Positions 1 to 64,000 of a DNA stretch of 64,000 bases are shown one piece after another. This DNA comes from Candidatus Pacearchaeota archaeon (GTDB taxonomy: Archaea; Nanobdellota; Nanobdellia; UBA10117; JABICX01). Below the pieces are notes generated by a model. That model worked only from the letters and a program-made list of their open reading frames with translations. It did no database searches and was not told the DNA's origin. The stretch spans positions 6,250 to 70,249 of the forward strand of contig JAFCGM010000002.1 in NCBI GenBank assembly GCA_017608025.1, in the 5' to 3' direction. A program made the translations under genes and the position numbers. Numbering within the stretch: position 1 is the stretch's first letter; the number at the start of each line of letters is the position of its first letter.

Positions 1-15
1 CTGCTTATTAGTAAC

Positions 16-627
16 ATGACTAAATTGAGCATCTTCACAGATTTTGATAATGCTTTGGTTTCGAAGAATACGCCGATTCTGTTTAGTGAGAAATATTGTG
101 AAGAAAATCCCTTTAAGTTTGTTCATAGCATAATTATTCTTTTGTCAAAAAGGAAAAAACTGGGTGGAAAAGCTCTCAGCTTTTTAATGAATTCTGCTGG
201 GAAAAAGAAAAAAGAGTTGTGGTGCAGAGAAATTGCGCGCGGACTTAAGTTCAATGAAAAATGGCTTAAAAAATTCAAACAAATTGTTGGGAAAAAGAAG
301 ACAGATGAAGTTGAGATAATTATAATAACAAGAAATGAGGCAATTATTCCTGAACTTTTCATGAGGGACAAAGAAAATCTTGAAGTTCTGAGAAAAGCTT
401 CTGGAAGCAAATTTAAAAGCAATTACACTATAATTGGAAATAAAACTTTCAGAGAGCATGTGATTGAACATTTTGGGAAAATTAAGAATGTTAAGGGAAA
501 TCTCAATGAAATTAGAGACAAGGAAAAAATTATTCCAAACAGAGCATATTACTTTGGAGATGAAAAAGAAAAAAGCATTTTCAGAAAAAATCACAAACTT
601 AAAGAAATTAATTTTGTAGAGGTCTAG
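16..627 (+). CDS. HAD-superfamily hydrolase-like protein
   Basis: N-terminal FTDFDNAL resembles HAD motif I (DxDx[T/V]). C-terminal YFGDEKE resembles motif IV. Otherwise weak. Confidence 0.35.
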   Translation: MTKLSIFTDFDNALVSKNTPILFSEKYCEENPFKFVHSIIILLSKRKKLGGKALSFLMNSAGKKKKELWCREIARGLKFNEKWLKKFKQIVGKKKTDEVEIIIITRNEAIIPELFMRDKENLEVLRKASGSKFKSNYTIIGNKTFREHVIEHFGKIKNVKGNLNEIRDKEKIIPNRAYYFGDEKEKSIFRKNHKLKEINFVEV

Positions 628-686
628 CTGCCTTTTTCAAAAAAAGGCAAGGTGCTAAAAATTCTCGCTTCGCTCGAAAAAAGCAT
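626..686. repeat. Family-B hairpin element
   Basis: ctgcctttttcaaaaaaaggcaaggtgctaaaaattctcgcttcgctcgaaaaaagc. Related copies at 917-951, 12520-12568, 12618-12668 and 28832-28888 (reverse). Confidence 0.7.
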
Positions 687-1026
687 TTAGGAATACAAAC
701 AGTTTTTAGAGGAATTTGTAGTTAAAATCCTTCCAGGCTCGCTTGCCTGCAAAATCAGGCAGCACTTTAGTCGTATAGAGCTTCGCTGCATATAACTTTT
801 TTCTTTGGGCAAATTACTTTTTCTTTTTTAGAATGCGTAGCCGCCTTAGGCTCTGCCTTAATGGAGGTTCTTTTCCAAAGAAAGTCTAAAGAAAAGGCAA
901 AAGACCTTGAACTTGCTCTGCCTTTTTCAAAAAAAGGCAAGGTGCTAAAAAGCCATTTTGGAAAAAGCGCAAGCAGAAAAACAGGTTAATCTTGCTGAGC
1001 AGGAGTCTCTTCGCCAAAAGAACTAA

Positions 1027-1160
1027 TAGCCCCATCCGGATTTGAACCGGAGTCTCAGGCTTTCTTCGAAATCCTCCCAACCAGTTTAGTGGCTGGAAGA
1101 CCCTTTTTGAAAGGGATTTCCTCCAAAGGCCTGAATGATTGGCCGCTACACTATGGGGCT
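1027..1160 (-). tRNA. tRNA-Gln(TTG) with ~60-nt intron in anticodon loop
   Basis: Acceptor AGCCCCA/TGGGGCT. Anticodon stem CAGGC/GCCTG with loop CTTTGGA. T-arm TCCGG-TTCAAAT-CCGGA. Intron lies 3' of position 37. Confidence 0.65.
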
Positions 1161-1246
1161 GTTGTTTTTGGCTTGAGCTTCATTATTATAATCTAAGAAG
1201 CTATATATGTTGAACAATAAGAAATAAAAATCTTTTATAAAACTAA

Positions 1247-2101
1247 CTACTGGCTTAAATCCTGCTCAATAACAGAAAGTTTTTTTTGTAGTTGCTCTTT
1301 TTCATCAGTGAGTTTCTTTATTATAATTTCATTATTCAGGTCTTGAAGAATTCCTCCACATTCCTTGCATTCAAAGTTGTTCTCAAGTGCTTCTCGGTAA
1401 GTGTATTTAAGGTTACATTCTGCGCAGCTGAAAGAGTATTCAGACTCTTCCTTAAGAAGCTCTTCTCGTTTCTTTATTTCGTTTTTCACAGAGAGAATAT
1501 ATTTTTTTAGTATTTTCTCCTTGTCAATTGACCAATAGTAAATAAACCACCAGTTCTTTTTCTCGTCGCTCTTTTTTTCATAATCTGCAAAACCCCATTC
1601 TCTCAAAACATAAAGAAGCTTTCTTGCTCCATTGATTTTTATGTCCATTTTTTCTGCAATTTCATTTTCAGAAAGAACATCGTTTTTTTCCAGAAGAGAA
1701 ATTATTTTACTTAATTCTGGGGAAACATCATAATTCAGAAAATTAATAACTTCATTAATTGTAAATCTGTATTTCTTTTTTGGTTTTGGCTTTGGTTTTT
1801 GCTGAACTGTTTTTTCTGGTTTTTTAGCTGGTTTCTTTTTGGGTTTTGGAGATTTAAATTCTTTTTTTACTGCTGGTTTTTTTGGCTTAGGTTTTTGAGA
1901 AAGAGATTTTGTTTTTGAAGGTTTTTGAGAAGGAGCTTTGGATTTTTTTTGTTTTTGAAGGTTTTTGGTTTTTGAAGGTTTTTTTTGTTTTTTTGGCTTT
2001 TTTGAGGACTTTTTCAGCTTCGCTGGATTTGGCTTTTTAGGCTCTTCCATACCTACTAAAGCCCTTACAAATTTTTTTAATTTTGATTTTTTTCGCGCCA
2101 T
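1247..2101 (-). CDS. tfe: Transcription factor E (TFE/TFIIE-alpha) with ~110-aa Lys/Pro-rich N-terminal extension
   Basis: Winged-helix core followed by a C-terminal zinc ribbon CAECN...CKECGG. N-terminus is an H1-like KKPKK tail. Confidence 0.75.
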   Translation of the reverse strand: MARKKSKLKKFVRALVGMEEPKKPNPAKLKKSSKKPKKQKKPSKTKNLQKQKKSKAPSQKPSKTKSLSQKPKPKKPAVKKEFKSPKPKKKPAKKPEKTVQQKPKPKPKKKYRFTINEVINFLNYDVSPELSKIISLLEKNDVLSENEIAEKMDIKINGARKLLYVLREWGFADYEKKSDEKKNWWFIYYWSIDKEKILKKYILSVKNEIKKREELLKEESEYSFSCAECNLKYTYREALENNFECKECGGILQDLNNEIIIKKLTDEKEQLQKKLSVIEQDLSQ

Positions 2102-2162
2102 TTCAAAACAATAAGTTATTTCATAAGCATTCCAAGATAATAAATTTTTTTATATTATTGAA

Positions 2163-3365
2163 TTAACCTCCGATAAAGAACTGTATAAATGGTCCTGCAA
2201 TTGTTATTAAAAGCAAAGCCAAAGTTACGATTGAAACTGACTTGAAGATTTTCCTTGCTTTTTTCTCTTTAAGGAATTTTTTAAGAACTGCAAAAAACAT
2301 TCTTCCCCCGTCTGTCGGGCCAAGAGGAAGCAGGTTGAAAAGTCCTATTCCTATGTTTAAAATAATAATCCACTGAAACAAAACAAACAAATACCTTACA
2401 AAATACTCTCCAATGCTGTTTTTCAAGAAAGAGCGCATCTGTATCTGGCTTAAGAAAACACCTACATACGCTACTTCTGAATTTGTTGGGTTTTCCCCAG
2501 TTTCAACAGCATAAGCGCCTGAAGATGTTTTAATTAAAATTGTGTCTCCTGGTGAAATTTCAGACAGGACAGAATTAAAATCTTCTTTTGATTCAATTTG
2601 AATGTTGTTTATTGAGAAAATTTTATCATCTTGCTGAATTCCTGCAATATCTGCTGGCGCGCCTTCTTCAACAGACCAAACCACTGGGCTTTCTGACTGA
2701 ATGAAAAATGCTGATGCTCCAAAAATTACAGGATTAAATAACAACACTGCAATTAAAAGAGCAATTACTGCACCGCAAAAATTAGCAAAAGGCCCTGCTG
2801 CAAAAACCGAAAGCTTTTTTGAGAGCTTTTGCTTTTCAAGTGATTTTTCATCTGGCTCTACAAAAGCAAGAGGAAAAATAAGAAATATTCCAAGGCCTGT
2901 TGAAAGAAGTTTGAGCTGGTGCGCTCGGGCAACAATTCCGTGGCAACCTTCATGAATTACAATTACTATAAGCAATACTGGAATAAAATACTCAATTGGT
3001 ACAAACATGAAAAGAGGTGTATCTGCTGCAAATGGACCTGGTAAAACAAGCTTAACTGCTGATTCTGCAGCCAACGGATTTAAGAGAAAGCGAATAACAA
3101 GGAACACTAAGCAAAAAGATATAAAAGCCATTCCTAAAAATCCAACTCCAATTCCTGTGTATCCCCAGTATTTCCAGAAGCAGGACCTTGAAAGTCTGTC
3201 AATAAGTTTTATTCCTGCTTTTGTTCGATAAAGAAAAAGAATATATTCTCGTTGGATTTTCTTTCGGTTTTTATACAGCAAAAAGCCCACAATAGCATAG
3301 AAAAGTAAGAACAGAGTCCAACCAAAAGGATTTTTATTAAAAACAGAGATTAATACTTCAAGCAT
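2163..3365 (-). CDS. Site-2 protease (M50 family) with PDZ domain
   Basis: HEGCH (HExxH) and LPLGPTDGG (LDG) motifs. Multi-pass membrane protein. Confidence 0.8.
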   Translation of the reverse strand: MLEVLISVFNKNPFGWTLFLLFYAIVGFLLYKNRKKIQREYILFLYRTKAGIKLIDRLSRSCFWKYWGYTGIGVGFLGMAFISFCLVFLVIRFLLNPLAAESAVKLVLPGPFAADTPLFMFVPIEYFIPVLLIVIVIHEGCHGIVARAHQLKLLSTGLGIFLIFPLAFVEPDEKSLEKQKLSKKLSVFAAGPFANFCGAVIALLIAVLLFNPVIFGASAFFIQSESPVVWSVEEGAPADIAGIQQDDKIFSINNIQIESKEDFNSVLSEISPGDTILIKTSSGAYAVETGENPTNSEVAYVGVFLSQIQMRSFLKNSIGEYFVRYLFVLFQWIIILNIGIGLFNLLPLGPTDGGRMFFAVLKKFLKEKKARKIFKSVSIVTLALLLITIAGPFIQFFIGG

Positions 3366-3409
3366 AATAGTTAAAATAAACGCAATACTACTATAAAAAC
3401 CTTAACTTA

Positions 3410-3607
3410 TTATGCTTTTTTGAATTTTGTAAGCAAATCGATTTTATCAATATGGCTTAGAAAAACTGCTCTGCAGCAGTATCTTTTTATGTTCAATTCA
3501 TCAAGGACTTTTTTTGGAGCTTCTCCTTGCTCTATCCGTTTTTTGTATTCTTCCCACAAATGAGCTAAAGGTTTTCCGCAACTGAAACATCTTATTGGAA
3601 TTATCAT
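3410..3607 (-). CDS. rpoN: DNA-directed RNA polymerase subunit N (Rpb10)
   Basis: MIIPIRCFSCGK...RYCCR zinc-bundle signature. 65 aa. Confidence 0.85.
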   Translation of the reverse strand: MIIPIRCFSCGKPLAHLWEEYKKRIEQGEAPKKVLDELNIKRYCCRAVFLSHIDKIDLLTKFKKA

Positions 3608-3614
3608 TTTAACA

Positions 3615-4031
3615 TTACCTGTACGACTGCTGTCTTTTTCTTCTTGCTTTGGAGTGAGTCATTGGCTTTCTTACTTCCTTGTATCTTGTGTCTGCAACAA
3701 GCAAGGTTCTATCATAATCAATATATTTTTGCTTTAGCTCTTCTGAGCCAGTAAATTCAACAAGAGCTTTTGCAACTGAAAGGCGAATTGCATCTGTCTG
3801 GGACGAGATTCCGCCTCCAAAAACAGAGATGCTAATATCTATCTTTTTTGCACTATCTCCTGCAATTAAAATCGGTTCCTTTATTCTAAGCTGGTAAAGC
3901 TCATTTGAGTATCTTTCCAAAGGAATTTTGTTTATTTTTATTATTCCTTTTCCTTTTCTTGCTATAGCTCTTGCTACTGCTCTTTTTCTTTTTCCAGAAG
4001 TTTGAACTATTTTTTCCTTGTTCTTATTCAT
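3615..4031 (-). CDS. rps9: Ribosomal protein S9 (uS9)
   Basis: GGG...QTDAIRL...ARRKRQQSYR C-terminus. Start taken at MNKNKEK, overlapping the L13 stop. Confidence 0.85.
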   Translation of the reverse strand: MNKNKEKIVQTSGKRKRAVARAIARKGKGIIKINKIPLERYSNELYQLRIKEPILIAGDSAKKIDISISVFGGGISSQTDAIRLSVAKALVEFTGSEELKQKYIDYDRTLLVADTRYKEVRKPMTHSKARRKRQQSYR

Positions 4032-4452
4032 TGTACTTTGCTCCAAGTCTCTTTGAAATGTCCTCAACAGTAACTATCTTTGAGCGAGTGATTTTTTCCT
4101 TTGAAATCTCAGGGAAAGAAACCATTTCCGAGTTTTTAAGATTTTCTGGAACACCAATATGGCATTTTATTCTCTTGTACGCTTCCTGTCCTCTTTGCTT
4201 CTTAAAAGGAAGCATTGGCCTTATAACTCTTTTAACAAACCGGTCTGGCATTCTTGTTGTAAATGGACCATGAAAGGGATTTCTCTTTCGTTTCAAATCC
4301 AAATACTTGTGACAAACTTTGCTCTTTTCTCCAGTAAAAACAGCTTTTTCGCAATTCACAATTTCTATGTTTTCTCCTGCAAGAGCTAGCTTTGCAACTC
4401 TGGTTGCAAGCCTTCCTAAAATTAATCCTGTTGCGTCAATTACTTTTGCCAT
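4024..4452 (-). CDS. rpl13: Ribosomal protein L13 (uL13)
   Basis: MAKVIDATGLILGRLAT... conserved uL13 N-terminus. Confidence 0.85.
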   Translation of the reverse strand: MAKVIDATGLILGRLATRVAKLALAGENIEIVNCEKAVFTGEKSKVCHKYLDLKRKRNPFHGPFTTRMPDRFVKRVIRPMLPFKKQRGQEAYKRIKCHIGVPENLKNSEMVSFPEISKEKITRSKIVTVEDISKRLGAKYNE

Positions 4453-4811
4453 TAGCCAAATATCCTTATTTTATTTCCTTTTGGATTTGATTTTATTGCC
4501 TCTTCAATTGTCTGCACTTTTGAATTTGCTGATTTTATTTTTTTCAGAGCAGTTTCTGAAGCACTTATTGGTATAATTGTAACTTTCTTTTCAAGCTTTC
4601 CTCCACCAGCAAGAAGCTTTCCTAGAATAAGGAGAGTTTCTCCGTCTTTTGCAAAAGAATTTATTTTTGTGAAATTGACAATTCTCTGATTTTTTCTAGA
4701 CCTTTCAAGCTCTTCTGCAATCCTTTTCCAAATCGGAGCCTTGTTTTTTGCTGCCTGAGACTTAAGACTAGATATAAGATTCCTGGTCTGTTCTTTTGCG
4801 AGTGTTTTCAT
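4452..4811 (-). CDS. rpl18e: Ribosomal protein L18e (eL18)
   Basis: Family-typical sequence and position in the L18e-L13-S9-RpoN cluster. Confidence 0.75.
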   Translation of the reverse strand: MKTLAKEQTRNLISSLKSQAAKNKAPIWKRIAEELERSRKNQRIVNFTKINSFAKDGETLLILGKLLAGGGKLEKKVTIIPISASETALKKIKSANSKVQTIEEAIKSNPKGNKIRIFG

Positions 4812-4980
4812 TTTTTCTTGATTAATCTTCTTTTTTGAAAAGAAGATTATGCGGAGAGGAGGATTGTGTAACCCTGGGAATCCCCTTTCAAAAAGGGTCT
4901 TCCAACCTTCAAACGCATTGTGGATTGTTTTCTTGATTAATCTTCTTTTTTGAAAAGAAGATTATGCGGAGAGGAGGATT
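4812..4980. repeat. 53-bp direct repeat containing the tRNA-Leu 3' end and its downstream hairpin, flanking a 62-bp insert
   Basis: ttttcttgattaatcttcttttttgaaaagaagattatgcggagaggaggatt at 4812-4864 and 4928-4980. The insert carries the ccctttcaaaaagggtcttccaacc motif. Confidence 0.85.
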
Positions 4981-5048
4981 TGAACCCCCGTAGGCACTAA
5001 GCCATACGGTTCTTAGCCGTACCCGTTTGACCGCTCCGGCATCTCCGC
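4965..5048 (-). tRNA. tRNA-Leu (class II, long variable arm); anticodon reads AAG at standard positions
   Basis: Acceptor GCGGAGA/TCTCCGC+A. 3-bp D-stem. Anticodon stem TACGG/CCGTA with loop CTAAGAA. Variable arm TGGCTTAGTGCC. T-loop TTCAAAT. Confidence 0.7.
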
Positions 5049-5100
5049 GGAAACTTTTAGAAAAAGTTTCATCAAAAAGAAACTTCTTCATTAAAGAGTA

Positions 5101-5892
5101 TTATTTTAGTTTTGCGGAGTTTATTTCTTTTATAATTAATTCCTGGGATTTTTTCAGCAGCTCTTTTGGTGAAAGCTGACCCCAAGACTCTATCGTCATA
5201 ACAAACTCTGACTCACTGTCATTTACATTTATTCCGTCATACTTGTCTGCAACATACTTCACTTGCTCTGACGCAAGCTCTTCTTTAAGAAGTATTTCCT
5301 TATCAACTTCAAGTTTTCCAGAGTTTTCAATTATTACGCCGCTTGAGCATGCTTCAAGTATTTGTTTTTTGTTTTTTAATGCTTTTTTCTGGTCAATTTT
5401 TACTTCTGGCTTGTTAATGTAATATACAAGAGCTGGGCTCCATTTCATGTGCTCTTTCCCTTTTCCAAGAACTGCAACTGCTTCAAACACAATTTCCTGG
5501 TTTTTACCAAGCTTTGTAATGAGCATATTTGGATAAATTGGTTTTATTTTTGGGTCTGTTGTTTTTAAGTCCTTTGCATAGAATGTTCCTGGACCTTTTA
5601 AGGATGCAGACAATTTTACCTGGCATTTTGCACAGCCCTTTCCCTTGCATTTGCATGCTTCTGGCTGATTATATGTTATGATATCTGTTGACAATGGAAT
5701 AAGTCCAAGACGTTGAGCAATAATCTCATCATAAAGAGGTGATGTATTTTTTGTGAAATAAACATCTTCAATTGCCATTACTGGAACATTAAACATAATT
5801 GTTCTTCTAATGAAGTTCATTTCTGTGTGATTGGAATCTTCAAAAAGAAATTTAACTACATTGTCTTTTTCATCAATTATTTTATATTTCAT
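5101..5892 (-). CDS. rpoD: DNA-directed RNA polymerase subunit D (Rpb3-like) with Cys-rich cluster domain
   Basis: Rpb3/RpoA fold with a CKCKGKGCAKC cluster. Start taken at MKYKII. Sits in the conserved S13-S4-S11-RpoD order. Confidence 0.8.
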   Translation of the reverse strand: MKYKIIDEKDNVVKFLFEDSNHTEMNFIRRTIMFNVPVMAIEDVYFTKNTSPLYDEIIAQRLGLIPLSTDIITYNQPEACKCKGKGCAKCQVKLSASLKGPGTFYAKDLKTTDPKIKPIYPNMLITKLGKNQEIVFEAVAVLGKGKEHMKWSPALVYYINKPEVKIDQKKALKNKKQILEACSSGVIIENSGKLEVDKEILLKEELASEQVKYVADKYDGINVNDSESEFVMTIESWGQLSPKELLKKSQELIIKEINSAKLK

Positions 5893-5893
5893 T

Positions 5894-6286
5894 TTAAGGT
5901 CTCCTTCCCCGTCTTCCGCCTTTTTTTCTGCAACCGCCATGAGGAATTGGGGTAACATCTTCTATACTTCTTATTTTAAGGCCGGCTCTTGCAAGTGCTC
6001 TTATTGCGGGTTGTGCTCCAGGACCAGGGTATTTTGCTCCGTTTTGTCCGCCTTTTGCCCGAACCTTAACATGAACTTCTTTAATGCCTTTTTCAATGGC
6101 ATCCAAGGCAGCTCTTTTTGCGCAAAGCATTGCTGCTGTTGGACTTGGTTTAAGACGGTCTGACTTTACAACCTGACCGCCAGATGAAAGAGCAATTGTT
6201 TCAGAACCACTCAGATCTGTAATATGAATTATTGAATTATTATATGATGAGTAAATATGGGCTACGCCCATTTTCTGATTAGCCAT
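5894..6286 (-). CDS. rps11: Ribosomal protein S11 (uS11)
   Basis: [18 protein letters not shown]... and PHGGCR uS11 signature. Confidence 0.9.
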
Positions 6287-6821
6287 TTTTCACCTCTTTA
6301 TTTTCTGATTTGTTTACTGTTTTTTCAGTTATAATTTCCTTTAGCTTTGGGTTGAAATTTGCTGCAAACCTAACTGTATCTCCTTTTTTAACAAGATAGG
6401 ATGGAGCAGTTATTTTTTTTCCATTTACAGTGATTTTTCGATGAAGAATAAATTGTCTCGCTTGTCTTATTGAATTTGCAAGGCCCATTTTAAATATTTG
6501 TGTTTGAAGTCTTTTGTCAAGAATTGCTTTAAGTTCAAGTGCAAGAACATCGTCAATGTGAGACTCTGTTGGCAAAAGATTTAATGAACTTATTTTCTTA
6601 ATTAGTTTCTTTTCTTCTTCTGGACGGATTTCATCAGGAAGGGCAATAATTTTTCTTGCCTGCTGTTGCCAAGTTCTAAGCAAAGAAAGTGCTTTCCAAA
6701 TTTCTCTTTTGTTTGACAATCCAAACTCACGTATGAGCTTATTTTCTTCAATTATTCTCTTTGCTTCGTACGGATGTCCTGGTGTTGTGTATTTTCTCCG
6801 TAATATTTTTGGATCTCCCAT
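6279..6821 (-). CDS. rps4: Ribosomal protein S4 (uS4)
   Basis: S4 domain sequence typical of uS4. Confidence 0.9.
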
Positions 6822-6843
6822 TTTTTATCTCCTGTTTTTAAGT

Positions 6844-7326
6844 TTACTTTTTCTTGCTTACTCCAACAGTTTTTCCTTTTCCTCTTCCTGTGCCTCTGGT
6901 TCTTTGACCTCTTGCTTTTACTTTAAGGCCTTTGTCTCCGCGAGAATGCCTATATCCGCGAAAACTCTTTATTTTCTTTAAGAATTGAATATCAAATTTT
7001 TTAGTTAAATCAAGGTCTGAAGAAATAAGGTGTCTGTCTTTTCCTGTGTCCATATCCTTTCTCCGATTCAAAAGCCATTTTGGCAATTCCTGGTTTTCAA
7101 TTCCTCGAATTGTTTCTTCTATTTTTTTTATTTCCTCTGGAGTAAAATAACCGACTTTCCTTGACTTATCAATCTCCAGAATCTTGCAGACTGCATTAGA
7201 AATCATATAACCGCAACCCTTTATTTGAGCAATTGAATTGTAAATTGAAGAAGAACCCTTAATATCTCTATCCAAAATTCTAACTAGCTCCCTAAATTCT
7301 TCCTTGGGTTGAGTTTGTTCAGCCAT
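6844..7326 (-). CDS. rps13: Ribosomal protein S13 (uS13)
   Basis: DIKGSSSIYNSIAQIKGCG motif with a basic GRGKGKT C-terminus. Start taken at MAEQTQ. Confidence 0.85.
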   Translation of the reverse strand: MAEQTQPKEEFRELVRILDRDIKGSSSIYNSIAQIKGCGYMISNAVCKILEIDKSRKVGYFTPEEIKKIEETIRGIENQELPKWLLNRRKDMDTGKDRHLISSDLDLTKKFDIQFLKKIKSFRGYRHSRGDKGLKVKARGQRTRGTGRGKGKTVGVSKKK

Positions 7327-7374
7327 TTTCCAGTCCTTTTTATGAAGAAATGTAAGTATCTTCATTAAAGTTTT

Positions 7375-7430
7375 GTGCGAGGAAAAAGCTAGAACCTATT
7401 TTGGCACTAGTTCGCTTTTCAGCTCGCACC
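7375..7430 (-). promoter_or_regulatory. Long imperfect hairpin (~14 bp stem, 24-nt loop) in the leader of the S13-S4-S11-rpoD operon
   Basis: gtgcgag-gaaaaagc ... gcttttc-a-gctcgcac inverted repeat, 45 nt upstream of the S13 ATG. Confidence 0.4.
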
Positions 7431-7710
7431 TAATATTTTTTGTTAATGTGTTGTGTTTATAAAGGTTTCCTTATTTTTTTAGAAAAAGGCAGATTGCCAA
7501 AAATTTGCTCTCTGAGCAAAAATATTTTTTTGACAATTTATAGTGCACAATCGCCTGCTGAAAGCTATTGCTCAAATATATATTTTTTCGCTCCCTACAT
7601 TCTACGCAATTATTCTCATTTTTTCTTTTTGGGCAACTTATAGTGTTTTTTTCTTTAAAAAAGAAAAACCCGCGCTAAAAAGAAACTACTTTTCTAAAAA
7701 GAAATGGCAG

Positions 7711-7794
7711 CGCCAGCGGCAGGATTCGAACCTGCAAGTCCCGAAGGACACGAGGTCTCAAGCCTCGCGCAATACCAGGTTATGCGACACTGGC
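7711..7794 (-). tRNA. tRNA-Ser(TGA)
   Basis: Anticodon stem-loop CGAGG-CTTGAGA-CCTCG. Long variable arm. T-arm GCAGG-TTCGAAT-CCTGC. Acceptor GCCAGTG/CGCTGGC. Confidence 0.85.
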
Positions 7795-8036
7795 TTAAAT
7801 TTTCATAAAAAGATAAAAAGAAGTTGGTTTAAAAAAATTGCTATTCCTATTCTTTTGGTGGCAAGAGTATTGGAATTCCGTCTTTTACTCTGTAAGTGTG
7901 CTTGTTTTTGCAGGTTAGTATATTTTCTTTTTTGTTGTATTTAAGAGGAAGTTTATCAACTGGGCATGCAAGAATTTCCAAAAGCTTTTTATGGAGTTTT
8001 TTATCTGAAGTCATAGTATAATTTCCAATCTTTTAC

Positions 8037-8627
8037 TTATAAATTTTTAGATAATAAAACCTTATAACCGCTGCCGCGGTTTACGATTTCTGCATTGCCA
8101 AAGACTTCTTGCATTTTCTGTTTGTAGGATGCCGCACCGAGTTTGGTTTTGCAGACTAAATATAGTTTTCCATTTTTGCTTAGATGCTGTTTTGATTGTT
8201 CAATCCAGGAAAAGATTGTTTTCTTTCCTGCGTGTGTTGGCGGATTTGTTGCTATAATGTCGAACTTGCTGTTTTTGAGTTTTGAAAATCCGTCTGACTT
8301 AATAACATTGCATTTCATTTTGTTTAATTTGCAGTTTCTTCTGGCAAGTTTTAATGCGCGCTCATTTATATCTAACATTACAACACTGGGAATTGAAATT
8401 CTAGCGTAAATTCCAAGGAATCCATATCCGCAGCCAAGGTCGAGAAAAGATTCTGCTTGTGAAAAATCAATTGCTTCTGCTAAAAGCTGAGTGCCGCGAT
8501 CAAGCTTTCCATAAGCAAAAACTCCTGATGCAGTCTTAAACTTAAAATTAGTGTTTTTTATATTTATTATTATCTCTCTTTCTTTGTATTCTGACTTTGG
8601 CTTTTCGGTATAATAATGTTCTGTCAT
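8037..8627 (-). CDS. Class I SAM-dependent methyltransferase, small-domain (RsmC/RlmG-like) family
   Basis: LDLGCGYG SAM-binding motif I and NPPTH catalytic motif. Confidence 0.6.
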   Translation of the reverse strand: MTEHYYTEKPKSEYKEREIIINIKNTNFKFKTASGVFAYGKLDRGTQLLAEAIDFSQAESFLDLGCGYGFLGIYARISIPSVVMLDINERALKLARRNCKLNKMKCNVIKSDGFSKLKNSKFDIIATNPPTHAGKKTIFSWIEQSKQHLSKNGKLYLVCKTKLGAASYKQKMQEVFGNAEIVNRGSGYKVLLSKNL

Positions 8628-9571
8628 ATTAGCACTATTTTTGTTTTAATTGATAGCCCTCTCTTTGCTTTTAAGATTTCCTCTGAATTCATTTCTGCTT
8701 TTCCAACAACAAGAAGTTCATTGTCTTCAGACAGTACTGCTATATTTTCTCCTTTCTCAATTCTACTTTCCAAAGCAAGAATGCCGGGGGCAAAAACAGG
8801 TGAGCCGTTTTTAAGTCGAGATTTTATTGAAGAGTCTACCCAAATTTTCGGAAGGTGTGAAACAATTTTCTCTTTTTGTAAAATAATTTTTCTAAGTTCT
8901 GACTCTTTTTCTGTTTCAAGATATTTCTTGTAAATTGAAATTAATTTTTTGAATTTTATTGAATCCTTTAATTTAAAATTTGCAACCTGAATTCTATTTA
9001 AGGACTTCATGTGAGCTCCTGTTCCAAGCTTTTTTCCAATGTCGACGCAGAGTGTTCGGATGTATGTTCCTGCTTCACACCAAACACGGAAAATTGCATC
9101 TTTTTCCTTGAATTTCAGAAGATTTATTCCGTAAATTTCTCTTATTCTCCACTCTCTTTTTACTGCTGATTTTCTTGGAGGAAGTTGCTTTACTTTTCCT
9201 TCAAAAGATTTTAAAACATTAATTAGTTTTTTTCTTGAAACTTCTTTATGAATGTGCATTTCACAATCATAAACTTTGCCTGCTTTTGAAATGATTTCAG
9301 AAAGCTTTGTGGCTTTTACAAGAAGAATTGGAAGAACTCCAGAAACATTTGGATCAAGAGTTCCTGCATGACCAATGCGAGGAGTTTCAAGGGCATGAAC
9401 AAGCTTGTTGTCTATTTGCTTGCAGTAATATTTTTTGGGCTTGTCCAAATTAATCATCCCGCAATTGAAAAGTTCAGACAAAGAGTATTTTGGGAAATTT
9501 TTGCTAATTTTGAAATTGCTGTCTTTGTAAAGAACTTTACGATTTATTAATTCAAAAGGAAGGTTTTCCAT
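8624..9571 (-). CDS. cbf5: H/ACA RNP pseudouridine synthase Cbf5 (TruB family, PUA domain)
   Basis: GHAGTLDP catalytic motif with a C-terminal PUA-like region. Confidence 0.85.
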   Translation of the reverse strand: MENLPFELINRKVLYKDSNFKISKNFPKYSLSELFNCGMINLDKPKKYYCKQIDNKLVHALETPRIGHAGTLDPNVSGVLPILLVKATKLSEIISKAGKVYDCEMHIHKEVSRKKLINVLKSFEGKVKQLPPRKSAVKREWRIREIYGINLLKFKEKDAIFRVWCEAGTYIRTLCVDIGKKLGTGAHMKSLNRIQVANFKLKDSIKFKKLISIYKKYLETEKESELRKIILQKEKIVSHLPKIWVDSSIKSRLKNGSPVFAPGILALESRIEKGENIAVLSEDNELLVVGKAEMNSEEILKAKRGLSIKTKIVLI

Positions 9572-9603
9572 AATAAAAGATAAAAAAATAAGAATTAAAA
9601 AAA

Positions 9604-9948
9604 CTACTTTTTCTTCTTATCTTTCTTTTCCTTATTTTTTTCTAGACTTTGGTTTTTTCGCAGTTTTTTTGCTGAAGTTTTTGAAGTTTTCTTTTCCGCT
9701 GCCGCTTTTTTCAAAAGAGGCACTTTTATTCCTTCATTTTTCATTGCTTCTGCTACTTCTTCATGAGTTGCCTTGTTTTTTATTTTCAGAACTTTTGGCA
9801 AAAGCTGAAGGTGTTTTATGTTGCATTTTCTTCTCCTAGTGTTTCCATCAATTCTTACAAAATTATCATCAATTTTTTCAATAATAACGCACTCTCTTCC
9901 AGCATCTCTTCCTGCTATTTTAACGCATAGTCTTCCAATGTCTATCAT
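9604..9948 (-). CDS. rpl14e: Ribosomal protein L14e (eL14, KOW) with Lys-rich tail
   Basis: MIDIGRLCVKIAGRDAGRECVII KOW-type N-terminus. Confidence 0.7.
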   Translation of the reverse strand: MIDIGRLCVKIAGRDAGRECVIIEKIDDNFVRIDGNTRRRKCNIKHLQLLPKVLKIKNKATHEEVAEAMKNEGIKVPLLKKAAAEKKTSKTSAKKLRKNQSLEKNKEKKDKKKK

Positions 9949-10265
9949 ATTTTATCACTCTCCTTTTTTGCTGTCACATAATCTCTAAGTGACAAAGGGA
10001 CTTCTTCAGGGTGCAGAATTTTGAACTTGACTTTTGCCCTAAGAATCATAACTTTTCTAAAGCATTTTGTGCAAAGCTGGCCACCAAAAGGTCTTTCAGG
10101 CCGTCTCTGGCTTTTGCTTGCTCTTCTGATTTCTGAGTTTGTGCCTCTCTTCATTCCATGCAAAACTGCACCGCAAAGAGCGCATTTGTGTTTTGATGTT
10201 TTTTCTCTTCTCTTGTGTGTCGCCACACGTCTTCCAGGTGTTTTTCTTTTTATTTTTACTGCCAT
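9945..10265 (-). CDS. rpl34e: Ribosomal protein L34e (eL34)
   Basis: C4 zinc motif CALCG...CTKC with a basic N-terminus. Confidence 0.85.
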   Translation of the reverse strand: MAVKIKRKTPGRRVATHKRREKTSKHKCALCGAVLHGMKRGTNSEIRRASKSQRRPERPFGGQLCTKCFRKVMILRAKVKFKILHPEEVPLSLRDYVTAKKESDKI

Positions 10266-10360
10266 TTTATCCCTCCAAGAGCGGATAATTATAGCACAAA
10301 GAATTGATTTATAAAAGTATTGGTGGAAAATTTTAGATTATATTTTTAACAAACTGCTTT

Positions 10361-10729
10361 ATGCCATATGCAGTTGCTCATATTCTTTCAGCAGGAATTG
10401 CTGCTGACTTGATTCGGGAGTATATAATTAAGAAACATCACAAAAAATTCATAACACTTAGCACTATTCTTATTGCTGCTATTGCAAGCTTGGTTCCAGA
10501 CATTGATATTGTTGCAAAATCAATTTTAGGTTTTTTTGGTAAAAACTTTGCTTGGCTTTACCATGGAAGCATTACTCATACATTGTTTTTTGGTCTGCTT
10601 TCCATAAAATTTACCCAACTGTTCTTGCTTGAAAAAATGGGTTTATCTGCAGCTGCTTTTGACGCTGTTTTGCTTATTTCATGGCTTATCTATGAAATCA
10701 AAACAAGAAGATTAAGAGAATTTATTTAA
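10361..10729 (+). CDS. Hypothetical integral membrane protein
   Basis: Three to four predicted TM helices. No recognised motif. Confidence 0.35.
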   Translation: MPYAVAHILSAGIAADLIREYIIKKHHKKFITLSTILIAAIASLVPDIDIVAKSILGFFGKNFAWLYHGSITHTLFFGLLSIKFTQLFLLEKMGLSAAAFDAVLLISWLIYEIKTRRLREFI

Positions 10730-10808
10730 TTTGAAGTGAAAACCTTTTCAAAAGGACATTAATTTCTTTTGGCAACTTACCTTTTCTTTTCTAAAGAAAA
10801 GGCAGAGA

Positions 10809-11396
10809 TCATTTAAAATAAATTCGATTAATTACAATATCTTCAATCGGCCAGTCTAAATAATATCCCTTGCTTGTTGTAGTTGAATTCTCAATTTCAT
10901 CAACAACATCCATACCGTCAATTACTCTTCCAAAAACAGCGTAACCTGGATTTTCAGGAGATTGGTAATCTAAAAAAAGGTTGTCTGCAGTGTTTATGAA
11001 AAACTGGGATGTTGCAGAATTAGGATCATTTGTTCTTGCCATTGAAATTGTTCCTAGAACATTGCTTAAGCCATTGTTTGACTCAAGTTTAATTGGATCC
11101 TTTGTTTCTTTCTGTACTCCGTTTGGCGTAAAACCGCCCCCCTGAATCATAAATCCAGAAATGACTCTATGAAATATAAGTCCTTCATAAAACCCTGAAT
11201 TAACATACTCTTCAAAATTCTGCACAGTTATCGGCGCTTCTTTTGGATAAAGTTCAAGTTCAATATTGCCCTTTGTTGTTTCAATAACTGCAATCTTAGT
11301 GTCACTAGTCCTAAAAAGAATAACTAATGAAATAGCAAACAATAATACTAAAAACGCTACTGCAGAATAAGCTAAATATTTATCTATCTTTTTCAT
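10809..11396 (-). CDS. Cyclophilin-type peptidyl-prolyl cis-trans isomerase, membrane-anchored
   Basis: FHRVISGFMIQGGGF and SMARTNDPNSATSQFFI cyclophilin signatures. N-terminal TM helix. Confidence 0.85.
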   Translation of the reverse strand: MKKIDKYLAYSAVAFLVLLFAISLVILFRTSDTKIAVIETTKGNIELELYPKEAPITVQNFEEYVNSGFYEGLIFHRVISGFMIQGGGFTPNGVQKETKDPIKLESNNGLSNVLGTISMARTNDPNSATSQFFINTADNLFLDYQSPENPGYAVFGRVIDGMDVVDEIENSTTTSKGYYLDWPIEDIVINRIYFK

Positions 11397-12028
11397 TTTT
11401 TCTTATACAAGTAATATGAATAAAAGAACAAAAAGACAACTATGCAAATTATAGGAACAAGAACAATATATATTATCCATTGTGGAAAGAACAATCCACT
11501 AAGAAAAAGTCCTGCACAAATCTTAAAGAGAGTTGCTCCAAGTTCATGCGTCTTATTCCAAACAGTATCGCTTGATAAAGTCCATGGTGTTTTAATTCCA
11601 ATAAACCAATTTCTCTTTGCTTTTCCAAGAAGAACTCCAATAAACCAAAACAAGAAGGCCATTGCAGGAATCATAAGATATGACATATTCATCTCCAGTC
11701 CAAAATTTAACAAAATCGAAACCGCATGAATATATGCAAAGAAAACAATCAATACAATAATAAATGCATTATAGTAATTCATAAATTTCTTAACATTCCT
11801 TCGCAAAGGATCAATTTTTGGAAGTAAAATAAACAAACCGAGCATTACAGCAGAAATTATCGGCATCAAAAAAAGACCCCAAAACTTAGGCATATATCCA
11901 TTAACTTCTCCTTGAAAGTCCCAGTGACTTGCCATCTGTTCAGGCATATGCGGATAAAAATAAATTGAGAAAGCAATTGATACTAAAATAACTGCAAAAC
12001 ATACTCCTAATGTAACTTTTCGGTTCAT
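11393..12028 (-). CDS. Hypothetical polytopic membrane protein (SdpI/DUF1648-like)
   Basis: Multiple TM helices. Family assignment uncertain. Confidence 0.35.
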   Translation of the reverse strand: MNRKVTLGVCFAVILVSIAFSIYFYPHMPEQMASHWDFQGEVNGYMPKFWGLFLMPIISAVMLGLFILLPKIDPLRRNVKKFMNYYNAFIIVLIVFFAYIHAVSILLNFGLEMNMSYLMIPAMAFLFWFIGVLLGKAKRNWFIGIKTPWTLSSDTVWNKTHELGATLFKICAGLFLSGLFFPQWIIYIVLVPIICIVVFLFFYSYYLYKKK

Positions 12029-12029
12029 T

Positions 12030-12473
12030 CTAAACTACCTTCAAAAGTTTTCGAAGTACTGTTGAAAATACCAAAGAACTAATAATATATACACCAATCC
12101 AGCCCAATCCAGTTTCAAGGCTGCTTAAAGGAATATGAAATGAAAGCGGAATTACAACTGTTCCTTCAAATACAGTTCTAAGCCATGCAAAGATTGCGAA
12201 AAAAGGAATAATTGTTATGAGCATCGGCTTGAAAGACTCTTTCATGAGCTTCATATTCATGCTCATTGACTTTTTCTGAAGCTCTGCAGCTTTTTCTGGG
12301 TGAGCCTTCATCTGCTGCTGCATCTTCTTCATTTCAGATTTAAGCTCTTTCATTAAAGCTTGGTTTGTCAAAAATTTGTAGACCAAAGTTACTGCAAGAG
12401 AAAGAATTGCTGAGATTAACAAAATAGAAACCACGGGATTTTGCTGCAATATCAAAGCTAATGAATCGAACAT
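12030..12473 (-). CDS. DUF106-family membrane protein (archaeal YidC/Oxa1-like), directly downstream of secY
   Basis: Three TM helices with a coiled-coil loop. Conserved genomic position after secY in archaea. Confidence 0.55.
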   Translation of the reverse strand: MFDSLALILQQNPVVSILLISAILSLAVTLVYKFLTNQALMKELKSEMKKMQQQMKAHPEKAAELQKKSMSMNMKLMKESFKPMLITIIPFFAIFAWLRTVFEGTVVIPLSFHIPLSSLETGLGWIGVYIISSLVFSTVLRKLLKVV

Positions 12474-12514
12474 GTTCTATTTACTGACTTTTTTATATAT
12501 AATCTTTACCATTT

Positions 12515-12690
12515 TATCTTTTCAAAAAAGCTCCGCAAAATTCTCGCTTTGCTCGAAATTGAGAAAGATTAGTCTCGGTGCATGATTTTTTTGAGAGCAG
12601 TTTACTTGTCATGGAGCTTTTCAAAAAAGCTCCGCAAAATTCTCGCTTTGCTCGAAATTGAGAAAGATTAGTCTCGGTGCATGATTAAGC
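12515..12690. repeat. Two tandem ~97-bp units, each a family-B hairpin element plus a copy of the last 20-31 bp of secY
   Basis: ...gagcttttcaaaaaagctccgcaaaattctcgctttgctcgaaattgagaaag + attagtctcggtgcatgatttttttgagagcag. The genuine secY 3' end is at 12780-12812. Confidence 0.8.
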
Positions 12691-12779
12691 TTTTTTTAGA
12701 AAAAAGCTTGCAAAAAACAAAAAAATAGTTTTTCTTTGGGAAACTTACACTTTCTTTTTTCTAAAAAGAAAGGGGAGAG

Positions 12780-14171
12780 TTAGTCTCGGTGCATGATTTT
12801 TTTGAGAGCAGGATACATGTCAAATGCATGGTATTTTGCAATTTCCTCATAAAGCTTGTAAATAATCATAACTGTAAGTAAAATTCCTGTTCCACGACTC
12901 AATGCTCCGGAAATGTCTGCTAATGCTGCAAGGAAACCGACAAGCGCTCCACCCATTACAGTTAAAGCAGGAATGTATCTGTTGAGAATTGATTCAAGAA
13001 CGCGAGGGTCTCTCCTAAATCCTGGGATTTGCAATCCAGATGATAGAATTTGCTTTGCCTGAGCATCTGCGCCCATATTGGATGTCTTTACCCAAAGTAT
13101 TGAGAAGATAATTGCGCCAACAACCATAATTGAAATGTAAACCACTGTTTGCAGAATTATTTCTCCTGTTGCTGTGCCTGAAACAATTGAACGAATTATA
13201 TCTGGAGAATGAACCCATTTTACAATTCCAGAAGTTGGTGTTGAACCTTCAAAAGTTCCAAAAATCGGCATTCCTAAATTTTGGAAAAGTCTAGCAAGTA
13301 GCTGTATGTTTGCCAGCAAAGCAGCAATAAGAATAACGGGAATATTAGAACTGTAAATAAATCTTAATGGCCAGCGCATTCCATATCCGCGCACTCGGCC
13401 AAAAGAAAGTGGTATTTCAACTTTCATTGCCTGACCATAAACTGCAATTAAAAACACAACAATTGTCGCTACAATTGCTATTAAAGCAATTAATGCACCA
13501 AGAGAATCTCCCATTCCAAGGGCTTTGAAAATGTAAGGGATTTTTCCTGCAGGAATGTTTGGATTTGTTGGTGATGGCAAAGGATTAAATGCTGCAATGA
13601 AAATCTGTCGAGCAACTCCTCCTGCAATAAACAAGCTTACTCCTGATCCGAAACCCCATTTTTGAACAACCTCATCTAACAAAACTAAAAGGTAACCTCC
13701 AATAATTAGCTGTCCTACTAATCCGAGCTGAAGCCAAAGATACTGACTTGTTCCTGCAAGCTCTGCAGCAGGGGCGAGTCCACCCATAAAAACATAAATA
13801 ACAGCTTCTAAAATTATAAAGCCGATTGTGAAAACTTTTTGCATAGCCTGGAATTTCTTCTTTCCTTCCATAGTTGTAAGGTCTATATTTATTAATCCAG
13901 AACCAGCAAGAAGCTGAAGAATAATAGATGCTGTTACAATAGGACCAATACCTAAAGAAACTATTGAACCAAAACTTGCTCCAAGAATAATTGAAAGAGA
14001 TTCAAATTGAGAAAGAGCGTTTTGTCCAAGGCCTTGAAGAGGGATGTGAAGCAAAACAAAATAGAGTACTAAAACCCCTGCAGTCCATTTAAGCTTTGTT
14101 TTAAAACCAAGCTTTTTTGTCTTTGGGGAAACTATTTCAGGCAAAAATGAGTTTATTAGCTTCCAATTCAT
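12780..14171 (-). CDS. secY: Preprotein translocase subunit SecY
   Basis: 10-TM SecY/Sec61-alpha sequence. Last gene of the spc-like operon. Confidence 0.95.
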   Translation of the reverse strand: MNWKLINSFLPEIVSPKTKKLGFKTKLKWTAGVLVLYFVLLHIPLQGLGQNALSQFESLSIILGASFGSIVSLGIGPIVTASIILQLLAGSGLINIDLTTMEGKKKFQAMQKVFTIGFIILEAVIYVFMGGLAPAAELAGTSQYLWLQLGLVGQLIIGGYLLVLLDEVVQKWGFGSGVSLFIAGGVARQIFIAAFNPLPSPTNPNIPAGKIPYIFKALGMGDSLGALIALIAIVATIVVFLIAVYGQAMKVEIPLSFGRVRGYGMRWPLRFIYSSNIPVILIAALLANIQLLARLFQNLGMPIFGTFEGSTPTSGIVKWVHSPDIIRSIVSGTATGEIILQTVVYISIMVVGAIIFSILWVKTSNMGADAQAKQILSSGLQIPGFRRDPRVLESILNRYIPALTVMGGALVGFLAALADISGALSRGTGILLTVMIIYKLYEEIAKYHAFDMYPALKKIMHRD

Positions 14172-14617
14172 TGAGCATCCTCTTGATTAGTGTTTAATTT
14201 TCCTTTAAAGGATTCTATTTTTTTCCTAGCTTTTTCAGTAGCTCTGGAAACAGTAACTTCAACTTTTTCCTTGAAAAGCCCTGTTCCAAGCAACTTGTCA
14301 TAGCCAAGTTCTGTTAAATTAATTATAAATAAGTCCTTGTTCTTTTTTATTTTTTTGGCTGAAAGCCATTTTTCCAGATTTACAGCTAACTGCTCAAGAG
14401 TAATTGTTCTGATTTTTTTCTTTATGTGCGGATGCTTTTTTCTTTTTCGAAGAGTCTGTATTCCTTTAGCATGATAAGAAGTTAATTTCTGTTGTCCTCT
14501 TTTTCCTCTTCCAGCACGTCCTCTTCCACCTCTATTTCCTGCGCCTCGGTGTTTCTTTCCAGCGCCGTAGCCATGTGTTCTGCTTCCTCTTTTTTTAGCG
14601 GATTTCTTTTGCGCCAT
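14168..14617 (-). CDS. rpl15: Ribosomal protein L15 (uL15)
   Basis: GSRTHGYGAGKKHRGAGNRGGRG motif. Confidence 0.9.
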   Translation of the reverse strand: MAQKKSAKKRGSRTHGYGAGKKHRGAGNRGGRGRAGRGKRGQQKLTSYHAKGIQTLRKRKKHPHIKKKIRTITLEQLAVNLEKWLSAKKIKKNKDLFIINLTELGYDKLLGTGLFKEKVEVTVSRATEKARKKIESFKGKLNTNQEDAQ

Positions 14618-14618
14618 T

Positions 14619-15122
14619 TTATATCATTTTCCTCAGCAATTTGTTAATTTCAGAGCCTCGATATCCAAGTGCACCTCCAATTGAAAACGGCTTTTTTATT
14701 CCTGCTCTTTCAAATCCACCAATTGGTGGATGAAGTTTGAAAAAAGGTTTTATTATTTCAAAATCGCTTAGTTTTTTGTTAAGAGAAAATAAAGAGTCTG
14801 AAAGTTCCTTGAAAGAAAGCTTGTAATGGGTTTTCAAAATTTCAGAAGTTAAGGGTTTTCCACCTCTTATTTTTCCGCGCTTTTCAATAAGCAGCTGAAG
14901 TGTTTCATTGTCAATCTCTCCAAATGTGCAAAAATCCTGAATTTTCTTTATCATTCCCATGTTTGATTTAGTTGAATGAATTAAAGAGCAGCGGTTTTTC
15001 TTGTTAAGACGAAGCATTACCATAGTTTTTTCAATATTCTGATTAACATTAACATTTCCCCGCAATCTTATAACTGCGAAAAGTTTCTTTTCATGCTGTT
15101 TTTTTTGCTTTTTTTCTGCCAT
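14619..15122 (-). CDS. rpl30: Ribosomal protein L30 (uL30)
   Basis: FAVIRLRGNVNVN motif. Confidence 0.9.
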   Translation of the reverse strand: MAEKKQKKQHEKKLFAVIRLRGNVNVNQNIEKTMVMLRLNKKNRCSLIHSTKSNMGMIKKIQDFCTFGEIDNETLQLLIEKRGKIRGGKPLTSEILKTHYKLSFKELSDSLFSLNKKLSDFEIIKPFFKLHPPIGGFERAGIKKPFSIGGALGYRGSEINKLLRKMI

Positions 15123-15871
15123 TAGTTTGCTCCGAATTTAACTTTTGACTTGTTTTGAATGTGAATTTTTGTTCCGCTTTTGAAAGCTTTTGCTAAAGCA
15201 GAAATAAAGTTTATTTTCTGCCTTGTTTGGCCACTTGATTTTGACCATATGTCTTTTATTCCTGCAAGCTCAAGAACTTTCTTAATTTCCTTGTCTACAA
15301 CAAGGCCTGTTCCTTTTGGAGCTGGCTTTAGAGTTATACTTACACTTGATTCTTTTCCAGATATTTTGAAAGGAATTGAATGCGGCTCTCCGCAAGTGCA
15401 CCGCCATGAACCGCATCCCCTTAAAATCTGAATCATATTAAGCTTTGCTTTTCGAATTGCTTTTTCCTTAGCTGGAAGAGTTTCCTTTGCTTTGCCAATG
15501 CCAATACCTATATAGCCGTTTCGATTTCCAACAATAGCCATTACAGAAAAAATAGGTTTGTTTCCTTCACGTGTTTTCTTTTGGGTTTGCCGGAAAATTC
15601 TTCTTTTTCCGCCCCCAAATTTTCCTTTTGCCTGACCAATTAATATAAAATCAACTTCAAGATTTGGAATTAAAAAATCAACAATTTCTGGCTCCATTAC
15701 TTTTTTTCCAGAATTCAGAATTTGGGAAAAATCAGTAATCTTTTTTTCCTTTACTTGTCTTCCTAATTCTGTTTTAGGATTCCATGCTTCAAGCTCTGAA
15801 AATGTGTCTTCTCGTTCTTCTTTGAAGGTTTTTTTCCTTCTTTGATTGTCTTGATTTTTTTTGTATGCCAT
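15122..15871 (-). CDS. rps5: Ribosomal protein S5 (uS5)
   Basis: S5 dsRBD and C-terminal domain sequence. Confidence 0.9.
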   Translation of the reverse strand: MAYKKNQDNQRRKKTFKEEREDTFSELEAWNPKTELGRQVKEKKITDFSQILNSGKKVMEPEIVDFLIPNLEVDFILIGQAKGKFGGGKRRIFRQTQKKTREGNKPIFSVMAIVGNRNGYIGIGIGKAKETLPAKEKAIRKAKLNMIQILRGCGSWRCTCGEPHSIPFKISGKESSVSITLKPAPKGTGLVVDKEIKKVLELAGIKDIWSKSSGQTRQKINFISALAKAFKSGTKIHIQNKSKVKFGAN

Positions 15872-16380
15872 TATTTTACTTTCTCTGAATTTATTTTATT
15901 CTTAACAGAATCTATATCCTTTGATAAGTCTTTTCCTGAAACTTTTGACAAAAGCTCGTCTGAAGGAAAGATTTTTTGATCATAATTAAGGGTTAAGCTT
16001 CCAAAATCTGAAACTCCTTTTATGAAAGCAAAAAGCTTGTTTCCCTTAGTTAGTGTGTAAAGTCCAAAATCAATGACTGCTTCGTTTATTTTGTTTTTCT
16101 GAGCTTTTTTTGCCAAAAGATAACCTGTTAAGTATGCTGCAGGTCTGTTTTTTATATTATGCTTCCAGCCATATTTTATTAGTTCTGAAGATGTGCAATT
16201 CACTTTTGTTACATCTCCATTCCTGCTATAATTGATTATTTGAGCAATAAATCTCTGGTTTGTTTTCCGGACAACTAATCTTGGCTTGCCTGATTTAAGG
16301 ATATTGAACCTCTTTGCATAGTTTGTTTTATTTTGCCTTCTTCTCCTGAATTTAACTGAATATCTTGGTCCGTTTGCCAT
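15871..16380 (-). CDS. rpl18: Ribosomal protein L18 (uL18)
   Basis: Conserved uL18 N-terminus. Confidence 0.9.
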   Translation of the reverse strand: MANGPRYSVKFRRRRQNKTNYAKRFNILKSGKPRLVVRKTNQRFIAQIINYSRNGDVTKVNCTSSELIKYGWKHNIKNRPAAYLTGYLLAKKAQKNKINEAVIDFGLYTLTKGNKLFAFIKGVSDFGSLTLNYDQKIFPSDELLSKVSGKDLSKDIDSVKNKINSEKVK

Positions 16381-16381
16381 A

Positions 16382-16840
16382 TTACTTGTCTTGCTTTTTC
16401 AAAAGATTGTGCTGCCTTATATAAAGATTAAGGTGCTTCTTGCTTCTGAAAAATCCTCCTTTTATTTTCAAATAAAGTTCTCTGTAAGTATCTTTCTCAA
16501 GCTGGTCTTTATTTTTCAGGTTTTTTAAAACTTTTCTTTGACTTCTAACTTTGTTTATCCATTTTTCTTTTGGCGGGGTTCTTGCGCCTCTTTTCCCTTT
16601 CTTGCTTGCAATTCCTCTTTGCCTTCCTTTCTTTTTAGCAAGTGCTGTTGCTCTTGCCCTGTGCCTTGATGTCCCTTTTTTAGGAACTACTGTAATAATC
16701 TGTTCTTTTATTAAAGAGATTATATCACTTTTTGTTATTGCCTGCTTTACTTGCTCTCTTCCTTCTGGAGAAATCTTTACTCGGTTTTTACTTGTGTTTG
16801 CAACTTGAGAAGCAAGTTTCTTTTGGAGTTTTAGTTTCAT
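16382..16840 (-). CDS. rpl19e: Ribosomal protein L19e (eL19)
   Basis: MKLKLQKKLAS...TSRHRAR signature. Confidence 0.9.
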   Translation of the reverse strand: MKLKLQKKLASQVANTSKNRVKISPEGREQVKQAITKSDIISLIKEQIITVVPKKGTSRHRARATALAKKKGRQRGIASKKGKRGARTPPKEKWINKVRSQRKVLKNLKNKDQLEKDTYRELYLKIKGGFFRSKKHLNLYIRQHNLLKKQDK

Positions 16841-17619
16841 TTCTTATTATTCTCCTTTTTGCTATCTTGTGTTTTTGGTTTGTTTTTTGTTTCAGGCTTT
16901 TTTGATTCTGATTCTTTAGTTTGTTTGTTTTCTTTGTTAGGGGCGGTTTCTTTTGCTACAGTCCTTCTGCTGAAGGGACCCACAGCAGTGCTATCTTCGC
17001 CTGGCTCGATATCACTTTTATTTTCTTTGTTAGGGGCGGTTTCTTTTGCTGCTTTTTTTATTTTGGACAAAATCTCCTGCTTTTTCTTTTCATCAATTTT
17101 TTTCTTCTTTTTAATATCTGCAACTTCCTTGTCTTTTTTCTTCAGCTCTTCTTGTCTCTTTTTTTTCTTTTCTGCTTTTTCTTTTTTCTGCTTCTTTCTT
17201 TTTTCATAAGACTCTTTTATTTTCCTTATTTCAGAGTCAAGGTTTCTTATGTTTGAAAATGATATTTTTTTGCTTTTTGCTTTTTCGAGAATTTCAAGGC
17301 GTTTCTTGCTTCCTATTTTTGAAGACAAAATTGCGAAATTTTTCTCTGGATTGAAGTTTTTTAAATCATTGTGATTTTCAACTCTAAAAGGAGTTTTTCC
17401 TTCTTCATTTGCATGCCTTAGAATTGAAATTGTTTTGAATCCAATTGAAACCATCTTTGGTTTTCCTCGTCTTCTAAGCCTTAATTTTGACTGAACTCCG
17501 CGAGGCTTTCTCCACTTTGTTCCAAGCCGTTTTCTCCTGTGAGATTCCTGCCTTTTGAATTCTGGCATTTTCTTTTTTATTTTTTTCTTCTGCTTGGAAA
17601 GTTCTTTTAATGATTTCAT
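16837..17619 (-). CDS. rpl32e: Ribosomal protein L32e (eL32) with ~140-aa K/E-rich C-terminal tail carrying an in-frame repeat-element insertion
   Basis: eL32 core (RRKRLGTKWRKPRG...) followed by a low-complexity tail. Tail contains ...EDSTAVGPFSRRT... flanked by an exact 30-bp duplication. Confidence 0.85.
   Translation of the reverse strand: MKSLKELSKQKKKIKKKMPEFKRQESHRRKRLGTKWRKPRGVQSKLRLRRRGKPKMVSIGFKTISILRHANEEGKTPFRVENHNDLKNFNPEKNFAILSSKIGSKKRLEILEKAKSKKISFSNIRNLDSEIRKIKESYEKRKKQKKEKAEKKKKRQEELKKKDKEVADIKKKKKIDEKKKQEILSKIKKAAKETAPNKENKSDIEPGEDSTAVGPFSRRTVAKETAPNKENKQTKESESKKPETKNKPKTQDSKKENNKK
16958..17020 (-). repeat. Family-A short element (63 bp), in frame inside the eL32 tail
   Basis: gtccttCTGCTGaagggacccaCAGCAGtgctatcttcgcctggctcgatatcac, flanked by exact 30-bp direct repeats (16928-16957 / 17021-17050). 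Confidence 0.85.
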
Positions 17620-18149
17620 TGTATTTTCCTCTTATTCTTTTCAATCATATATATTCCATCCTGGAATATTCTTCTATCTTTTTTGCTCAGTCGAGTAAGA
17701 CTTTCAATTTTTGAAGCAAAATTTCCTGCTTTTTCAATTTCATGAGATTTAACTGTAATTATGTCTTTTTGGATTTCAATATTTATTCCTTGAGGAATAG
17801 TTATTTTTCTGATGTTTTTTGAGCCAATAAAATTTGAAACAGATAACTCATTTCCTTGAACTTTTACACTCATTGGAAAATGGCTTGAGCATACTTTAAG
17901 TTTGTATTCAAATTCCTCTTCAACACCCTTGAGCATGTTTTTTATATGTGAAGCAAATGTTCCAATAATTGCTTTGTTTTTTGCTGTTTTTTCAATAGGA
18001 AGTATTTTAATTTTGTTTTCCTGTTTTTTAATATGAATCCTTCGAATAGGATACGTCTTTTCAAGTGTTATTTTATCATTAGAAACAATTATTCTATTGC
18101 CTTCTATAGAAATGTTCTTGTCTTGCGGAATCTCTACTTCATCAATCAT
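17616..18149 (-). CDS. rpl6: Ribosomal protein L6 (uL6)
   Basis: Two-domain uL6 sequence. Confidence 0.9.
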   Translation of the reverse strand: MIDEVEIPQDKNISIEGNRIIVSNDKITLEKTYPIRRIHIKKQENKIKILPIEKTAKNKAIIGTFASHIKNMLKGVEEEFEYKLKVCSSHFPMSVKVQGNELSVSNFIGSKNIRKITIPQGINIEIQKDIITVKSHEIEKAGNFASKIESLTRLSKKDRRIFQDGIYMIEKNKRKIQ

Positions 18150-18150
18150 T

Positions 18151-18543
18151 TTAGTATACGTATGCTATAAGAACGCCTCCTGAATTTTCATCTTTTGCTT
18201 GAAAATGTGTTAAAAGACCTTTTGGAGTTGAAACAATAAGTCTTCCAAAATTAACTGCTGGTAGATATCTTGTCTCAAACTTCTCAAAATCATCAACACT
18301 AACTGAGAATCTTGGCTTTATGACTCCAATATTATTTATAGCATGGGACAATTCTATTTTCAAAACTCCGCCACGTGAATCTTTGTTAAACTTATAGTTT
18401 GAAATATATTTTTCCTTTTTGAGAATTTCGCAAATTTTTATAAGCAATTTTGAAGCTGGAGCTACTTCTATGTTCTTTTTTCCTGCTTTTTCAGCATTCT
18501 TTATTTTTGAAAGCGCGTTTGCAATTAAATCGTTTGATGACAT
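18151..18543 (-). CDS. rps8: Ribosomal protein S8 (uS8)
   Basis: MSSNDLIANALSKIKNAE... conserved uS8 sequence. Confidence 0.9.
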   Translation of the reverse strand: MSSNDLIANALSKIKNAEKAGKKNIEVAPASKLLIKICEILKKEKYISNYKFNKDSRGGVLKIELSHAINNIGVIKPRFSVSVDDFEKFETRYLPAVNFGRLIVSTPKGLLTHFQAKDENSGGVLIAYVY

Positions 18544-18546
18544 TTT

Positions 18547-18765
18547 TTACCTCAATTTTTTAAATCCTAATTCCTTTGCAACTTCTCTGAAACATCTTCT
18601 ACAAATGTTCAAATTGTATTTGCTTAAGTGACCTCTTTTTCCTCCGCACATTCTACATTTAGAAAGTGCTTGACCAAATTTTCGATTTTTAGGAGAGTTA
18701 TTTCTAAGAAACCTTTGTTTTTTCGTCTTTCCTGGAATTATTTTGTCTATGCCTATTTTTTTCAT
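18547..18765 (-). CDS. rps14: Ribosomal protein S14 (uS14, Zn-binding type)
   Basis: CRMCGGKRGHLSKYNLNICRRCFRE zinc motif. Confidence 0.8.
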   Translation of the reverse strand: MKKIGIDKIIPGKTKKQRFLRNNSPKNRKFGQALSKCRMCGGKRGHLSKYNLNICRRCFREVAKELGFKKLR

Positions 18766-19274
18766 TTAACTTCAACTCCCAACTCTTTTTTAGCAAAAGA
18801 TATTGAATCTTCTTTTAATATTTTATGCTTTTTAGAAATTTTTGATTTTATTTTTCTCTTTTTTATTCTAAATCCAGGTCTCTCAAGAGTAACGCAAACA
18901 TCTAGTCCTTTCATTCCAATGTCAACATCATACTTGAATCCTGGTATATCTATATATTCTGAAACTCCAAATGCAAAACCATTTTCATCAAAGCAGGACT
19001 CTGGAAGAGTGTTTTCCCTTGCTTGAAGGAGCTTCTTTAATACTTCTTCTGCTTCTTTTCCTCGCAAAGTAAGTTTTGCTCCAATAGGCATTCCTGGTCG
19101 TATATTAAAAGTTGGAACTCTTTTCTTAGCAAGGCATTGAATAGGTTTTTTGCTTGAAAACTTTGAAAGCAATTTTATTGCTTTTTTGCAGTTCTTTTCA
19201 TCATTGCCAGTTCCCATATTTAGAACTACTTTTTCAATTCTTATTTTGCGCATAGGGTTTTCTTTTTCTTCCAT
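18762..19274 (-). CDS. rpl5: Ribosomal protein L5 (uL5)
   Basis: uL5 sequence. Confidence 0.9.
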   Translation of the reverse strand: MEEKENPMRKIRIEKVVLNMGTGNDEKNCKKAIKLLSKFSSKKPIQCLAKKRVPTFNIRPGMPIGAKLTLRGKEAEEVLKKLLQARENTLPESCFDENGFAFGVSEYIDIPGFKYDVDIGMKGLDVCVTLERPGFRIKKRKIKSKISKKHKILKEDSISFAKKELGVEVK

Positions 19275-19275
19275 T

Positions 19276-19992
19276 TTAATTCAACTTTATTGCTGGCTTG
19301 TCTTTTCCAACAACAATAACATTTTTCAAATCAGCTTCAGATAAATTTCCTTTTTCATCTTTTGCTATGGCTATTTTTTGCTTTTTCAATATTCCTTTTT
19401 CAGTGATTTCTTCTAGTTTGGCAGTGCTACCTACTTTTTTTCCACCAAAAAAATACAGCAAGCTTCCTTTTTTAAGAGGAAGGGTTTCTTGCTCTTTTCT
19501 TTTTTCTGAATCATAAACAACTACGTCGCCTGTTTTGTAGTTTCCTTTGCTTACTAAAATGTTCCATCCATTCATGAAATTAAGCTGAATTTTTCCTTTT
19601 TTTATCTTTGACTTGTTTTCAATTCTAAGCAAAAGTATTTTTGCTTCTTTTTCTGGAATTTCTATGAACTTGAATTTTCGATTTTTTCCAATAACAACTC
19701 TGTAGTGCTTATTTATTTTTGGAAAAGAAATTACATCAAAAAGCCCTACTGGGAAATTTATTTCTTTTATTGAACGATTGTTAACAATAACTTCTTTATT
19801 GTAAATCAAATATTTAGCTCGTTTTCTTGAATCTGAAATTTTTAGGATTTCTGTTAAAATAACTGAAAGAGGCATTGAAGTTAATATGTTATGTGTTCCA
19901 GCAATAGGTTTTGCTATCCATTTTATTCCTTTCCTTTTTATTGGCCATGCTTTTGGTGCATTAAGCCTTGATAGATGTTGTTTCTTACTCAT
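19276..19992 (-). CDS. rps4e: Ribosomal protein S4e (eS4)
   Basis: MSKKQHLSRLNAPKAWPI... eS4 N-terminus. Confidence 0.9.
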   Translation of the reverse strand: MSKKQHLSRLNAPKAWPIKRKGIKWIAKPIAGTHNILTSMPLSVILTEILKISDSRKRAKYLIYNKEVIVNNRSIKEINFPVGLFDVISFPKINKHYRVVIGKNRKFKFIEIPEKEAKILLLRIENKSKIKKGKIQLNFMNGWNILVSKGNYKTGDVVVYDSEKRKEQETLPLKKGSLLYFFGGKKVGSTAKLEEITEKGILKKQKIAIAKDEKGNLSEADLKNVIVVGKDKPAIKLN

Positions 19993-20515
19993 TGTTTTTT
20001 CCTCCTTTTGAATCAGTTTTTACTGGCTTTATTGTTTTTGTTGATGATTTTTCAATTGCTTGCTTTCTTGTCCTTCCAGCGAAGGGACCCACGCTGGCGC
20101 TATCTTCGCCTTTGGCTCGATAGCTCTTAGATTGTGATGATTTTTCAATTGCTTGCTTTCTCTTCTTGTCAGATAAATCAATATCAATTATTTGAACATT
20201 TGAAGGAGATATTGGGTATTTAATTACTCGGCCTTCTTCTTTTTTGAATTCTGCTTTTCTGACAAAGATTTTGCTCTTTTTTAGAGACACTTTTTCAACT
20301 TCTCCAATCAATCCTTTGAATTGGCCTCTAAGGATTTTTACCTTGTCTTTAACTCGAATTGGAATGTTTCTTGTATTGTATTTTTTTCGCAAATCTTTTG
20401 AAAGTAAAGCAGACATAAACTTTCTTTTTACATGAAGCGGAGAATTGAATCGATATTTCCTCTGCTTTCTAGGCTGTTTGCTTGACTTCCATTTTTTAGA
20501 CCAAAGAGTTTTCAT
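19985..20515 (-). CDS. rpl24: Ribosomal protein L24 (uL24, KOW) with C-terminal tail carrying an in-frame repeat-element insertion
   Basis: KOW motif KVKILRGQFKG. Tail contains ...EDSASVGPFAGRT... flanked by an exact 27-bp duplication. Start taken at MKTLW. Confidence 0.85.
   Translation of the reverse strand: MKTLWSKKWKSSKQPRKQRKYRFNSPLHVKRKFMSALLSKDLRKKYNTRNIPIRVKDKVKILRGQFKGLIGEVEKVSLKKSKIFVRKAEFKKEEGRVIKYPISPSNVQIIDIDLSDKKRKQAIEKSSQSKSYRAKGEDSASVGPFAGRTRKQAIEKSSTKTIKPVKTDSKGGKNNE
20069..20134 (-). repeat. Family-A short element (66 bp), in frame inside the uL24 tail
   Basis: gtccttCCAGCGaagggacccaCGCTGGcgctatcttcgcctttggctcgatagc, flanked by exact 27-bp direct repeats (20042-20068 / 20135-20161). 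Confidence 0.85.
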
Positions 20516-20520
20516 TTTGA

Positions 20521-20925
20521 TTATAACATTATGCTTGCTGTTTTTGCCACCTGAGACCATCGATATGCAACTTCTTTTGCAATCGGACCTTTAATTAAAG
20601 TACCTTTTGGTGTTCCCAAACGAACATCACGCAAAACAATTCCTGCATTGTCCTCAAATTTAACTTTTGTTCCGTCAGGTCGGGAATATTCCTTTTTTTG
20701 CCGGACAATAACGACAGGAACAACTTGGTGCACCATGTCTGGCTTTCCTGCCTTAACAGCAACAGTAACCAAGTCAGAAACGCCTGCAGAAGCAAGCTTT
20801 CTTGTTCTTGTCTTATAACCGCGAACAGAGATTATCTGTCCAAGTCTTGCTCCTGAATTATCTGCTATGTTAATTACAGTTCCCAAAGGCATGCTTTTTG
20901 ATATTCTTGTTTTTACTGATTTCAT
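20521..20925 (-). CDS. rpl14: Ribosomal protein L14 (uL14)
   Basis: MKSVKTRISKSMPLGTVINIADNSGAR... uL14 sequence. Confidence 0.9.
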   Translation of the reverse strand: MKSVKTRISKSMPLGTVINIADNSGARLGQIISVRGYKTRTRKLASAGVSDLVTVAVKAGKPDMVHQVVPVVIVRQKKEYSRPDGTKVKFEDNAGIVLRDVRLGTPKGTLIKGPIAKEVAYRWSQVAKTASIML

Positions 20926-20936
20926 TTTTTGTCCTC

Positions 20937-21090
20937 TGTCCTTCTGCTGAAGGGACCCACAGCGGTCGTGTAAAGCTTTGCTTCACACAACGGTTTAACT
21001 CTAGTGACTGTCCTTCTGCTGAAGCCACTCATAGCAGTGCTATCTTCAGAAACAAAGTTTCCTTGATAACAGGTATTTAGCATTATAGGA
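20937..21090 (-). repeat. Two tandem family-A elements (A3a 20937-21008, A3b 21009-21090) inserted at the S17 stop / L14 start overlap
   Basis: Flanked by 26-bp direct repeats ttcattttttgtcctctgtccttctg (20921-20946 / 21091-21116) that each contain the ATGA overlap. Confidence 0.8.
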
Positions 21091-21091
21091 T

Positions 21092-21463
21092 TCATTTTTT
21101 GTCCTCTGTCCTTCTGTTTATTGAATCTATTTTTTCATATACAACAAATTTCTTTGTTTTGGAAATTGGCCTGCATTCTGCAATTTTAACTATATCTCCT
21201 TTTTTTGCATTGATATGTTCTGGAAGATGAGCTTTGACTTTTGAGCTTCTTTTTTCATATCTTTCATATTTTGGAATTTTAATGTGCCTTGACCACTTTA
21301 CTGTAACAGTTTTCATCATTTTGTCAGAAACAACTGTTCCTGTAAAGACTCTACCTCTCAGAGGTATGCTTATTTTTGGAGATTTATTATTTTTTTCCAA
21401 TTCATTCACCTTTTGCTTGGTTTTCTCGTGTTTTTTCATTTTTTTATTTTGAGCCGATCCCAT
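21092..21463 (-). CDS. rps17: Ribosomal protein S17 (uS17) with Lys-rich N-terminal extension
   Basis: uS17 OB-fold core. C-terminus ...NRRTEDKK. Confidence 0.85.
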
Positions 21464-21708
21464 GGTCTTTTTTCAATTTCTTCTCCATTTATTTCGACTT
21501 TTTCTTTTGATGGAAGAGTTATTTTAAGAGTTATGTTTTTTTTAAACAGTCTCTTAACTTTGTTTTTTGTTTTTATTTGAAGCGTATGATATGTTTCATT
21601 TACAATCTTGCCTTTTAATCCAAGATTGCACTTGTTTTTTGCCGCTGAAATTTCAGCATTAAGGCCAATTAGTTCGTGCCTTTGAATGTTTTGCTTTGTT
21701 ATTGGCAT
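21436..21708 (-). CDS. rnp1: RNase P protein component 1 (Rpp29/Pop4-like)
   Basis: Small Sm-like basic protein. Sits at the conserved archaeal position between SUI1/L29 and S17. Confidence 0.6.
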
Positions 21709-21709
21709 G

Positions 21710-22015
21710 TTATTTTATTTCAATGCTGTCTTCATTATATCCTAGCTGTATCAAGACTTCCTTTACACGATGCTTTTGGTTTCCTTGAAGTTCAATCACC
21801 TTGTCTTTTATGGTTCCACCGCAAGCAAGTTTTTGCTTTAGTTTTTTTGCAAGATCCTTTGCTTCTTTTTCTTCTGAAACTCCTTCAACAAGAGTTACAG
21901 GCTTTCCATATCTTCTTTGTGTAAGACGAATAGTTATTGTTGCTTGCTCTTTTGCAATTGTTTTGCACATGCAAAGATCTTTTGGAAGTCCGCAGACCGG
22001 ACATATGTCAGTCAT
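21710..22015 (-). CDS. Translation initiation factor SUI1 (aSUI1/eIF1)
   Basis: SUI1 domain ...TLVEGV...KLACGGT... with an N-terminal CPVCG...CMC zinc knuckle. Confidence 0.85.
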   Translation of the reverse strand: MTDICPVCGLPKDLCMCKTIAKEQATITIRLTQRRYGKPVTLVEGVSEEKEAKDLAKKLKQKLACGGTIKDKVIELQGNQKHRVKEVLIQLGYNEDSIEIK

Positions 22016-22221
22016 TATTTGTTTTTTACCTCCGTATTTTTTATGAACATTAACCTAGCAATAGTTTTTCGTATCTCACGAATTCTCCCGGCATTTTCCG
22101 GAGTTGCTCCAGCACTTATTTGGGAATTCAGCTTAAGTACTTCTTTTCGCAATTCCTCTATTTTTGAATCAATTTCCTTTGAACTCATTTTTCTTGCATC
22201 TTTTGCTCTGATTATTGCCAT
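22015..22221 (-). CDS. rpl29: Ribosomal protein L29 (uL29)
   Basis: MAIIRAKDARKMSSKEIDSKIEELRKEVLKL. The 14 upstream codons in the ORF track are the repeat element, not protein. Confidence 0.85.
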   Translation of the reverse strand: MAIIRAKDARKMSSKEIDSKIEELRKEVLKLNSQISAGATPENAGRIREIRKTIARLMFIKNTEVKNK

Positions 22222-22303
22222 TGTCCTTCTGCTGAAGGGACCCACAGCAGCTCTACCGAGCAAAGCTCGATAGCGCGAATGGATTCCTTAGTTTTTTTCC
22301 TCC
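22222..22303 (-). repeat. Family-A full-length element (A4) occupying the whole S3-L29 junction
   Basis: Minus-sense: GGAGGaaaaaaaCTAAGGAAtccatTCGCGCTATCgagctttgctcggtagagctgctGTGGGTCCCTTCagcaGAAGGACA then ATG. Its first 16 nt encode the S3 C-terminus and stop. Confidence 0.85.
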
Positions 22304-23124
22304 TTTTTAGATTTGGGTTTTGATTTTTTGGTTTTTTCTTCAGATTTCTTTTCTTCTTTTTTTGTTTCTGATATTTTTGCTGGTTTTGATTTTTCTTTCT
22401 CAACTTCCTTAGATTTTGCTGATTTTGCTGATTTTGCTGATTTTTCAGCTTGATTTTCAGCTTCTTTAGCAGAGATTTCCTCTTTTGAAATGAGGTTTCC
22501 TTTTTCATCTACCTCTTCAACATGAATTGTTTTGAACTTGACTTTGTCTGGAAGCGGAGTATTTGGAAGCATTATCTTAACTTTAATTCCAACTGCTCCG
22601 GACTTTGTATTTGCAACCATTGTTGCTGAATCAACAAGGTCTTGAGCTACATGTCCACATTTCTTCATATATCCATTATAAAATCTCCAAACCCGGGATC
22701 TCTGGCTTGGAACTTTTCCAGATATTTTTATTTCGCAACCCATTGCTCCTGCTTTCATTACATTTGAAAGGCTGTTATATGAAATAGGTTTAAATCTTCG
22801 GATTCCGAAATTTTCAAGTTTGAATAATATGTTTCTTGCAATTACTTTTGCATTTAAGTTAGGTTCCTGAATTTCACGAACTTCTATTTGAGGATTTTCA
22901 AGCTTAAAAGTATTTTTTAGTATTTTTGTTAGGTCTTTAATTGTTTCTCCGCCCCTTCCAATTATTAATCCAGGTTTTACTGCTTCAATAATTACTTTTT
23001 CTCCAAGAGGTGTTTTTTCAAAATAAATTCCTCCAATTCCTGCTCTGGAACTTATTCTGCTTTCTATTTTGTTCTTTATATACAATTCATTAATCTTGTT
23101 TTTAATAAATTCCCGCTCTATCAT
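22288..23124 (-). CDS. rps3: Ribosomal protein S3 (uS3) with K/E-rich C-terminal tail
   Basis: KH domain GRGGETIKDL. The last 5 codons and the stop lie inside repeat element A4. Confidence 0.9.
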   Translation of the reverse strand: MIEREFIKNKINELYIKNKIESRISSRAGIGGIYFEKTPLGEKVIIEAVKPGLIIGRGGETIKDLTKILKNTFKLENPQIEVREIQEPNLNAKVIARNILFKLENFGIRRFKPISYNSLSNVMKAGAMGCEIKISGKVPSQRSRVWRFYNGYMKKCGHVAQDLVDSATMVANTKSGAVGIKVKIMLPNTPLPDKVKFKTIHVEEVDEKGNLISKEEISAKEAENQAEKSAKSAKSAKSKEVEKEKSKPAKISETKKEEKKSEEKTKKSKPKSKKEEKN

Positions 23125-23606
23125 TTCTTAACCTCTTTTTTATTGGTTTTTTCTTCTTTCTTTTTTCCTGTTTTTGACTCAATCACAACTTCAAAATGTG
23201 CTATTTTCCTTTTTCTGCCTCTGTGCCTTCCATAGTGCCAAGAGGTTGGTCCTTTTTGCGCAGAAGCGTGAATTATAATAAGGTCTTTTTCATCAAATCC
23301 TTTTTCAAGTGCATTTGAAACTGCAGCATACACTACTTTTTTTATTTCATGCACTGTTTTGACAGGATATCTTCCTGTTGCTATTTTTCCTCTTCGATGA
23401 GGTATGCTTTTGTAAAACTTTTTGTAAGGCACAGGCATTTTCTTTTCAAGAATCCAGTCCAGCTCTCTTTTAACTCTCTTTATTTCTTTTCCTTTCAAAA
23501 AATTAGCAACTTCAATAGCCTTTTTTCTTGATATTGGCAAGTTAAGGCCTACTGCTCTAGCCATTCTTTCTTTGTTGAATTCCTGAAATACATAATTGTA
23601 TGCCAT
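23121..23606 (-). CDS. rpl22: Ribosomal protein L22 (uL22)
   Basis: uL22 sequence. Confidence 0.9.
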   Translation of the reverse strand: MAYNYVFQEFNKERMARAVGLNLPISRKKAIEVANFLKGKEIKRVKRELDWILEKKMPVPYKKFYKSIPHRRGKIATGRYPVKTVHEIKKVVYAAVSNALEKGFDEKDLIIIHASAQKGPTSWHYGRHRGRKRKIAHFEVVIESKTGKKKEEKTNKKEVKK

Positions 23607-23684
23607 TGTCTTTAAAGCAAAGGACTTGCGCGGGCTCTACCGAGCAAACTCGATAGCGCGAAAGTTCCTTAGTTTTTTGCCTCC
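23607..23684 (-). repeat. Family-A variant element (A5) between S19 and L22, abutting the L22 ATG
   Basis: GGAGGcaaaaaaCTAAGGAACTTTCGCGCTATCgagtttgctcggtagagcccgcgcaagtcctttgctttaaagaca then ATG. Confidence 0.75.
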
Positions 23685-23703
23685 TTTTTAAGATATTTCA
23701 TTT

Positions 23704-24099
23704 TTACTTTACACTTAATGCTTTGGAACCTTTTGTTGCTCCGATTCCTGGAGCTTTATGAGATACTTCTTTTCTTGTTCTTACAAATTCACCGATTCTG
23801 TGACCGGTTTTTTCTGCGTCAAGCTCCACTGTTAAGAACTCTTTTCCATTGTAAACAAGAAGCTTAACTCCAAACAAATCTGGAGTTATTATTAAATCTC
23901 GAACATGAGTTTTGATTGGCTTTGGATTACTTTGCTCTTTTCTTTTCTTGATTTTTTCAATTAATTTTTTCTGCTCAGGAGTATAGCCTCTTTTCAAAGA
24001 TCGCCTTGCTCTTGAATCAAGAAGCTGCATTATTTCCTGACGGGTTAACTTAACAAGTTCCTCTTCTGTTTTTCCTTTGAATTTGAATACTTTTGCCAT
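23704..24099 (-). CDS. rps19: Ribosomal protein S19 (uS19)
   Basis: ...GKEFLTVELDAEKTGHRIGEF... uS19 signature. Confidence 0.9.
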   Translation of the reverse strand: MAKVFKFKGKTEEELVKLTRQEIMQLLDSRARRSLKRGYTPEQKKLIEKIKKRKEQSNPKPIKTHVRDLIITPDLFGVKLLVYNGKEFLTVELDAEKTGHRIGEFVRTRKEVSHKAPGIGATKGSKALSVK

Positions 24100-24180
24100 T
24101 GTCCTTCTAACAAGTTCTTTGTTTGCTAGCCTCCATTATTATTTTTCTATTTATCATTTTTTTACTTGCCGCGTCCTGCT

Positions 24181-24240
24181 CCCTTTTCTTTAGAAAAGAA
24201 AAGGTAAGTTTCCAAAAGAAACTTTTTTGAGCATTGTTAT
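24181..24240. repeat. Family-E palindromic element inserted between L2 and S19 with ~30-bp target duplication
   Basis: cccttttctttagaaaagaaaaggtaagtttccaaaagaaac, flanked by tatcatttttttacttgccgcgtcctg at 24151-24177 and 24243-24269. Confidence 0.75.
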
Positions 24241-24251
24241 CTATCATTTTT

Positions 24252-24965
24252 TTACTTGCCGCGTCCTGATTTTTTAGCTGAAAGCATTCCAACTTTCTGT
24301 CCTGGTGAACGTCCTTTTCTTCTTACAGTTGTTGATGTAGGTCTGTGCCTTCTGTGCGTTCCACCGTGTGGGTGGTCAACTGCGTTCATTGCAACTCCTT
24401 TTACTTTTGAAACAAGCTTGTTTTTTGCTTTTCTTTTGTGGTATGAGTTTCCAGCCTTTATTAAAGGCTTGTTTTTAACTCCAACTCCTGCAACTACTCC
24501 AAGAGATGCATAGCATTCTGGATTTAGTTTTATTTGCCTTTTTGAAGGCATCTTAATTACAATATTTTTCTTTTCTTTTGCAACCAATATTCCAGAAGCT
24601 CCTGCTGCTCTCAAAAGCTTTCCATTTTGTCCTGGAACTTTTTCTATGTTGAAAACTCTTGCTCCGATAGGAATGTCTTTCAAAGCAATTGCATTTCCAA
24701 CTGAAGAGTCTTTTCCTCCATAAAAAACTGTTTGTCCAACTTTGATTCCCATTGGTGCTGGAAGCAAACACATTTGATCATCTTCATATTTTACTATCAT
24801 TAGTGGAGCTGAGTGTCCTACAGAGTTTACAATATCAATAACCTCCCCCTGAAGTATTTCTTTGGACTTAATTGGGTAACGAATTTCTCCAAAATAACGG
24901 TGGCTTGGAGACTTATATCTAGGTGAGCCTTTTCCTCTTCTTTGCGTAATAAGCCTTTTTCCCAT
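24252..24965 (-). CDS. rpl2: Ribosomal protein L2 (uL2)
   Basis: uL2 sequence with a GGTHRRHRP-type C-terminus. Start taken at MGKRLITQRRGKG. The 11 upstream codons in the ORF track are the repeat element. Confidence 0.9.
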   Translation of the reverse strand: MGKRLITQRRGKGSPRYKSPSHRYFGEIRYPIKSKEILQGEVIDIVNSVGHSAPLMIVKYEDDQMCLLPAPMGIKVGQTVFYGGKDSSVGNAIALKDIPIGARVFNIEKVPGQNGKLLRAAGASGILVAKEKKNIVIKMPSKRQIKLNPECYASLGVVAGVGVKNKPLIKAGNSYHKRKAKNKLVSKVKGVAMNAVDHPHGGTHRRHRPTSTTVRRKGRSPGQKVGMLSAKKSGRGK

Positions 24966-25074
24966 GTCCTTCTCGCGAAGGGACCCACTCAGCCGCAAAA
25001 TCGGCTGGCGCTTTCATCAGGCAGATGTTGGTCTGATGCCTGATAGCGCGAAAGTTCCTTAGTTTTTTGCCTCC
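24966..25074 (-). repeat. Family-A long element (A6, 109 bp) between L23 and L2, abutting the L2 ATG
   Basis: GGAGGcaaaaaaCTAAGGAACTTTCGCGCTATCaggcatcagaccaacatctgcctgatgaaagcgccagccgATTTTGcggctgagtGGGTCCCTTCgcgaGAAGGAC then ATG. Confidence 0.85.
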
Positions 25075-25099
25075 ATTATTTTTATCATTATTCTTCTCC

Positions 25100-25363
25100 T
25101 TATACTAATCCTAATTTTGAAGTTATGTCTGCTGCAGGTGTTTCTGCGCTTAATTTAATATATGCTTTTTTCTTGCCATTCATTGTTTTTTGTGTTCTAA
25201 CATTAAGGACTTTTATGTCAAAAGCCTTTTCTGCAGCCCATTTTATTGACCTTTTTGTTGCATTCTTGTCTACAATGAATATGAGGCAGTTTTCTGCTTC
25301 CATTTCCCTAACTGCTTTTTCTGTGCTTAATGGATATTTGATTATTAAATAAGGGTCATTCAT
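25100..25363 (-). CDS. rpl23: Ribosomal protein L23 (uL23)
   Basis: uL23 sequence. Confidence 0.9.
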   Translation of the reverse strand: MNDPYLIIKYPLSTEKAVREMEAENCLIFIVDKNATKRSIKWAAEKAFDIKVLNVRTQKTMNGKKKAYIKLSAETPAADITSKLGLV

Positions 25364-26172
25364 TTGAAAATCCTCCTTTCTTCAAGCTCTTTTATTGCGT
25401 TCTCACTCCATATTACAAGCCTTCCTGGAACTGCGCCCGGAGCAAGAAGCTCTGCATTCAAGTCAGAAACTGCTGAAATTTCAGTGCCGAGAATGTTTTT
25501 TGCTGACTTTTGAAGAGGGCATTTTTTTGAAACTACAAAAAGAGGACCTTTTTTTATTTTGTATTTTCTTCCTCTCATTGTTGATATTCCTGGTCTTATT
25601 TTTTTCTTAGAAGTTCTTTTTATTTCGCTTTCAAGTTTTATTTTGCTTAAAAAATTAAGCACATCCTTTGTTTTTGATAAAGACTCTATTTTTGATTCAA
25701 TAATAATTGGAAATTCATTTATCTCTGAAATTCTGTGATTTCTTTTTTCAACTAATTCTTTTCTTGCTGTTGCAGCAATTGCTGAGCAAATTGCAAGCTT
25801 TCTTTCTTTTTTGTTTATTTTTTGAGAGAAATTTTTTTCTGATTTTGGTGGAAATGCTTTTCTTCCTCCAACAGCATTTGCAACAAAAGCTCCTGCCCAT
25901 CCAAACCTGCTTCCGCGATGCCACATTATCTTTCTTTTTATTCTTGAAATTCCATAACCATAGGTTGTTCTATACTTTCTTCTTCTTTTTGGTGTTGCCT
26001 CTCCTTGCTTTGTTCCTGCAAGAGGGTCTGCTCCATATTTTTGCCTTGAATTGCTCTGAATTGAAAGAACTGCTCTTTTTATAAGCTCAGGTCTAATTTC
26101 TTCTGAAAATTGAATAGGTAATTCTATCTGCGATTTTTTCTGGCCTGTGATTGAATAAACTGATGCTTTCAT
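25360..26172 (-). CDS. rpl4: Ribosomal protein L4 (uL4)
   Basis: uL4 sequence. Confidence 0.9.
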   Translation of the reverse strand: MKASVYSITGQKKSQIELPIQFSEEIRPELIKRAVLSIQSNSRQKYGADPLAGTKQGEATPKRRRKYRTTYGYGISRIKRKIMWHRGSRFGWAGAFVANAVGGRKAFPPKSEKNFSQKINKKERKLAICSAIAATARKELVEKRNHRISEINEFPIIIESKIESLSKTKDVLNFLSKIKLESEIKRTSKKKIRPGISTMRGRKYKIKKGPLFVVSKKCPLQKSAKNILGTEISAVSDLNAELLAPGAVPGRLVIWSENAIKELEERRIFK

Positions 26173-26173
26173 T

Positions 26174-27172
26174 TTAATTTCCCTGCTGACTCCTTAAATT
26201 AATTGAAAGAAGCTCTGGTGCTTCTATGCTTTTTTTATGAGCTCGTTTAGGAGTTGTTAATCTTATTTGCCTTTTCTTTGGTCCGGGAATTGAACCTGAC
26301 AAAAGAATATATTTTCCAGATATTTTTCCATAATTAATTATTCCTCCAGAAGGAGTTATTTTATTTTCAGATTCAGATGAAATTCTAAGAATTTTCTTGT
26401 TGTGCTCTGTTCGAGTGTGATATCCTGTTTGTCCTGGATGAGCAACCCTCCATGTTTTTGCATCCCAATTTCCAAGTGTTCCAATTCTTCTTCTTCCTTT
26501 TTCTGCTTTGTGAGACTTGAGCTTCACATGGAATCTTTTAACAACGCCCTGAAGTCCTTTTCCAGTTGTTACAGCGTGAACATCAACAAATTCGCCTTCT
26601 TTGAAAACCTTTGAAATATCAATTTCAGTTCCAAGAATTTCCTTTGCATAATTAAACTTTTCAGAAACATTATTTCCGCCAATTGCTATTTCCATTAAAT
26701 CTGGTTTTTTCTTCAACTTTATTTTTTCAGGTTTTGTATACGCAAGAACGCGGATGTCGGAAAATTCAGAAATTTTATCTTCAATTTGTTTGATTTTTTG
26801 CTGTTCAGTTTTCTTTTTCGGAAGCTTTAGCTTTCGCTTAAGTTCAATGTCAATTGAATCAGCCCAAACTTCAAAGCAAGGTTTCAAGCCATAACTATCT
26901 TTTTTGTAAGCTCTTATTGCAAGAACTTTCATTTCAGGGACTTCAACAATTGTTACTGGCCTTCTTATTTCTTCTCCTTTTCTTGAAGATTTTTTTGCAG
27001 ATTCAACATATAAAACATGAGTCATTCCTGCTTTGTATCCAGTAAAACTGAGAAGCTTTGCAGTCTTACCAAAATTCCAGTTTCTTACCCGAGGATAAAT
27101 CCTTCTAGCTCTTTTCCGATGCCAAAATTGAAGGCTTCCTCTTCTTGGTCTCTTTCTTTTAATATGACCCAT
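26174..27172 (-). CDS. rpl3: Ribosomal protein L3 (uL3)
   Basis: uL3 sequence. First gene of the operon. Confidence 0.9.
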   Translation of the reverse strand: MGHIKRKRPRRGSLQFWHRKRARRIYPRVRNWNFGKTAKLLSFTGYKAGMTHVLYVESAKKSSRKGEEIRRPVTIVEVPEMKVLAIRAYKKDSYGLKPCFEVWADSIDIELKRKLKLPKKKTEQQKIKQIEDKISEFSDIRVLAYTKPEKIKLKKKPDLMEIAIGGNNVSEKFNYAKEILGTEIDISKVFKEGEFVDVHAVTTGKGLQGVVKRFHVKLKSHKAEKGRRRIGTLGNWDAKTWRVAHPGQTGYHTRTEHNKKILRISSESENKITPSGGIINYGKISGKYILLSGSIPGPKKRQIRLTTPKRAHKKSIEAPELLSINLRSQQGN

Positions 27173-27376
27173 TGTTCACTTCTGTTAGTTTTTATGAGTA
27201 TTATGTGTTGTTTTTAAAGTTTGTTGTTTGCAAACTTTTCGTCAAAATCTAATTACTACGACGGCAGAAATATCATCTGTTACAGGGGTAGAATATAAGA
27301 AAAATAAAGTGTTTATAAATATTTTGTTTTTTTTCCGCGAACGCTTTTTTCAAAAGGGTTTATATAAATGTTTGAT

Positions 27377-27922
27377 TTAAAATAGTTCATCAGCACGTTT
27401 CCGTACTTTTTTATCTATGTTTCTAGTTGATAATATAATATTCTCAAGATTTTGTTTTAAATCAACAAATTGCCTATCTTTAATTCCTTTATTTTCTAAA
27501 ACACGTTTATATAAATTAAAAACACGATTAAGATTTACAAAATGCTTTCCTTTTGAATATATAACATTACTTTGATTTACAATAAATGGAAAGTCAAAAG
27601 TTCTTCCTGTTTTTCCAAGTTTATCTGTAGCTTCTGAATAAGCCTCATTAATATTCCAAATAAGTGCACGCATTGCACCTATATCCAAAACAAAATAATT
27701 AATTTCACCTGTCTGAAGATCTACAGCCTTAGCGACACCAGATAATTCATACATAAAATCAATACTTCCTGGAAGATCTCTATTTTTTAAATAATGCTTA
27801 TATTCATCAAGAAATTCTTCTTTTGTACAGCTTACAGCATGTTTTAGTTTAAAATTAAATAACGGGTCTTTTGTAAGACAATTCCACAAATCATGATTAT
27901 CTTCCCAACTTTTAGCTTCCAT
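27377..27922 (-). CDS. Hypothetical protein (orphan, inside an AT-rich gap)
   Basis: 181-aa ORF with no recognised motif. Flanked by very AT-rich spacers between the L3 operon start and tfs. Confidence 0.35.
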   Translation of the reverse strand: MEAKSWEDNHDLWNCLTKDPLFNFKLKHAVSCTKEEFLDEYKHYLKNRDLPGSIDFMYELSGVAKAVDLQTGEINYFVLDIGAMRALIWNINEAYSEATDKLGKTGRTFDFPFIVNQSNVIYSKGKHFVNLNRVFNLYKRVLENKGIKDRQFVDLKQNLENIILSTRNIDKKVRKRADELF

Positions 27923-28096
27923 TTATATACTATAATATATAAATAAATTATAATTTTTATTTAAAAAAGTTACTATTTAGGAGTAACACTGCTTTTTCTT
28001 TTGCAAAGAAAAGGTAAATCGATAAAAGAAGCAAATTATTCTTTTTTCAGAAATAGTTTTCTCTAATTTTCAGCCAGCGCTTTTTCTAAAGAAAAA

Positions 28097-28396
28097 TTAT
28101 TCGTATTCCCGCCATGTGTGCTTGCACTTTACGCATCTGAAGAAAGTTGTTTCAGGTTCATCTGAAGCGCGTGTTTGCTGGGTCCACCAAAAAGCTGTTT
28201 CATATCCGCATTTTGGGCATTCTTGTTTTGTTGTTGGAAGTGTTGCTTCTTCTTTTTCAAAAACGCCTTTTCCTTCTTGGCTTTCAGAAATTTTTTCTGT
28301 TAATTTTATGTCTCCTTTTTTGGAAAAACCGCATTCACAGACCAGTTTTCCGTTGTTAGGCACTAAAATACTCCCGCATTTTGGACAGATTTGCAT
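28097..28396 (-). CDS. tfs: Transcription factor S / RNAP subunit M (TFIIS-type zinc ribbon)
   Basis: N-terminal CPKCG...C zinc ribbon. C-terminal CPKCG...AFWWTQQTRASDEPETTFFRCVKCKHTWREY TFIIS signature. Confidence 0.85.
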   Translation of the reverse strand: MQICPKCGSILVPNNGKLVCECGFSKKGDIKLTEKISESQEGKGVFEKEEATLPTTKQECPKCGYETAFWWTQQTRASDEPETTFFRCVKCKHTWREYE

Positions 28397-28562
28397 GGTT
28401 TTCCTAAAAAGCCTATTCTAATTTAAAAGTGTTTCTATAGAAAAAAATAGAACACTAACTATAATATGTAAAAAAAGTAAGTATCACAAATTGTCAAATC
28501 CATAATTATATCTGCTACAGGATTTATTTTACTTTAAAAAGTGTTTGTATTCCCAAAGCTTT

Positions 28563-28656
28563 CTTAGAAAGAAAGCTTGCAAAGAACAACATTTTTCTTA
28601 GAAAGAAAGCTTGCAAAGAACAACATTTTTCTTAGAAAGAAAGCTTGCAAAAAATT
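28563..28656. repeat. Tandem repeat, 34-bp unit x ~2.8, each unit a palindrome (gctttctt-aga-aagaaagc)
   Basis: cttagaaagaaagcttgcaaagaacaacattttt repeated head-to-tail. Confidence 0.85.
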
Positions 28657-28661
28657 GAAAT

Positions 28662-28714
28662 TTTAGAAAAAGCGGCTAGGACTACATCTAAGGCGGCTAC
28701 GCCTTCTGCGGAAA
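28662..28714 (-). ncRNA. Candidate small RNA or conserved intergenic element, family D copy 1
   Basis: Near-identical 53-bp copy of 32318-32370: tttagaaaaagcggctaggactRcRtctaaggcggctacgccttctgcggaaa. Minus-sense would end in T5. Confidence 0.3.
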
Positions 28715-28889
28715 AATAGCTCTTTTTCTTTTCGAGAACATTTTCTTTTTCAAAAGAAAAGGTTCAAGCGAGCCCGGAGGGATTCGATTACCTCGGCAAA
28801 CCCTTTAAAAAAGTGTTTGCATTCCCAAATGTTTTTTTCGAGCGAAGCGAGACTTTTTAGCAACTTGCCTTTTTTTGAAAAAGGCAGAG

Positions 28890-29052
28890 CGAGCCCGGAG
28901 GGATTCGAACCCTCGATCTACAGCTAACTCCAGCACATTAAAGTCTTTTAGCTTATCTTTGCAGGCATCGCATTTTGTTTGCCTGCTCAAAGCGCCAGCC
29001 AATTTTGCGGCTGTAGGAGGCTGTCGCCCTATCCAGACTAGGCTACGGGCCC
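28890..29052 (-). tRNA. tRNA-Arg(CCT) with 88-nt intron at 37/38; the intron carries a family-A repeat module
   Basis: Acceptor GGGCCCG/CGGGCTC. Anticodon stem ACAGC/GCTGT with loop CTCCTA^A. T-arm GAGGG-TTCGAAT-CCCTC. Intron contains CAGCCG-CAAAAT-TGGCTG plus a long stem. Confidence 0.65.
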
Positions 29053-29585
29053 AGTTAAAGAAAACTGCAATATCTTAATAAAACTTGCCAATTCACTACC
29101 GAAATTCTTTAATCTATGTGTTTCTATAAAATTAACATGAAAAACAAACATAGATTAATTGCTTTCTTTTTAGTACTTGTTTTTGTAGTAAGCTTCTTGT
29201 TTTTTGGAAGGATTTTCAGCATAATAGATTCTCTTTCTGATTTAACAGGCGCGGAAATTCTAAAGACTCCAGAAGAAAAGTCAGAAGAATACTCATCTGT
29301 CTGCGAGCAGAAAGACTTTTCAAAAAATTATCGCGACTGTATTTACTGGGAACAGGAAGGGGAAAAACAAGATTCTCTTTCAAAGCTTTCAGACGAAGCA
29401 GTGGAATCTTTTTGCAAAGAGCTATTTAGAATTTACAAAACTTGCGAATAGAAACATTTTTAACTGATATTTTGGGTTTAACTCATATCAGATTTGCTCT
29501 GAGCTAACTTTCGACTGTTGAACAGCAGCGGGATGTCTTTGCCAGCGCTTTTCTGAAAAGAGATATGCATCATGATCTAATGCTC

Positions 29586-29678
29586 CTTCTCGTGAAGGGA
29601 GTTACATGCGGCTGCAAAATCAGCCGGCACTTTCATCAGGCAACAAAGTACGATGCCTGATTGTGATTCACGAACACA
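29586..29678 (-). repeat. Family-A structured repeat element (copy A7), directly 5' of tRNA-Gly
   Basis: tccttctcgtgaaggga...gcggctg-CAAAAT-cagccg...ttcacgaa. Flanked by a duplicated ~20-bp tRNA-Gly 5' segment (29565-29585 / 29680-29700). Confidence 0.7.
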
Positions 29679-29681
29679 TAT

Positions 29682-29753
29682 GCACCGATGATCTAATGGC
29701 TATGATTCGAGCCTTCCAAGCTCGCTGTCTGGGTTCGATTCCCAGTCGGTGCA
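29682..29753 (+). tRNA. tRNA-Gly(TCC)
   Basis: Acceptor GCACCGA/TCGGTGC+A. Anticodon stem-loop CGAGC-CTTCCAA-GCTCG. T-arm CTGGG-TTCGATT-CCCAG. T6 terminator follows. Confidence 0.85.
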
Positions 29754-30221
29754 TTTTTTGTGATTTCAAAAATCAGCAAAATTCATTAGAAAAAATTTCA
29801 TTAAAAAAGCAGTAGCGCCTGAGAAGATTTGAACAGAACCCCTTTAAAAAAGGGTCTTCCAACCCCAAAAACTGATTGAAGCTAAAAAAGCAAGATTAAA
29901 AAGTGTGATTTTGTTTTTTCTTAATCTAAAACTGAGTTCATTATCTTTTCAAGTTGTAAAATCATGACTGGGTTGAGGTCCTTCTTCAATGTATAGTCTT
30001 ATCATTTCATCTTGTGATTTTTTAATTAAATTAAAGAGTTTATTATTTTTCTCATAGATATTATTTTGTTTTAATTCTATAAACGAATGTGTTATATAAA
30101 GTTTAAAAAGTTAATTAAATTATATAAAAAAGAATCTTTTTAAAATATCTAAACAATACTTGCATTCCAAATATTGTTTTTCTTTGGGCAACTTGCACTT
30201 TCTTTTTCTAAAAGAAAGGGC

Positions 30222-30340
30222 AGCGCCTGGGGAGATTTGAACTCCCGACATCTTGCTTTCTCGTTTTTTCTGTTAATATTTTTGCGCGAAGCAGAAACGA
30301 GTTACGAGGCAAGCGCTCTACCAGACTGAGCTACAGACGC
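30222..30340 (-). tRNA. tRNA-Thr(CGT) with ~46-nt intron
   Basis: Acceptor GCGTCTG/CAGGCGC. D-arm GCTC-AGTCTGGTA-GAGC. Anticodon stem CTTGC/GCAAG with loop CTCGTAA. T-arm GGGAG-TTCAAAT-CTCCC. Confidence 0.75.
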
Positions 30341-30432
30341 AAGGTTGTATAAAAAACTTAAGCAAAATACTTTTTTTAATTGTATGGTTTTCAAAACAAA
30401 CAAATATAAGGTTTTAATTTTAGAATTTATTT

Positions 30433-30969
30433 ATGGACAATCTTCTGGATGATATATTTGAAAAAAGGGAAGAAGAGCAACGACAGGAAGCTAAAAAGTA
30501 TGTTGAACTTGTTCATCAAGCAAGAAAGGAAATTGATTTGGCAGACCATCTTTTTAATGTTACTTACAACGCAATCAAAGACTTGAAAATGCTTGCTGCA
30601 ATTGAAGACCACATAATAAAATCAAGTTTCTGTGCTTTGAACTCTCTTTTGGAGTATCTTCGCCAAAAACATAAGATTGAAGCATTTTCAACAAACAAAT
30701 CTGTAATGGTTGACTTGTTTGAGAGAAAAGTTATTGGTAAGTATAATTCTTTTGAGCTTAATGACATTCATTTTCTGAACAGACTAATTGACCTTGAGCA
30801 TTACATGAAAAACAGCACACTAAGATTCAAAAGAGGGACTTCTTATGTTCTTGCTTTGCCAGATTATTCAATAAAATCACTTAACTCAGATATTGTAAAA
30901 AACCATTTGTCTGTATCCAATGACTTTGTTTCTCGAGTAGAAAAAGAGTTAAATAATAATGAAGATTAA
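30433..30969 (+). CDS. Hypothetical protein
   Basis: 178-aa ORF with no recognised motif. Confidence 0.35.
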   Translation: MDNLLDDIFEKREEEQRQEAKKYVELVHQARKEIDLADHLFNVTYNAIKDLKMLAAIEDHIIKSSFCALNSLLEYLRQKHKIEAFSTNKSVMVDLFERKVIGKYNSFELNDIHFLNRLIDLEHYMKNSTLRFKRGTSYVLALPDYSIKSLNSDIVKNHLSVSNDFVSRVEKELNNNED

Positions 30970-30995
30970 TTGATATTAATGCTTTTGGGGTTAAA

Positions 30996-31373
30996 ATGGA
31001 TAAATTTGAAGAAATTGAAAAAAAAATATCTTTTGCAGAGTTTTTAATTGGAAGAGGTTCAAAAGAATATTCTGTTGGTGCAATAAAGCATGTTATTTCT
31101 GCTGCGCAGATTCTTGTACAGCAAATAACAAGCTTGAATGAATACGATGCAAAAAGCCCGCAAATTGCAAAATCATCTCTTAAAAAATTCAAAGAAGATG
31201 AAATAAAAGATTTTTCTAAATTCTACCAGAAACTTCTTACAAAAGAAGAAAAATCTCATATTACTCCTCAAGAAGTTGAAGAAGACATACAGAAACTTAA
31301 GAAATTTACTGAGATAGCTAAAAGAATGAAAGGAAATAATGAAAAAAGGCACAATTTTTTTCGGGAAGTTTAA
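30996..31373 (+). CDS. Hypothetical protein
   Basis: 125-aa, alpha-helical, K/E-rich. Co-oriented with the 30433 ORF. Confidence 0.35.
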   Translation: MDKFEEIEKKISFAEFLIGRGSKEYSVGAIKHVISAAQILVQQITSLNEYDAKSPQIAKSSLKKFKEDEIKDFSKFYQKLLTKEEKSHITPQEVEEDIQKLKKFTEIAKRMKGNNEKRHNFFREV

Positions 31374-32096
31374 TTATCCTACGTAGCTCAAATCTTTACT
31401 CTTTTTTGCAAGGTCTTTTTTTCCTCTAAGTCCTTCTTTTAAAATCGCCTTGATTTTTGTTTCTGTTTCTTCTGCTTTTTTCAAAAGAGGCCGTACATCA
31501 ATTTTTAAAGCTAAATAGTTGTTCAGAACTTTTACAATTTCTGCTGCTGCTCTGCTGTCTGGAAGCTTTGATGTTGTTTCTGCAAAGATGTAAGTTAAGG
31601 GCAGTTTTTTTGGAGCTCTTAGCATTAAAGAACCTGTAACTCCTAAAACAGCGCCTTCCTTAAGTTCAGAGTAACCTAATTTTTTCAGCTTTTTCTCAAT
31701 TGCTTCTTTGTTTGAGTGGTAGAATGGGCTGCTGATTTTTTTCTTTGTAAATGGAGCATTAACTCCTTCTATACTTATTACTTCTTTTGCCTTTACTTTT
31801 TTTGAAAATTGAATAATTGTATCTGCAATTTTCCATTCTAAACCATTAACATCTGTAATTGCGTGAAGCAAAATAAGATTGTTTTTATTGTCATAAAAAA
31901 TTTCAAAAGGTCTTCTTAATTCTCCCTTGTGAATTGTAGCAATTGGAGCAAGCTTATCTGAAACAATTTTTCCAATTGGCTTTGCTTTCAAATTTTCAAT
32001 AAGATATTCCATAGCTATTGTGCTAACATATCCAAGACCAGGAAAACCTTCAATTATAATTGGATTTTTTGGAATTTTTTCAAGAGAAACTTCCAT
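31374..32096 (-). CDS. PAC2-family protein (proteasome-assembly-chaperone-like)
   Basis: IIIEGFPGLGYVSTIAMEYL N-terminal signature of the PAC2/COG1938 family. Start taken at MEVSLE. Confidence 0.5.
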   Translation of the reverse strand: MEVSLEKIPKNPIIIEGFPGLGYVSTIAMEYLIENLKAKPIGKIVSDKLAPIATIHKGELRRPFEIFYDNKNNLILLHAITDVNGLEWKIADTIIQFSKKVKAKEVISIEGVNAPFTKKKISSPFYHSNKEAIEKKLKKLGYSELKEGAVLGVTGSLMLRAPKKLPLTYIFAETTSKLPDSRAAAEIVKVLNNYLALKIDVRPLLKKAEETETKIKAILKEGLRGKKDLAKKSKDLSYVG

Positions 32097-32206
32097 TGTA
32101 TTATAAAAATATATATAATGGTTTATATAATTTGTTGAAAAAATTTCTAAAAGTTTCATCAAAAATAAAAGGAAATATTTATAAATCGCATATTTTACTT
32201 AGATTT

Positions 32207-32316
32207 TAGCGGTCATAGCCCAGGGGTTCACCTGTTCCCATTTCGAACACAGAAGTTAAGCCCTGGTACGTTCCCGGTTGTACTGCATTTATGTGGGAAT
32301 CCGGGAAAGCTGCTAC
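32207..32316 (+). rRNA. rrf: 5S rRNA (stand-alone, not linked to 16S/23S in this window)
   Basis: GCGGTCATAGCCCAGGGGTTCACCTGTTCCCATTTCGAACACAGAAGTTAAGCCC... with terminal helix I pairing, followed by T6. Confidence 0.8.
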
Positions 32317-32317
32317 T

Positions 32318-32370
32318 TTTTTAGAAAAAGCGGCTAGGACTGCGTCTAAGGCGGCTACGCCTTCTGCGGA
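32318..32370 (-). ncRNA. Candidate small RNA or conserved element, family D copy 2
   Basis: Second copy of the family-D 53-mer, directly after the 5S terminator. Followed by the palindrome gaaacttttggaaaaagtttc also found at the tRNA-Leu 5' flank. Confidence 0.3.
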
Positions 32371-32459
32371 AACTTTTGGAAAAAGTTTCATCAAAAACAG
32401 AATCATATTTTTACATTATCTCTTTTCCATATTGATTTTAGTTAAGATTCTTTAGTGCA

Positions 32460-32540
32460 GTCCTTTTAGCTAAGAGACCCACGCTGGCGACAAACATTGG
32501 TTATGAAAAGTCGCATAAGCTCTTAAATTATTTCTTTTTC
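32460..32540 (-). repeat. Degenerate family-A element flanked by diverged ~30-bp direct repeats
   Basis: gtccttttagctaagagacccacgctggcg... between attgattttagttaagattctttagtgca and atgttaattttaactaagactctttggtgca. Confidence 0.5.
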
Positions 32541-32645
32541 ATGTTAATTTTAACTAAGACTCTTTGGTGCATTTTTTGAATAAATGCTTTTTTGTCATCC
32601 ATTTCAGAAGCTTCATAATAAAACAAAAATAAAAATTAAATTTGT

Positions 32646-32990
32646 TTGATACGGGTTCAAAAACTTTATATTAAATTACAGAAAAGGAAAAAAATGGATA
32701 TTAACACTTTCGGATATGCAGCAGTTATGTATTTTTCCGAAGACCAAGAAAATGTTTTTTTTGAAACATCAAAAGGTTATTTAATAAGCCAGGAAAATTC
32801 TCTTTCATCAAGACTTTTGAGGCAGAGCCTGTTGAAGCCAAAATCAAAGCAAGTAAAATTTGAATTTAATGGGAGCACTATTAAGATTTATATTGATTCT
32901 GGTTTTGGAAATCCAAAAGAAATTATTTTTCGAGATGTAAGTAGGGATCACAAAATGGATGAAGGTTCCTTATTTATGCGCGCAGCATAA
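32646..32990 (+). CDS. Hypothetical protein (probable start at MDINTF, nt 32694)
   Basis: No recognised motif. Confidence 0.3.
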   Translation: MIRVQKLYIKLQKRKKMDINTFGYAAVMYFSEDQENVFFETSKGYLISQENSLSSRLLRQSLLKPKSKQVKFEFNGSTIKIYIDSGFGNPKEIIFRDVSRDHKMDEGSLFMRAA

Positions 32991-34303
32991 TGGAAGATTT
33001 AGTTATAAAAAACGCAAAGATTTTAACTATGAATAAAAATTCTGATATTCTGAATAATTCGTGGATTTCTGTTAAAGGAAATTTAATTTCTGGAATTGGA
33101 AACATGGAAGCACCAAAAGCAAAAAAAATGATTGACTGTAATGGCAAACTTGTTATGCCAGGATTAATCAATGTTCATACTCATGCTTCTATGAACTTGC
33201 TGAGAGGAGTTGCAGATGACTTGCCTCTGCAAGAGTGGCTTTTTAATCATATTTTTCCAATTGAAAACAAATTCATTAACAAAGAGTTTGTTTATTGGGG
33301 GACTAAGCTAGCAATTGCAGAAATGCTTTTGTCAGGAACAACAACTTTTGTTGATATGTATTTTGAAAAAAACGAAGCTGCAAGAGCATGTGAAGATTCT
33401 GGAATTCGAGGGATTATTTCCTGGGCAGCACTTAATTTGCCAACAAAAGAAAATCCAGACAAAATAGCAAAAAAAAGTGAGGACTTCATAAATAAATGGA
33501 AAAAAAGTTCTCTTGTTATTCCTGCTGTTGGACCTCATTCAGTTTACACCTGCTCTGAAAAACTTCTCAAAAAAATGAAAGAAGTTTCAGACAAGCATAG
33601 TTGCATTTACCACATTCATGTCTCAGAAACTGAGAAAGAGAACAAAGAACATTTTAAGAAACATAAAAAATCACCAATCAAATATCTAAATGATTTGAAT
33701 ATTTTGTCTGAAAAAACTCTTGCTGCTCATTGTGTTCATCTTGACAAAAAAGATATTGAAATTATAAAAAACAAAAATGTTCGAGTTGCATATAATCCAG
33801 AAAGCAATGCAAAACTTGCTTCAGGCATTGCACCAGTAAGAGTACTGCTAGAAAATGGAGTTACAGTTGGAATTGGAACTGACGGAGTTGCAAGCAACAA
33901 CAACCTCAATCTGTTTGAGGAAATGAAATTTGCAAGCTTAATTCAAAAAGCCAATGAAATGGATGCAACAGTTTTACCTGCAAAAAAAATTGTGGAAATG
34001 GCTACAATTGACGGAGCAAAATGCCTTGGTCTGGAAAAAGAGATTGGCTCTATTGAAAAAGGAAAAAAAGCTGACTTAATTGTTTTAGATACAAAAAAAC
34101 CACATATGTTTCCAGAGTATAACACTTATTCAAATATAGTTTATTCTGCAAACGGAAGTGAAGTTGAAATAGTAATTGTTAATGGAAAAGTCCTTGTTGA
34201 AAATCAGAAGATAATTTCTTTTGATTTAAATGAAGTTATGAAGAAATGCAGAGATATTGTTGAAAAAATAAGAAAATTCAAAGAAGCTTCAAGTCAGAAA
34301 TAA
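32990..34303 (+). CDS. Amidohydrolase-family deaminase (MTA/SAH deaminase MtaD-like, COG0402)
   Basis: Metal-binding HTH at the start of GLINVHTHASM, internal HIHVSE, and a C-terminal GTDG-type aspartate motif. Confidence 0.7.
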   Translation: MEDLVIKNAKILTMNKNSDILNNSWISVKGNLISGIGNMEAPKAKKMIDCNGKLVMPGLINVHTHASMNLLRGVADDLPLQEWLFNHIFPIENKFINKEFVYWGTKLAIAEMLLSGTTTFVDMYFEKNEAARACEDSGIRGIISWAALNLPTKENPDKIAKKSEDFINKWKKSSLVIPAVGPHSVYTCSEKLLKKMKEVSDKHSCIYHIHVSETEKENKEHFKKHKKSPIKYLNDLNILSEKTLAAHCVHLDKKDIEIIKNKNVRVAYNPESNAKLASGIAPVRVLLENGVTVGIGTDGVASNNNLNLFEEMKFASLIQKANEMDATVLPAKKIVEMATIDGAKCLGLEKEIGSIEKGKKADLIVLDTKKPHMFPEYNTYSNIVYSANGSEVEIVIVNGKVLVENQKIISFDLNEVMKKCRDIVEKIRKFKEASSQK

Positions 34304-34679
34304 TTTCATCAATTTTTTCTTCTTTGTCTGGGCCAATTGCTAAAGCAGTATATGTTCCTGAATTTATTTGAGTTTTTCCTGCGTCCTGAATTACTGCAGT
34401 AATTAAATTACTGTCTTCTGCTTTTTGCTTGTATTTAAATAATTCAGATTTTGATGCAACTTTCAAGACAATTTTTTTCATTCCCTGATTTCGCCAATGT
34501 TTCACTGAGAAAGGGTCTGATTTTAAAACAGCTTCAACAGATGCATGGCTTGCTTGGGAAGCAATTTTTCCCTTTTTCATTTTCAAATCAGTTCTAATAA
34601 GAATTGCTTGCTTATATTCTTTTGATCTCATTTTCTTTTTCAGAGTTTTTATTATTCCCACAACAACTAAAATTAACAT
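34278..34679 (-). CDS. pth2: Peptidyl-tRNA hydrolase, archaeal type (PTH2)
   Basis: ...KQAILIRTDLKM...QASHASVEAV...TAVIQDAGKTQI... PTH2 signature. Confidence 0.85.
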   Translation of the reverse strand: MLILVVVGIIKTLKKKMRSKEYKQAILIRTDLKMKKGKIASQASHASVEAVLKSDPFSVKHWRNQGMKKIVLKVASKSELFKYKQKAEDSNLITAVIQDAGKTQINSGTYTALAIGPDKEEKIDEIISDLKLL

Positions 34680-34709
34680 TTAGAATTTAAAAAGATAATG
34701 TGTTTAGCT

Positions 34710-35894
34710 TCATTCATACTTTAAAGCGTCAGTGGGTTTCAGTTTGGCTGCTTTATATGCTGGCAGTGCTCCAGATGCTGCTCCGACAATTGCTGCAAAT
34801 AATATGCTTGTAATTATAATAGTTGGATTTATATAAACATTAAAATGAAATGGAAATGAAGAAGAAAATACTTCCATTGACTTTGCAAGAAGAGTTCCAA
34901 GAAAAGCTCCGATTGCTCCTCCGAGAAGGCCGAAAATTGCTGATTCAATCAGGAAAATCATCATAATATCTTTTCTTCCAGCGCCGATTGCCTTCATTAT
35001 TCCTATTTCTTTTGTTCTTTCAAGAACTGCAGTATACATTGTGTTCATTATTCCTATGCTTCCAACAAGGAGAGATATTGCAGCAACACCAACAAGAACA
35101 AAATTGATTATTCCCAGAATTGAATTTACTTGCTCAAGAATGTCTGCAGAAGTCATTACAATTAAGTCATCATCATTTCTTGCTCTTTTAATTTTTAGTT
35201 CAGCCTTATCTGCAACAGTCTCCACATCAAGCCCACTTCTTACTAATGCAGATATTGCGGCAATTTCATCTTTGCCTGAAATTTCAATTAGGTCGTCGTC
35301 AGAAACATAAACCTGCATATCGTCCTGAGAGCTTCCAATTTCCTCGAGAATTCCCACAACAACATATTTTTCTCCGTTTAAGTAAACTCTATTTTTAACA
35401 TGAATATCTTCATCAAAAATTTCATGAGCAACCAAATGTCCAAGCACTACTGATCTAGAATCCCCTTTTTCAATCCAGTGCCCATCGATTAATTCAAGCC
35501 CCATTTTCTTCAAAAGGTCAGGGTTACTAAGTTCAAAAGAGGCTGCTGTAACATATGCTTCATTGTCGTGAAATTCAATTTTTGCAGAAGTTACTCTTGT
35601 AGGTATTATTTCTTCAATTTCAGGCATTGACTGCAGGGTGCTTACATCTTTTTCAGTTATTATTTCTCCTCCAAAATTCATTGAACTCATCATGTTCTTT
35701 GGAGTTATAAAAATCATATTTGTGCCAAAGGATTCAAACTGCTCTTCAATTGATTGAGAAAGGGACTGGCTTAAGGTGAGAAGAGAAGTTATAGCAGCAA
35801 TTCCAATAATAATTCCAATAACAGTAAGCCAGCTGCGAAGCTTTCTATGTGAAATGCTTCTCAAAGCTAACCAGACATATTCAAGTATTTGCAT
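34710..35894 (-). CDS. ABC transporter permease, FtsX/MacB-like
   Basis: N-terminal TM helix, large extracytoplasmic domain, C-terminal 3-TM FtsX fold. Confidence 0.8.
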   Translation of the reverse strand: MQILEYVWLALRSISHRKLRSWLTVIGIIIGIAAITSLLTLSQSLSQSIEEQFESFGTNMIFITPKNMMSSMNFGGEIITEKDVSTLQSMPEIEEIIPTRVTSAKIEFHDNEAYVTAASFELSNPDLLKKMGLELIDGHWIEKGDSRSVVLGHLVAHEIFDEDIHVKNRVYLNGEKYVVVGILEEIGSSQDDMQVYVSDDDLIEISGKDEIAAISALVRSGLDVETVADKAELKIKRARNDDDLIVMTSADILEQVNSILGIINFVLVGVAAISLLVGSIGIMNTMYTAVLERTKEIGIMKAIGAGRKDIMMIFLIESAIFGLLGGAIGAFLGTLLAKSMEVFSSSFPFHFNVYINPTIIITSILFAAIVGAASGALPAYKAAKLKPTDALKYE

Positions 35895-36842
35895 TTATTT
35901 TTTCAGCATTTTCTTTTTTCTTATTCTTCTATAAATGAAGAATCCTGTTACTGCAATTACTGCAAACAAAAAATATATTCCATATGGCGCTGGTTTTTGG
36001 GCTAAACCATATTTGTATAGGTCTTTCTGAGAATACACGCGAATATCTATTGTCTGCTCATCCATGTAACTTCTACTGTTTGCATCAGTATATTCAAGTG
36101 TAAATGGAAGAGTTATTATTTTAGTTTCAGGATTTTTTGAATCTGATTTAAAATAAATGTCAAAAACTGCAGTTTCAAAATCATCTGACTCAAGTTCGCC
36201 AACATAAACTTCGTGCGGTGAAAGAACAATGTATTCATCTGTTTCATCAAGTGTTATTGTCAGGTATTTTGTATTTAGTGAGCCTTTATTTACAATGTTT
36301 GTTGTAATTCTTGATTTCTTGTTAAATGATACAGAATCCAAATCTTCAATTCCCACATCAACCCTTGGCTCTCCACCAGTTTTCACTGTTATTGTCACAG
36401 ATGTTTTTTTCATTTCTTTTTCACATTCGCTGTCGCTACATGAAATAAATTCAAGAGAATAATCTCCTGCTTTTGTGTTCTCATTTACAAAAAGCCTGTA
36501 ATCAAGAAGCTTATTCGAATTTGTTCCGATGATTCCTGTGCTTTTTATTGAATCTTCTCCCGGAACAAGGGAAAACGGATATTCTGGATTTACTTTTATG
36601 TATGCATTATCCAATTGCTCATTTCCAATATTCTGGACAGATATCCAAACGCGCAGAGTGTTGTCTGGCTCAGCAGGAACTGGGTCGTAGTCCTTAAGCA
36701 CAACCTTAACATCTGCATTTTCAGCTACAAGGGCCATTGCCGCAAACGGAACTATTACTAAAATTGTAAAAAGTGCGAAAAGCACTTTAATTGCTTTTTT
36801 CATTTTCAACTCTCCCATCTTTAAGATAAAACACTTTCTCAT
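35895..36842 (-). CDS. Exported protein with C-terminal membrane anchor (ABC-transporter-associated)
   Basis: Signal-like N-terminus, beta-rich body, C-terminal TM helix plus RRIRKKK. Co-transcribed with the permease and ATPase. Confidence 0.4.
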   Translation of the reverse strand: MRKCFILKMGELKMKKAIKVLFALFTILVIVPFAAMALVAENADVKVVLKDYDPVPAEPDNTLRVWISVQNIGNEQLDNAYIKVNPEYPFSLVPGEDSIKSTGIIGTNSNKLLDYRLFVNENTKAGDYSLEFISCSDSECEKEMKKTSVTITVKTGGEPRVDVGIEDLDSVSFNKKSRITTNIVNKGSLNTKYLTITLDETDEYIVLSPHEVYVGELESDDFETAVFDIYFKSDSKNPETKIITLPFTLEYTDANSRSYMDEQTIDIRVYSQKDLYKYGLAQKPAPYGIYFLFAVIAVTGFFIYRRIRKKKMLKK

Positions 36843-39009
36843 CTCGAGCTAATTTTTCGAAACGAGAATCGTGAGTTACGATTATTAATGTCTTATTTTT
36901 GTTTTTCCACAAATCAATTAAAATCTTCACAATCTTTTTTCCTGTTTTTGAATCAAGATTTCCTGTTGGCTCATCAGCAAGAATTATTTCTGGATCGTTT
37001 GCAAGAGAGCGGGCAATTGCAACTCTTTGTTGCTCTCCGCCAGACATTTCAGAAGGAAGATGATTTTTTCTGTGCTCAAGGCCAACTATATCCAAAAGCT
37101 CTGATGCTCTTTTAATTCGCTCTTCTTTAGATATATTCTGAAAGACCATTGTAAGAGCAACATTTTCAATTGCAGTAAGGCTTTGAATCAAGTTGAATTT
37201 CTGAAATACAAATCCTATTTTGCTTCCACGAATTTGTGCAAGCTCTGACTCTTCAAGAGAGGAAATGTCTTTTCCATTAAGATATATTTTGCCTTTTGTT
37301 GGAACATCAAGGCATCCAATCATGTTCATTGCTGTAGAATTATGAACAATAAACTCATTTGCTATAAAATTATCTGCACCAGGAACAGTTATGTCATAAA
37401 CTGTTGTCTTTTTATTTATTTTTTTGACTGCAATAACCTTATCCCAAAAAATATCTGAGTCGATTAACGCAGAAAGTTTATCTGTATTGATTTTGTTTTC
37501 TGAAAGAAGATTATTAATCAATTTTAATTTATTCACTGAAGGATTAATTCTTTTAGACTCATATGGATTAAGAACTTTATGAATTCTTCTTGATACTTTT
37601 ACTTTAGACTCTCTTCTAACTTTCTGTAATAATTCTCCACAAGGAATTACATCTACATTCGTATTCTCTTTGTTTTTTAAGTGGCTAAGAAGCCTTTTTT
37701 TCTTATCTGATGAAATAAAGCCAATGTGCTTCTCATACAATTTAAGATTGTTCAATCCAGAAATAGATAATAAATAATAAAATCTATTTGTTTTTTTATT
37801 AAATTTTTTGGGGAGTCTAGAAACAATTCCATACCTCAGAAGCAAATAATTTAATTGAGTGATAAGGTCTTTGCTTGCAAGAGTTATTGCTACTTCTTTT
37901 TTGTTTTTTGAAACATAACCATCACAATCAAACAATGCCCTAATAAAAGCAGCAATTTCTTTGTTAGAACATCTAAAAACAAATTCCGGCAGTTTTATTT
38001 TTCTTGATTTAAGATTTAGAGGAAAATTAAATATTTTATTGAAAAAAATAAGTAAGACCTTATTATTAACAGCTAATCTTGTATCCATAAATTTTTTTGC
38101 ATCAACTTCAAAAATTCGATTTACTAAATAAGAAAATCTCTCATTTATTTTTGGGTCTAAATTTGTAAATTTTATTCCATCCTTATCTAAATTTCCATCT
38201 CCTGCAATAAAGCCATATAGCTCCATTAAATCTTTAGAAATCTTTTTCGGCATTCTTACTTTATTGTGCGAACCTGCAGGAGTTATATAAAAATTACACT
38301 TATATTCAGAAATATCTGTACCACAGTAATCCATAATTTTCTTAAAATTCTCCAATGAAATATTATTATTATGTTTCCAAGCATCATAACTAAAGTAATT
38401 AAATTTCAGTTTCTTGCATAATTCCTTTCCAGAAATCTTTGAATTTTTGAGAAGTTTTCGGATTAATTTGCTTGAATCAAAGAGATATAATCTTTTGTTT
38501 GCACTTGCAAGTTTTAGCAAATCAATTTCTTGTTTTTTTGGTTTTGTATTTATTTTTCTTGCTGTGGCAACAAAAATTCCTTTTTTAAGATTTGTTGCGC
38601 GAATTTCACTGAAGCCATTAGAATCTAAAGTGAAAAAGGGATGTTCTGGAGTACTTACTATTTTTTTGCCTGAAGAAGTTGTAATTTCATAAATCTGATT
38701 CGCTTCTCGTTTATAAAAATCAGAGACTCTGAAAGGTTTAATTTTATTGGATTTTCTATCTAATGCAAGAACTTTATATTTCTTATATTTTCTTTCAAAA
38801 TCTTTTAGATTTATTAAAGAGCCATCTTCCAAAAACAATTTAGTGTCTCCAGTAAGGCATTTTCCACTGCCTGATGGGCCCATTATAACAACAAAATCTC
38901 CTTGATTTACTTTAAGGCTTAGGCCTCGGAGTGCTGGAACTTCCACTGCACCCATTTTATAAATCTTCCAAGCATCTTTGATTTTAATAAGTGTTTTTGA
39001 GGAAGTCAT
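36787..39009 (-). CDS. ABC transporter ATP-binding protein (MacB/LolD-type) interrupted by a 507-aa intein
   Basis: Extein N-part ends GPSGSGK, then intein CLTGDTK...IVHN, then extein resumes [16 protein letters not shown]-like SGGEQQR, Walker B ILADEPT and H-loop all present. Confidence 0.85.
37339..38859 (-). other. Intein with LAGLIDADG homing-endonuclease domain, inserted in the Walker A P-loop (GSGK^ST)
   Basis: Block A Cys1 (CLTGDTKL), LAGLIDADG pair [11 protein letters not shown] / [12 protein letters not shown], terminal HN followed by +1 Ser. Confidence 0.8.
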
Positions 39010-39315
39010 TGCAAGATATTATATTAATTATCGAATATATATTTATTGTCTGTTCGAAACATTTATATATTACAGAATACACTTTTAACTACTTAAAAAT
39101 GGTAATTGGAAACATCATTGTTTATAATTTAAGCAATGGATATGGGCTGAATTTCTCTAGCATGTTTGAAGGAGACTGCAATATGATAAACAATGGGCAG
39201 TGCTTTCATGGAGAAGTTTCTGAAAGATATATTGAAAAGGAATTTTCAAAAATAAATTCATATCATTTCGCAGATAAAGGTTAATTTTTTATTAACTCAT
39301 TTATATTGTTTTTCA

Positions 39316-40692
39316 ATGCTAGGCAAACTTTCTCTAATCGGATTAATTGTTGCTATTTGTGGATTTGCACTAATGTATTTAAGGCTTTTTCCGCAATTTT
39401 CTATTATTATTGCACTAATTGGTGGTGGGATTGCTGTTTTTTCTGTTGTTGCATGGATAATAAAGCACAATTCTCAAAAGATAGATGTGGACTTTAAAGA
39501 CAGTATGTTAAGCAAAACATTTGAAACCGAAGAAAAAGGATTAAAAAGAATTTTCAAGTGGGCTGCAAGAGATCGAGGAAATTTAAGAATTCTTTCAAAA
39601 GAAAGCAGAAGCATTGGTGATGATTTGTCTAGCGCTTCAAAGGAAGTGGAAAAAGAAAAGCAGGATGCTTTGGAAAAAATTGAAGAAATAAAAGAAATTG
39701 ATGCTAAAATTAATGAAATTAATAATAAAATAAAAAGTGCTGCTGAAAATGGATTTGAAGGAAATGCTGTTAAATCTCTTCAGGAAGAAAAAGAAAAATT
39801 ATTGGAGAAAAGAAAAAATCTTGCTAGAGCATATGAAAAAGAAGTTAGTGAATTTAAAGAAGCAAAGGAAGAACGCCTTGAGAAAGTCAAAGAAATTTTA
39901 AAAAAACTACAGCAATTCAGGCAAAAAATAAATACATTTGAAACAAAATTTGATATTCATTCAAAAAAAATTGTTAGTCTTGGAAATAAATTTTTGGGCA
40001 TAAATTCAGAAAAAAGTGCTGAAGATTTGAAAAAAGAAATATCAAAAAAATTGAGGCAAGAGCAAGAAGATGCTATTTCCCAATTAAAAAACTCTCGCGG
40101 AATTAAAAAATTTCTAAAAGACAAAAACATATCAAAACTGTCTGACCTTGCTACCTTGAATATTGGCAGGGTTAATGATGATTTTGAAAACATAGGAATA
40201 AAAGCAAAAAATATTGTGGAAAATTCAAAAAAATATTTTGAAATAATTCATCCGCAAGCTGAACAATTTTCAAAAAATGCTGTTATTTTTTCAAAAGCTC
40301 TTGACAAACAAAAAGAAAGAATTGTTGATGTTGAAAATCTCTGTGAAGAAATTGTAAAAAATCCGCAGATGGCAACTGAAGAAAATTTTCAGAAAATAAC
40401 AAAAGGAATGGATATAATTGGAAACTCTTTGAAAGTTCTGAGCAAAAGGGAAAAAATCCAAGTAAAACTTATTGGCCAAATTCTTCGCCTTAATAAAGAA
40501 ATGGGGGCTACGTTTGATGAAGATTTTTCAAATTTAAAAAAATATCTAAATGATATTGTAAAAGTTAGTGAAAAAACTATTATGAGAGCTATTGCTAAAA
40601 AGGATATTAAAGAAGGTGCAATTGATTCAAAAAGTCCGAGAGATAATTTAGATGTTAAAAAAGCAATTGATGAAGGTCTTGAAATAACTTAA
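39316..40692 (+). CDS. Membrane-anchored coiled-coil protein
   Basis: Two N-terminal TM helices, then ~400 aa of K/E-rich heptad-like sequence. Confidence 0.4.
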   Translation: MLGKLSLIGLIVAICGFALMYLRLFPQFSIIIALIGGGIAVFSVVAWIIKHNSQKIDVDFKDSMLSKTFETEEKGLKRIFKWAARDRGNLRILSKESRSIGDDLSSASKEVEKEKQDALEKIEEIKEIDAKINEINNKIKSAAENGFEGNAVKSLQEEKEKLLEKRKNLARAYEKEVSEFKEAKEERLEKVKEILKKLQQFRQKINTFETKFDIHSKKIVSLGNKFLGINSEKSAEDLKKEISKKLRQEQEDAISQLKNSRGIKKFLKDKNISKLSDLATLNIGRVNDDFENIGIKAKNIVENSKKYFEIIHPQAEQFSKNAVIFSKALDKQKERIVDVENLCEEIVKNPQMATEENFQKITKGMDIIGNSLKVLSKREKIQVKLIGQILRLNKEMGATFDEDFSNLKKYLNDIVKVSEKTIMRAIAKKDIKEGAIDSKSPRDNLDVKKAIDEGLEIT

Positions 40693-41663
40693 TCAAACTT
40701 CATAATTCTGTCTTTGAAGTCTTTTTTAATTAACAAACAAACTCTGCTGCGTGGGTGCTCGTCAATTATTTTCCAATTAAGTTTTTTTGCAAGTTTTTTT
40801 GAAAATTCCTGAATATCTTTGTGATATGGCATTGCTTCTTTTGGCATTCTTTTTCTTGATGCCCCCACCCACATATAAGCCTTGATTTCAACCATTGTTT
40901 TTTCATCATTTTCTGCTGCTTTTTTAATCAAGTCGGCATAATCTTTTATGTGAGAATCATTAAATCCTTTCATTAAGGTGATTCTAAGAACTTTTCTGCA
41001 ATTAAGTTCTGGCAAAAGTTTTAGGGTTTCTTGGATTTTTTCCCAGGAATCCTTAATCAAAGGAATATTTATTTTTTTGTGCTCCTCTTTTCTCGGAGTG
41101 TCTATTGAAACATAAAGCTGTGTTGGGAGGGCATTTTCTTTTTTCAGTTTTTTGAGCATTTCTGGAACTGAACCGTTTGTTACAAGGAATGTTGTTTTTC
41201 CACGAGAATGAATTTCCTTTATTAACTCTGGAAGTTTTTTATAGAGCGTTGGTTCTCCTGTTAAAGAAATTGCAAAATGCATTGGCTCTTGGGCTTGCTT
41301 GAATTTTTTCTGATCTACATCAGCATTTCCTCCGAAACCAGAGAGTTTTCTTCTCTGGGCTATGATGCAGGCATCAATTATTTCTTTTGGTGAATCAACA
41401 TCAGAAGGCATTGAAATTCCCTGATTAAGTTCGTGGGCGCGCCAGCAGTATCTGCACTTGAAATTGCAGTAGCCGGTTGCAGGAGACATCTGGCAGCAAA
41501 GGTGGCTTCTTATTCCGTAAAACTGCTGCTTGTAACAAACTCCCTGCCCCAAAAGAGACTTTTTACACCATGAACAAATTTCAACAGAAGTGTGCGCTCC
41601 AACTACTTCATAATGCATATTTTCCAATGAATCTTTTAGTTTCTTATCCATCGATTTCATCAT
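40689..41663 (-). CDS. taw1: Radical-SAM tRNA wyosine-biosynthesis enzyme Taw1/TYW1
   Basis: CNFKCRYCWR radical-SAM cluster motif plus an N-terminal ...VGAHTSVEICSWCKKSL...CYK..FYGI.SH.C segment, the auxiliary-cluster region typical of TYW1. Confidence 0.7.
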   Translation of the reverse strand: MMKSMDKKLKDSLENMHYEVVGAHTSVEICSWCKKSLLGQGVCYKQQFYGIRSHLCCQMSPATGYCNFKCRYCWRAHELNQGISMPSDVDSPKEIIDACIIAQRRKLSGFGGNADVDQKKFKQAQEPMHFAISLTGEPTLYKKLPELIKEIHSRGKTTFLVTNGSVPEMLKKLKKENALPTQLYVSIDTPRKEEHKKINIPLIKDSWEKIQETLKLLPELNCRKVLRITLMKGFNDSHIKDYADLIKKAAENDEKTMVEIKAYMWVGASRKRMPKEAMPYHKDIQEFSKKLAKKLNWKIIDEHPRSRVCLLIKKDFKDRIMKFD

Positions 41664-41910
41664 CTATAGTCTGATAAGATTTAGAATATTTTTTACCATT
41701 AACGTCAAGGCATTTCCATACATAATATAAAATTAAAGAACCTGTAAGAGTTAATCCTACATTTGCAGCAACAGTAAGTGGTACTGAATCTCCATATTCA
41801 AGAGTTCCATTCTTTACATAATTAATTGCTTCAACAGAAATTGGAAGTAAACTTGAAACTGCTAAATGTGGAAGGTATTGTTTTAAACCCATAATAATTT
41901 TTCTAACCAA
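41644..41910 (-). CDS. Small membrane protein
   Basis: Two TM helices. Confidence 0.3.
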   Translation of the reverse strand: MVRKIIMGLKQYLPHLAVSSLLPISVEAINYVKNGTLEYGDSVPLTVAANVGLTLTGSLILYYVWKCLDVNGKKYSKSYQTIDDEIDG

Positions 41911-41950
41911 AAAAACCTTTTAAAGCTATTGGTTAAAGCGGCTTTGACGA

Positions 41951-42937
41951 TTAAAACGCCTGTTTATAGTCAGGAGCGTCTCTTGGCGAAAAATCAATCT
42001 CAATATCAAAAGAAAAAATAGCTTTCACCAAAATACAAATATTATAAACCAAACATTTCAAATACAATTCATTTACTTGAGATTCAAAGTTCTTAAAATA
42101 TAATTTAGCACCAAACTTACGCTTTAATGCACTGAAGCTTGCTTCTACATTAGACCTTTTGTGATAGTGCTTATAGAATTTACTTCTATTCTTACGGAAC
42201 AGTTCCAATGAAGTTTTCCAAACACCGCTTTTTCTCTTCATTCCACAATTACTTCTGAAAGGAATATATGGAACGCCACCATAATGATGAACCGTCTCTA
42301 AATTATGCCTAGAAGAATATGCTTTATCTCCTAATACTTCATCAATCTTGAAATTCTCAGCAGTTCTTGAAACTAACTTATCAAATTCAGGAGAATCATG
42401 ACATTCACCTGTAGTAATTTCAAGAGAAGTAATTACATTCGTAAAAATCCCACACATTGCATGACATTTAACAAATTTATGCCTGTCATTATATCCGACT
42501 CTTGAATCAAACCATCTCTCATAACTATTAGTTGAGAATCCAGTCGAATCAACTGCAAACCTAGTCTCCAAGTATTTCAAAGGCATAGCAGACATCATAA
42601 GTAAATAATTCAATGTTGGGGTCAAAGATTTTCTTCTCATGTAGTCCGTAACAGAAGAATGATGTGGGACTTTTTTAATATATCCCATATCTTTGAGAAA
42701 CCATAATTGAGATGTAAGTGTTCTTGAAGGCATCCCAAAATATAACTTCATAGCTAGGCAGAAGATTACATCCTTTTGATTGTGCATTGGACGACCTTTT
42801 TTCTTTATTGGTTCCGATACAGTTTCATCCAATAGATTTCTGAGGATTTCAACAAAGAGTCTACCTTCCTTAGTTTGCGCTTTATTGTAGGAAGTCCAGT
42901 CTCTATCTTTTGTGAATTCTTTAATTTTTGATTGCAT
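41951..42937 (-). mobile_element. IS5/IS4-superfamily DDE transposase gene (IS ends not resolved)
   Basis: DDE_Tnp_1-like blocks FAVDSTGF, LGDKAYSS, EASFSALKRKFG. Confidence 0.7.
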
Positions 42938-42959
42938 TTTTCTTTAATTTCCATTTTTG

Positions 42960-43090
42960 ATATATAGACTTTATTAGTCTAATATCTCATTATTATTAGT
43001 CTTTATAAATATTTCGAAAATGTTACTATCTTAGACTAATAACTTTTAGACTAACGAAACATTAATATATGTTTAATTAGACTATTATAT
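42960..43090. repeat. Iteron-like array of TAGACTAAT / ATTAGTCTA motifs, with palindrome tagactttattagtcta
   Basis: At least 5 copies in 130 bp, directly upstream of two small regulatory-type genes. Confidence 0.5.
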
Positions 43091-43306
43091 ATGAACGAAA
43101 AGATTCCTAAAAACGTGTTAAAGGAACTAGAATTTAAGGTTGACAAGAAGCCAATTAGGATTGCTGGAAAAATCATCGCAGAAGCTCATCAAGTTTCAAT
43201 TCGGCTTCCAAAAGAGATTAAAGCTGAATTGGATTTGTCTCAAGGTTCTCATCCTTGCGAGATTGAACTTATTGATAATAAAACATTGAAGGTGCATATA
43301 AAATGA
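43091..43306 (+). CDS. Small hypothetical protein (possible AbrB/SpoVT-like DNA binder)
   Basis: 71 aa. Its stop overlaps the next ORF's start (ATGA). Confidence 0.3.
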   Translation: MNEKIPKNVLKELEFKVDKKPIRIAGKIIAEAHQVSIRLPKEIKAELDLSQGSHPCEIELIDNKTLKVHIK

Positions 43307-43506
43307 AACCAAATTTAAAACCTATTGGAAATAAAGTACTTAGGGTTGTTGTTAATAGACGGACATTTATCAGTACAAAAGAAGTTGCTGAAAAGTCGGG
43401 CGTTTCTTGGAATACTGCTCTAACTTACTTGAGGAAGTTTTACAATAAAGGTTGGTTGTCTAAGAAGTCTGTTGGGAATCGGACTTATTGGAAGGCTAGA
43501 GTGTAA
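43303..43506 (+). CDS. Small winged-helix DNA-binding protein
   Basis: ...FISTKEVAEKSGVSWNTALTYLRKF... helix-turn-helix pattern. Confidence 0.45.
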   Translation: MKPNLKPIGNKVLRVVVNRRTFISTKEVAEKSGVSWNTALTYLRKFYNKGWLSKKSVGNRTYWKARV

Positions 43507-43534
43507 AAAAAAGAAAAATATGACTGAATAAAAT

Positions 43535-43840
43535 TTATTCATATTCAGGCAATTTTCCCAAGTTATCCTCAGCAGTATTATTTCTATCAGTTCTTATGAA
43601 TTTAATATTTCCAATAGTAACAATACCTACATCTTCTCCGTTTTTCCATTTATTATTCTTAAGTGTTGCCGTAACAAATGTTTTTCCGCTTTCAATTAAT
43701 TCAACAACTTTCTCTCTTTTTATTCTTCGTTCATTTGAGAGTTTCTCTCCAGTATCATCTCTAACTTTAACTTCGAGAATATGTCGTTTTTCATCTCTAA
43801 ATTTTACGCCTACGATTGCATAATCCGCCCATTTATCCAT
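43535..43840 (-). CDS. DUF3892-like small protein
   Basis: ...ADYAIVGVKF...ILEVKV... pattern. Low confidence. Confidence 0.3.
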   Translation of the reverse strand: MDKWADYAIVGVKFRDEKRHILEVKVRDDTGEKLSNERRIKREKVVELIESGKTFVTATLKNNKWKNGEDVGIVTIGNIKFIRTDRNNTAEDNLGKLPEYE

Positions 43841-43920
43841 TTAAATCACTATACATCTATTCTTATATCTATTTATAAAAGATTATAGCATTTAAAGTAT
43901 ACTTACTTAAACAGACAAAT

Positions 43921-44358
43921 TTAGAATGTTGTCTTACTTAAATCAATATCTTCTTCTTTTGGATAATATCTTTTTATTTCTTTAAATAACGCATTCAAAT
44001 CATGTAGATAATCACTAACTTCATTAGAAGTAAAATTTGCTTCATAAAAATTTTGATGTAATCCCTTCATATTCCGAATATATTTTCTTAGATATTCTTT
44101 TTTAATTTCTTTCACAAATTCATACATATAATCTATTACTTCTTTATGTTCAGTTAAGCGAATATTACGTGTAATTGCTAATGCTTTTAACGCTAATACG
44201 AAAGAACCCCAGAAAAATTCTGATGCTTTTTCAGGTCTGGTCTCTAGAAATTTAATACCATTCTCATAATATAAATCACTTTTATCTTTATAATGTATAA
44301 AATTTAGTAGTGCTTCACTACTCAATTTTGAGGAAGTTTCCATCTTTATCAAATACAA
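43921..44358 (-). CDS. Hypothetical protein
   Basis: 145-aa ORF with no motif. Confidence 0.3.
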   Translation of the reverse strand: MYLIKMETSSKLSSEALLNFIHYKDKSDLYYENGIKFLETRPEKASEFFWGSFVLALKALAITRNIRLTEHKEVIDYMYEFVKEIKKEYLRKYIRNMKGLHQNFYEANFTSNEVSDYLHDLNALFKEIKRYYPKEEDIDLSKTTF

Positions 44359-44636
44359 TTATCTTGAGTTTCTCTTCAACAATTCCAATATCAACTGATA
44401 CCCTCCAATTTTTATTTCCATTTGGAGGAGCTAATTTAACAACTTTGACCCAGCTATATCCTAATTTCTTTAATCGTTCGATTGCCTTATCCGCAATTAT
44501 TTCTGATGTTACTGTCATAATAAACACCTCTTTGGAACTTTTTATCATAAGAAAGATATTTAAGGATTATGATATTCAAAAGTGACCAAAAAGTTGACTT
44601 CCATACTATTATCTAAACAAATCAAGTATAAAAAGA

Positions 44637-45245
44637 TTATTCACAAACCTCTTCAGTCCTGAACTTTGTAACAGGTCGTGTTTTCTCAACATCTCTGTAT
44701 CGAATTACATTCTCACAGACTTGCTTTGTAGGGATTTCTTCAACATCAAAGTCAGTATAAACCTCTTCAGTAGGAATGTTCTTTACATATTCCCACATAA
44801 AAGTCTGTTCGTCTTCTGGTTCGATGTAATGTCTACGAATTCCACCATCAACTTCTCCACTCATGCCTTGGAAAGTCATTCTGAAAGCCCATCGTCCACC
44901 TTCATCATCCATATTTTTTAGGATAAATGTATAAATATTTTTATCTTTGACGCATTCCCATTCCTTGCAGTCTCTAGTCCAAAAACTTTCTTCAATACAG
45001 TTCTGTTCAATACATACAGTTTCCATATTTACTCCCTGAATAACCTTTGATTTTAAATTAACCGTCTCACATTCTTTGCTTGTGTAAGGTTCGCTTTCGG
45101 TGTAGGTTTCATTAAATTCATACGCTATTTGAACCTCACGACATTCAGGTACAATCGGAAGTGAAACCGTTTGCCCACCCGTAAGACAACCACTAAACAG
45201 AACGATTGTTAAGATTGAGAATATGACAATAAGTGCGGATTTCAT
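44637..45245 (-). CDS. Cys-rich secreted lipoprotein
   Basis: Signal peptide with a lipobox-like LFSGC, plus many Cys/Glu residues. Confidence 0.45.
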   Translation of the reverse strand: MKSALIVIFSILTIVLFSGCLTGGQTVSLPIVPECREVQIAYEFNETYTESEPYTSKECETVNLKSKVIQGVNMETVCIEQNCIEESFWTRDCKEWECVKDKNIYTFILKNMDDEGGRWAFRMTFQGMSGEVDGGIRRHYIEPEDEQTFMWEYVKNIPTEEVYTDFDVEEIPTKQVCENVIRYRDVEKTRPVTKFRTEEVCE

Positions 45246-45624
45246 ATAATTAATGTTTATGTATATTTATTTAAAGTTTATTATAGTTGAATATTTTGGG
45301 AAAGTATTCTTTATTTGATAAAAGAGTTTATTTTTTATAAAATTACTGAGAAAGGGAAGACTGTTCTTGAATTAATTTAGAAATTTATTAATTATTTAAG
45401 TATAACTAAAAGGATTGTAGCTATCGCTAAGCCCCATGTAGCAAAAACAAGCCATTTAGTCCACTTAAACATTTTATATTGAAGATATAAACTATGTAAT
45501 TCTTTTTCATGGTTATCTGCATGTCCATAAAAATTATACGGTTTTTTTCTAAGACTCATTACACCTTCATAGAATTCTTTCATAAATCTAAGAAATCCTT
45601 TATCAAGCGTTCCTTTATCTTCCA

Positions 45625-46104
45625 TCATACAGCACCAATCTTATCAAAATCAATATCTCTTTTTTTAGTTAAGTCTTCAGGAATCCGATATTCTTCCCAT
45701 CTCACTTTTTTCTTTTGTATGGCTTCTTTTAAATTCTGTTCAATCGGAGACAACCATGATTTTCCACTTTTTATTTCAACAAAAACAACTTCTTCAATTT
45801 CTTTCTTATCCATACCTTTGAATACAATTAAGTCGATTGGCTTTCCTACAAATCTACATTCAGTAGGTAAATGCTTAAAATCTGGAAGGAATGGTGCTAA
45901 TTGCTCGGAAAATTGACCTCCGAGAACTGCTCTTGACTTTAGAATTGCATCTTTTCTTTGGTTTGGAAGTTCAGATTCCCAGTATATATCTCGTTTGAAA
46001 GCTCCACTTTTCTGTCCGAAGTTGTATGCTGCGATGATACCAATTAGGAACAATGCGATTACTATTATAATTATGAATTCCATTAAAAACAAGTAGCTAC
46101 GCAA
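45625..46104 (-). CDS. Membrane-anchored PD-(D/E)xK nuclease-fold protein
   Basis: N-terminal TM helix. IDLIVF...VVFVEIKSGKS fits the D...ExK motif. Confidence 0.4.
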   Translation of the reverse strand: MRSYLFLMEFIIIIVIALFLIGIIAAYNFGQKSGAFKRDIYWESELPNQRKDAILKSRAVLGGQFSEQLAPFLPDFKHLPTECRFVGKPIDLIVFKGMDKKEIEEVVFVEIKSGKSWLSPIEQNLKEAIQKKKVRWEEYRIPEDLTKKRDIDFDKIGAV

Positions 46105-46155
46105 ACGTTAAAAGTCTTTATTTTTCGCCAAGAGCAAGTTAGTTTGTATTATTCG

Positions 46156-46860
46156 TCAAAGCTGGTTAAAGCATCTCTTGAAGTTCTTTTCGATCTGTTC
46201 CTCAACATCTTCTGGGGAGAACTTCTTTATTCTGGCAATCTCCCTAATTACTTTTTTTATGCTTGTTTTTGGGTTGTCTGTTATATACGGGAAATCTGTT
46301 TCTGTTAAGATTCGCGAAAGAGGAACTATTTCAACTAGCTTCTTAACTTCTGGATACTTGAAGATGAAAGTGTTGATTGAAAAGTAGAATTTAGACTTTA
46401 TGTCTTCAATTAATTCTGGGTTTCCTGTGTATGAATGAATTACTGCCTTTCCATTATAATTTTTAAGCATTTTTGCAACTACTCCTTCTGCCTGCCTGCA
46501 GTGTATAATCACTGGCTTGTTTATCTGCTTTGCAAGCTTCAGAATTTCGCTGAAGTATTTTTTGTGCACAGGCCTTTCTGTTTTTGATGAATATTTATAG
46601 TCAAGCCCTACTTCGCCGACTGCGACTATTTTGTTTTTTTTATTTTTTATTTCTTCAAACTCGGCATAAATTTCCTTTTCAAGATATTCGGAAAATCTTG
46701 TTGGATGGAAACCGATTGCTGCAAAAACATTTTCATATTTTTCAGAAAATTTTAGAACTTCTTTATTTGACTCTGGGTCAAGACCGTTTACTATTACAGG
46801 AATGTTCTTGTATTTTTTAAAATCTTTTTCTTTTGCATGTGAATGTGCGTCGTATAGCAT
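46156..46860 (-). CDS. tatD: TatD-family deoxyribonuclease/hydrolase
   Basis: MLYDAHSHA..., HCRQAEG, VIHSYTG and TETDFPYI TatD motifs. The upstream extension in the ORF track is repeat-derived. Confidence 0.8.
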   Translation of the reverse strand: MLYDAHSHAKEKDFKKYKNIPVIVNGLDPESNKEVLKFSEKYENVFAAIGFHPTRFSEYLEKEIYAEFEEIKNKKNKIVAVGEVGLDYKYSSKTERPVHKKYFSEILKLAKQINKPVIIHCRQAEGVVAKMLKNYNGKAVIHSYTGNPELIEDIKSKFYFSINTFIFKYPEVKKLVEIVPLSRILTETDFPYITDNPKTSIKKVIREIARIKKFSPEDVEEQIEKNFKRCFNQL

Positions 46861-46914
46861 TACACAATAACCTCGATTATTACTCTTATTAATGAGTAAT
46901 GTATGTACCAGTCC

Positions 46915-46980
46915 TTCTAGCCAAGGGACACAAGCTGGTCGTGTACAGCAGAGCTGCACACAACTTAAACCTTAATCTCA
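46915..46980 (-). repeat. Family-A short element (66 bp) flanked by 39-bp direct repeats
   Basis: ttctagccaagggacacaagctggtcgtgtacagcagagctgcacacaac... between attattactcttRttaatgagtaatgtatgtaccagtcc copies at 46876 and 46981. Confidence 0.7.
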
Positions 46981-47019
46981 ATTATTACTCTTGTTAATGA
47001 GTAATGTATGTACCAGTCC

Positions 47020-47078
47020 GTTTCGCCCGGACTGTGCGAAAGCGCATTGCTTCGCAATGCACTATACTTTTATTTCAG
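47020..47078. repeat. Family-C structured element (copy 1), nested next to the family-A copy
   Basis: gtccg-tttcgcc-cggac hairpin plus gcgcattgc-ttc-gcaatgcac hairpin. 96 bp between flanking repeat copies. Confidence 0.65.
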
Positions 47079-47832
47079 TTATTACTCTTGTTAATGAATG
47101 ATGTACATACCATTCAAACTCATTTATTACATTATATTTTGATAGGTCTAATTTAAGGGTTTTGGGTCGAATGAAAATTATCTTGTGATTTTTCTTCACG
47201 ATTTTATGTGCTTCTTCTAAAAAAGAGTTGTAAAGAGTTTTTATTTTTTTGCCGGCGAGAGTCGAGCTTTTTCCATATGGAGGATCGCAAACAATTGCTT
47301 CAATTTTATCAGAGAACAATGAAGATATGTTTGTAGCATCTCCAATAATCACCTGCCAATCTTTTCCTTCCCTTATGTTATATTTATCAGAATAAAATCT
47401 AAGATTGGTTTTGGAAGCTTGTGCAGCTTTCCATTTAATATCTATTCCTATTCCTTTAATTCCAAGAATAGCACTTTCCAAAATAATAGAACCTGTTCCG
47501 CAAAAGGGATCTACAATTTGATTCTTAGCTTCAGACAAGTTAATTAAAAGACGGGCAAGCTTTGGTTTTAGTGCTGTTGGATGAAATGCTGGCTTTTTCT
47601 GAGGTTCTCGGTCCAGAAACTGACCAGATTTTCTTTCCCATATGCAATAATCATTTAAGTAAGCTTTTTTTATTCCTGCGCTTTTTACACACAAATCAAT
47701 TATTTTCTTAGAAGGAATTTTTTTGCTGAAAAATACATAATTTTCTTTTAATTTAGAATTAACATTAAAAAGGATATCAACCTCCCGCTTAAATGCGGAC
47801 AGGTTTTCTCCAGAAATTCTCAGCTTAATCAT
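47062..47832 (-). CDS. tRNA (guanine-N2)-methyltransferase, Trm11/Trm-G10-like
   Basis: DPFCGTGS (motif I) and DPPYG (motif IV). Confidence 0.6.
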   Translation of the reverse strand: MIKLRISGENLSAFKREVDILFNVNSKLKENYVFFSKKIPSKKIIDLCVKSAGIKKAYLNDYCIWERKSGQFLDREPQKKPAFHPTALKPKLARLLINLSEAKNQIVDPFCGTGSIILESAILGIKGIGIDIKWKAAQASKTNLRFYSDKYNIREGKDWQVIIGDATNISSLFSDKIEAIVCDPPYGKSSTLAGKKIKTLYNSFLEEAHKIVKKNHKIIFIRPKTLKLDLSKYNVINEFEWYVHHSLTRVITEIKV

Positions 47833-48044
47833 TTATTTTCTTTTCTTTAAGAGCATCTTTTCGATTTTCTTGTCAAGTGAAATACCTTTTTCTACAAGGT
47901 GCTCAATTTTGCTGTCCATTTTGGAAAGTTTTCTATCCATAAGGACAATGTATCTAAGGCTCCACACTATTCCAAGAAGTAATCCTAAAATTGCTCCATT
48001 TAAAATTAGGTCACCAACACCAATAGCCATAATTTACCTCCAGA

Positions 48045-48440
48045 TTATTCTGCTTCCTCTTCCAAAGACTCTTTTTCCTTTTCTCTGTAAACAGAAGCAA
48101 AAGATGGAGTTGCTACTAAAAAATTCTCTCCAAATCCTGCGATGTCTCCGTCATTTGCTTCCAGAGTCTTCTTTAGCTTTTCAATTGCCCTTTTCAAAGC
48201 AAGTCTATCTTTCTCTCTCAGAGGAGCAATATTTATCAAAGCAATTGTATATCCTTCACGTATTGCATGAATTATATCTTTGACATCTTCAAATTTTTCA
48301 AGTTTGAAAGGTCGTACGTTTATTTTTGCTTTGGATTGTTTAACATTAGCCTCAAGCTCAACATATTCATCGCCAAGCTCTATCTCTTTGTCTTTCTTGA
48401 AAAGACTTGAAATATTTCCAAAAATCTTTGATTTATCCAT
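48045..48440 (-). CDS. sepF: Cell-division protein SepF homologue
   Basis: ...DVKDIIHAIREGYTIALINIAPLREKDRLALKRAIEKL...GDIAGFGENFLVATP SepF/DUF552 pattern. Confidence 0.6.
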   Translation of the reverse strand: MDKSKIFGNISSLFKKDKEIELGDEYVELEANVKQSKAKINVRPFKLEKFEDVKDIIHAIREGYTIALINIAPLREKDRLALKRAIEKLKKTLEANDGDIAGFGENFLVATPSFASVYREKEKESLEEEAE

Positions 48441-48506
48441 CTAAATCACCTTTAACTAATTGTTTAATGATTTTGTTTTAATAAAAGGTTTTTGCTTGCT
48501 GAGTAA

Positions 48507-48761
48507 TTATTTATTCAAGTCCTCAAGCAAGAAGGCTAAATTGTAAATTTGAGTTCTGACCAGGGGCGACAAGTTTGGGTCCTGGCTTAATTCATCTGTT
48601 TTCTGAATTGCAGAATCAATCTTTACACCAAGCTCAATTTCTTCATTGTCAAAAGAAGCTTTTATTATCTTAAGGCTTTCCTTTACGTTTCGAGGGACTG
48701 AGCAGTCTTCACATAACTCGTTTATTAGTTCCAGCACTTCTGAGATGTCTGCATCATCCAT
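48507..48761 (-). CDS. Small acidic hypothetical protein (UPF0147-like)
   Basis: 84 aa, alpha-helical. Confidence 0.3.
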   Translation of the reverse strand: MDDADISEVLELINELCEDCSVPRNVKESLKIIKASFDNEEIELGVKIDSAIQKTDELSQDPNLSPLVRTQIYNLAFLLEDLNK

Positions 48762-48770
48762 TTTAACTCC

Positions 48771-49130
48771 TTATTTTAGAGACTTCATTAGTTCTGCTTG
48801 TATTTTTTCAAGCTCCTCTTTTGTGGAATTCTCTTCTTTTTCAATATTTTTTATTCTAGAATCTAATTCATCTTTTCTATGATTTAACTCTTTCTGAATT
48901 TCATCGCGTGTTCTTTTAAGCATTAGCTGACCAGAAATCTTGTAAACAGTTTTGTCAGAAGGTCGAAGCTCATTTAAAGCATTTTCAATTTCAAGTTTTT
49001 CTGTTTGAATTTCCTGAATTTGCGAAGAAAGTGTTTGCATCTTTTGCTGAAGAACTTGAAGCTGCATGAATTTATGCTGCAATTCCTGTTGCTTTTTTTC
49101 ATCTTTTTTCTGCTCTTTTTGTTTTGCCAT
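48771..49130 (-). CDS. pfdB: Prefoldin beta subunit
   Basis: Coiled-coil/beta-hairpin/coiled-coil layout. Q-rich heptads. Confidence 0.65.
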   Translation of the reverse strand: MAKQKEQKKDEKKQQELQHKFMQLQVLQQKMQTLSSQIQEIQTEKLEIENALNELRPSDKTVYKISGQLMLKRTRDEIQKELNHRKDELDSRIKNIEKEENSTKEELEKIQAELMKSLK

Positions 49131-49368
49131 TTTTATTTATCTCTTTCCATATCTTTTCAACAATGGAAATTTGAGTAGTTATGGAAGACATTACTGCCCG
49201 AAAAGCAGTAGCGTCTTTAGCTTTGACATTTATTGTCACTGAGTTTCCAAGCTTTTTCAAAGTGTATTTTGCTCGGGAAGTTTTGAAATCCTTTTCTGGC
49301 TCGAGAATCTGTCGTATGCCTTTGATAAGCTCAGAGCTATCTTTTATTTTTATTTTGGCTTCAAACAT
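49099..49368 (-). CDS. Pcc1-like KEOPS subunit (tentative)
   Basis: ~85-aa alpha/beta protein ...VKAKDATAFRAVMSSI... Sits at the position commonly next to pfdB. Confidence 0.4.
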   Translation of the reverse strand: MFEAKIKIKDSSELIKGIRQILEPEKDFKTSRAKYTLKKLGNSVTINVKAKDATAFRAVMSSITTQISIVEKIWKEINKNGKTKRAEKR

Positions 49369-49374
49369 TATTAT

Positions 49375-49512
49375 TTAACGTGCCTTAACTTTTTTAAGCA
49401 CTGGCGGTCTAGATTTTACAAGTATTCTTGAACCGCAATATGGACAAATAATTCTTCTTCTAATGCTTTTGGGATCAATTTCTTTTCCGCACTCAAAACA
49501 TTTATATGCCAT
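49375..49512 (-). CDS. rpoP: DNA-directed RNA polymerase subunit P (Rpb12), 45 aa, missed by the ORF track (<60 aa)
   Basis: Minus-strand translation MAYKCFECGKEIDPKSIRRRIICPYCGSRILVKSRPPVLKKVKAR*, a C4 zinc ribbon. Confidence 0.8.
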   Translation of the reverse strand: MAYKCFECGKEIDPKSIRRRIICPYCGSRILVKSRPPVLKKVKAR

Positions 49513-49526
49513 TTTAACTTTGAATA

Positions 49527-49748
49527 TTAAACCTTAATTTCAGGAGAATATGCTTTTGCTGCGAATTTTGAATTACAGCTTTTGCAATACCAAATTCCTG
49601 CTGAAATTCTTTTTACAGACTTTTTAAAGCAAAAAGGGCATTTCTGCTTTTTCTTTAGAATAGATTCTATTTTCAAAACTCGTTTTTTTATTCCAAAACC
49701 ATATCTTGCGCCAAATCTTCCCGTAGAACCTAAAGTTTTAAGAGCCAT
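49527..49748 (-). CDS. rpl37ae: Ribosomal protein L37ae (eL43)
   Basis: GRFGARYG...CPFC...CKSC zinc ribbon. Confidence 0.9.
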   Translation of the reverse strand: MALKTLGSTGRFGARYGFGIKKRVLKIESILKKKQKCPFCFKKSVKRISAGIWYCKSCNSKFAAKAYSPEIKV

Positions 49749-49873
49749 TTTTTCTCCTTATTTTCAATTACTTTTAAAGAGTATTTAAAAGCTTTTCTCT
49801 CCCTTTTCTTTAGAAAAGAAAAGGTAAGTTTCCAAAAGAAAACAATTTTAACTCTTACCAATAATTTATTTCC

Positions 49874-50566
49874 ATGAAAACTTTGTTTGTTCCTGTTTAT
49901 TCAGAAAAAGAAATTTCAGATTTGCTGGAAAAATCTTTGAAAAAACTGAAAAGCAATAAATCTGTAGCAATATTCACAACAATCCAGCACATAAAAAAAT
50001 TGAAAGAAGCTGAAGAATTTTACAAAAAAAATGGGTTTAATACTGAAGTTTTGAAATCCATTAAAAAATCTAGCCAGGGAATAAAAGCAAAAGAAAAAGG
50101 CCTGGTTCTTGGGTGTGATGCAAGCGGAGCAGGAAAAGCAAAATCAGAAATTATTATTTACATTGGATCTGGAAACTTTCATCCAGCAGGAATTTTTCTT
50201 AATTCTGGAAAAAAAGTTCTGCAATTAAATCCTGAAACAAAAGAAATTGGATTTTTTGATGAAAAGGAAATTCAGAAATTCCTTGCAAAAAAAGCAGCAA
50301 GAATGCAAAAACTAAAAGATGCAAAAAAAGTCGGAATTTGGATATCAACCAAACCCGGCCAGTTCAATGAAAATCTGGCAAGACAAATTAAAAAAAAGCT
50401 TGAAAAGCAGGAAAAGAAAGTTTTTGTTTTTGTCTCTGATATGTTATCTGCTGAAGAAATGCTAAATTTTCGGGATATTGAAGTATGGGTAAATACTGCG
50501 TGTCCGAGGATTGTTGAGGATCAAGAAAAGTTTCCAAAAACGATTGTAAATGCTGAAGAGATATAA
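49874..50566 (+). CDS. dph2: Diphthamide synthesis protein Dph2-like (short form)
   Basis: Three-subdomain repeats with conserved Cys (LVLGCDASG, NTACPR). Confidence 0.6.
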   Translation: MKTLFVPVYSEKEISDLLEKSLKKLKSNKSVAIFTTIQHIKKLKEAEEFYKKNGFNTEVLKSIKKSSQGIKAKEKGLVLGCDASGAGKAKSEIIIYIGSGNFHPAGIFLNSGKKVLQLNPETKEIGFFDEKEIQKFLAKKAARMQKLKDAKKVGIWISTKPGQFNENLARQIKKKLEKQEKKVFVFVSDMLSAEEMLNFRDIEVWVNTACPRIVEDQEKFPKTIVNAEEI

Positions 50567-50606
50567 TCGCAATACTTATAAACCCATTAAAACAAGAAAT
50601 AGTAAA

Positions 50607-50864
50607 ATGGCATTTAACCCTGTTGTTGAAGAGTTATCTAAGAATGAACTTAAAGTTATTTTCAAGAACATTGACAATGGATTCTGCAATCTTTTAAAAA
50701 AGAAACTGTGGTCTTACAAAGAAACAACTTCAACAGGTTTTCGAGTTACTCATTCTGAAGTTGGTGTTGTTGAATTTTTTCTAAAAACAAAAGGAAAAGA
50801 TGCAAAAAAAGTCTGGAACCAGGCAATCTCTGACCTTTCAAAAGATTTTTCAAAAATTAAATGA
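50607..50864 (+). CDS. rpoL: DNA-directed RNA polymerase subunit L (Rpb11)
   Basis: ...KVIFKNIDNGFCNLLKKKL...GFRVTHSEVG...LKTKG... RpoL pattern. Start taken at MAFNPV. Confidence 0.7.
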   Translation: MAFNPVVEELSKNELKVIFKNIDNGFCNLLKKKLWSYKETTSTGFRVTHSEVGVVEFFLKTKGKDAKKVWNQAISDLSKDFSKIK

Positions 50865-51415
50865 AACTTTCTGAAAAGCAAAAAAAAGAAATTCTAACTG
50901 TTGCAAGAAAAGTAATAGCTTCTGAATTCAAGAAAAATGAGAGTCTCGAAATTTCTTCTTCACTAAGAGAAGTTATTTCAAAGATTGGTGGAATTTATGT
51001 TACATTGAAAAAAAATAACAAACTCCGAGGAAGAAGCGGAAGTGCTGAACAGGAAATTTTAGGAAAGTCTCTTATTGAGCATTCAAAGAAAGCTGCTTTT
51101 GAAGACCAAAGATTCAATCCAGTTCAAAAGGACGAACTTGATGAAATTAAAATTGAGCTTGTAATAATTTCAGAACTTGAAGCTGTTTCTGGAGAAGATG
51201 CTGTTGAAAAAATCAATATTGGTAAAACTGGAATTATATTAAAAAGTGGTGCTTATTCTTCTGTTATTTTACCAAATGAAGCAAAAGAAAAAAATTGGGA
51301 CAAGAAAGAGCTTCTTGAACAGGCCTGCATAAAAGCTGGTTTGCTTCCAGATGCTTGGCTAGATGTTACAACCACAATATATTTATTTCATGGAGAAGTA
51401 ATTTCAGAAGAATGA
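50861..51415 (+). CDS. AMMECR1-domain protein
   Basis: Full-length AMMECR1 fold (...GGIYVTLKK...LRGRSGS...CIKAGL...). Confidence 0.8.
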   Translation: MKLSEKQKKEILTVARKVIASEFKKNESLEISSSLREVISKIGGIYVTLKKNNKLRGRSGSAEQEILGKSLIEHSKKAAFEDQRFNPVQKDELDEIKIELVIISELEAVSGEDAVEKINIGKTGIILKSGAYSSVILPNEAKEKNWDKKELLEQACIKAGLLPDAWLDVTTTIYLFHGEVISEE

Positions 51416-51999
51416 AGCTTAGCACGGAAATAGGTTCTGAAAAAATAAAGAGCATTCTGAAGAGAATTTGGAAATTTCTTATTTATGACCAGTCAATATG
51501 GTCTTATCTTGCTGATGCTGTAATTATAATTATAGTGGGAAAATTTATTATTCTTCCTGTTCTTGGTCTCTTTTTAGGTACTCCGTTACCTGTTGTTGGC
51601 GTGACAAGCTCTTCAATGGACCATTATGGAAAAGATTTTGATTCTTGGTGGGAAGAAAATCGAGATTGGTACTTAGAAAGAAACATAAACAAAGAGGAAT
51701 TTGAGAATTTTGATTTTAACAATGGTTTTAAAAAAGGCTCTGGGCTAGTTTTAGTTGGGGTAGATAAAAAAGAACTATGTGTTGGTGATGTTATTGTTTT
51801 TTCGTCTCCAAAAGGCCCAATAATTCATCGCATTATTTCAAAAGAACCGCTGCAAACAAAAGGGGATGCAAATTCTGGGCAATTGGCTTTTGAAAAGGAA
51901 ATTTCAGAAGAAAGAATTGAAGGAAAGGCTGTTGTTTGGATTCCATTGGTTGGATGGCCAACAGCAATTGTTGAAGATATTAAAGGAATTGCAAAATGA
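51409..51999 (+). CDS. Signal peptidase I (archaeal Sec11-type)
   Basis: TM anchor, catalytic Ser box VVGVTSSSM, GDVIVF, HRII, KGDANSG. Confidence 0.75.
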   Translation, partial: RMKLSTEIGSEKIKSILKRIWKFLIYDQSIWSYLADAVIIIIVGKFIILPVLGLFLGTPLPVVGVTSSSMDHYGKDFDSWWEENRDWYLERNINKEEFENFDFNNGFKKGSGLVLVGVDKKELCVGDVIVFSSPKGPIIHRIISKEPLQTKGDANSGQLAFEKEISEERIEGKAVVWIPLVGWPTAIVEDIKGIAK

Positions 52000-52328
52000 A
52001 ATCTGGAAAAAAAATTGCAAAAGAAAGAATTAACATTCTTTTTCGAGAAGCTGAAAAAATTTTTAATGAAAATCCTGCTCTTTCAAAAAGATATGTTTTT
52101 ATTGCAAGAAAAATCGCTATGAAAAGCAATATAAAACTAAGTTCTGAGCAGAAAAGAAAAGTATGCAAAAAGTGCAGGGCTTTTCTTTTTCCTGGAAAAA
52201 ACTGTATTGTTCGAACAAATTCAAAAACAAAATCTGTTGAATATCTTTGCAAGGATTGTGGAAATAAAAATCGATACGGATATTCTAAAGAAAAAAGTTC
52301 TTTGAGAAGGCGCTCGCTGAAAGAATAA
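51996..52328 (+). CDS. rnp4: RNase P protein subunit Rpp21 (Rpr2)
   Basis: CKKCRAFLFPGKNCIVR...CKDCG zinc ribbon with a basic N-terminus. Confidence 0.8.
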   Translation: MKSGKKIAKERINILFREAEKIFNENPALSKRYVFIARKIAMKSNIKLSSEQKRKVCKKCRAFLFPGKNCIVRTNSKTKSVEYLCKDCGNKNRYGYSKEKSSLRRRSLKE

Positions 52329-52505
52329 CTTTAAATCTGCTGGCTTTTCTTTTAGAAAAAGAAAACCTAAGTTGCCAAAAGAAAACTAATTAATTCTGAA
52401 AGAATAACTTTAAATCTGCTGGCTTTTCTTTTAGAAAAAGAAAACCTAAGTTGCCAAAAGAAAACTAATTAATTCTGAAAGAATAACTTTAAATCTAGTG
52501 AGTGT
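52316..52505. repeat. 85-bp direct repeat x2.2 that begins inside the Rpp21 stop region; each unit contains a family-E element
   Basis: gaaagaataactttaaatctgctggcttttcttttagaaaaagaaaacctaagttgccaaaagaaaactaattaattct x2, plus a third 20-bp partial. Confidence 0.85.
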
Positions 52506-52517
52506 TTAAAATATTTA

Positions 52518-52787
52518 ATGAAAAGAGAATTAATTCCGGCAATTCAAATTGGCTTGACTTTAGCTATTTTTTGGAGTTTAGTTTTCTTTTTTTCAACAAT
52601 CCTACATATACTTACTGGATATCCTGGTGCTGGATTCCTAAATGTTTTCAAAAGCATATATCTTGGTTACAACATATCCTGGGGCGGTGCAGTTGTTGGT
52701 CTAATTTGGGCTTTTATTGACGGCTTCTTGGTTGGATACATTTTTGTAAGAATTTATGAAATAATTGGAAAAAAGATAAATCCTTAA
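52518..52787 (+). CDS. Small membrane protein
   Basis: Three TM helices. Confidence 0.35.
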   Translation: MKRELIPAIQIGLTLAIFWSLVFFFSTILHILTGYPGAGFLNVFKSIYLGYNISWGGAVVGLIWAFIDGFLVGYIFVRIYEIIGKKINP

Positions 52788-52805
52788 AAACTTCAAAGCA
52801 GAGCT

Positions 52806-52862
52806 GTCCGTCTCGCCCGGACTGTGCGGAAGCGCACATACGCTAACGCGTAGTGCACTGTA
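52806..52862. repeat. Family-C structured element (copy 2)
   Basis: gtccgtctcgcccggactgtgcggaagcgcacatacgctaacgcgtagtgcactgta. Same hairpin positions as copy 1, with compensatory changes. Confidence 0.65.
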
Positions 52863-53546
52863 TTATAAGTAGTGTTTTTCTTGATTGGAAGAAGAATAAG
52901 CTATTTCTCCGAATTCGCAATACTGGCAGGTTGCGTCCATGGAAATCCAATTCTGAGTTTCCTTGTACTTCGCTCTTGCTTCTGGAATTTCTGCTTGGAC
53001 ATAAACATGGCCTGGAACAAAAACCAATCGCGTTCTAATTCCAATTGCTTCAAGAAGAGTTGAAAGAAGTACTGATGCGTCGTCGCAATCTCCACCCTGA
53101 TTTACAAGAGACTCTTTTGCTGTTTTTATGTATTCAAATGCTTTTGGATCTGAGATATAATTAAAATTCTGCTTTACAAAGTAAAAGATTGCTTTTGCCT
53201 GGCAAGTTTTGCTTCCTGATGGGCAATTTGATTCTGACACAATTCTGTCTGCAATTCCTTTTATCTCTGAATCCACAATAATATATTCTTTGTAATTTGA
53301 GGAATTAATTCTTGAGTATTTCATATTTGAATAAACAACATCCTTGATTTTAGGAATGTTTTGCGGGGACGGGTCAAGAGGGATTATGTAATATGAAACA
53401 AGAGACACTAAAAAAACAAAAATTAGGAATCCTGCAATAATGTATTTGAATCCAGATTTCTTAAATTTTGTCCAAGTATCTTCTATTTCATCTTCTGCAT
53501 CTTCAGCAAAATCCTCAATATCCTCCCAGAAATTGTCTTTTTTCAT
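52863..53546 (-). CDS. Transglutaminase-like cysteine-protease-fold membrane protein
   Basis: GGDCDDASVLLSTLLEAIGI...GH Cys-His core. N-terminal TM helix. Confidence 0.65.
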   Translation of the reverse strand: MKKDNFWEDIEDFAEDAEDEIEDTWTKFKKSGFKYIIAGFLIFVFLVSLVSYYIIPLDPSPQNIPKIKDVVYSNMKYSRINSSNYKEYIIVDSEIKGIADRIVSESNCPSGSKTCQAKAIFYFVKQNFNYISDPKAFEYIKTAKESLVNQGGDCDDASVLLSTLLEAIGIRTRLVFVPGHVYVQAEIPEARAKYKETQNWISMDATCQYCEFGEIAYSSSNQEKHYL

Positions 53547-53755
53547 ATTATTTTTATTAATTTGGTTGAAGAGCTTAGTCCGCGAATTATTTCAACCTTG
53601 CAGTTTAATTGCTTTTCAAGGAATTTTATCAAATGCTGGTTGGCTTTTCCCTGAATGGGCTTTGCTTTTATAGCAATTCTAATGAAACCCTTTTCTTTTT
53701 CCAAAATTTCGTCTTTTTTTGCATTTGCTTTTACTTTTACTTTAATTATTTCCAT
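53543..53755 (-). CDS. DUF167/YggU-family protein
   Basis: MEIIKVKVKANAKKDEI...IRIAIKAKPIQGKANQHLIKFL pattern. Confidence 0.6.
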   Translation of the reverse strand: MEIIKVKVKANAKKDEILEKEKGFIRIAIKAKPIQGKANQHLIKFLEKQLNCKVEIIRGLSSSTKLIKII

Positions 53756-54278
53756 TTGACCAAATTTCCTCAAAATATGCGTTGTACTTCTCAGCAATTG
53801 TTCTTGATTTTATTAAAATATTTGCCTCATTATTTCTGTTAAGAGAGTAATAACGCCAGTTTGAAGAGCCGAGTATTGTTGTTTCTGAATCAATAATTAT
53901 CAGCTTTGCATGAGTTGTCTGGGCGGTGCCGTCATACTTGACTGAAATATTGTTCTTTCTTAAATATTTAACTGCTTTTTCAATCTCTTCTGGATATTCG
54001 TCAAAGATTACTTTCACATCAATGCCACAGGATTTTGCAGAAGCAAGAGCTTCTAGAATTTGATTTGCTGAAGAGTCTGGATAAGAATTATAGTATGTGG
54101 CAGAGAACATTGCAACATAAATAGACTCATCTGCCTTGTTTATTTCATTTAGAAGTGCAGGAACATAATCTCGGTTATTTATAACTTGTATTTCTGTAGA
54201 GGTTTGGTAGAAAATAAAAAAAACAAGCGGGAGGGAAAGCAATAAAGCAATTAAGATTATGTGTTTGTTTTTCATCAT
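53742..54278 (-). CDS. Secreted PLD-superfamily (HKD) nuclease/phosphodiesterase
   Basis: HAKLIIIDSETTILGSSNW (HxK(x)4D(x)6GSxN) with a signal peptide. The ATGATG start abuts a family-A element. Confidence 0.75.
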   Translation of the reverse strand: MMKNKHIILIALLLSLPLVFFIFYQTSTEIQVINNRDYVPALLNEINKADESIYVAMFSATYYNSYPDSSANQILEALASAKSCGIDVKVIFDEYPEEIEKAVKYLRKNNISVKYDGTAQTTHAKLIIIDSETTILGSSNWRYYSLNRNNEANILIKSRTIAEKYNAYFEEIWSNGNN

Positions 54279-54395
54279 CTGTCCTTCTGCTGAAGCCATC
54301 CACAGAGCCCTTTTGGAAAAAGCGCTCGCGGAAAACGGCAAATGCGGTCGTGTAAAGCTTTGCTTCACACACGGTTTAATTCTGGTTTTAGTCCT
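54279..54395 (-). repeat. Family-A element (copy A9) filling the thrS-PLD intergenic region
   Basis: ctgtccttctgctgaagccatccacag...gcggtcgtgtaaagctttgcttcacacacgg... The gtgtaaagc/gcttcacac hairpin is shared with A3a. Confidence 0.7.
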
Positions 54396-54412
54396 TATTC
54401 TAAAGATATTGC

Positions 54413-56119
54413 TTATTTCTTTTTTTCTACTTCAGTTTGGACTTGCTTAATAAAGTCTTTTGGACTTACTCCGAACTTTGGCTTTGTGCCATGCTTTCGA
54501 ACTGCAAGAGTTTTTGCTTTGAGCTCTTTTTCTCCAACTACAATTATGTAAGGAATTTTCTCAATTTCAGCATCTCTTATTCTTGACTGAACAGTTTCAT
54601 CTCTGAAATCTTCTTTAATTCTGATATTATATTTACGTAGCTCTTTTGCGATTTTTTGTGCATAAGGTATAAGCTTTTCATTCATGTTGATGATTACTGC
54701 CTGAGTTGGAGCAAGCCAAAGCGGAAATGCACCTTCTGTCTGCTCAATCAAAATTCCGAGGAATCTTTCCATGGAACCGAAAACAGTTCTATGTAGCATA
54801 ACAATTCTGTGCTTTTTGTTATCTTTTCCAATATAATTCATGTCAAATCTTTCTGGAAAATTGAAGTCGAGCTGAATTGTTCCAAGCTGCCAATATCTTC
54901 CTAATTTGTCTTTTGCATGGAAGTCGAGTTTTGGGCCATAGAAAGCACCATCTCCTTTATTGACTTTATACTTCATTTTTGTTTTCTTTAGAACTTTTTC
55001 AAGAGTGTATTCTGCTTTTTTCCAAATTGCATCTGAGCCAATGTATTTTTTGGGTTTTGTTGAAAATTCTATTTTCACATTTGTCAATCCAAAGATTTTG
55101 TAGATTTCTTTAATTAGATTAACTAATTTAATTATTTCATCCACTACTTGGTCTTCTCTGCAAAAAATATGCGCGTCGTCTTGAGTTGCAGCGCGAACTC
55201 TGAACAGACCTGAGAGATTTCCTGAGAGCTCGTTTCTGTATATTGTTCCAAATTCTGCAAATCTCAATGGCAAATCGCGATAGCTTCGTGGTTGAGAATT
55301 GTAAATATAAACATGGCCTGGGCAGTTCATTGGCTTTATTCCGTAAACCTGGTCGTCAACTTCAGAAAAGAACATTTCTTCGCGGTATTTCTCATAGTGG
55401 CCTGATTTTTTCCACAATTCGATTTTGTAAATATGGGGAGTGTAAACTAAATCATATCCTTTTTCCAGTAACTTGTTTTTCATGAATTCCTCTATTTTGT
55501 AGCGGACAAATCCTAGTTTTGGGTGAAACAAAGGAAGTCCTGGACCAAGGTCTTCATGGAAACTGAACAAATCAAGCTTTGAATTTATTTTACGATGATC
55601 GTTTTTTGGAAGCTTTTTTTCCACATACGCTTTTACTTGTTTTTTCTGCTTTTTTGCTGACTCATCTGTTTTAAGCAAAGGAAGAGATTCTGCATTTCCA
55701 AACCGAATTTCGCGGCTGAGCTCTGCGAGAGGGTGGCCTTTTACATGAATGTCAAACTCCTTATACCAGCCAAATGGTGCTTTTTTAACTTGCTTGAAGG
55801 ATTTTTTCAGATTTTTTTCAATTGAATTTATTAAATTATCTGCAGTTGTTGGAGAACTGGGAATTGTGGTTAAATGAACATATGGGTATAGCATTATGTT
55901 TTCAGCTTTTACTTGTTTTGACATTTTCTTTATTTCATCTACTGCTTGCTTAGTGATTTTTTCCATATAATCTTCATCGCCTTTTTCAGCAGATGCAAAA
56001 ACAGTTATACATTCCTTCATTTCCTGCTTAGAATTTTTCTTTACGTTTTCAGCGTCTTTAATTGCCTTTCTTCTTGCAATAACTTCTATGCTTTTTGAAT
56101 GTAGCATTAATAATTTCAT
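54413..56119 (-). CDS. thrS: Threonyl-tRNA synthetase
   Basis: Class-II motifs and ThrRS catalytic core with a C-terminal anticodon-binding domain. Start taken at MKLLML. The upstream 14 codons are repeat element A8. Confidence 0.9.
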   Translation of the reverse strand: MKLLMLHSKSIEVIARRKAIKDAENVKKNSKQEMKECITVFASAEKGDEDYMEKITKQAVDEIKKMSKQVKAENIMLYPYVHLTTIPSSPTTADNLINSIEKNLKKSFKQVKKAPFGWYKEFDIHVKGHPLAELSREIRFGNAESLPLLKTDESAKKQKKQVKAYVEKKLPKNDHRKINSKLDLFSFHEDLGPGLPLFHPKLGFVRYKIEEFMKNKLLEKGYDLVYTPHIYKIELWKKSGHYEKYREEMFFSEVDDQVYGIKPMNCPGHVYIYNSQPRSYRDLPLRFAEFGTIYRNELSGNLSGLFRVRAATQDDAHIFCREDQVVDEIIKLVNLIKEIYKIFGLTNVKIEFSTKPKKYIGSDAIWKKAEYTLEKVLKKTKMKYKVNKGDGAFYGPKLDFHAKDKLGRYWQLGTIQLDFNFPERFDMNYIGKDNKKHRIVMLHRTVFGSMERFLGILIEQTEGAFPLWLAPTQAVIINMNEKLIPYAQKIAKELRKYNIRIKEDFRDETVQSRIRDAEIEKIPYIIVVGEKELKAKTLAVRKHGTKPKFGVSPKDFIKQVQTEVEKKK

Positions 56120-56193
56120 TGTCCTTCTAGTGACGGGACCCACGCTGGCTTTACTGAACAAGCTTGATAGCGCGAAAGTTCCTTATGTCCTCC
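56120..56193 (-). repeat. Family-A element (copy A8), forming the thrS 5' leader
   Basis: Minus-sense: GGAGGacataaggaacTTTCGCGCTATCaagcttgttcagtaaagccagcGTGGGTCCCgtcactaGAAGGACA then ATG. A TTTATA box abuts its 5' end at 56194-56200. Confidence 0.75.
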
Positions 56194-56364
56194 TATAAAT
56201 TGTTTAGAAATACGGCTATTTAAATTATTCTCCGTTGCCCTCAATAAAATTAATGGGCGACAAAAGCGCCAGCTGATTTCGCGGCTGTGTGGGGCACTCA
56301 CCGTTAATAGCCATAAAATTCTTTATTGAAGAAGATTTAAAAGGTTTGTTGTAAAAAGCAGATT

Positions 56365-57648
56365 ATGGCTAAGATTAAAATCATAACTTATGGGTGTTCT
56401 GCAAATCAGGCAGATTCTGAAGCAATGGCTTTTTTTCTGGAAAAAAAAGGTCATGAACTTGTTGATGAGAATCAAGATTTAACCATACTAAATACTTGCA
56501 CTGTAAAAAGCCCTACTGAAAACAAAATTTTAAAGAAAATCAAAGAGCTGGATGAAAAAGGAGAAAAAATAATTGTTTCTGGTTGCATTCCGCAAGCTGA
56601 AAAGGATTATGCAGAAACAAAGCTTAAAAAATTTTCAATTGTAGGTGTTTTTGACATAGACAGAATTGCTGAGGCAGTTGAAAAAACCCTTGGTAATAAA
56701 AGAGTAGTGTTTTTATCAGGAACTGCTGAGAATAAGCGAAACTTAGAGAGAAAAAGAAGATGCTCTTTAATTGAAATTCTTCCAATTTCAGAGGGGTGTT
56801 TGGGAAATTGCGCATACTGCAAAACAAAGCAAGCTAGAGGAAATCTAGTTTCATTTAATTTAACTTATCTAGTTAAGCAAGCAAGGAAAGCAATTAAATC
56901 TGGGGCAAAAGAAATTTGGATTACTTCGCAAGATACTGGTTGCTATGGGTATGATATTGGAGAAACTTTGCCGAAGTTGATTGAAAAGATAACTAAAATT
57001 AAAGGAGATTTTAGAATTCGAATTGGAATGATGAATCCAAATTTTGCAAAAAAAATTTTACCTGAATTGATTAAAGTTTTGAAAAACAAAAAAGTTTTCA
57101 AGTTTATTCATATTCCAGTTCAGTCTGGTAACAACAGAATTTTGAAAAAAATGAATAGAAATTATTTTGTTGAAAATTTTAAAGAGATTATAACTCAGCT
57201 TCGAAAGAAAATTCCTGAAATAAGCATCGCTACCGATGTAATTTTGGGATTTCCAGGAGAAACTAAAGAAAGTTTTATGGAAACAGTTGAATTAATAAAC
57301 TGGCTTAAGCCAGATGTTTTGAATATCAGCAGATATTGGGAACGGCCTGGAACAGAATCTGCAAAAATGAGTAAGAAACTTCATACTAGAGAAACAAAAG
57401 AGTTGTCTCGGCAAATGTCTAGTCTTTTCAAGAAAATTGCTTTTGAAAAAAACAAAAAGCAAATTGGAAAAGAGTATTTTGTTTTTGTCGATGAAATTGG
57501 CAAGAAGGGGAGCTTTATTTCCAGAAATGATTTTTACAAACCTATTGTAATAAAATCAAATAAAGATTTGCTTGGAAACAGAATCAAAGTCAAAATAACA
57601 AAAGCTAAGTCAGAGTATCTTATATCTGAGAAGGTTTTGGGAAAATAA
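56365..57648 (+). CDS. MiaB-like tRNA methylthiotransferase (e-MtaB/CDKAL1-type)
   Basis: UPF0004 domain Cys triad, radical-SAM CLGNCAYC, TRAM domain. Confidence 0.85.
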   Translation: MAKIKIITYGCSANQADSEAMAFFLEKKGHELVDENQDLTILNTCTVKSPTENKILKKIKELDEKGEKIIVSGCIPQAEKDYAETKLKKFSIVGVFDIDRIAEAVEKTLGNKRVVFLSGTAENKRNLERKRRCSLIEILPISEGCLGNCAYCKTKQARGNLVSFNLTYLVKQARKAIKSGAKEIWITSQDTGCYGYDIGETLPKLIEKITKIKGDFRIRIGMMNPNFAKKILPELIKVLKNKKVFKFIHIPVQSGNNRILKKMNRNYFVENFKEIITQLRKKIPEISIATDVILGFPGETKESFMETVELINWLKPDVLNISRYWERPGTESAKMSKKLHTRETKELSRQMSSLFKKIAFEKNKKQIGKEYFVFVDEIGKKGSFISRNDFYKPIVIKSNKDLLGNRIKVKITKAKSEYLISEKVLGK

Positions 57649-57708
57649 CAAAAGCTAAGTCTAAATGTTTGATTTCATAATAAAAAAGAAAAAAATAAAA
57701 GAGAGATT

Positions 57709-58017
57709 TTACCTCCGTCTTCGTCTTTTTAGGTGTTCGATACCTCTTTTCTTTACAACAGCTTTGTTTATTTTGTTTGGCATCCAGTCTGGTGCATTTG
57801 ATGGTGCACTAACTTGCTTTCTTGAGCCAACAAAAATGTGAACTCTGTCTCTTCCTCTCTCTCTAAGTCTAATGTCCTTGAATCCACGAGTTGCTGCTTT
57901 CAAAGCTGCTTGTCTTGGTTGTCTTCCTGTAAAGACGTGGTTTGTGTCTTTTCCTCTTTTATCTTGTAAAACAAAATATCTTACGTTTCCGCTACTTCTT
58001 CGTCTCATGAAGTTCAC
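57709..58017 (-). CDS. Chromosomal protein MC1
   Basis: ...RYFVLQDKRGKDTNHVFTGRQPRQAALKAATRG...IRLRERGRDRVHIFVG...APSNAPDWMPNKINKAVVKK matches MC1 along its length. Confidence 0.8.
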   Translation of the reverse strand: MNFMRRRSSGNVRYFVLQDKRGKDTNHVFTGRQPRQAALKAATRGFKDIRLRERGRDRVHIFVGSRKQVSAPSNAPDWMPNKINKAVVKKRGIEHLKRRRRR

Positions 58018-58168
58018 CTATTAAATAAGAAGACAGACTAGTATATAAAGTGTTCGATTGCGGAGCACGATTTTTGGCAAAAACGACAAACTTCTTAGTA
58101 GTAAAAATTAGCTAAAAAACAGACTGCGGAGCTAGAATAAGTTATCACTGTTGAAAAAAATAAAAAAA

Positions 58169-58597
58169 TTATTTGAGACTGAAGATTTTCACGTCGCCAA
58201 ATAATGGAATTTTCCATAGTTTTCCCTTGAGTGCCTGTATTAGTGCTATTATTGAAATAATTCCGAGCACTAGAAGCAGAATCCATGCAACAAACAAAGT
58301 AATAGCTCCTATGAAAAAAGCAGGTGCTAAAAGTATGTTCAGAATCCAGGTTGCTAGAATAATTATTACTTCCAGAAGGAAAATGTTAATTCCCTGTTCT
58401 AAATGAAATTTAACAAACCGGTTTCTCTTTCTAACACCAACAAAAGGTATTAAAACAAGAACGCTTAAGTAGGAGAAAACAGCTGTTAGTAATTCTTCTC
58501 CATCCAATCTTTTGGAAGCAACTTTCTTTCTTGAAGAAGCTCTTTTTGTTGCTCTTATTTTTCTAGTTGTTCTTTTTGCTACTTTTCTTTTAGCCAT
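58169..58597 (-). CDS. DUF4870-like membrane protein with Arg/Lys-rich N-terminus
   Basis: Three TM helices and ...FVKFHLEQGINIF... motif. Confidence 0.45.
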   Translation of the reverse strand: MAKRKVAKRTTRKIRATKRASSRKKVASKRLDGEELLTAVFSYLSVLVLIPFVGVRKRNRFVKFHLEQGINIFLLEVIIILATWILNILLAPAFFIGAITLFVAWILLLVLGIISIIALIQALKGKLWKIPLFGDVKIFSLK

Positions 58598-58663
58598 TAT
58601 TAATGCCTCTACATAAATATAAGATGTTAAAAAATATAAAAGTAACGGAAATTAAAAAGCCTG

Positions 58664-59413
58664 CTACTGGTTTTCAATTCGCGGAGCCAGAATAAAGGAC
58701 ATGCTTAGCTTATCAAGAGCTTTGAAGTCAATTCTCAAAGGATAATCTTGGCTGAATTTAATAGTTGCAGTATCAGAAATTGTTGAGGCTTTTGCTATTT
58801 TCTTTAAATATTCTATTGAGTATATTGATTTTGATTCTTCTTTTACATTCAAATTTACAAGAACATCTTTGCTTTCTTTGTTTATATTAATTTCAACTTT
58901 GCTGCTCTTTTCCCCAGCCATTAATTTTATTTCATCTTTTGTTGCATGAAAAGTTAAGGCATCACCAACAACGCTTGCATCTTCAATATAATCCTTAAAC
59001 TCATTTGCATCTATTTCAATTTCTGCATTGAAATTAAGAGATGGTATATTCTTTTCACCGCCTTCTTTTTCAAGAAGAGGGATTTTAAATTTTTTTGAAG
59101 TTTTTCCAGAAAAAGAAATTAGCAATGCGCTTTCATCTGTTGAAAAGGAAATTGAATCTCCTGTTTTTGCTCTTTTCAAAGCCATTTTAAGTGTTTCAAC
59201 ATTCACTGTAATTTCTTCTTCACTTTCAACTTTGTATTCTGTAAATGCTGAAGGCAAGATATTCAGAATTACCATTGAAATATTTGCAGGGTCCATTGCA
59301 ACCAGCTTAAAGCCGTCTTTTGTGATTTTGAAAGTTGCTTCTGCAATAAAATCAGATATTACATTTGTTGCATTTGAGAAAAATTTAGCATCATCTAGTT
59401 TAAGACTAAACAT
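58664..59413 (-). CDS. pcn: DNA polymerase sliding clamp PCNA
   Basis: Two-domain PCNA fold, 249 aa, typical N-terminus MFSLKLDDAKFF. Confidence 0.9.
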   Translation of the reverse strand: MFSLKLDDAKFFSNATNVISDFIAEATFKITKDGFKLVAMDPANISMVILNILPSAFTEYKVESEEEITVNVETLKMALKRAKTGDSISFSTDESALLISFSGKTSKKFKIPLLEKEGGEKNIPSLNFNAEIEIDANEFKDYIEDASVVGDALTFHATKDEIKLMAGEKSSKVEININKESKDVLVNLNVKEESKSIYSIEYLKKIAKASTISDTATIKFSQDYPLRIDFKALDKLSMSFILAPRIENQ

Positions 59414-59720
59414 ATTATCACCTATAAGTTATAGAACTGAAACTTAGTATTTAATAATTTTGTAAGTAAAGAAAATAATGTTTTACTAAACAAAAGCCCT
59501 TTTTAGAAAAAGCTGTTGTGGAAAGATGAAAAATTAAACAAAAGGAATCCAGGAGGGGATATTCGCCTCTGACGCTGCTTTAGCAATCATTGGTGCAACA
59601 ACAACAATTGTTATGATTATTGCTATAATTATTGCAGTTACAAAACCAATTGCAATTCCCTTAAAGAAACTGCCATAGTCAACTATCATATTAAGAATAA
59701 GAAATATATTCTATATAAAA

Positions 59721-60053
59721 CTATTGCTCAAGAAAAACCTTATTGTAAAGCTCAACATCAATGTCTGAAAAGTCCTGAACAATTTCTGCCTGAAGCTCAA
59801 TGTCATCTCCTTCTCCCCAAATTTTTCCAATAACTCTAACAATACTTCCTGTTCCTATCTTCTTATACTGCTCTTCATCTTTCATTAAAGCATTTATTTT
59901 TCCTGTGCCGTCATCAAGAAGAATTGAGAACACTGCGTCTTCTTTTCCAAGGACAGTGCCTAGAACTGCTATTCTGTCCATGTCTTTGTTTATGTCTGAA
60001 ATCTTAACATTTTTTGCTGGTGCTCTTTTCTGGAACTTTTTTTCTTCTGGCAT
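59721..60053 (-). CDS. OB-fold nucleic-acid-binding protein
   Basis: ...RIAVLGTVLGKEDAVFSILLDDGTGKINAL... OB-fold-like pattern. Confidence 0.35.
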   Translation of the reverse strand: MPEEKKFQKRAPAKNVKISDINKDMDRIAVLGTVLGKEDAVFSILLDDGTGKINALMKDEEQYKKIGTGSIVRVIGKIWGEGDDIELQAEIVQDFSDIDVELYNKVFLEQ

Positions 60054-60149
60054 GTACTATCCTAAAACTCTCAGTTAAAAAAACTTTGTTTACTTCAGAA
60101 GAGTGCTTTATTAAGGTACTAGCTAACTTTTCCTTTTGGAAAGAAAAAG

Positions 60150-61604
60150 TTAACCTTTTACAACAACAAAAGGAATTAATCGAGCTACTTTTTTCGCAAT
60201 TCCTGTTTCATGCATAACTTTTATTACTTCCTCAACATCCTTGTACGCTTGCGGTGCTTCCTCAAGCAGTCCTTTTTTGTCGTGGCTGAGTACAATTATG
60301 TTTTTGGATTTCAACTCTGCTGTTAATGACTGGGAGTTTATTTTTCTTTTTGCTGCGTTGCGAGAGAGAATGCGGCCAGCTCCGTGGCATGCTGAGCCAA
60401 ATGTTTCATCCATTGCTTTTTGAGTTCCCTTAAGAATGTAAGAAGCAGTTCCCATTGTTCCTCCAATTAAAACAGGTTGTCCGATTTCTCTGTATTTTTC
60501 TGGAATTTCAGTTCTGCCCGGTCCAAAAGCGCGAGTTGAGCCTTTTCGATGGACAAGAATTTTTTTGGTTTTTCCATTTATAGTGTGCTCTTCAATTTTG
60601 GCAGTGTTGTGCGCAACTTCATAAAGAGTTTTTATTTTTTCAGGCTTTAAATTGAAAGCTTGTGCAAGAGTTTTGCGTGCAAGATGAGCAATAACCTGCC
60701 GGTTTGCAAATGCGCAATTTATTCCGGCCTTAACTGCAGAGAAATACTTTTTCCCTTCTGGAGAATTTATTGGAGCACAAACCAACTCCTTGTCTGGAAT
60801 TTTGATTTTGTATTTTCTAACTGCTTTTGCAAGGTCTTTTGTGTAATCCATTCCAATTTGATGCCCCAGGGCTCGGGAGCCGCAGTGAAAAGAAATTAGC
60901 ACCTGATTTTCCTTAATTCCATAGGCTTGTGCTGCTTTTTTATCAAAAATTTTATCAACCACTTGCAGTTCAATATAGTGATTTCCAGAACCAAGAGTTC
61001 CTGTTTGGGAAAACTGGCGCTGCTTTGCTCGCTGGGAAACTGCTTTTGGGTCTGCTCCTGAGATTTTGCCGTTTTCCTCAATAAATTCAAGGTCTTGTTT
61101 TATTCCATAACCTTTTTTTATTGCAAATTCAGCACCTTCAACAAGAAGATTATCAATTTCATTTAAAGAAAGCTTAATTTTTCCTCCAACACCCAAGCCT
61201 GCAGGAATATTGTCATAAAGCAGTTTGGCAATTTCCTTTTCTCGGCCATTAAAATCAGATTTTTTAAGAGGTGTTGCCATTGTGCGAACGCCGCAATTTA
61301 TGTCAAAACCAATGCCACCCATTACAATTACGCCTTTTTCCAAGTCAAATGCTGCTACTCCGCCAATTGGAAATCCATAACCCACATGAATATCTGGATT
61401 TGCAATTACTGGCTTTTCAACTCCAGGCAGTTTTGCTATGTTCTTTAATTGCTGAAGAGAGTTCCATTCTGAATTTTCACTATTTAGCAAGCTCTTGATT
61501 TTCCTGCTAGCGTAAATCCTAGCTGGAACTGCCATTTTCTCTTCCTGGAACTCCCAGACATGTTTTCTTATTTGTTTCATCTTTCCACATCTTTGGTTTT
61601 TCAT
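60150..61604 (-). CDS. rtcB: RNA-splicing ligase RtcB (tRNA ligase)
   Basis: GYGFPIGGVAAFD, DINCGVR, HCGSRALGH, HNTAK and GTM motifs. Confidence 0.9.
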   Translation of the reverse strand: MKNQRCGKMKQIRKHVWEFQEEKMAVPARIYASRKIKSLLNSENSEWNSLQQLKNIAKLPGVEKPVIANPDIHVGYGFPIGGVAAFDLEKGVIVMGGIGFDINCGVRTMATPLKKSDFNGREKEIAKLLYDNIPAGLGVGGKIKLSLNEIDNLLVEGAEFAIKKGYGIKQDLEFIEENGKISGADPKAVSQRAKQRQFSQTGTLGSGNHYIELQVVDKIFDKKAAQAYGIKENQVLISFHCGSRALGHQIGMDYTKDLAKAVRKYKIKIPDKELVCAPINSPEGKKYFSAVKAGINCAFANRQVIAHLARKTLAQAFNLKPEKIKTLYEVAHNTAKIEEHTINGKTKKILVHRKGSTRAFGPGRTEIPEKYREIGQPVLIGGTMGTASYILKGTQKAMDETFGSACHGAGRILSRNAAKRKINSQSLTAELKSKNIIVLSHDKKGLLEEAPQAYKDVEEVIKVMHETGIAKKVARLIPFVVVKG

Positions 61605-61671
61605 CTCTTCTCACATAATTGTCAAGTGACAGCGAGATGTTTTTTTGCTAGTTTTTTCTGAAAAAAAGCTG

Positions 61672-62079
61672 TTATACATCAACAATTGTTCTTGCAATAA
61701 ATTTGTTTGCTTTTTTAATTACACTAAGCTGCGAATATGTTGCTGCTTTTACTTCGGTTTTTAGTTCTGTTTTTTTTGAGATTTTTTCGCCATATGCAGT
61801 TGCATGCAGTTTGCTTTTTTCTATTCTGACTTTGAATTTTGAAAACATTATTCTTTTCAAAGAAGACAAAGAAAGGAGTTCATTTAAAAATTCAACAAAA
61901 AGCTCTTCAGTGTTTTCTGCTGAAACAGAAAAAGAAACCTGATTTTTTAGTTTTACTTTTGAAATATCTACCATAATTTCAAACATTGCCTTTGCTGCTT
62001 CTTCAAATGCTGTTGAAAGAGTTGAACCTGTTCCTTGTATTCCAATATCTGCCAGATGCTCAAAATGCTTATATGCCAT
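61672..62079 (-). CDS. Archease (RtcB activator)
   Basis: MAYKHFEHLADIGIQG... archease N-terminus. Confidence 0.85.
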   Translation of the reverse strand: MAYKHFEHLADIGIQGTGSTLSTAFEEAAKAMFEIMVDISKVKLKNQVSFSVSAENTEELFVEFLNELLSLSSLKRIMFSKFKVRIEKSKLHATAYGEKISKKTELKTEVKAATYSQLSVIKKANKFIARTIVDV

Positions 62080-63199
62080 TTTTACCTGCCTTTTCCATGT
62101 AGAGAAGAACTCTTTGCTTGAATTTAAGCCAGTCCTGCTTTTTTACTGTTGCTCCTGCTGCTGGAGCATGGCCGCCTGCTGCAGAGCCTTCAAGACCTTT
62201 TGTTGCATATTCTAGTAGCTTGCTGACTTTAACTGCGCGCTTTGATTTTCCTGCTTCCTGATTTCTTGCAGAAATTTTTATGTCTCCATACTGATTTGCT
62301 GGGCTAAAAACAAGAACAACTTTTTTCGGAAATTTCCTTATACTGAGTTTGTTTACAAGAGGGCTTTTTATTCGGAACCTGCTGTTTATTTCAACAAACA
62401 TAATATTCAAATCTGGAAAATCTTCTGTAAATTTTTCATAATTTTTGTAATAAAAATTTATTTCATCTTCAACTTTTTTGGAGAGCTTATTTAATTTAGA
62501 ATTAATGATTTCATCAAGATTTTCTGCAGTGTAAAGTGTTTCAAATGCAAGCTGAAGCTTTGGAGGGTTTGCTGCATCTGCTGCAGACAATATTGAAACT
62601 GCTCTTCCGATTTTTGTTTTGAAAATATCGTTCTGCCATTTTATTCCCTGTTTTTTCATTTCCTGACGAACAAATGATTTGAATGTTTGTAAATTGTTGT
62701 CTGCAATTATTCCCAATGAAGCAATCCACTTGAATTCTGAAATATCTTGAATTTCAGAGAAAAGGTCGTAAATCATTTTTGCTGCACAGTATTGGGAGCC
62801 TTCTTCTTTTGGCTTAAGCATTGGTGCCTTAATTAAGGTTGTTTTTTTAGAATTTACATTATGATAAAATTCATGATGGTCAACAATCAAAATGTCTGCG
62901 AATTTTTCAGCGTCTTTTATTTGCTCTGGAATTTGGTCAAAGGCCTGGTCAGTTACAATTATTTTTGTAACTTTCCGCTCTTTGAAATACTCTAATGTTT
63001 CTTCTGTAAAGCAGGAACGGGTGTGTTGGAACTGAAGGATTTGCGGAGTTATTTTTTTGATTTTTTCTAAGCACTTGTAAACCAAAACTCCTGAAGATAT
63101 TCCATCCACATCAATGTCAGGCATTACTGCAATTACATCTTTTTCTGAAATTAAATTAATGAATTTTTTAAATCGAGAGATAGCTTGCTTTTTTGCCAT
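62069..63199 (-). CDS. DHH-family phosphoesterase (RecJ/Cdc45/GAN-like)
   Basis: DIDVDGISSG, DHH (IVDHH) and a DHHA1-like C-terminus (GGHAPAAG). Confidence 0.7.
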   Translation of the reverse strand: MAKKQAISRFKKFINLISEKDVIAVMPDIDVDGISSGVLVYKCLEKIKKITPQILQFQHTRSCFTEETLEYFKERKVTKIIVTDQAFDQIPEQIKDAEKFADILIVDHHEFYHNVNSKKTTLIKAPMLKPKEEGSQYCAAKMIYDLFSEIQDISEFKWIASLGIIADNNLQTFKSFVRQEMKKQGIKWQNDIFKTKIGRAVSILSAADAANPPKLQLAFETLYTAENLDEIINSKLNKLSKKVEDEINFYYKNYEKFTEDFPDLNIMFVEINSRFRIKSPLVNKLSIRKFPKKVVLVFSPANQYGDIKISARNQEAGKSKRAVKVSKLLEYATKGLEGSAAGGHAPAAGATVKKQDWLKFKQRVLLYMEKAGKNGI

Positions 63200-63331
63200 A
63201 AAATAATTAAAACAAGAACAAATATAATTCTATTGATTGCTTTTCATTATTATATAGTAAGCTTCATAGCACATATTAAAAAGAGCGTATGCATCCATGA
63301 AATAAAGCAAGAGCTAACAAAATAAAATTGT

Positions 63332-63979
63332 TTAATTCAGAGAGTTTCGCGCTTTCTTAAGTCCTTTTTCATCATTTACCGGTATCCAGTTTTCAGCAGG
63401 AATTTCAATTGAATACAAAAGGTTTTTTTCAGCTAAAACTGGAGCAACAACTTCTTCATATTCAACAGGTATTTTTTCCATGTCAATTAAGTTTTCAAAA
63501 TAAGAATATGCTTCTGGTTCAAAAATAAACATTCCAGTGTTGAGTGAAACATTTAAGTAAGGTTTTTCTTCAAAATAAAAAACAAAATTGCTCTCTGACT
63601 TTTTAACAACTCCGTAATCGCATTTCATCTTGTCTGTTACAATTACTGAAGAAATGCATCCTTTTTCCTTTCCAGCAAGATGCTCAGCTACAAACTGGTG
63701 AGGATTTCTTTTAAGGAACAAGTCATCTGGAAAAACAATTAAGCAAGGTCTTTCCTTGTCAATCAAACCCATTTTCAGCGCATTTTTCATTGCTCCACCC
63801 TTTCCAAGTCTTTGAGATTCTATGAAAAATTTTGCATTTGGAGCAAGAGATTTTTGATTTACAAAATTTTGGATTTTTTCTCCGCCCTTTCCAAGAAGAA
63901 ATACAAAGTCTTGAAAACCTTCTTCTTTGAATGGCTCTAAACAATATTCAAGAAGAGTTTTGTTATTTATGTTAATCAA
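63332..63979 (-). CDS. Sugar-phosphate nucleotidyltransferase (N-terminus beyond window end)
   Basis: NTP_transferase fold fragments (...LLGKGGE..., ...VFPDDLF...). Confidence 0.5.
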   Translation of the reverse strand: MININNKTLLEYCLEPFKEEGFQDFVFLLGKGGEKIQNFVNQKSLAPNAKFFIESQRLGKGGAMKNALKMGLIDKERPCLIVFPDDLFLKRNPHQFVAEHLAGKEKGCISSVIVTDKMKCDYGVVKKSESNFVFYFEEKPYLNVSLNTGMFIFEPEAYSYFENLIDMEKIPVEYEEVVAPVLAEKNLLYSIEIPAENWIPVNDEKGLKKARNSLN

Positions 63980-64000
63980 AGCTTTTGGAAGTTCTCCTGT

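Follow-up and report, generated by a model that had tools for sequence, protein, structure and literature searches.

A predicted class 1 intein with a LAGLIDADG endonuclease in the Walker A motif of a MacB-type ABC transporter ATPase from a DPANN archaeon

The window analyzed here, a stretch of 64,000 nucleotides from a small, uncultivated Candidatus Pacearchaeota archaeon, contains one unbroken reading frame (36787..39009, minus strand; 740 aa plus stop) that reads as an ABC ATPase with an in-frame intein. The N-extein (aa 1-50; 38860..39009, minus strand) is colinear with residues 1-44 of MJ0796 and terminates at the Walker A sequence GPSGSGK. It is followed by the intein itself (precursor aa 51-557; 37339..38859, minus strand), which runs from Cys1 to a terminal His-Asn and is recognized by Pfam, NCBIfam, an AF2 model, and Foldseek, and then by the C-extein (aa 558-740; 36790..37338, minus strand), which opens with the +1 Ser and continues through the Q-loop, the signature MSGGEQQR, the Walker B motif ILADEPT, and the H-switch VTHD. 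A preliminary description of this DNA had placed an insert of 507 aa at 37339..38859, and both length and coordinates proved exact. A protein identical to the whole precursor is present in public data (P0001). At 27.0%, the GC content of the intein lies below that of each of the 15 long open reading frames in the window (minimum 29.0%, mean 34.1%). Searches with both intein and extein (tblastn) found no second intein or paralogous ABC ATPase in the window besides this locus, and the other long reading frames of the window—SecY, ThrRS, RtcB, and others—are without inteins.

With the insert removed, the exteins join into a sequence of 233 aa that matches ABC_tran in Pfam (E = 2.6e-34) and presents Walker A, Q-loop, LSGGQ signature, Walker B, D-loop, and H-switch in canonical order. 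The preliminary description had proposed aligning the extein with MacB/LolD homologues; against MJ0796 of Methanocaldococcus jannaschii (PDB 1f3o, 1l2t) the spliced sequence is colinear with all ABC motifs intact (E = 2e-71, about 60% identity by eye), and the alignment crosses the junction ungapped. By these motifs and matches, the host is an ABC-transporter nucleotide-binding domain of the MacB/LolD/FtsE/MJ0796 group, though unlike the protein described here, MJ0796, MacB, and LolD have no intein. Two genes follow downstream on the same strand—a 315-aa reading frame without a Pfam family (35895..36842, minus strand), which overlaps the last stretch of the ATPase gene and is kept in synteny at 304-310 aa in relatives, and a 394-aa permease (34710..35894, minus strand) matching MacB_PCD (E = 4.4e-27) and FtsX (E = 3.1e-25), which is the transporter partner of the host ATPase. 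The same ATPase-permease arrangement occurs at a related locus (L003). The earlier assignment of the host as MacB/LolD-type thus holds for a MacB/LolD-like ATPase followed by a MacB_PCD and FtsX permease gene, but it does not extend to LolD proper, as the extein scores 237.1 bits against the LolD equivalog TIGR02211 (NCBIfam), below the cut-off of 307.75; on that score, the name LolD expresses likeness at the family level only. Archaea are not known to possess a Lol pathway.

The insertion point lies between the Walker A lysine (Lys50) and the serine that follows it (Ser558, the +1 residue), with junctions reading K50^C51 LTGDTKLF at the upstream end and NEFIVH556 N557^S558 at the downstream end (^ marks the splice junction or insertion point). 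Pfam Intein_splicing matches intein residues 16-507 at E = 1.6e-30, far above chance, and the NCBIfam models intein_Nterm (TIGR01445; residues 1-77, E = 3.4e-16) and intein_Cterm (TIGR01443; residues 487-507, E = 1.1e-5) match at the two ends. The N-terminal Hint subdomain (intein aa 1-105; 38545..38859, minus strand) contains block A (CLTGDT) and block B (TPEH, with T70 and H73; 38638..38652), forms a beta-strand domain in the model, and matches the mini-inteins of DnaB, RadA, and CDC21. The C-terminal subdomain (intein aa 469-507; 37339..37455, minus strand) comprises block F and block G (FIVHN) and is the part that TIGR01443 detects. Conservation was counted across 25 full-length homologues, all with an identical insertion point: Cys1 (Cys51 of the precursor), the block B His73, His556, Asn557, and Ser558 are invariant (25/25), and the block B threonine is present in at least 90%. 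Invariant positions of the C-terminal subdomain, in intein numbering, are W472, D473, D489, H506, and N507. The Cys1, terminal His-Asn, and +1 Ser noted in the preliminary description are therefore not only present but invariant across this set. The AF2 model of the intein (pLDDT 90.5, pTM 0.90) matches both mini-inteins and large inteins, consistent with a Hint fold assembled from the N- and C-terminal segments. With its Hint domain, Cys1, TxxH, His-Asn, +1 Ser, and a host that becomes colinear upon removal, the insert is, as far as sequence can tell, a canonical class 1 intein, and we infer that the precursor splices.

Between the two halves of the Hint domain lies a LAGLIDADG homing-endonuclease core (intein aa 201-395; 37675..38259, minus strand), supported by the LAGLIDADG_3 match and by alignment with the endonuclease of TliVMA. 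It contains the two blocks that the preliminary description had reported, LYGFIAGDG (38194..38220; catalytic D221) and IRALFDCDG (37918..37944; catalytic D313), which align with blocks C and E of TliVMA. Pfam LAGLIDADG_3 matches one stretch only (301-380, E = 6.2e-23); the first motif, without a separate Pfam match, is backed by the 7qss alignment and by the fold. D221 is found in 24 of the 25 homologues, the exception (P0017) having lost this first catalytic residue (GGG vs. GDG), and D313 in all 25. Residues 209-367 of the model alternate helices with strand pairs in the pseudo-dimeric alpha-beta-beta-alpha-beta-beta-alpha fold, and Foldseek matched I-DmoI and I-Tsp061I (TM 0.63-0.67 on target). 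By motif and model, the intein carries a single-chain, double-motif LAGLIDADG homing endonuclease, which would be expected to cleave DNA.

Helical accessory regions stand on both sides of this core. The first (intein aa 106-200; 38260..38544, minus strand; boundaries read from the model) contains helices at 130-179 and a conserved DxW..NNIxL stretch, with S129, W161, N165, N166, and L169 invariant; it is possibly a helix-turn-helix, given a match to HTH_26 at 133-185 that is weak and under the cut-off (E = 4.5e-4). The second (intein aa 396-468; 37456..37674, minus strand) has helices at 408-466 in the model, is conserved in homologues, and has a counterpart in an SMC P-loop intein (L015). Column consensus ranges from 0.58 to 0.71 across the regions of the intein, with the endonuclease core (0.68) above the N-terminal Hint subdomain (0.62) and both accessory regions conserved at least as well as that splicing subdomain.

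The insertion point is corroborated by DNA of intein-free orthologues. Two syntenic relatives (L001 and L003), whose exteins are 78-83% identical to the host extein and whose gene order matches on both sides of the locus, have an exact empty site, ...GGAAAA^TCAAC..., which in fuller form reads …ATGGGGCCAAGTGGGAGTGGAAAA^TCAACTGCCATGAATATGATTGGA…; the GxxGxGK^(S/T) insertion point of the preliminary description is thereby located at Lys50^Ser in the Walker A motif. From these two loci, we derived a candidate endonuclease target, ATGGGNCC....GG....GGNAAA^TCNAC....ATGAA. This intein recurs at the identical position in approximately 25 protein clusters and 11 GTDB species genomes from independent projects. 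The alleles, about 30, belong to Nanoarchaeota, Woesearchaeota, and Pacearchaeota; among roughly 36, counted over clusters and genomes together, no mini-intein derivative was found. By extein, the five nearest relatives (73-83% identity) are all intein-free, such that either precise loss or independent gain is required, whereas the exteins of relatives with the intein reach only 56-65% identity to the host extein. In a neighbor-joining extein tree—a rough one, built on 233 columns with an intein-free set picked by similarity to the host extein—the alleles with the intein are distributed over 13 separate clades, scattered amid thousands of intein-free orthologues; this scatter could reflect repeated loss or gain. 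Two related proteins contain a different intein, inserted within the LSGGQ signature motif. Database names of the carriers never mention an intein.

Taken together, we consider it highly probable that the locus encodes a full-length class 1 intein with a nested LAGLIDADG homing endonuclease at the Walker A Lys/Ser position of a MacB/FtsX-type ABC transporter ATPase in a DPANN archaeon. Translation would yield a precursor of 740 aa with an interrupted P-loop, and this precursor should thus be incapable of productive ATP binding. The two Hint halves would then fold together, allowing Cys51 to undertake an N-S acyl shift at the Lys50-Cys51 bond and to hand the resulting thioester to the side chain of Ser558. 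Cyclization of Asn557, assisted by His556, would release the intein, and an O-N shift would restore a normal peptide bond, leaving the 233-aa ATPase whole (GPSGSGK-STAMN) and the 507-aa intein free. The latter would act as a site-specific endonuclease, using two LAGLIDADG helices with one catalytic Asp each, and the two helical accessory regions would probably lengthen its DNA contacts. Intein-free alleles would be cut at ...GGNAAA^TCNAC..., and repair would copy the intein gene into them (homing).

Readings in which the insert is not a splicing element of the gene are scarcely credible. The preliminary description had itself named an ordinary ABC-ATPase insertion domain as the alternative to a Hint and endonuclease architecture, and we rejected the former on Pfam and NCBIfam intein matches, the AF2 model, and the intein structures retrieved by Foldseek. 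Were the insert a lineage-specific ABC insertion domain, or a non-splicing Hint domain of the BIL type, retained in the mature protein, the Walker A motif would stay split between Lys and Ser, incompatible with nucleotide binding; moreover, the nucleophiles at the two splice junctions are present, as is the terminal His-Asn, intein models and intein crystal structures match over the full length, and orthologues lack precisely the insert. Nothing besides the in-frame position speaks for retention. An equally negligible chance attaches to an assembly or binning artefact that fused a foreign intein to the ABC gene. The window is metagenome-like and related sequences come mostly from metagenome-assembled genomes, yet the architecture and junctions recur across the independent clusters and genomes counted above, the reading frame is continuous, and the flanking synteny equals that of intein-free relatives.

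Other readings concern what the intein would do beyond splicing. It is possible, though we think it the less probable course, that the intein splices yet is immobile, its endonuclease no longer cutting or finding no empty targets within reach, and that it persists by vertical inheritance as imprecise deletion would wreck an essential P-loop. In a test for recent transfer, none of 300 allele pairs had inteins clearly more alike than their exteins (one pair did, not clearly), the nearest intein to that of the window is only about 53% identical, and distances between inteins rise with those between their exteins (r = 0.43, permutation p about 5e-4); the pattern could therefore stem from ancient vertical descent and recurrent exact loss, as opposed to ongoing homing. 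The degraded first motif of P0017 also indicates that decay does occur among these alleles. On the other hand, nearly all alleles keep both catalytic Asp residues, the conservation of the core and accessory regions relative to the N-terminal splicing subdomain is not what decay would lead one to expect (compare PhoVMA, below), mini-inteins are lacking, and the empty sites of the closest orthologues again demand precise loss or independent gain. Far more doubtful is co-option of the intein as a post-translational switch, in which conditional splicing (dependent on redox state, temperature, or substrate, for instance) would gate the MacB-type transporter ATPase. The P-loop position would ensure an inactive precursor, conditional splicing is documented in other ATPase inteins (RadA, DnaB), the entire intein is conserved across a long divergence, and, of the cysteines other than Cys1, C312 never varies and C407 hardly does; however, most orthologues, the closest included, lack the intein, making any regulatory role dispensable, and conservation of the endonuclease residues is more simply attributed to selfish mobility. 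Somewhat less doubtful than such a switch, though still unlikely in our judgment, is a broader proposal—that a membrane-transport ABC ATPase of DPANN archaea hosts a family of intein alleles not described before, at two independent sites (Walker A and LSGGQ), which originated when P-loop inteins jumped ectopically out of replication or chromosome ATPases (such as SMC or MCM) with near-identical Walker A DNA, and which was possibly kept as a transporter switch. If true, the ABC allele family would offer a natural test case for homing endonucleases crossing between non-homologous genes.

Leaving these possibilities aside, the preferred reading of a canonical, endonuclease-bearing intein in a transporter ATPase can be read as a new host and allele for a well-known type of element—the element is canonical and occupies a site of the sort most typical for inteins, and it is the host protein that is unusual. 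The preliminary description had remarked that MacB/LolD-type ATPases are not among the usual hosts, which agrees with published surveys; ABC transporters are absent from the top-host tables and main text of PMC4760082, and a full-text literature search, which covered that paper by its main text and tables, found no account of an ABC-transporter ATPase with a naturally occurring intein. The allele had also been suggested to be new, and it is indeed unrecognized in the literature but not unique, given that its presence in about 25 clusters and 11 species genomes makes it an unrecognized allele family already in public databases. About thirty public entries of roughly 740-790 aa, labelled "hypothetical" or "ABC transporter ATP-binding protein," are accordingly an ATPase of 225-290 aa plus an intein. 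Inteins have been known mainly from replication, repair, and transcription/translation proteins and from rotary or secretion ATPases. A conserved and seemingly complete intein in a MacB/FtsX-type ATPase extends the hosts to membrane transport and is a further instance of P-loops as intein hot spots; understanding of inteins as such is unchanged. From this family come a new intein of the Cys1/Ser+1 type and an endonuclease that has two accessory regions and is a candidate rare cutter. Since MJ0796, a classic model ABC domain, is its orthologue, the host should lend itself readily to assays of splicing and of the consequences for ATPase activity.

Among known inteins, the large archaeal forms with a LAGLIDADG endonuclease and extra DNA-binding domains are one point of comparison, namely PI-PkoII (2cw7; TM 0.71 on query) and PI-PfuI (1dq3), both ribonucleotide reductase inteins of Thermococcales. 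These two differ in host, in their non-P-loop site, and in sequence (17-18% identity); PI-SceI, another endonuclease-bearing intein, is also among the best PDB matches of the model. The junction logic G-K^C...H-N^S/T is shared with P-loop inteins of MCM (site a), VirB11/FlaI-type secretion ATPases, SRP54/FtsY, DnaB (site b), RFC, and DEAD-box helicases, textbook hosts from replication, translation, targeting, and secretion, unlike a MacB/FtsX-type transporter ATPase. Inteins are reported to cluster in P-loops (PMC4760082), and movement from the P-loop of one protein to that of a non-homologous one has been proposed (PMC10710043). In a library of 1.84 billion proteins, the ABC inteins form a tight group—two representatives of clusters at 50% identity match at about E = 1e-150, and the next match falls to 1e-78—and the nearest non-ABC relatives (MCM, T2SSE, SMC, SRP54, DnaB, RadA, Topo VI-B, and DEAD) are 27-34% identical over most of their length. 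Approximately half of the classifiable non-ABC relatives sit at non-P-loop sites (by a regular-expression assignment of host sites that left 39 of 147 as "other"); given this and the uniform identity, no sister group can be named.

SMC, itself an ABC-class ATPase, has a Walker A motif (GPNGSGKS) almost identical to that of the host (GPSGSGKS), and its P-loop intein in a Micrarchaeota genome (L015; GPNGSGK^C...HN^SNVIDAL) is homologous from end to end, both accessory regions included (28% identity, E = 7e-58), although SMC serves chromosome maintenance rather than transport. SMC-hosted representatives number 11 among the best 147 matches, and since the SMC intein is no closer than those of MCM or T2SSE, no donor can be named. 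The best solved counterpart is TliVMA, the V-ATPase subunit A intein of Thermococcus litoralis (VMA-b P-loop site; 7qss), which gives both the strongest profile match (E = 2.7e-40) and the best fold match (Foldseek E = 1.8e-27, TM 0.76 on target, about 21% identity). Its endonuclease is experimentally active, whereas that of PhoVMA, which is also shrunken, is inactive because the Asp residues of blocks C and E are missing (PMC8966425). Like TliVMA, the intein described here occupies a Walker A P-loop and combines a split Hint domain with an accessory domain and a double-motif LAGLIDADG endonuclease retaining the catalytic Asp of both motifs; it differs in residing in a transport ABC ATPase rather than a rotary ATPase, and in being larger (507 vs. 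429 aa), its endonuclease core having one helical accessory region on either side.

The 507-aa element interrupting the Walker A motif of the MacB/LolD-type ABC ATPase (hereafter the ABC intein) is almost certainly a genuine intein that contains an endonuclease domain. Its 740-aa precursor (36787..39009, minus strand; N-terminus MTSS) is the longest ORF of the window, with junctions in the translation at Lys50 / C51LTGDTKLF … NEFIVH556N557 / S558. Cys51 to Asn557 span 37339..38859 on the minus strand, confirming to the base the segment claimed in the preliminary description, and both LAGLIDADG blocks quoted there were located within it (LYGFIAGDG at 38194..38220 and IRALFDCDG at 37918..37944). 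The proposed combination of a splicing (Hint) domain and a LAGLIDADG endonuclease was likewise upheld by domain, profile, and structural matches. Searched alone, the segment matched Pfam Intein_splicing over residues 16-507 (E 1.6e-30), a split match typical of large inteins, as well as LAGLIDADG_3 (E 6.2e-23) and the NCBIfam intein N-terminal and C-terminal regions (E 3.4e-16 and 1.1e-5); all remaining NCBIfam matches were to the intein parts of intein-containing DnaB, RFC, IF2, V-ATPase, RNA polymerase, GyrA, and RtcB models. A profile built from 12 homologues retrieved V-ATPase inteins as the best solved relatives (7qss, the Thermococcus litoralis intein TliVMA, and 7qsu; E about 1e-40), followed by DnaB, CDC21, TFIIB, and RadA mini-inteins, PI-PkoII, and PI-PfuI.

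An AlphaFold2 model computed on the same 12-homologue alignment (pLDDT 90.5, pTM 0.90) had solely inteins and LAGLIDADG enzymes as top Foldseek matches in the PDB—TliVMA (E 1.8e-27, TM 0.76 on target), PI-PkoII (TM 0.71 on query), PI-PfuI, PhoVMA, and PI-SceI, then mini-inteins, I-DmoI, and I-Tsp061I. By our own reading of its secondary structure, the model has five parts. The Hint domain is split between a beta-rich N-terminal half (intein residues 1-105) and C-terminal strands (469-507). Between them, the double-motif endonuclease core (about 201-395) is flanked by helical accessory regions at about 106-200 and about 396-468, the first of which has a weak HTH_26 match, below threshold, at residues 133-185. 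At 27.0% GC (GC3 18.9%), the intein lies below its exteins (35.6%, GC3 24.9%) and below each of the window's 15 long ORFs (mean 34.1 ± 2.8%; lowest value 29.0%).

Removal of the insert leaves a 233-aa protein with all ABC motifs in order (Pfam ABC_tran, E 2.6e-34). Aligned with its homologues, this spliced extein matched the nucleotide-binding domain of Methanocaldococcus jannaschii MJ0796 best, end to end and without a gap at the junction (E 2e-71), with MacB and LolD domains next. The label "MacB/LolD-type" thus holds as a family description and fails for LolD itself, because the top NCBIfam models (LolD, DarD, MacB, and FtsE) each scored under their equivalog cut-offs. The ATPase gene is followed by two genes that overlap or adjoin it: a 315-aa ORF without a Pfam family (35895..36842, minus strand), and beyond it a 394-aa permease with MacB_PCD and FtsX domains. 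The 315-aa product, which by eye has hydrophobic stretches at both ends, may be a third, uncharacterised component of an archaeal MacB-type transporter; counterparts of 304-310 aa occupy the same position in L001 and L003, two syntenic intein-free loci.

The source is a DPANN-type archaeon. The window encodes an archaea-specific ThrRS editing domain and a wyosine radical-SAM enzyme, contains two long tRNA matches, and has a GC content of 33%. The Rfam tRNA matches (28890..29052 and 30222..30340, minus strand) were not called by ARAGORN and extend over 163 and 119 nt where the model has 71 positions; both are probably archaeal tRNA genes with introns. The window also has a 5S rRNA gene (32205..32318, plus strand). 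The neighbourhood also contains a second mobile element: a 328-aa DDE transposase (41951..42937, minus strand; DDE_Tnp_1, E 4.2e-22) is encoded some 3 kb away from the intein gene, just past the wyosine radical-SAM gene with one 88-aa ORF between. Divergently transcribed from the ABC operon is a gene for a Lys/Glu-rich, probably coiled-coil protein of 458 aa with an N-terminal membrane segment and no significant family (39316..40692, plus strand); relatives carry 352-403-aa hypothetical proteins at this position, on the strand opposite to the ABC gene. RtcB, a frequent intein host, is encoded at 60150..61604 (minus strand, 484 aa), with a full-length Pfam match and no intein.

Every residue needed by the standard splicing pathway is conserved in the ABC intein, and we consider splicing very likely. 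Following established intein chemistry, an N-S acyl shift at Lys50-Cys51 would be succeeded by passage of the thioester to Ser558, cyclisation of Asn557 assisted by His556, and an O-N shift restoring an intact Walker A, GPSGSGK-ST. Judged from its sequence, the unspliced precursor could not be a working ATPase, because the P-loop lysine and the Mg-binding serine stand 507 residues apart. The released intein is a predicted homing endonuclease whose target would be the conserved empty-allele sequence ATGGGNCC….GG….GGNAAA/TCNAC….ATGAA (slashes mark insertion points).

The same architecture occurs in 24 other protein clusters (46-55% identical over full length), plus fragments, and in 11 GTDB species genomes, with junctions GSGK/C…HN/ST. 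A 25-sequence alignment shows no variation at Cys1, the block-B His, D313 (catalytic Asp of the second LAGLIDADG motif), K334 (precursor numbering), His-Asn, or the +1 Ser, and D221, the Asp of the first motif, is kept in all but one sequence. All parts of the element appear constrained, with a column consensus of 0.62 in Hint-N, 0.58 and 0.59 in accessory regions 1 and 2, 0.68 in the endonuclease core, and 0.71 in Hint-C, compared with 0.70-0.75 in the exteins, and no mini-intein derivative was seen among these relatives. The close relatives are all labelled Nanoarchaeota, Woesearchaeota, or Pacearchaeota. One copy comes from a MAG that bears the label "uncultured Methanosarcinales" (L014, contig CAYSWQ010000044.1); because this contig is just 7 kb, a binning error is more likely than a true host outside DPANN.

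The nearest relatives of the spliced extein lack the intein (P0121 and P0122, 83% identity; P0123, 78%; then hundreds at 62-69%), whereas intein-bearing relatives have exteins merely 56-65% identical to it. L001 and L003 share the gene neighbourhood (hypothetical genes, ABC ATPase, the 304-310-aa protein, and FtsX permease, preceded in L001 by the wyosine radical-SAM gene) and read …GGAAAA/TCAAC…, an exact empty site. A rough neighbour-joining tree of 153 exteins, in which 31 alleles had the Walker A intein, 2 a signature-motif intein, and 120 none (this last set being biased towards the window's relatives), split the Walker A alleles into 13 separate clades. Loss may account for this patchy pattern as much as gain does. 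No sign of recent transfer was found across 300 allele pairs: the intein was as similar as the extein in just one (mean identity 50% vs 65%). Because, in addition, intein and extein distances correlate (r = 0.43, permutation p about 5e-4), these comparisons indicate an old family, largely co-diverged with its hosts and changing faster than the exteins.

Scanned exhaustively with HMMER, 1.84 billion cluster representatives yielded 7742 relatives (E ≤ 0.001), only two of which come from the ABC group, with E about 1e-150; the match after these dropped to 1e-78, at 33% identity. No donor host class stands out in the next tier, which comprises inteins of MCM (P-loop and two other sites), VirB11/FlaI-type ATPases, SMC, SRP54/FtsY, DnaB, RadA, Topo VI-B, V-ATPase, and DEAD-box helicase, many sharing the junction GK/C…HN followed by S or T. 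A Micrarchaeota SMC intein (L015:1501-3159, MAG JACRGE010000076.1; GPNGSGK/C…HN/SNVIDAL) is homologous along its full length, both accessory regions included (28% identity, E 7e-58). Because the P-loops of SMC proteins and ABC transporters are nearly identical, ectopic transfer to or from SMC inteins is conceivable. About 11 representatives in the scan carry full-length-homologous inteins in SMC Walker A.

Within this small ATPase family, inteins occupy two different catalytic motifs. In two Woesearchaeota proteins outside the window (P0028, and P0029 with 13 cluster members), Walker A is intact and an intein lies inside the ABC signature motif, LSGGQ (…SEL/SIGKDE…FHN/SGGQQQR, with I or V as its second residue). 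This intein begins with Ser1, measures about 476-487 aa, and is only 22% identical to the Walker A intein, in exteins about 60% identical to the window's; no description of this site was found in the literature.

P-loop clustering is the theme of PMC4760082, and P-loop-to-P-loop spread has been proposed (PMC10710043). ABC-transporter ATPases are absent from the host tables and text of PMC4760082, in keeping with the earlier view of an unusual host. A full-text search of incomplete coverage found no published natural intein in such an ATPase, NCBIfam holds no "intein-containing" model for this host, and database names of roughly 30 family members mention no intein. Of the suggested novelty in allele or insertion site, host and allele appear new, while element type, insertion logic, and domain plan are textbook. 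The plan of HINT, HEN, and accessory domains is that of VMA-b P-loop inteins (PMC8966425). Two acidic residues separate the active enzyme TliVMA from decayed PhoVMA, which lacks them (PMC8966425); because the ABC intein, like TliVMA, retains both, we lean towards its endonuclease being still active.

Follow-up and report, generated by a model that had tools for sequence, protein, structure and literature searches.

Genes and ends of the island

Between tatD and taw1, the window (the whole 64-kb stretch of DNA analysed) carries an island at 41940-46163 (4,224 bp) with the following features and flanks:

41931-41939: target-site duplication, copy 1, GGTTAAAGC; the same 9-mer directly abuts both ends of the island
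41940-41997: transposase-proximal inverted repeat; terminal GGCTTTGACGA (41940-41950), subterminal CTCTTGGCGAAAAAT (41980-41994)
41951-42937, minus strand: IS5-family (IS903-group-like) DDE transposase, 328 aa (NCBIfam, Pfam, catalytic residues)
42965-43084: array of six (T/A)AGACT(A/T) sites, a putative operator (42965 plus, 42975 minus, 42997 minus, 43032 plus, 43047 plus, 43078 plus)
43091-43306, plus strand: 71-aa small protein, probably an AbrB/MazE-like DNA binder, first of a pair (family alignment, HMM)
43303-43506, plus strand: predicted 67-aa winged-helix (wHTH) DNA-binding protein, second of the pair (Pfam, profile matches)
43535-43840, minus strand: DUF3892 protein, 101 aa (Pfam PF13031, E = 1.2e-9)
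43921-44343, minus strand: PaREP1-family (HEPN-T clade) protein, about 140 aa, candidate toxin/effector (Pfam PF05942)
44318-44548, minus strand: 76-aa PaREP1 partner from an overlapping upstream gene, candidate neutraliser (cystatin/PepSY-like fold)
44637-45245, minus strand: secreted, Cys-rich protein with a lipobox-like LFSGC, 202 aa (N-terminal signal sequence, Cys20)
45392-45628, minus strand: 78-aa protein with a C-terminal TM helix, an ORF translationally coupled (ATGA) to the nuclease gene
45625-46083, minus strand: N-terminally membrane-anchored PD-(D/E)xK nuclease (Endonuc_Holl), about 152 aa, ATG at 46083
46106-46163: distal inverted repeat; terminal AGCTTTGACGA (reverse complement of 46153-46163), subterminal CTCTTGGCGAAAAAT (reverse complement of 46120-46134)
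46164-46172: target-site duplication, copy 2, GGTTAAAGC, within codons C-F-N of the tatD C-terminus

A preliminary description had named an IS5-family transposase, an overlapping small-protein/wHTH pair, a DUF3892-like gene, a Cys-rich lipoprotein and a membrane-anchored nuclease-fold protein, all of which are present; its limits of 41951-46104 move outwards to those given above. The terminal repeats, the 9-bp duplication, the PaREP1/HEPN gene with its 76-aa partner and the 78-aa TM protein had not featured in it.

The transposase matches the NCBIfam model transpos_IS5_2 ('IS5 family transposase') with 167.7 bits (cut-off 140) and Pfam DDE_Tnp_1 with an E-value of 4e-22. The family alignment shows no variation at D130, D204 and E265 or in the Y-2-R-3-E-6-K motif, all of which the protein retains intact; it shares only about 28% identity with the nearest plasmid-borne bacterial IS5-family elements. 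Imperfect inverted repeats of about 58 nt, located by a repeat-pair search and alignment, bound the element at both ends. Each contains a terminal (G/A)GCTTTGACGA site and the identical 15-nt subterminal site, and a motif search of the window finds each motif at the two element ends only. The transposase-proximal repeat extends over the final 15 codons of the transposase gene (tnp) and its stop. A homologous terminus, TGTGCAAAGCC, follows the tnp stop codon in the related loci L005 and L006, a variant differing by one base does so in L007 and L002, and the A/G mismatch at the outermost base of the distal repeat is the same in L006.

The DUF3892 protein matches phrog_32719 in PHROGs (E = 1.8e-21, function unknown). 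The PaREP1 protein scores 36.1 bits against PF05942 (cut-off 24.4), and PaREP1 belongs to the HEPN superfamily (PMC3710099). Its 76-aa partner has standalone homologs of 64-70 aa (28-39% identity), one of which, in L091, is followed by an overlapping PaREP1 gene. The AF2 model of the partner (pLDDT 86.4) comprises one helix and four strands, its best TM-score of 0.61, to a cystatin-fold protein, not being significant. The two genes are a candidate conserved module with a toxin-antitoxin-like layout. The Cys-rich protein contains eight cysteines besides Cys20 (nine in total) and has no family match in Pfam, NCBIfam, PADLOC or PHROGs; no family match was found for the 78-aa TM protein either. 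The nuclease matches PF10107 (E = 2.9e-33), with the TM segment MEFIIIIVIALFLIGIIAAYNFG and a PID…VEIK motif in its translation.

The regulator pair and the TAGACTA array

The two regulator genes overlap by ATGA. The family alignment of the 71-aa protein has a common KQxxIRIPxEI motif, and its HMM matches in six further elements. MazE_antitoxin is reached below threshold by two of five family members, and the PDB entries 3o27 and 7xi6, small proteins of Sulfolobus plasmid-viruses, match the family at an E-value of about 0.05. With a single-sequence AF2 model at pLDDT 61, these matches give a weak indication of an AbrB-like fold. For the 67-aa protein, HTH_24, Sulfolobus_pRN and Penicillinase_R fall just below the Pfam cut-offs, and the family profile matches many solved wHTH regulators, among them PH1519, NsrR, BlaI/MecI and AspA at E-values of 2e-4 to 2e-3. 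Homologs at the equivalent position share 31-38% identity in L004, L005 and L006 and 21% in L036. The HMMs also find an adjacent pair, divergent from the transposase, in six non-seed loci. The regulators in the window are closest to the L040 set, and L040 has the same TAGACTA motif.

The six array sites share the core AGACT and extend over the promoter-like sequences of both divergent units, the transposase gene and the AbrB-like/wHTH pair, in the region that separates them. The 153-bp intergenic region 42938-43090 holds all four exact TAGACTA copies of the window, where 0.01 are expected (Poisson about 3e-10), and array sites fall on TATA-like boxes, which lie 25.5 and 27.5 nt upstream of the ATGs at 43091 and 42937, respectively. 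The array reported previously is real; only two copies match the claimed 9-mer exactly. At the equivalent position, TAGACTA occurs four times in L040 and L047 and three times in L002, while L017/L018 carry an array of four TTATGGG sites. Because the same layout recurs in independent elements, the TAGACTA array is most likely an operator array and not a set of iterons. The replication-regulation module suggested earlier is unlikely, since array and pair are a conserved part of the transposon family, always divergent from the transposase.

The sites might instead bind the transposase or a host factor internally, form a transpositional enhancer (cf. the Mu operator/IAS) or serve autoregulation of the small genes only, an alternative that we consider unlikely but worth weighing. 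The regulator sets that accompany TAGACTA are of three fairly different kinds (window/L040; L047/L076; a DUF2080-type small protein in L002), the L002 array abuts the small gene and not tnp, and the equivalent region of L004 and L006 has TACGAATAA repeats resembling the terminal repeat in the window. No significant array was detected in L004, L005, L006 or L036, though all four encode the regulator pair. The array motif is nevertheless the same in the window and L002 while their end motifs differ (GACGA and GCACA, respectively), so transposase end-binding specificity cannot explain the array. Significant arrays occur mainly in elements with the regulator pair, and where the motif switches between close regulators, the recognition helix of the wHTH protein and the AbrB-like strand differ as well, which again favours operators.

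Insertion in tatD and the extent of the mobile unit

The element is inserted at the last codon of tatD, and the present Leu codon and TGA stop (46156-46158) of tatD come from the distal repeat. Two related Woesearchaeota genomes, L001 and L089, were compared for presence or absence of the island. In both, tatD is followed directly by a small membrane gene and taw1; L001 has the gene order of the window, with a gap of 24 bp between tatD and the next gene. TatD of L089 (233 aa, 82% identity) ends in KKCFNQ-stop, and that of the window in KRCFNQL-stop. In-silico removal of the element recovers the relatives' tatD end (…CFNQ-stop) at the nucleotide level, as well as a spacer of roughly 30 bp before the next gene, and the reconstructed empty site aligns through the junction. 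The single target copy in L089 is GCTTCAACC on the tatD strand. Neither blastn nor tblastx matched the island in L001 or L089; syntenic conservation is thus lacking in both relatives, and the earlier view of the island as accessory and mobile-derived stands. The 88-aa gene adjoining taw1 is native and lies outside the element. With TatD longer by one residue, the insertion would be nearly neutral to the host, and the downstream gene appears to keep its promoter-like TTTAAAAG box intact, outside the duplication.

The island is very probably a single transporter IS or unit transposon of IS5-family, IS903-group type in a DPANN archaeon. Its perfect 9-bp duplication flanks the whole 4.2 kb. A motif-free scan for terminal inverted repeats with 9-bp duplications among metagenome relatives recovered 21 GGCTTTGCA-type elements of 2,674-9,738 bp, against a background of about two chance matches per control register. 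These relatives have the same ends and 9-bp duplications, and identical copies of a 4,154-bp element sit at two separate targets (L060 vs L062/L063). Counting against a single unit is the likeness between the two ends, only about 80% outside the two motifs. Neither the element nor its ends occur a second time in the 64-kb window, and the protein cluster has one member only; activity at present is therefore conjectural. The GC profile proposed as a check does not distinguish the island by base composition (0.312 vs 0.335, SD 0.014).

That an ordinary IS of about 1.1 kb lies beside an independent accessory islet, the distal repeat being a solo end, the remnant of a second IS in a composite transposon that has decayed, or a one-off surrogate end, is improbable. 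Classical IS903-group elements are indeed about 1.05 kb long with one ORF, and the island has one transposase gene only. Near the 5′-end of tnp, however, there is no inverted repeat or end motif, whereas at the distal end the terminal motif and the exact 15-nt subterminal one are both present. No transposase fragment was found close to that end, and the first ORF there begins 22-43 bp inward of the innermost mapped repeat block (46117-46134). The far end is also distal in the 21 relatives, and of the 47 loci with a recognisable motif, 37 have this end 1.5 kb or more away from tnp; none of 86 loci is a convincing plain IS.

The preliminary description had also considered an integrated plasmid or provirus remnant. 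The array would then be an iteron origin under small DNA-binding proteins, and the 9-bp repeat an att core. This reading is already largely refuted and very improbable, even though the wHTH protein comes close to the Pfam cut-off for 'Sulfolobus plasmid regulatory protein' (20.6 vs 20.8 bits), the 71-aa family has its weak 3o27/7xi6 matches, the DUF3892 protein matches a phage protein family, and the sister element L004 lies on a contig with a D5-type primase-helicase. Searches of Pfam, NCBIfam and PHROGs revealed no Rep, integrase, partition, capsid or other structural gene in the island, and no tRNA-type att site or att-type long repeat was found; what the suggested searches for att sites and IS repeats did find were transposon ends. 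With a length of exactly 9 bp, the direct repeat borders on inverted repeats that are homologous to the ends of IS903-group elements, and in independent elements, including L004, array and pair always lie inside transposon ends beside the transposase. It is scarcely credible that the island is ancestral: although only two relatives were compared, both lineages would have had to lose it independently and precisely, leaving one 9-bp copy and an intact tatD stop, and the inverted ends, duplicated host coding sequence and element-supplied tatD stop are an insertion signature.

Relation to known elements and proposed mechanism

Members of the IS903 group are about 1050 bp long, with 9-bp direct repeats, a single ORF and inverted repeats of 15-27 bp (PMC3281130). 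The present element resembles members such as ISPam1, ISPpa8 and ISAav2 in its IS5-family DDE transposase with YREK, GGC(TTTG…) termini, 9-bp duplication and transposase stop codon near one end; the end of the bacterial ISAav2, GGGCTTTGTTGCATAAATCGG, resembles the archaeal GGCTTTGCACAATAAATCC. Unlike them, it is four times the usual size, with nine ORFs and ends of about 58 nt that include a second subterminal site, and it encodes its own predicted DNA-binding proteins. Tn903, a composite transposon, too moves extra genes with IS903-type machinery but needs two complete IS903 copies, whereas the present element has a single transposase gene and lacks a second IS, whether whole or as a remnant.

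The ISfinder literature defines transporter IS (tIS) as IS derivatives with passenger genes (PMC9330008; IS1595 paper, cited in PMC2853133), and the present element likewise has one IS-type transposase and one pair of inverted repeats enclosing passengers, with one target duplication flanking the unit. In the literature searched, no description was found of an IS903-group tIS family, of archaeal or DPANN tIS members, or of a tIS with a conserved regulator pair and operator-like array, although ISfinder or TnCentral may hold such cases. Transposon-like restriction-modification (R-M) units with inverted repeats and short target duplications were described by Furuta, Abe & Kobayashi (2010), who had removed units with linked mobility genes; no archaeal case passed this filter (PMC2853133). 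L006, L021, L025, L028, L060 and L080 similarly have R-M genes inside units bounded by inverted repeats with 8-9 bp duplications, but here the transposase is inside the unit and the window copy has no R-M genes. As with the Mu c repressor and its operators and the TnpR/res systems of the Tn3 family, small (here predicted) DNA-binding proteins are encoded divergently from a transposition gene, with multiple putative sites across the shared promoter region; there is, however, no homology to Mu c or TnpR, and no resolvase function is indicated. The small AbrB-like and wHTH proteins also resemble archaeal plasmid regulators in sequence (cf. the plasmid and virus proteins of pRN type and 3o27/7xi6).

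The element family is widespread, and its cargo consists mostly of R-M and other defence genes, the census being dominated by methylases, Eco57I, HSDR_N, HNH, Vsr, GmrSD, PDDEXK and Schlafen/AlbA_2. The defence-related islet proposed earlier fits this family-wide pattern, but the cargo in the window has no match among PADLOC defence models, so a defence or addiction role for it rests on analogy with the sister elements. In the mechanism that we propose, the transposase would bind both sites, terminal and subterminal, at either end of the element and mobilise it as a whole through DDE chemistry, cutting the target with a 9-bp stagger. The AbrB-like (71 aa) and wHTH (67 aa) proteins would bind the six TAGACTA sites, which overlap the promoter-like TATA/BRE elements of the regulator operon and the transposase gene. 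In this way they would repress the transposase gene, control their own synthesis and keep transposition rare. The six remaining genes would be passengers that pay the element's way, probably through addiction, defence or surface functions, by analogy with the R-M and defence cargo of its sister elements.

Boundaries and insertion site of the island

The island lies in low-GC DNA (about 33% in the window) of a DPANN archaeon and spans 4,224 bp (41940-46163). Nine ORFs are found between the 88-aa membrane-protein gene and tatD:

41644-41910, minus strand, 88-aa membrane-protein gene, before taw1 (ORF finder)
41951-42937, minus strand, DDE transposase (Pfam DDE_Tnp_1, E 4e-22; NCBIfam IS5 family transposase)
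43091-43306, plus strand, 71-aa protein (ATGA overlap with the next gene)
43303-43506, plus strand, 67-aa protein (wHTH matches)
43535-43840, minus strand, DUF3892 protein (Pfam)
43921-44343, minus strand, PaREP1 protein (PF05942, 36.1 bits, cut-off 24.4)
44318-44548, minus strand, 76-aa protein (upstream of the PaREP1 gene, overlapping)
44637-45245, minus strand, 202-aa protein (lipobox-like, nine Cys)
45392-45628, minus strand, 78-aa protein (C-terminal TM helix; translationally coupled to the nuclease gene)
45625-46083, minus strand, membrane-anchored Endonuc_Holl PD-(D/E)xK protein (Pfam E 3e-33)
46156-46860, minus strand, tatD

The repeat array and all the genes named in the preliminary description are present, but three genes were missing from its list. 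A repeat search of the window located two inverted pairs exactly at the island edges. Read inward, the transposase-proximal end is GGCTTTGACGATTAAAAC…CTCTTGGCGAAAAAT (41940-41997) and the distal end is AGCTTTGACGAATAATAC…CTCTTGGCGAAAAAT (reverse complement of 46106-46163), both end motifs being unique to the island's two ends within the 64-kb window. The identical 9-mer GGTTAAAGC stands directly outside each end (41931-41939 and 46164-46172). No end-like sequence was found in the window beside the 5′-end of the transposase gene, so the sole partner of the proximal end lies 4.2 kb away, and a single pair of inverted repeats (IRs) encloses the passenger genes and one transposase gene. A generic direct-repeat listing of the window gave chance pairs only, a tandem-repeat search (TRF) gave nothing relevant, and Rfam and tRNA scans of the island gave no matches. 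The weak tandem repeat TTCTTTAATTT (three copies, 42917-42950), which runs across the transposase start-codon region, is likely compositional.

Two related Woesearchaeota contigs, L001 and L089, carry the same locus without the island. Contig L001 and the window have a common gene order (SepF, 65-aa protein, methyltransferase, TatD, small membrane protein, Taw1, coiled-coil protein), and in L001 the small membrane gene begins 24 bp after tatD. In the closer relative L089 (GCA_964558255.1), whose TatD is 82% identical, the gap between these two genes is 33 bp. Neither blastn nor tblastx matched any part of the island to L001 or L089. Once the element is taken out together with one of the two 9-mers, the window is colinear with L089 through the junction (ATGCTTTAACCAATAGCTTTAAAAG in the window vs ATGCTTCAACCAATAACCTTAAAAG in L089), where GCTTTAACC-AATAG is the sequence expected of an uninterrupted site. 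The duplication also predicts that the uninterrupted TatD ended …CFNQ-stop, compared with …CFNQL-stop in the window now, and the L089 protein ends exactly KKCFNQ. An exact-protein look-up gave no match for the window transposase or for Taw1, and one Taw1 relative (78% identity) was found in the genome collection, in a Candidatus Woesearchaeota MAG.

The tatD stop codon (46156-46158) now falls within the element end, and the promoter-like TTTAAAAG box of the downstream gene is kept, outside the duplication. Because the element end supplies a stop codon and the box is kept, the insertion is nearly neutral for the host. The ORF-finder start of the 88-aa gene (TTG 41910) is probably wrong: ATG 41892 (MGLKQYLPHL…) agrees with the ortholog starts in L001 and L089, and with this start the TTTAAAAG box sits about 30 nt upstream. 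TatD of L001 carries a Lys/Asn-rich C-terminal extension of roughly 40 residues (L001:7240-7387), absent from TatD of the window and L089; the L001 gene has probably lost its stop codon and reads on into the AT-rich spacer.

The IRs and 9-bp duplication around the whole island, together with the empty sites in L001 and L089, bear out the earlier proposal that it is accessory and mobile. IS inverted repeats and presence or absence in relatives had been suggested as checks, and both came out in favour; a third, composition, did not, as GC and GC3 fail to separate the island from its host.

Element class, cargo and relatives

The transposase scores 167.7 bits against NCBIfam transpos_IS5_2 (cut-off 140). 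Residues D130, D204 and E265 and the signature Y258-R261-E265-K272 (Y-(2)-R-(3)-E-(6)-K) are intact and are invariant in A3, the family alignment of the transposase. The termini begin with GGC (GGCTTTGACGA and AGCTTTGACGA), as is the rule in the IS903 group of ISfinder, and the target duplication (GGTTAAAGC twice) has the 9 bp of that group. These ends would be recognised by the transposase at the predicted sites GCTTTGACGA/CTTGGCGA. The end of ISAav2, a bacterial IS903-group member (GGGCTTTGTTGCA… / GGGCTTTGTTGCATAAATCGG), and archaeal ends such as the counterpart in contig L004 (GGCTTTGCACAATAAATCC) are clearly related by their sequences. Among 72,556 plasmids, the best matches to the window transposase were only about 28% identical.

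Members of the IS903 group are about 1,050 bp long with a 9-bp direct repeat (PMC3281130, Table 2). A classical member is compact, about 0.95-1.15 kb, and encodes the transposase alone, whereas the window element has nine ORFs and, at 4,224 bp, four times the length usual in the group; it therefore has IS903-group machinery but is no classical IS903-group insertion sequence. Under the published definition of transporter ISs (tIS; PMC9330008), it is very probably a single IS903-like tIS, or unit transposon. The preliminary reading was thus right in part, the island being mobile and accessory but one such tIS and not the remnant of an integrated plasmid or provirus: no integrase was matched in Pfam or NCBIfam, the nearest tRNA is 12 kb away, and the direct repeat measures 9 bp and abuts the transposon IRs.

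Published classification (PMC3710099) assigns PaREP1 to the HEPN-T clade within the HEPN superfamily. Its 76-aa partner has standalone homologs of 64-70 aa; in contig L091, too, a PaREP1 gene comes after the homolog and overlaps it, and in L090 the downstream ORF is without similarity. The L091 arrangement suggests that PaREP1 and its partner form a conserved two-gene module with a toxin-antitoxin-like layout. A confident model of the 76-aa protein (pLDDT 86) predicts one helix on a four-stranded sheet, a cystatin/PepSY-like arrangement, for which Foldseek gave only non-significant cystatin/PepSY-like matches. Matches of this protein to large TAL/Myb/WD40 repeat proteins in an exhaustive search were judged spurious. 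The DUF3892 protein matches a phage protein family (PHROGs). Searches of PaREP1, Endonuc_Holl, DUF3892 and the 76-aa protein against sequences of solved structures gave nothing significant, and PADLOC defence models had no match in the window cargo beyond sub-significant ones of wHTH type. By analogy with sister elements, the cargo may serve addiction, defence or surface functions.

The nearest homologs of the transposase are 48-56% identical and come from sources labelled, among others, Micrarchaeota, Nanoarchaeota, Pyrinomonadaceae and Dehalococcoidia. The terminus TGTGCAAAGCC directly follows the transposase stop codon in contigs L005 and L006, with one-base variants in L007 and L002, and the partner end lies far upstream of the transposase in three contigs:

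L002, 4,468 bp, target-site duplication (TSD) GTTTTGCCT
L006:1616-8034, 6,419 bp, TSD ATAATAACA
L004:5016-8507, 3,492 bp, no 9-bp TSD found

A further 80 loci came from a metagenome scan. Searching without a motif, for perfect 9-bp duplications directly next to terminal inverted repeats (at least 12/16) that enclose the transposase, gave 23 matches, 21 of which begin (G/A)GCTTTGCA… (2,674-9,738 bp); shifted-register controls gave about two matches per register, equal to the number of junk matches (2/23). When ends were sought by motif and no duplication was required, 37 of 47 loci had their far end 1.5 kb or more from the transposase. Locus L019, the one plain-IS candidate, was rejected, its putative near end mismatching the far end. 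Many family elements are far lower in GC than their flanks. A 4,154-bp element with identical length and termini occurs at two targets in different metagenomes, L060:762-4915 (TSD TACCAGTGT) and L062:403-4556 / L063:6838-10991 (TSD GGTTTTGGC), its L060 copy encoding an 819-aa R-M-type enzyme. Family members thus move as whole units; the window's own element is known from one site.

In 18 elements, the Pfam families assigned among 101 cargo ORFs are chiefly N6/N4/C5 DNA methylases, Eco57I, EcoRI methylase, HSDR_N, TaqI_C, HNH and Vsr, together with GmrSD, PDDEXK, Schlafen/AlbA_2, SocA-Panacea and Hypoth_Ymh. The L006 element holds an apparently complete C5-methylase/Vsr/HNH module with an ORC/Cdc6-like ATPase and a PDDEXK nuclease; L006:1616-8034 and L009:3648-10066 are one insertion with one TSD, present in both ENA and JGI assemblies. 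Contig L004 is virus/plasmid-like, with a D5-type primase-helicase and many tiny ORFs, and hosts a 3.5-kb family member with family-type ends, in which the transposase is followed downstream by an additional MazE-like gene; L004 is a possible vehicle for carrying these transposons between cells. The element in L002, a Woesearchaeota-like chromosome, has a 53% identical transposase and the TAGACTA motif. It lies in a variable stretch between archease and Pcc1 (L002:3190-9900), where a ParE/YafQ-type toxin gene is present too, beyond the transposon ends, pointing to a local accessory-gene hotspot. The distal end of the window element (46143-46160) contains the 12-mer ACGAATAATACA, which recurs upstream of the L004 transposase (about 6950-6975), and TACGAATAA-type repeats occupy the corresponding position in L006 (about 6925-6995). 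These internal repeats may serve as transposase sites or be left over from an inner end, or they may have arisen by chance in AT-rich DNA.

Putative regulator pair and TAGACTA array

Homologs of the 71-aa and 67-aa proteins are encoded adjacently and divergently from the transposase in L004, L005, L006 and L036, the last being the smallest complete element (2,674 bp: transposase, pair and one cargo gene). HMMs built from the pair recover an adjacent divergent pair in six non-seed loci (L017, L018, L040, L047, L051 and L076), which makes it core equipment of a subclade and no captured plasmid module. The 67-aa family profile matches many solved wHTH regulators. Members of the 71-aa family have the motif KQxxIRIPxEI in common, and two of five match AbrB/MazE PF04014 below cut-off (E 0.013); matches to PDB profiles reach E about 0.05, the single-sequence AF2 model (pLDDT 61) is too poor for use, and a word-indexed search for homologs returned the self match only. 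In L005 a 165-aa ORF for a DNA-polymerase-B-type 3′-5′ exonuclease (L005:797-1294) lies between the pair and the transposase, whose start it overlaps, and represents cargo at an unusual internal position.

The array comprises six sites in 42965-43084, and all four exact TAGACTA copies of the 64-kb window fall in one 153-bp intergenic region (Poisson about 3e-10). Significant arrays of short repeats also occur in the regulator-transposase intergenic region of other elements: there are four copies of TAGACTA in L040 and L047 (0/300 shuffles), three in L002 and two in L076; L017 and L018 have four copies of TTATGGG, and L051 three of ATTAGGT. Such arrays are mostly missing from elements without the pair. 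In the window, array sites fall on TATA-like boxes whose centres are 25.5 nt (71-aa gene) and 27.5 nt (transposase) upstream of the respective ATG, as would be expected if the archaeal transcripts are leaderless. Sites 1/2 lie over the TATA/BRE of the transposase. In the regulator promoter, site 5 is directly next to the BRE, and site 6 falls between TATA box and start codon.

The main alternative would make the array an enhancer or a set of transposase-binding sites. The window and L002 have different end motifs (GACGA and GCACA, respectively) but one array motif, so the specificity with which the transposase binds the ends does not account for the array. The preliminary suggestion of iterons in a replication module is not borne out, no Rep, primase or helicase match being found among the island proteins in Pfam, NCBIfam and PHROGs, and the array being more probably of operator type. 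Linkage to the pair, overlap with promoters and independence from the end motifs favour, somewhat, the reading that the array serves the element's own regulators: its six TAGACTA sites would be putative operators bound by the 71-aa and 67-aa proteins, repressing the transposase and autoregulating the pair. The window regulators are closest to those of L040, and TAGACTA is common to both. Within the other group of regulators, a changed motif goes along, in a handful of cases, with residue changes in the recognition helix of the wHTH protein (N/Q, V, T) and in the AbrB-like strand (V, S, C); at whole-protein level, regulators and motifs show no clean pattern of co-variation.

Comparison with known systems

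The tIS is an established concept, and the window element shares with it the passenger genes within one IR pair. The R-M units of Furuta et al. (PMC2853133) are likewise IR-bounded and transposon-like, but lack transposases and include no archaeal case. Neither passenger genes nor IS903 are mentioned in an archaeal IS survey of 2026. Literature on IS903/IS5 tIS, DUF2080, DPANN ISs and mobile R-M units yielded conceptual precedents but no description of the family itself; nor was a description found there of carriers of IS903 type that combine defence cargo with a regulator/operator module, the databases ISfinder and TnCentral lying outside this comparison.

The identity of the window element is solidly explained, and the family level is moderately interesting. 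The "orphan island" is now a precisely delimited mobile element whose insertion event can be reconstructed, and annotation is fixed for nine genes and the 3′-end of tatD. Tentatively, the element may represent the archaea in a large and as yet undescribed clade of "carrier" transposons derived from IS903, in which the cargo-bearing form (2.7-9.7 kb) would be the rule. Its members would move conflict genes (R-M, toxin-antitoxin-like and others) between DPANN archaea, bacteria and the plasmids or viruses of both; one subclade would have acquired an AbrB-like/wHTH repressor pair and lineage-specific operator arrays that throttle the transposase. If true, such a self-regulated carrier of defence genes would be a new type both for the IS5 family and for archaea. 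Machinery of the IS5/IS903 type is usually seen as a minimal 1-kb insertion sequence; here it appears as a widespread multi-kilobase carrier family whose cargo is mostly R-M/defence genes, and which extends to the tiny genomes of DPANN archaea, whose gene-acquisition routes are poorly understood. The conserved module of transposase, regulators and putative operator array would offer a compact example of self-limiting transposition in archaea, and the defined ends and transposase could seed genetic tools for organisms that now have none.

Follow-up and report, generated by a model that had tools for sequence, protein, structure and literature searches.

The 64,000-nt stretch of DNA analysed here (the window) has a GC content of 33% and comes from an uncultivated DPANN (Woesearchaeota-like) archaeon. 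On its minus strand, a methyltransferase gene (gene X) and tatD are separated by partial gene copies and two short inserts, as follows.

46156..46860, minus strand: tatD (TatD-related DNase), 234 aa, Pfam PF01026, E=1e-57
46860..46910, minus strand: copy 1, a duplicate of the gene-X tail; its TAA overlaps the tatD ATG (TAATG), like the ancestral junction
46911..46964, plus strand: family-A element, apparently the younger insertion, 54 nt, consisting of head GTCCTTCTAGCCAAGGGACACAAGCTGG and hairpin GTCGTGTACAGCAGAGCTGCACAC; one of 11 covariance-model matches
46965..47015, minus strand: copy 2, a duplicate of the gene-X tail reading WYIHYSLTRVIIEIKV before the stop; it keeps the ancestral ...GAGATTAAGGTTTAA, as does relative L001
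47016..47061 (or 47062), plus strand: family-C element, apparently the older insertion, 46-47 nt, three hairpins, ending TGCAC
47062..47112, minus strand: copy 3, the functional 16 last codons and TAG stop of gene X (WYVHHSLTRVITEIKV before the stop)
47062..47832, minus strand: gene X, RMKL/Trm-G10-like methyltransferase, 256 aa, Pfam PF01170, E=2e-25; its native 3' end is copy 3

An earlier note on this DNA had described a 35-39-bp repeat at the junction. The repetition was confirmed: the 39-nt string is exact at 46876-46914 and 46981-47019 apart from a single A/G difference (R), none of 100 dinucleotide shuffles matched it, and the diverged third copy was found at 47079-47113. The length was corrected, as in-register alignment of the three copies gave a unit of 51 nt (46860-46910, 46965-47015 and 47062-47112) that runs from the complement of the stop codon (TTA, TTA and CTA, respectively) to ...ACCA. 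This unit is not a dedicated repeat sequence but the 3' end of gene X, namely the final 16 codons and the stop codon of this minus-strand gene. The spacing of 105 nt held and that of 96 nt became 97 nt; with the 51-nt repeat, the inserts measure 54 nt (A) and 46-47 nt (C) instead of 66 and 59 bp, and copies and inserts lie in series instead of being nested. Homologues of gene X are 256 aa long without exception, some of them being named tRNA (guanine10-N2)-dimethyltransferase by JGI, and the C-terminus of gene X (...EFEWYVHHSLTRVITEIKV before the stop) agrees with that of relatives. The tail holds a 7-bp inverted repeat, ATTACTC..GAGTAAT. Copy 1 has diverged and now carries GAGG 10 nt upstream of the tatD ATG. 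A reading of the tail copies as an intron or alternative 3' exon was rejected: no bulge-helix-bulge (BHB) motif could be seen, direct repeats form the flanks, and the 97-nt spacing is out of frame.

In four contigs of two related lineages (L001-L004), gene X and tatD adjoin or overlap with nothing between them; this is the uninterrupted target that the earlier note suggested looking for. In L001 (77% identical protein), 6 nt separate the methyltransferase stop from the tatD ATG, and in L002-L004 (72% identical protein) the two genes overlap by 4 nt. Orthologous insertion sites were empty in L001-L004, L038 and L040, and two compact outgroup r-protein operons (51 kb) contained no GC islands, such duplications or covariance-model matches. 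A further relative (L005) carries a 72-nt AT-rich insert at the same gene end, between exact duplications of at least 59 nt. That event is independent of those in the window and comes from the assembly of a separate study; the contig stops inside the second copy. The duplication boundary with TGG directly after it is common to both tatD-site events and the L005 event, and the boundary at the stop codon was reused by both window events. Both inserts start with GTCC, as had been reported, and this shared start may partly be junction microhomology. GTC at the tatD site is possibly target sequence, since L001 has GAC before TGG at this boundary, and 3-4 nt of the junction are ambiguous.

Because the copies flanking A (copies 1 and 2) are 94% identical and each is 85-87% identical to the functional gene end (copy 3), the order of events as read from these alignments is C first and A later, with the A event duplicating the whole earlier copy. 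It is very probable that C and then A were inserted serially, each re-duplicating the same 51-nt target; the empty sites in relatives and the graded copy identities support the sequential insertion proposed earlier. Duplication of the 51-nt target would therefore have left the end of gene X intact and the upstream context of tatD, including the stop/start overlap, original. At the return junction of A, an apparent microhomology (ACACAA) was discarded, as copy 2 matches the ancestral L001 sequence and copy 1 must have gained ACACAA later.

Families A and C are GC-rich, hairpin-forming, noncoding and unrelated to each other, and each has further copies elsewhere in the window. Family P is AT-rich and terminator-like and usually lies directly after stop codons or tRNA 3' ends. 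Eleven or more copies of one 55-110-nt sequence, spread across 40 kb, make up family A. The window has 11 family-A heads, against 0.6 expected by chance, and a covariance model gave 11 matches, all on the plus strand. All heads except one start with GTCC (the exception being CTCC, with a compensating change), and this end was precise in 11/11 heads whatever the target. The head stem covaries, with 14 cells changed on both sides, a number reached by 0/500 shuffles, and it is 88% paired on the plus strand versus 76% on the minus strand, through G.U pairs. The other end is variable, sometimes with donor flank. Family-A copies are chimeric or modular; the hairpin module of the tatD-site element (46911-46964) recurs at 20962-20998 and 54344-54380. 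Five copies adjoin start codons without any duplication. GC skew, tried as a marker of replication direction, follows gene strand and offers no link between the all-plus orientation of A and replication; selection against a sense-strand T-run is an alternative explanation.

The family-C element at the tatD site (47016..47061) has the hairpins GTCCG..CGGAC, GUGCG-AAAG-CGCA and CAUUGC-UUC-GCAAUG, with folding z-scores of -2.1 on the plus strand and -2.7 on the minus strand; folding energies did not discriminate between strands. Sequence inspection revealed no terminal inverted repeats in A or C elements: neither the A ends (GTCCTTC... and ...CACACAAC or ...TTCCTTAG) nor the C ends (GTCCGTT... 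and ...AATGCAC) are inverse complements. By inspection we also dismissed readings of the elements as C/D-box sRNAs (C/D boxes absent), k-turns (GA pairs in the wrong register), hammerheads and riboswitches. Neither A nor C matched an Rfam family, whether at gathering or at permissive thresholds, and no CRISPR family reached its threshold. Searches with the A head returned 31 single chance matches from unrelated bacteria among genome contigs and one chance match in GC-rich DNA among metagenome contigs. Viral contigs gave no match for A, C or the intron-like module, and four open-frame translations of the A element matched nothing among 5.8 billion proteins. Everything shown for A and C derives from a single metagenome-assembled contig, and neither family turned up in the public collections searched.

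Eight or more further sites of the window show a short structured insert between target duplications of 11-53 nt. The inserts belong to several families, and the targets include r-protein junctions, tRNA ends and two in-frame cases (L24 and L32e). The main features outside the tatD junction are as follows.

4813..4980, plus strand: 62-nt insert with an exact 53-nt duplication, from the T-loop to the 3' end of tRNA-Leu and 36 nt of trailer
16924..17050, plus strand: in the C-terminal tail of L32e, family-A element (16958-17016) and its 34-nt duplication, together adding 93 nt in frame
20042..20161, plus strand: in L24, family-A element (20069-20134) and its exact 27-nt duplication, together adding 93 nt in frame
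20921..21116, plus strand: two family-A elements between exact 26-nt duplications at the S17/L14 junction, which is an ATGA overlap in relatives
22222..22287, plus strand: long family-A element exactly between the S3 stop and the L29 ATG, no duplication
24148..24268, plus strand: family-P element, a 59-nt AT-rich terminator-like hairpin, with a 31-nt duplication of the L2 stop region
28767..28908, plus strand: 100-nt insert with a 21-nt duplication, from the T-loop to the 3' end of tRNA-Arg(CCU)
28924..29013, minus strand: tRNA-Arg(CCU) intron, 90 nt, at the canonical position; homologous to the long family-A core from its first nucleotide
29565..29698, plus strand: long family-A element (29583-29680; insert of about 100 nt), preceded by a duplication of tRNA-Gly leader and the initial ~17 nt of the gene
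52806-52860: second family-C copy, starting with GTCC and ending as the tatD-site copy does; its third hairpin is fully compensated (TACGC-TAAC-GCGTA)

The window holds ten duplication-insert-duplication events, with periods of 90-121 nt, or 170 nt for the double insert. Duplication lengths were 11, 21, 26, 27, 31, 34, 51, 51, 53 and at least 59 nt, where the last value is from L005 and the two values of 51 nt are from in-register alignment; there is none at S3/L29. An anticorrelation between duplication and insert length (r = -0.74, n = 10) was rejected as largely an artefact, because the two lengths together make up the period and duplications that have diverged are measured too short, and only the clustering of periods (90-131 nt) stands. 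Plain tandem duplications of similar size with no foreign insert were also seen (52317-52496, 28560-28661 and 12518-12686).

L24 and L32e each contain a 31-codon in-frame insertion with the same element frame, GEDS..VGPF..RT, whose translation we infer from the open frame; in the L24 of a relative, the duplicated peptide is present once only. At S17/L14, 9 nt of the duplication are identical to the element start. Junction microhomology, seen at S17 (9 nt) and tatD (3-4 nt) and absent at the cleanest sites (L24 and L32e), is not decisive. Extra unmatched nucleotides occur at some junctions. The copies upstream of L22 (23607-23690) and L2 (24966-25077) bring along about 20 nt of the S3 gene tail, ending in T-runs, and the S3/L29 element is probably their donor, judging from this shared flank. 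On the sequence evidence, the junction at tatD is one case of a lineage-specific, genome-wide insertion process with variable, long target duplications. The shared architecture at these eight or more further sites and in a relative favours, and does not prove, the single mechanism for A and C put forward earlier.

The long family-A core matches the transcribed tRNA-Arg(CCU) intron at 91% over 34 nt (E=3e-7) in the same sense. When inspected by eye, the intron showed a canonical BHB and the mRNA-borne A and C copies showed none; the flanks of these copies are direct, not complementary, repeats.

We regard the event history together with polymerase copy-in as the best overall explanation, at about even odds; the mechanism by itself, a polymerase-mediated copy-in at staggered nicks that is probably RNA-templated, is put forward tentatively. 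There would be no classical transposase cut-and-paste. One target strand would be nicked, and its 3' end would prime copying of the element template at the staggered break. This template would most likely be a stable, plus-sense small RNA, either intron-derived (A) or a terminator or 3'-end hairpin (P and C). The second strand would be cut at a distance of tens of nt, and the long duplication would come from filling the stagger. The fixed GTCC end would represent the 5' end of the template, and the variable other end, sometimes with donor flank up to T-runs, would arise from read-through or template switching. Survivors would be only those insertions that keep both neighbours intact or add an in-frame stretch to a disordered tail.

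Several features point to polymerase/RNA copy-in: duplication length is unfixed and sometimes zero, terminal inverted repeats are absent, one end is fixed and the other varies with S3 donor flank, copies are chimeric or modular with unmatched nucleotides at junctions, G.U pairs in the head stem favour the plus strand, the long-A core is the same-sense counterpart of a transcribed tRNA-Arg intron, family P sits terminator-like after stops and tRNA 3' ends, and a nearby transposase with matching ends is absent. Against it stand the duplication-free family-A copies at five start codons. Boundary reuse also speaks against it: both tatD-site events and L005 share the boundary before TGG, and the two tatD-site events share the stop-codon boundary, which random second-strand nicks would not predict. 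A scan of about 70 ORFs in the window identified no reverse-transcriptase, Cas1/cas, integrase or HUH-nuclease family, several ORFs matching nothing, and we know of no target-primed reverse transcription in archaea. In its broadest form, the proposal is that a retroposition-like or other nick-primed polymerase pathway of this DPANN lineage copies stable structured small RNAs (excised tRNA-intron-like RNAs and terminator or 3'-end hairpins) into staggered chromosomal nicks, giving target duplications of 20-60 nt, and also seeds tRNA introns, adds peptides to r-proteins and separates coupled genes; this we consider a doubtful possibility.

DNA-level template switching (MMBIR/FoSTeS-like), in which a stalled strand would copy a hairpin element elsewhere and return upstream, would need neither RNA nor mobility machinery. 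The identity of 9 nt between the S17 tail and the element start, and the GTC common to target and elements at tatD, fit such switching equally well. It would also account for co-copied donor flank, chimeric copies, duplications that vary in length or are zero, and insert-free tandem duplications of like size in the same genome. We judge it rather unlikely, however, as the best-preserved recent events (L24 and L32e) are without junction microhomology and the GTCC end is exact in every head regardless of target. To spread eleven-plus copies over 40 kb, a distant single-stranded DNA template would moreover have to be reached again and again, and neither the G.U strand asymmetry nor the transcribed-intron homology is predicted.

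Non-autonomous MITE-like DNA transposons, moved in trans by a putative transposase or nuclease whose staggered cuts are unusually long, would explain multi-copy, short, structured, noncoding elements between direct target duplications and missing from relatives, and the boundary reuse at tatD would suit sequence-specific cleavage. This is unlikely given elements without terminal inverted repeats, duplications that are zero or 11 to at least 59 nt with no fixed length, a variable end that transduces donor flank, and a signature common to unrelated families (A, C, P and others). The sole transposase of the window (DDE_Tnp_1, 41951-42937), which belongs to its only IS, was rejected as a partner, its ends being unrelated to the elements. 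To our knowledge, no transposase family gives duplications of 20-60 nt.

Boundary reuse also bears on a CRISPR-adaptation-like or site-specific integrase, which would attack both ends of the partly palindromic 51-nt tail and re-duplicate that segment, in the way that Cas1-Cas2 treats a CRISPR repeat or that attL/attR form at tRNA genes. The repeat-insert-repeat-insert-repeat layout, with identical boundaries in two events and one boundary common with L005, agrees with this, as do the 7-bp inverted repeat inside the tail and the two tRNA duplications that begin in the T-loop, the classic integrase crossover region. The 'spacers', however, are members of repeated families with unequal lengths of 46-100 nt, the duplicated segment differs in sequence and length at every locus, and duplication is missing at some copies. 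Of the 53 nt duplicated at tRNA-Leu, 36 nt are non-conserved trailer, to which no attP would correspond, and no cas or integrase family was present among the scanned window ORFs, which makes such an enzyme very improbable.

Tandem duplication of the tail by unequal crossing-over, followed by sequence capture or divergence and involving no mobile elements, can appeal to the plain tandem repeats of the genome and to the tendency of direct repeats to promote unequal exchange, but exchange would yield identical inserts, A and C are unrelated and yet both have copies elsewhere, and relatives have nothing between the genes, so that we give it almost no weight. An assembly artefact from mis-joined strain variants in a short-read metagenome is conceivable for a single MAG contig and for an L005 contig ending within its second copy, but is extremely improbable, as the copies are diverged (85-94%) in a pattern that fits age and that collapse or expansion would not produce, the same architecture recurs at ten or more loci, where the outcomes are in frame and preserve genes, and an independent assembly (L005) has the same kind of event.

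Prokaryotic short interspersed elements are thought to borrow a transposase, leaving short duplications of fixed length. Here, several unrelated families are accompanied by duplications that vary widely in length, up to tens of nucleotides. The insertions fall within the most conserved operon of a reduced archaeal genome, and the process is not well explained by any known transposition mechanism. If the retroposition-like reading is true, Archaea would have their first SINE-like system, and archaeal intron gain a concrete mechanism. If the process is polymerase/RNA-mediated, it would provide a testable mechanism for the spread of archaeal tRNA introns, which, in the account cited by PMC4033280 (Fujishima et al. 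2010), is inferred but mechanistically unexplained. It would also mean that compact overlapping operons tolerate insertions, as the duplication repairs both neighbouring genes, and would offer a prokaryotic parallel to SINE retroposition or CRISPR repeat duplication. Annotation is affected as well: such events give rise to pseudo gene ends and tRNA fragments and place lineage-specific insertions in universal marker proteins.

Yeast mitochondrial GC clusters are GC-rich, hairpin-forming elements in an AT-rich organelle genome. Sponge mitochondria likewise contain repetitive, GC-rich, hairpin-forming elements, intergenic and occasionally in frame, in an AT-rich compact genome (PMC2800124). In contrast to A and C, these are organellar, with target duplications of only a few nt and no sequence relation to A or C.

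Archaeal tRNA-gene integrative elements (SSV/pNOB8-type; the Caldiarchaeum tRNA-Thr fragment) have partial tRNA copies flanking the insert while an intact tRNA is kept (PMC3293823, PMC4033280). Partial tRNA copies that start in the T-loop or D-loop and extend to the end of the gene are found here as direct repeats, but those elements are kilobase-sized and recombinase-encoding, whereas the inserts here are 62-105 nt and noncoding, the duplication reaches non-conserved trailer, and the signature also occurs at protein-gene ends. For Thermoproteales, the passage of PMC4033280 that cites Fujishima et al. 2010 speaks of tRNA intron 'transposition', with similar introns at different genome places. 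The homology of the tRNA-Arg intron to the long family-A core resembles this; in contrast, the copies here are mostly found outside tRNA genes, in antisense orientation to protein genes and between target duplications, with an extra head module and no BHB at their borders by inspection.

Terminal inverted repeats define MITEs, together with a short target duplication whose fixed length depends on the partner transposase; Rickettsia palindromic elements (RPEs) are often in frame in protein genes and translated (PMC10969869). Like both, A and C are short, noncoding, multi-copy, structured, scattered over a small genome, located between genes (A in frame as well) and missing at the orthologous sites of relatives. 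Unlike MITEs, A and C are without inverted termini, have duplications of zero or 11 to at least 59 nt and one variable end with donor flank, and have no partner IS in the window. Family A shares in-frame insertion (L24 and L32e) with RPEs, but its host is archaeal and Rfam and protein searches gave no RPE homology.

Cas1-Cas2 spacer integration, including off-target 'neo-CRISPR' arrays, has a like layout, in which a partly palindromic segment of roughly 30-50 nt is re-duplicated with the same boundaries. At the tatD site, in contrast, the inserts belong to repeated structured families of 46-100 nt, the duplicated segment is a locus-specific gene end, and no cas family was found among the scanned ORFs. 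SINE/LINE target-primed reverse transcription (L1/Alu) produces variable and possibly long duplications, a defined 5' end, 3' transduction, chimeras and junction nucleotides. The events described here differ in having no A-rich tail, longer duplications on average, boundaries reused at one site, and no matching reverse transcriptase or endonuclease among the ~70 window ORFs scanned, for a process unknown in archaea. They resemble it in their variable duplications, defined 5' end, 3'-side flank, chimeras and extra junction nucleotides, and in a source resembling a small structured RNA.

The repeats upstream of tatD are three copies of the end of gene X, the methyltransferase gene that tatD follows. 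An earlier note had described a 39-nt string, which was recovered exactly at 46876-46914 and 46981-47019 with a single A/G difference (0/100 shuffles matched), and the diverged third copy was found after these two. Register alignment gave a repeat unit of 51 nt in place of the 35-39 bp first proposed; the inserts, put at 66 and 59 bp, therefore measure 54 nt (family A) and 46-47 nt (family C), and of the two spacings 105 nt held and 96 nt became 97 nt. Families A and C are GC-rich, hairpin-forming, non-coding elements.

Features at the tatD site
46156-46860, minus strand, tatD
46860-46910, repeat copy 1, 51 nt
46911-46964, family A insert, 54 nt
46965-47015, repeat copy 2, 51 nt
47016-47061/62, family C insert, 46-47 nt
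47062-47112, repeat copy 3, 51 nt
47062-47832, minus strand, gene X, RMKL/Trm-G10-like methyltransferase

On the gene strand, all three copies carry the final 16 codons of gene X and then its stop codon. Copy 3 is the real gene end and reads WYVHHSLTRVITEIKV before the stop, copy 2 reads WYIHYSLTRVIIEIKV and copy 1 WYIHYSLIRVIIEVIV. The ancestral ending ...GAGATTAAGGTTTAA, as in the relative L001, is kept in copy 2; copy 1 has drifted, its TAA overlaps the tatD ATG (TAATG), and GAGG now lies 10 nt upstream of that ATG. All genes around the site are on the minus strand.

Homologues of gene X, with identities of 77%, 72% and 69%, are each 256 aa long. The uninterrupted target sought in relatives was present: L001 has 6 nt from the gene X stop to the tatD ATG, and L002-L004 show a 4-nt overlap between the genes; the extra DNA in the window is an insertion. 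Copies 1 and 2, which flank A, share 94% identity, and their identity to copy 3 is 85-87%; the C insertion therefore came first and that of A later, with the A event duplicating the entire earlier copy anew. The empty sites and the graded identities support the view of the earlier note that insertions occurred serially and duplicated one target each time. In the relative L005 (ENA ERZ27248172, 1973-2162) an independent event struck the gene X tail, with a 72-nt AT-rich hairpin insert flanked by an exact duplication that spans 59 nt or more and whose second copy begins at the same TGG as the window copies. The L005 contig terminates within this second copy, and filled and empty alleles may coexist in the population.

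The window source is archaeal, with a GC content of 33%, genes including L32e, archaeal-type L24, Hjc-type resolvase, SepF, RtcB and PCNA, and r-proteins whose nearest sequences are from Woesearchaeota/DPANN. An island of ~4.5 kb (41664-46104) between a wyosine (Taw1-like) gene and tatD holds an IS with a DDE_Tnp_1 transposase (41951-42937), DUF3892, PaREP1, an unknown 202-aa ORF and Hjc; L001 has just one small gene there. Elsewhere, an intein with a LAGLIDADG homing-endonuclease domain splits an ABC-type ATPase gene (36787-39009, minus strand).

A scan for local direct repeats within the window yielded further sites, and duplication-insert-duplication is a general process in this lineage.

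Further sites (target; duplication; insert)
tRNA-Leu, from the T-loop through the 3' end and 36 nt of trailer; 53 nt without mismatch; 62 nt
tRNA-Arg, from the T-loop through the 3' end; 21 nt; 100 nt
tRNA-Gly, 5' part; 11 nt if exact, ~17-21 nt if mismatches are allowed; long family A element, ~100 nt
C-terminal tail of L32e; 34 nt; family A element of 59 nt
C-terminal tail of L24; 27 nt without mismatch; family A element of 66 nt
S17/L14 junction; 26 nt; two family A elements
L2/S19 junction; 31 nt; family P element (AT-rich, terminator-like) of 59 nt
Region downstream of 5S rRNA; ~24 nt with divergence; family A element

In L32e (16958-17050) and L24 (20069-20161), element plus duplicated target add 93 nt each (31 codons, in frame) to the C-terminal tail; both insertions are absent in relatives, and a relative's L24 has the duplicated peptide once. 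The reading frame through the element is shared by both and gives GEDS[TA][AS]VGPF[SA][RG]RT. Outgroup r-protein operons (L038, L040) are compact, with S17/L14 overlapping and L2/S19 and L23/L2 junctions of 1-9 nt, and showed no GC islands, no such duplications and no covariance-model hits. The SecY 3' end, present three times at 12518-12822 together with two distinct inserts and an exact 70-nt duplicate, is like tatD a site of several events, and its history is more complex. Perfect tandem repeats lacking a foreign insert (52317-52496, 79 nt x 2.3, with a P hairpin of terminator type inside; 28560-28661, 34 nt x 3) suggest that stretches of 30-100 nt are generally prone to local duplication.

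Family A heads (GTCCTTC-N4-GAAGGGACCCAC) number 11, against 0.6 expected, all on the plus strand. Two mutually exclusive hairpins are possible in the head: a conserved one (GTCCTTC/GAAG(G)GAC, with one compensatory change from G-C to C-G) and one that covaries strongly (CTGCTG/CAGCAG, CCAGCG/CGCTGG, CTAGTG/CGCTGG), with both-side changes in 14 cells, a value reached by 0/500 shuffles. In the covarying stem, pairing reaches 88% on the plus strand and 76% on the minus strand, a difference that is due to G.U pairs and points to the plus strand as the folded one. Alternative modules lie downstream of the head; the long form (head, two hairpins, GATAGCGCGAAAGTTCCTTAG and a T-run) has a closed three-way fold (z = -2.9). 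Its core is homologous, from the first intron nucleotide and in tRNA sense, to the 90-nt canonical-position intron (28924-29013) of tRNA-Arg(CCU) (28890-29052, minus strand), which suggests that either the intron was gained when an element inserted or the element family derives from the intron. A second tRNA (30222-30340, minus strand) is interrupted at the canonical position by a 47-nt intron with no relation to A or C; neither of the two tRNAs with introns was picked up by ARAGORN. A partial A hairpin module in reverse orientation (56263-56293, minus strand) lies in the promoter region from which ThrRS and a radical-SAM gene diverge; besides the tRNA intron, it is the sole minus-strand relative of A. 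The two family C copies share both ends and two hairpins, and their third hairpin is fully compensated. Family P usually sits right after stop codons and tRNA 3' ends, as a terminator would. Families A and C had no Rfam match, were not found in GTDB representative genomes, JGI metagenome contigs, IMG/VR or the protein universe, and are documented from a single MAG contig; as far as could be found, such families with variable, often very long duplications are undescribed.

Duplications are as short as 11 nt and as long as 59 nt or more, and some sites have none. The S3/L29 junction, ...AAAGGAGACAAAAAATAA ATGGCA in outgroups, reads ...GGAGGAAAAAAACTAA[66 nt of A]ATGGCA in the window, with A inserted precisely after the stop and before the start codon. 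Five family A copies lack a duplication and lie 0-2 nt from the start codon of minus-strand genes, putting 66-110 nt between a Shine-Dalgarno-like GGAGG and the ATG.

Duplication-free family A copies
22222-22287, at L29
23607-23690, at L22
24966-25077, at L2
56120-56195, at ThrRS
54281-54400, at a PLD-like gene

The A 5' end (plus sense) is invariably (N0-3)GTCC, and its 3' end differs from copy to copy; those upstream of L22 and L2 include ~20 nt of S3 gene tail (AAGGAGGCAAAAAACTAA) from the S3/L29 site, a stretch that terminates in T-runs. Every inserted family looks like a stable RNA species, either intron-like or a terminator or 3'-end hairpin. Variable duplication, a fixed 5' end, transduced 3' flank, modular or chimeric copies, a few unmatched nucleotides at junctions and the lack of terminal inverted repeats in the elements fit polymerase-mediated copy-in at a staggered break better than a classical transposase. 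Tentatively, we infer an RNA-templated form of this copy-in. Some observations sit awkwardly with it. The same 51 nt were duplicated exactly in both tatD-site events, with one boundary common to the L005 event; selection accounts for the first duplication reaching the stop codon, but not for the recurrence of both boundaries. The five A copies next to start codons have no duplication, and the S17 tail has 9 nt in common with the A start. GC skew tracks gene strand, so it does not link the all-plus orientation of A to replication; selection against a sense-orientation T-run terminator may explain it.

At the S17 C-terminus (..NRRTEDKK and stop, 21106-21116), the 9 nt identical to the A start (GTCCTTCTG) are either microhomology at the junction or what remains of an older A copy that is now coding. 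Copying by DNA template switching is an unlikely source of these structures, and a hypothetical long-stagger transposase is somewhat less likely again; the sole IS in the window is unrelated to the elements. CRISPR- or integrase-like chemistry is very improbable. RT, Cas1, integrase and HUH families gave no matches among ~70 scanned window ORFs.

Among known systems, CRISPR adaptation offers the nearest analogy for reused duplication boundaries. Each of its integrations duplicates a defined repeat, whereas the window inserts are members of repeated families. For the transposition of Thermoproteales tRNA introns, neither a mechanism nor a target duplication has to our knowledge been described. 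That these introns seem to have transposed is attributed to Fujishima et al. 2010 in PMC4033280. Partial tRNA duplicates also arise when an integrase inserts DNA at archaeal tRNA genes (PMC3293823, PMC4033280), but there the inserts are kilobase elements encoding a recombinase. MITEs and RPEs are likewise short and multi-copy with in-frame insertion tolerated, but their defining features are inverted termini and short duplications of fixed length (PMC10969869), and the window elements have neither. Target-primed retroposition resembles the window elements in its variable duplications, defined 5' end, 3' transduction and chimeras.
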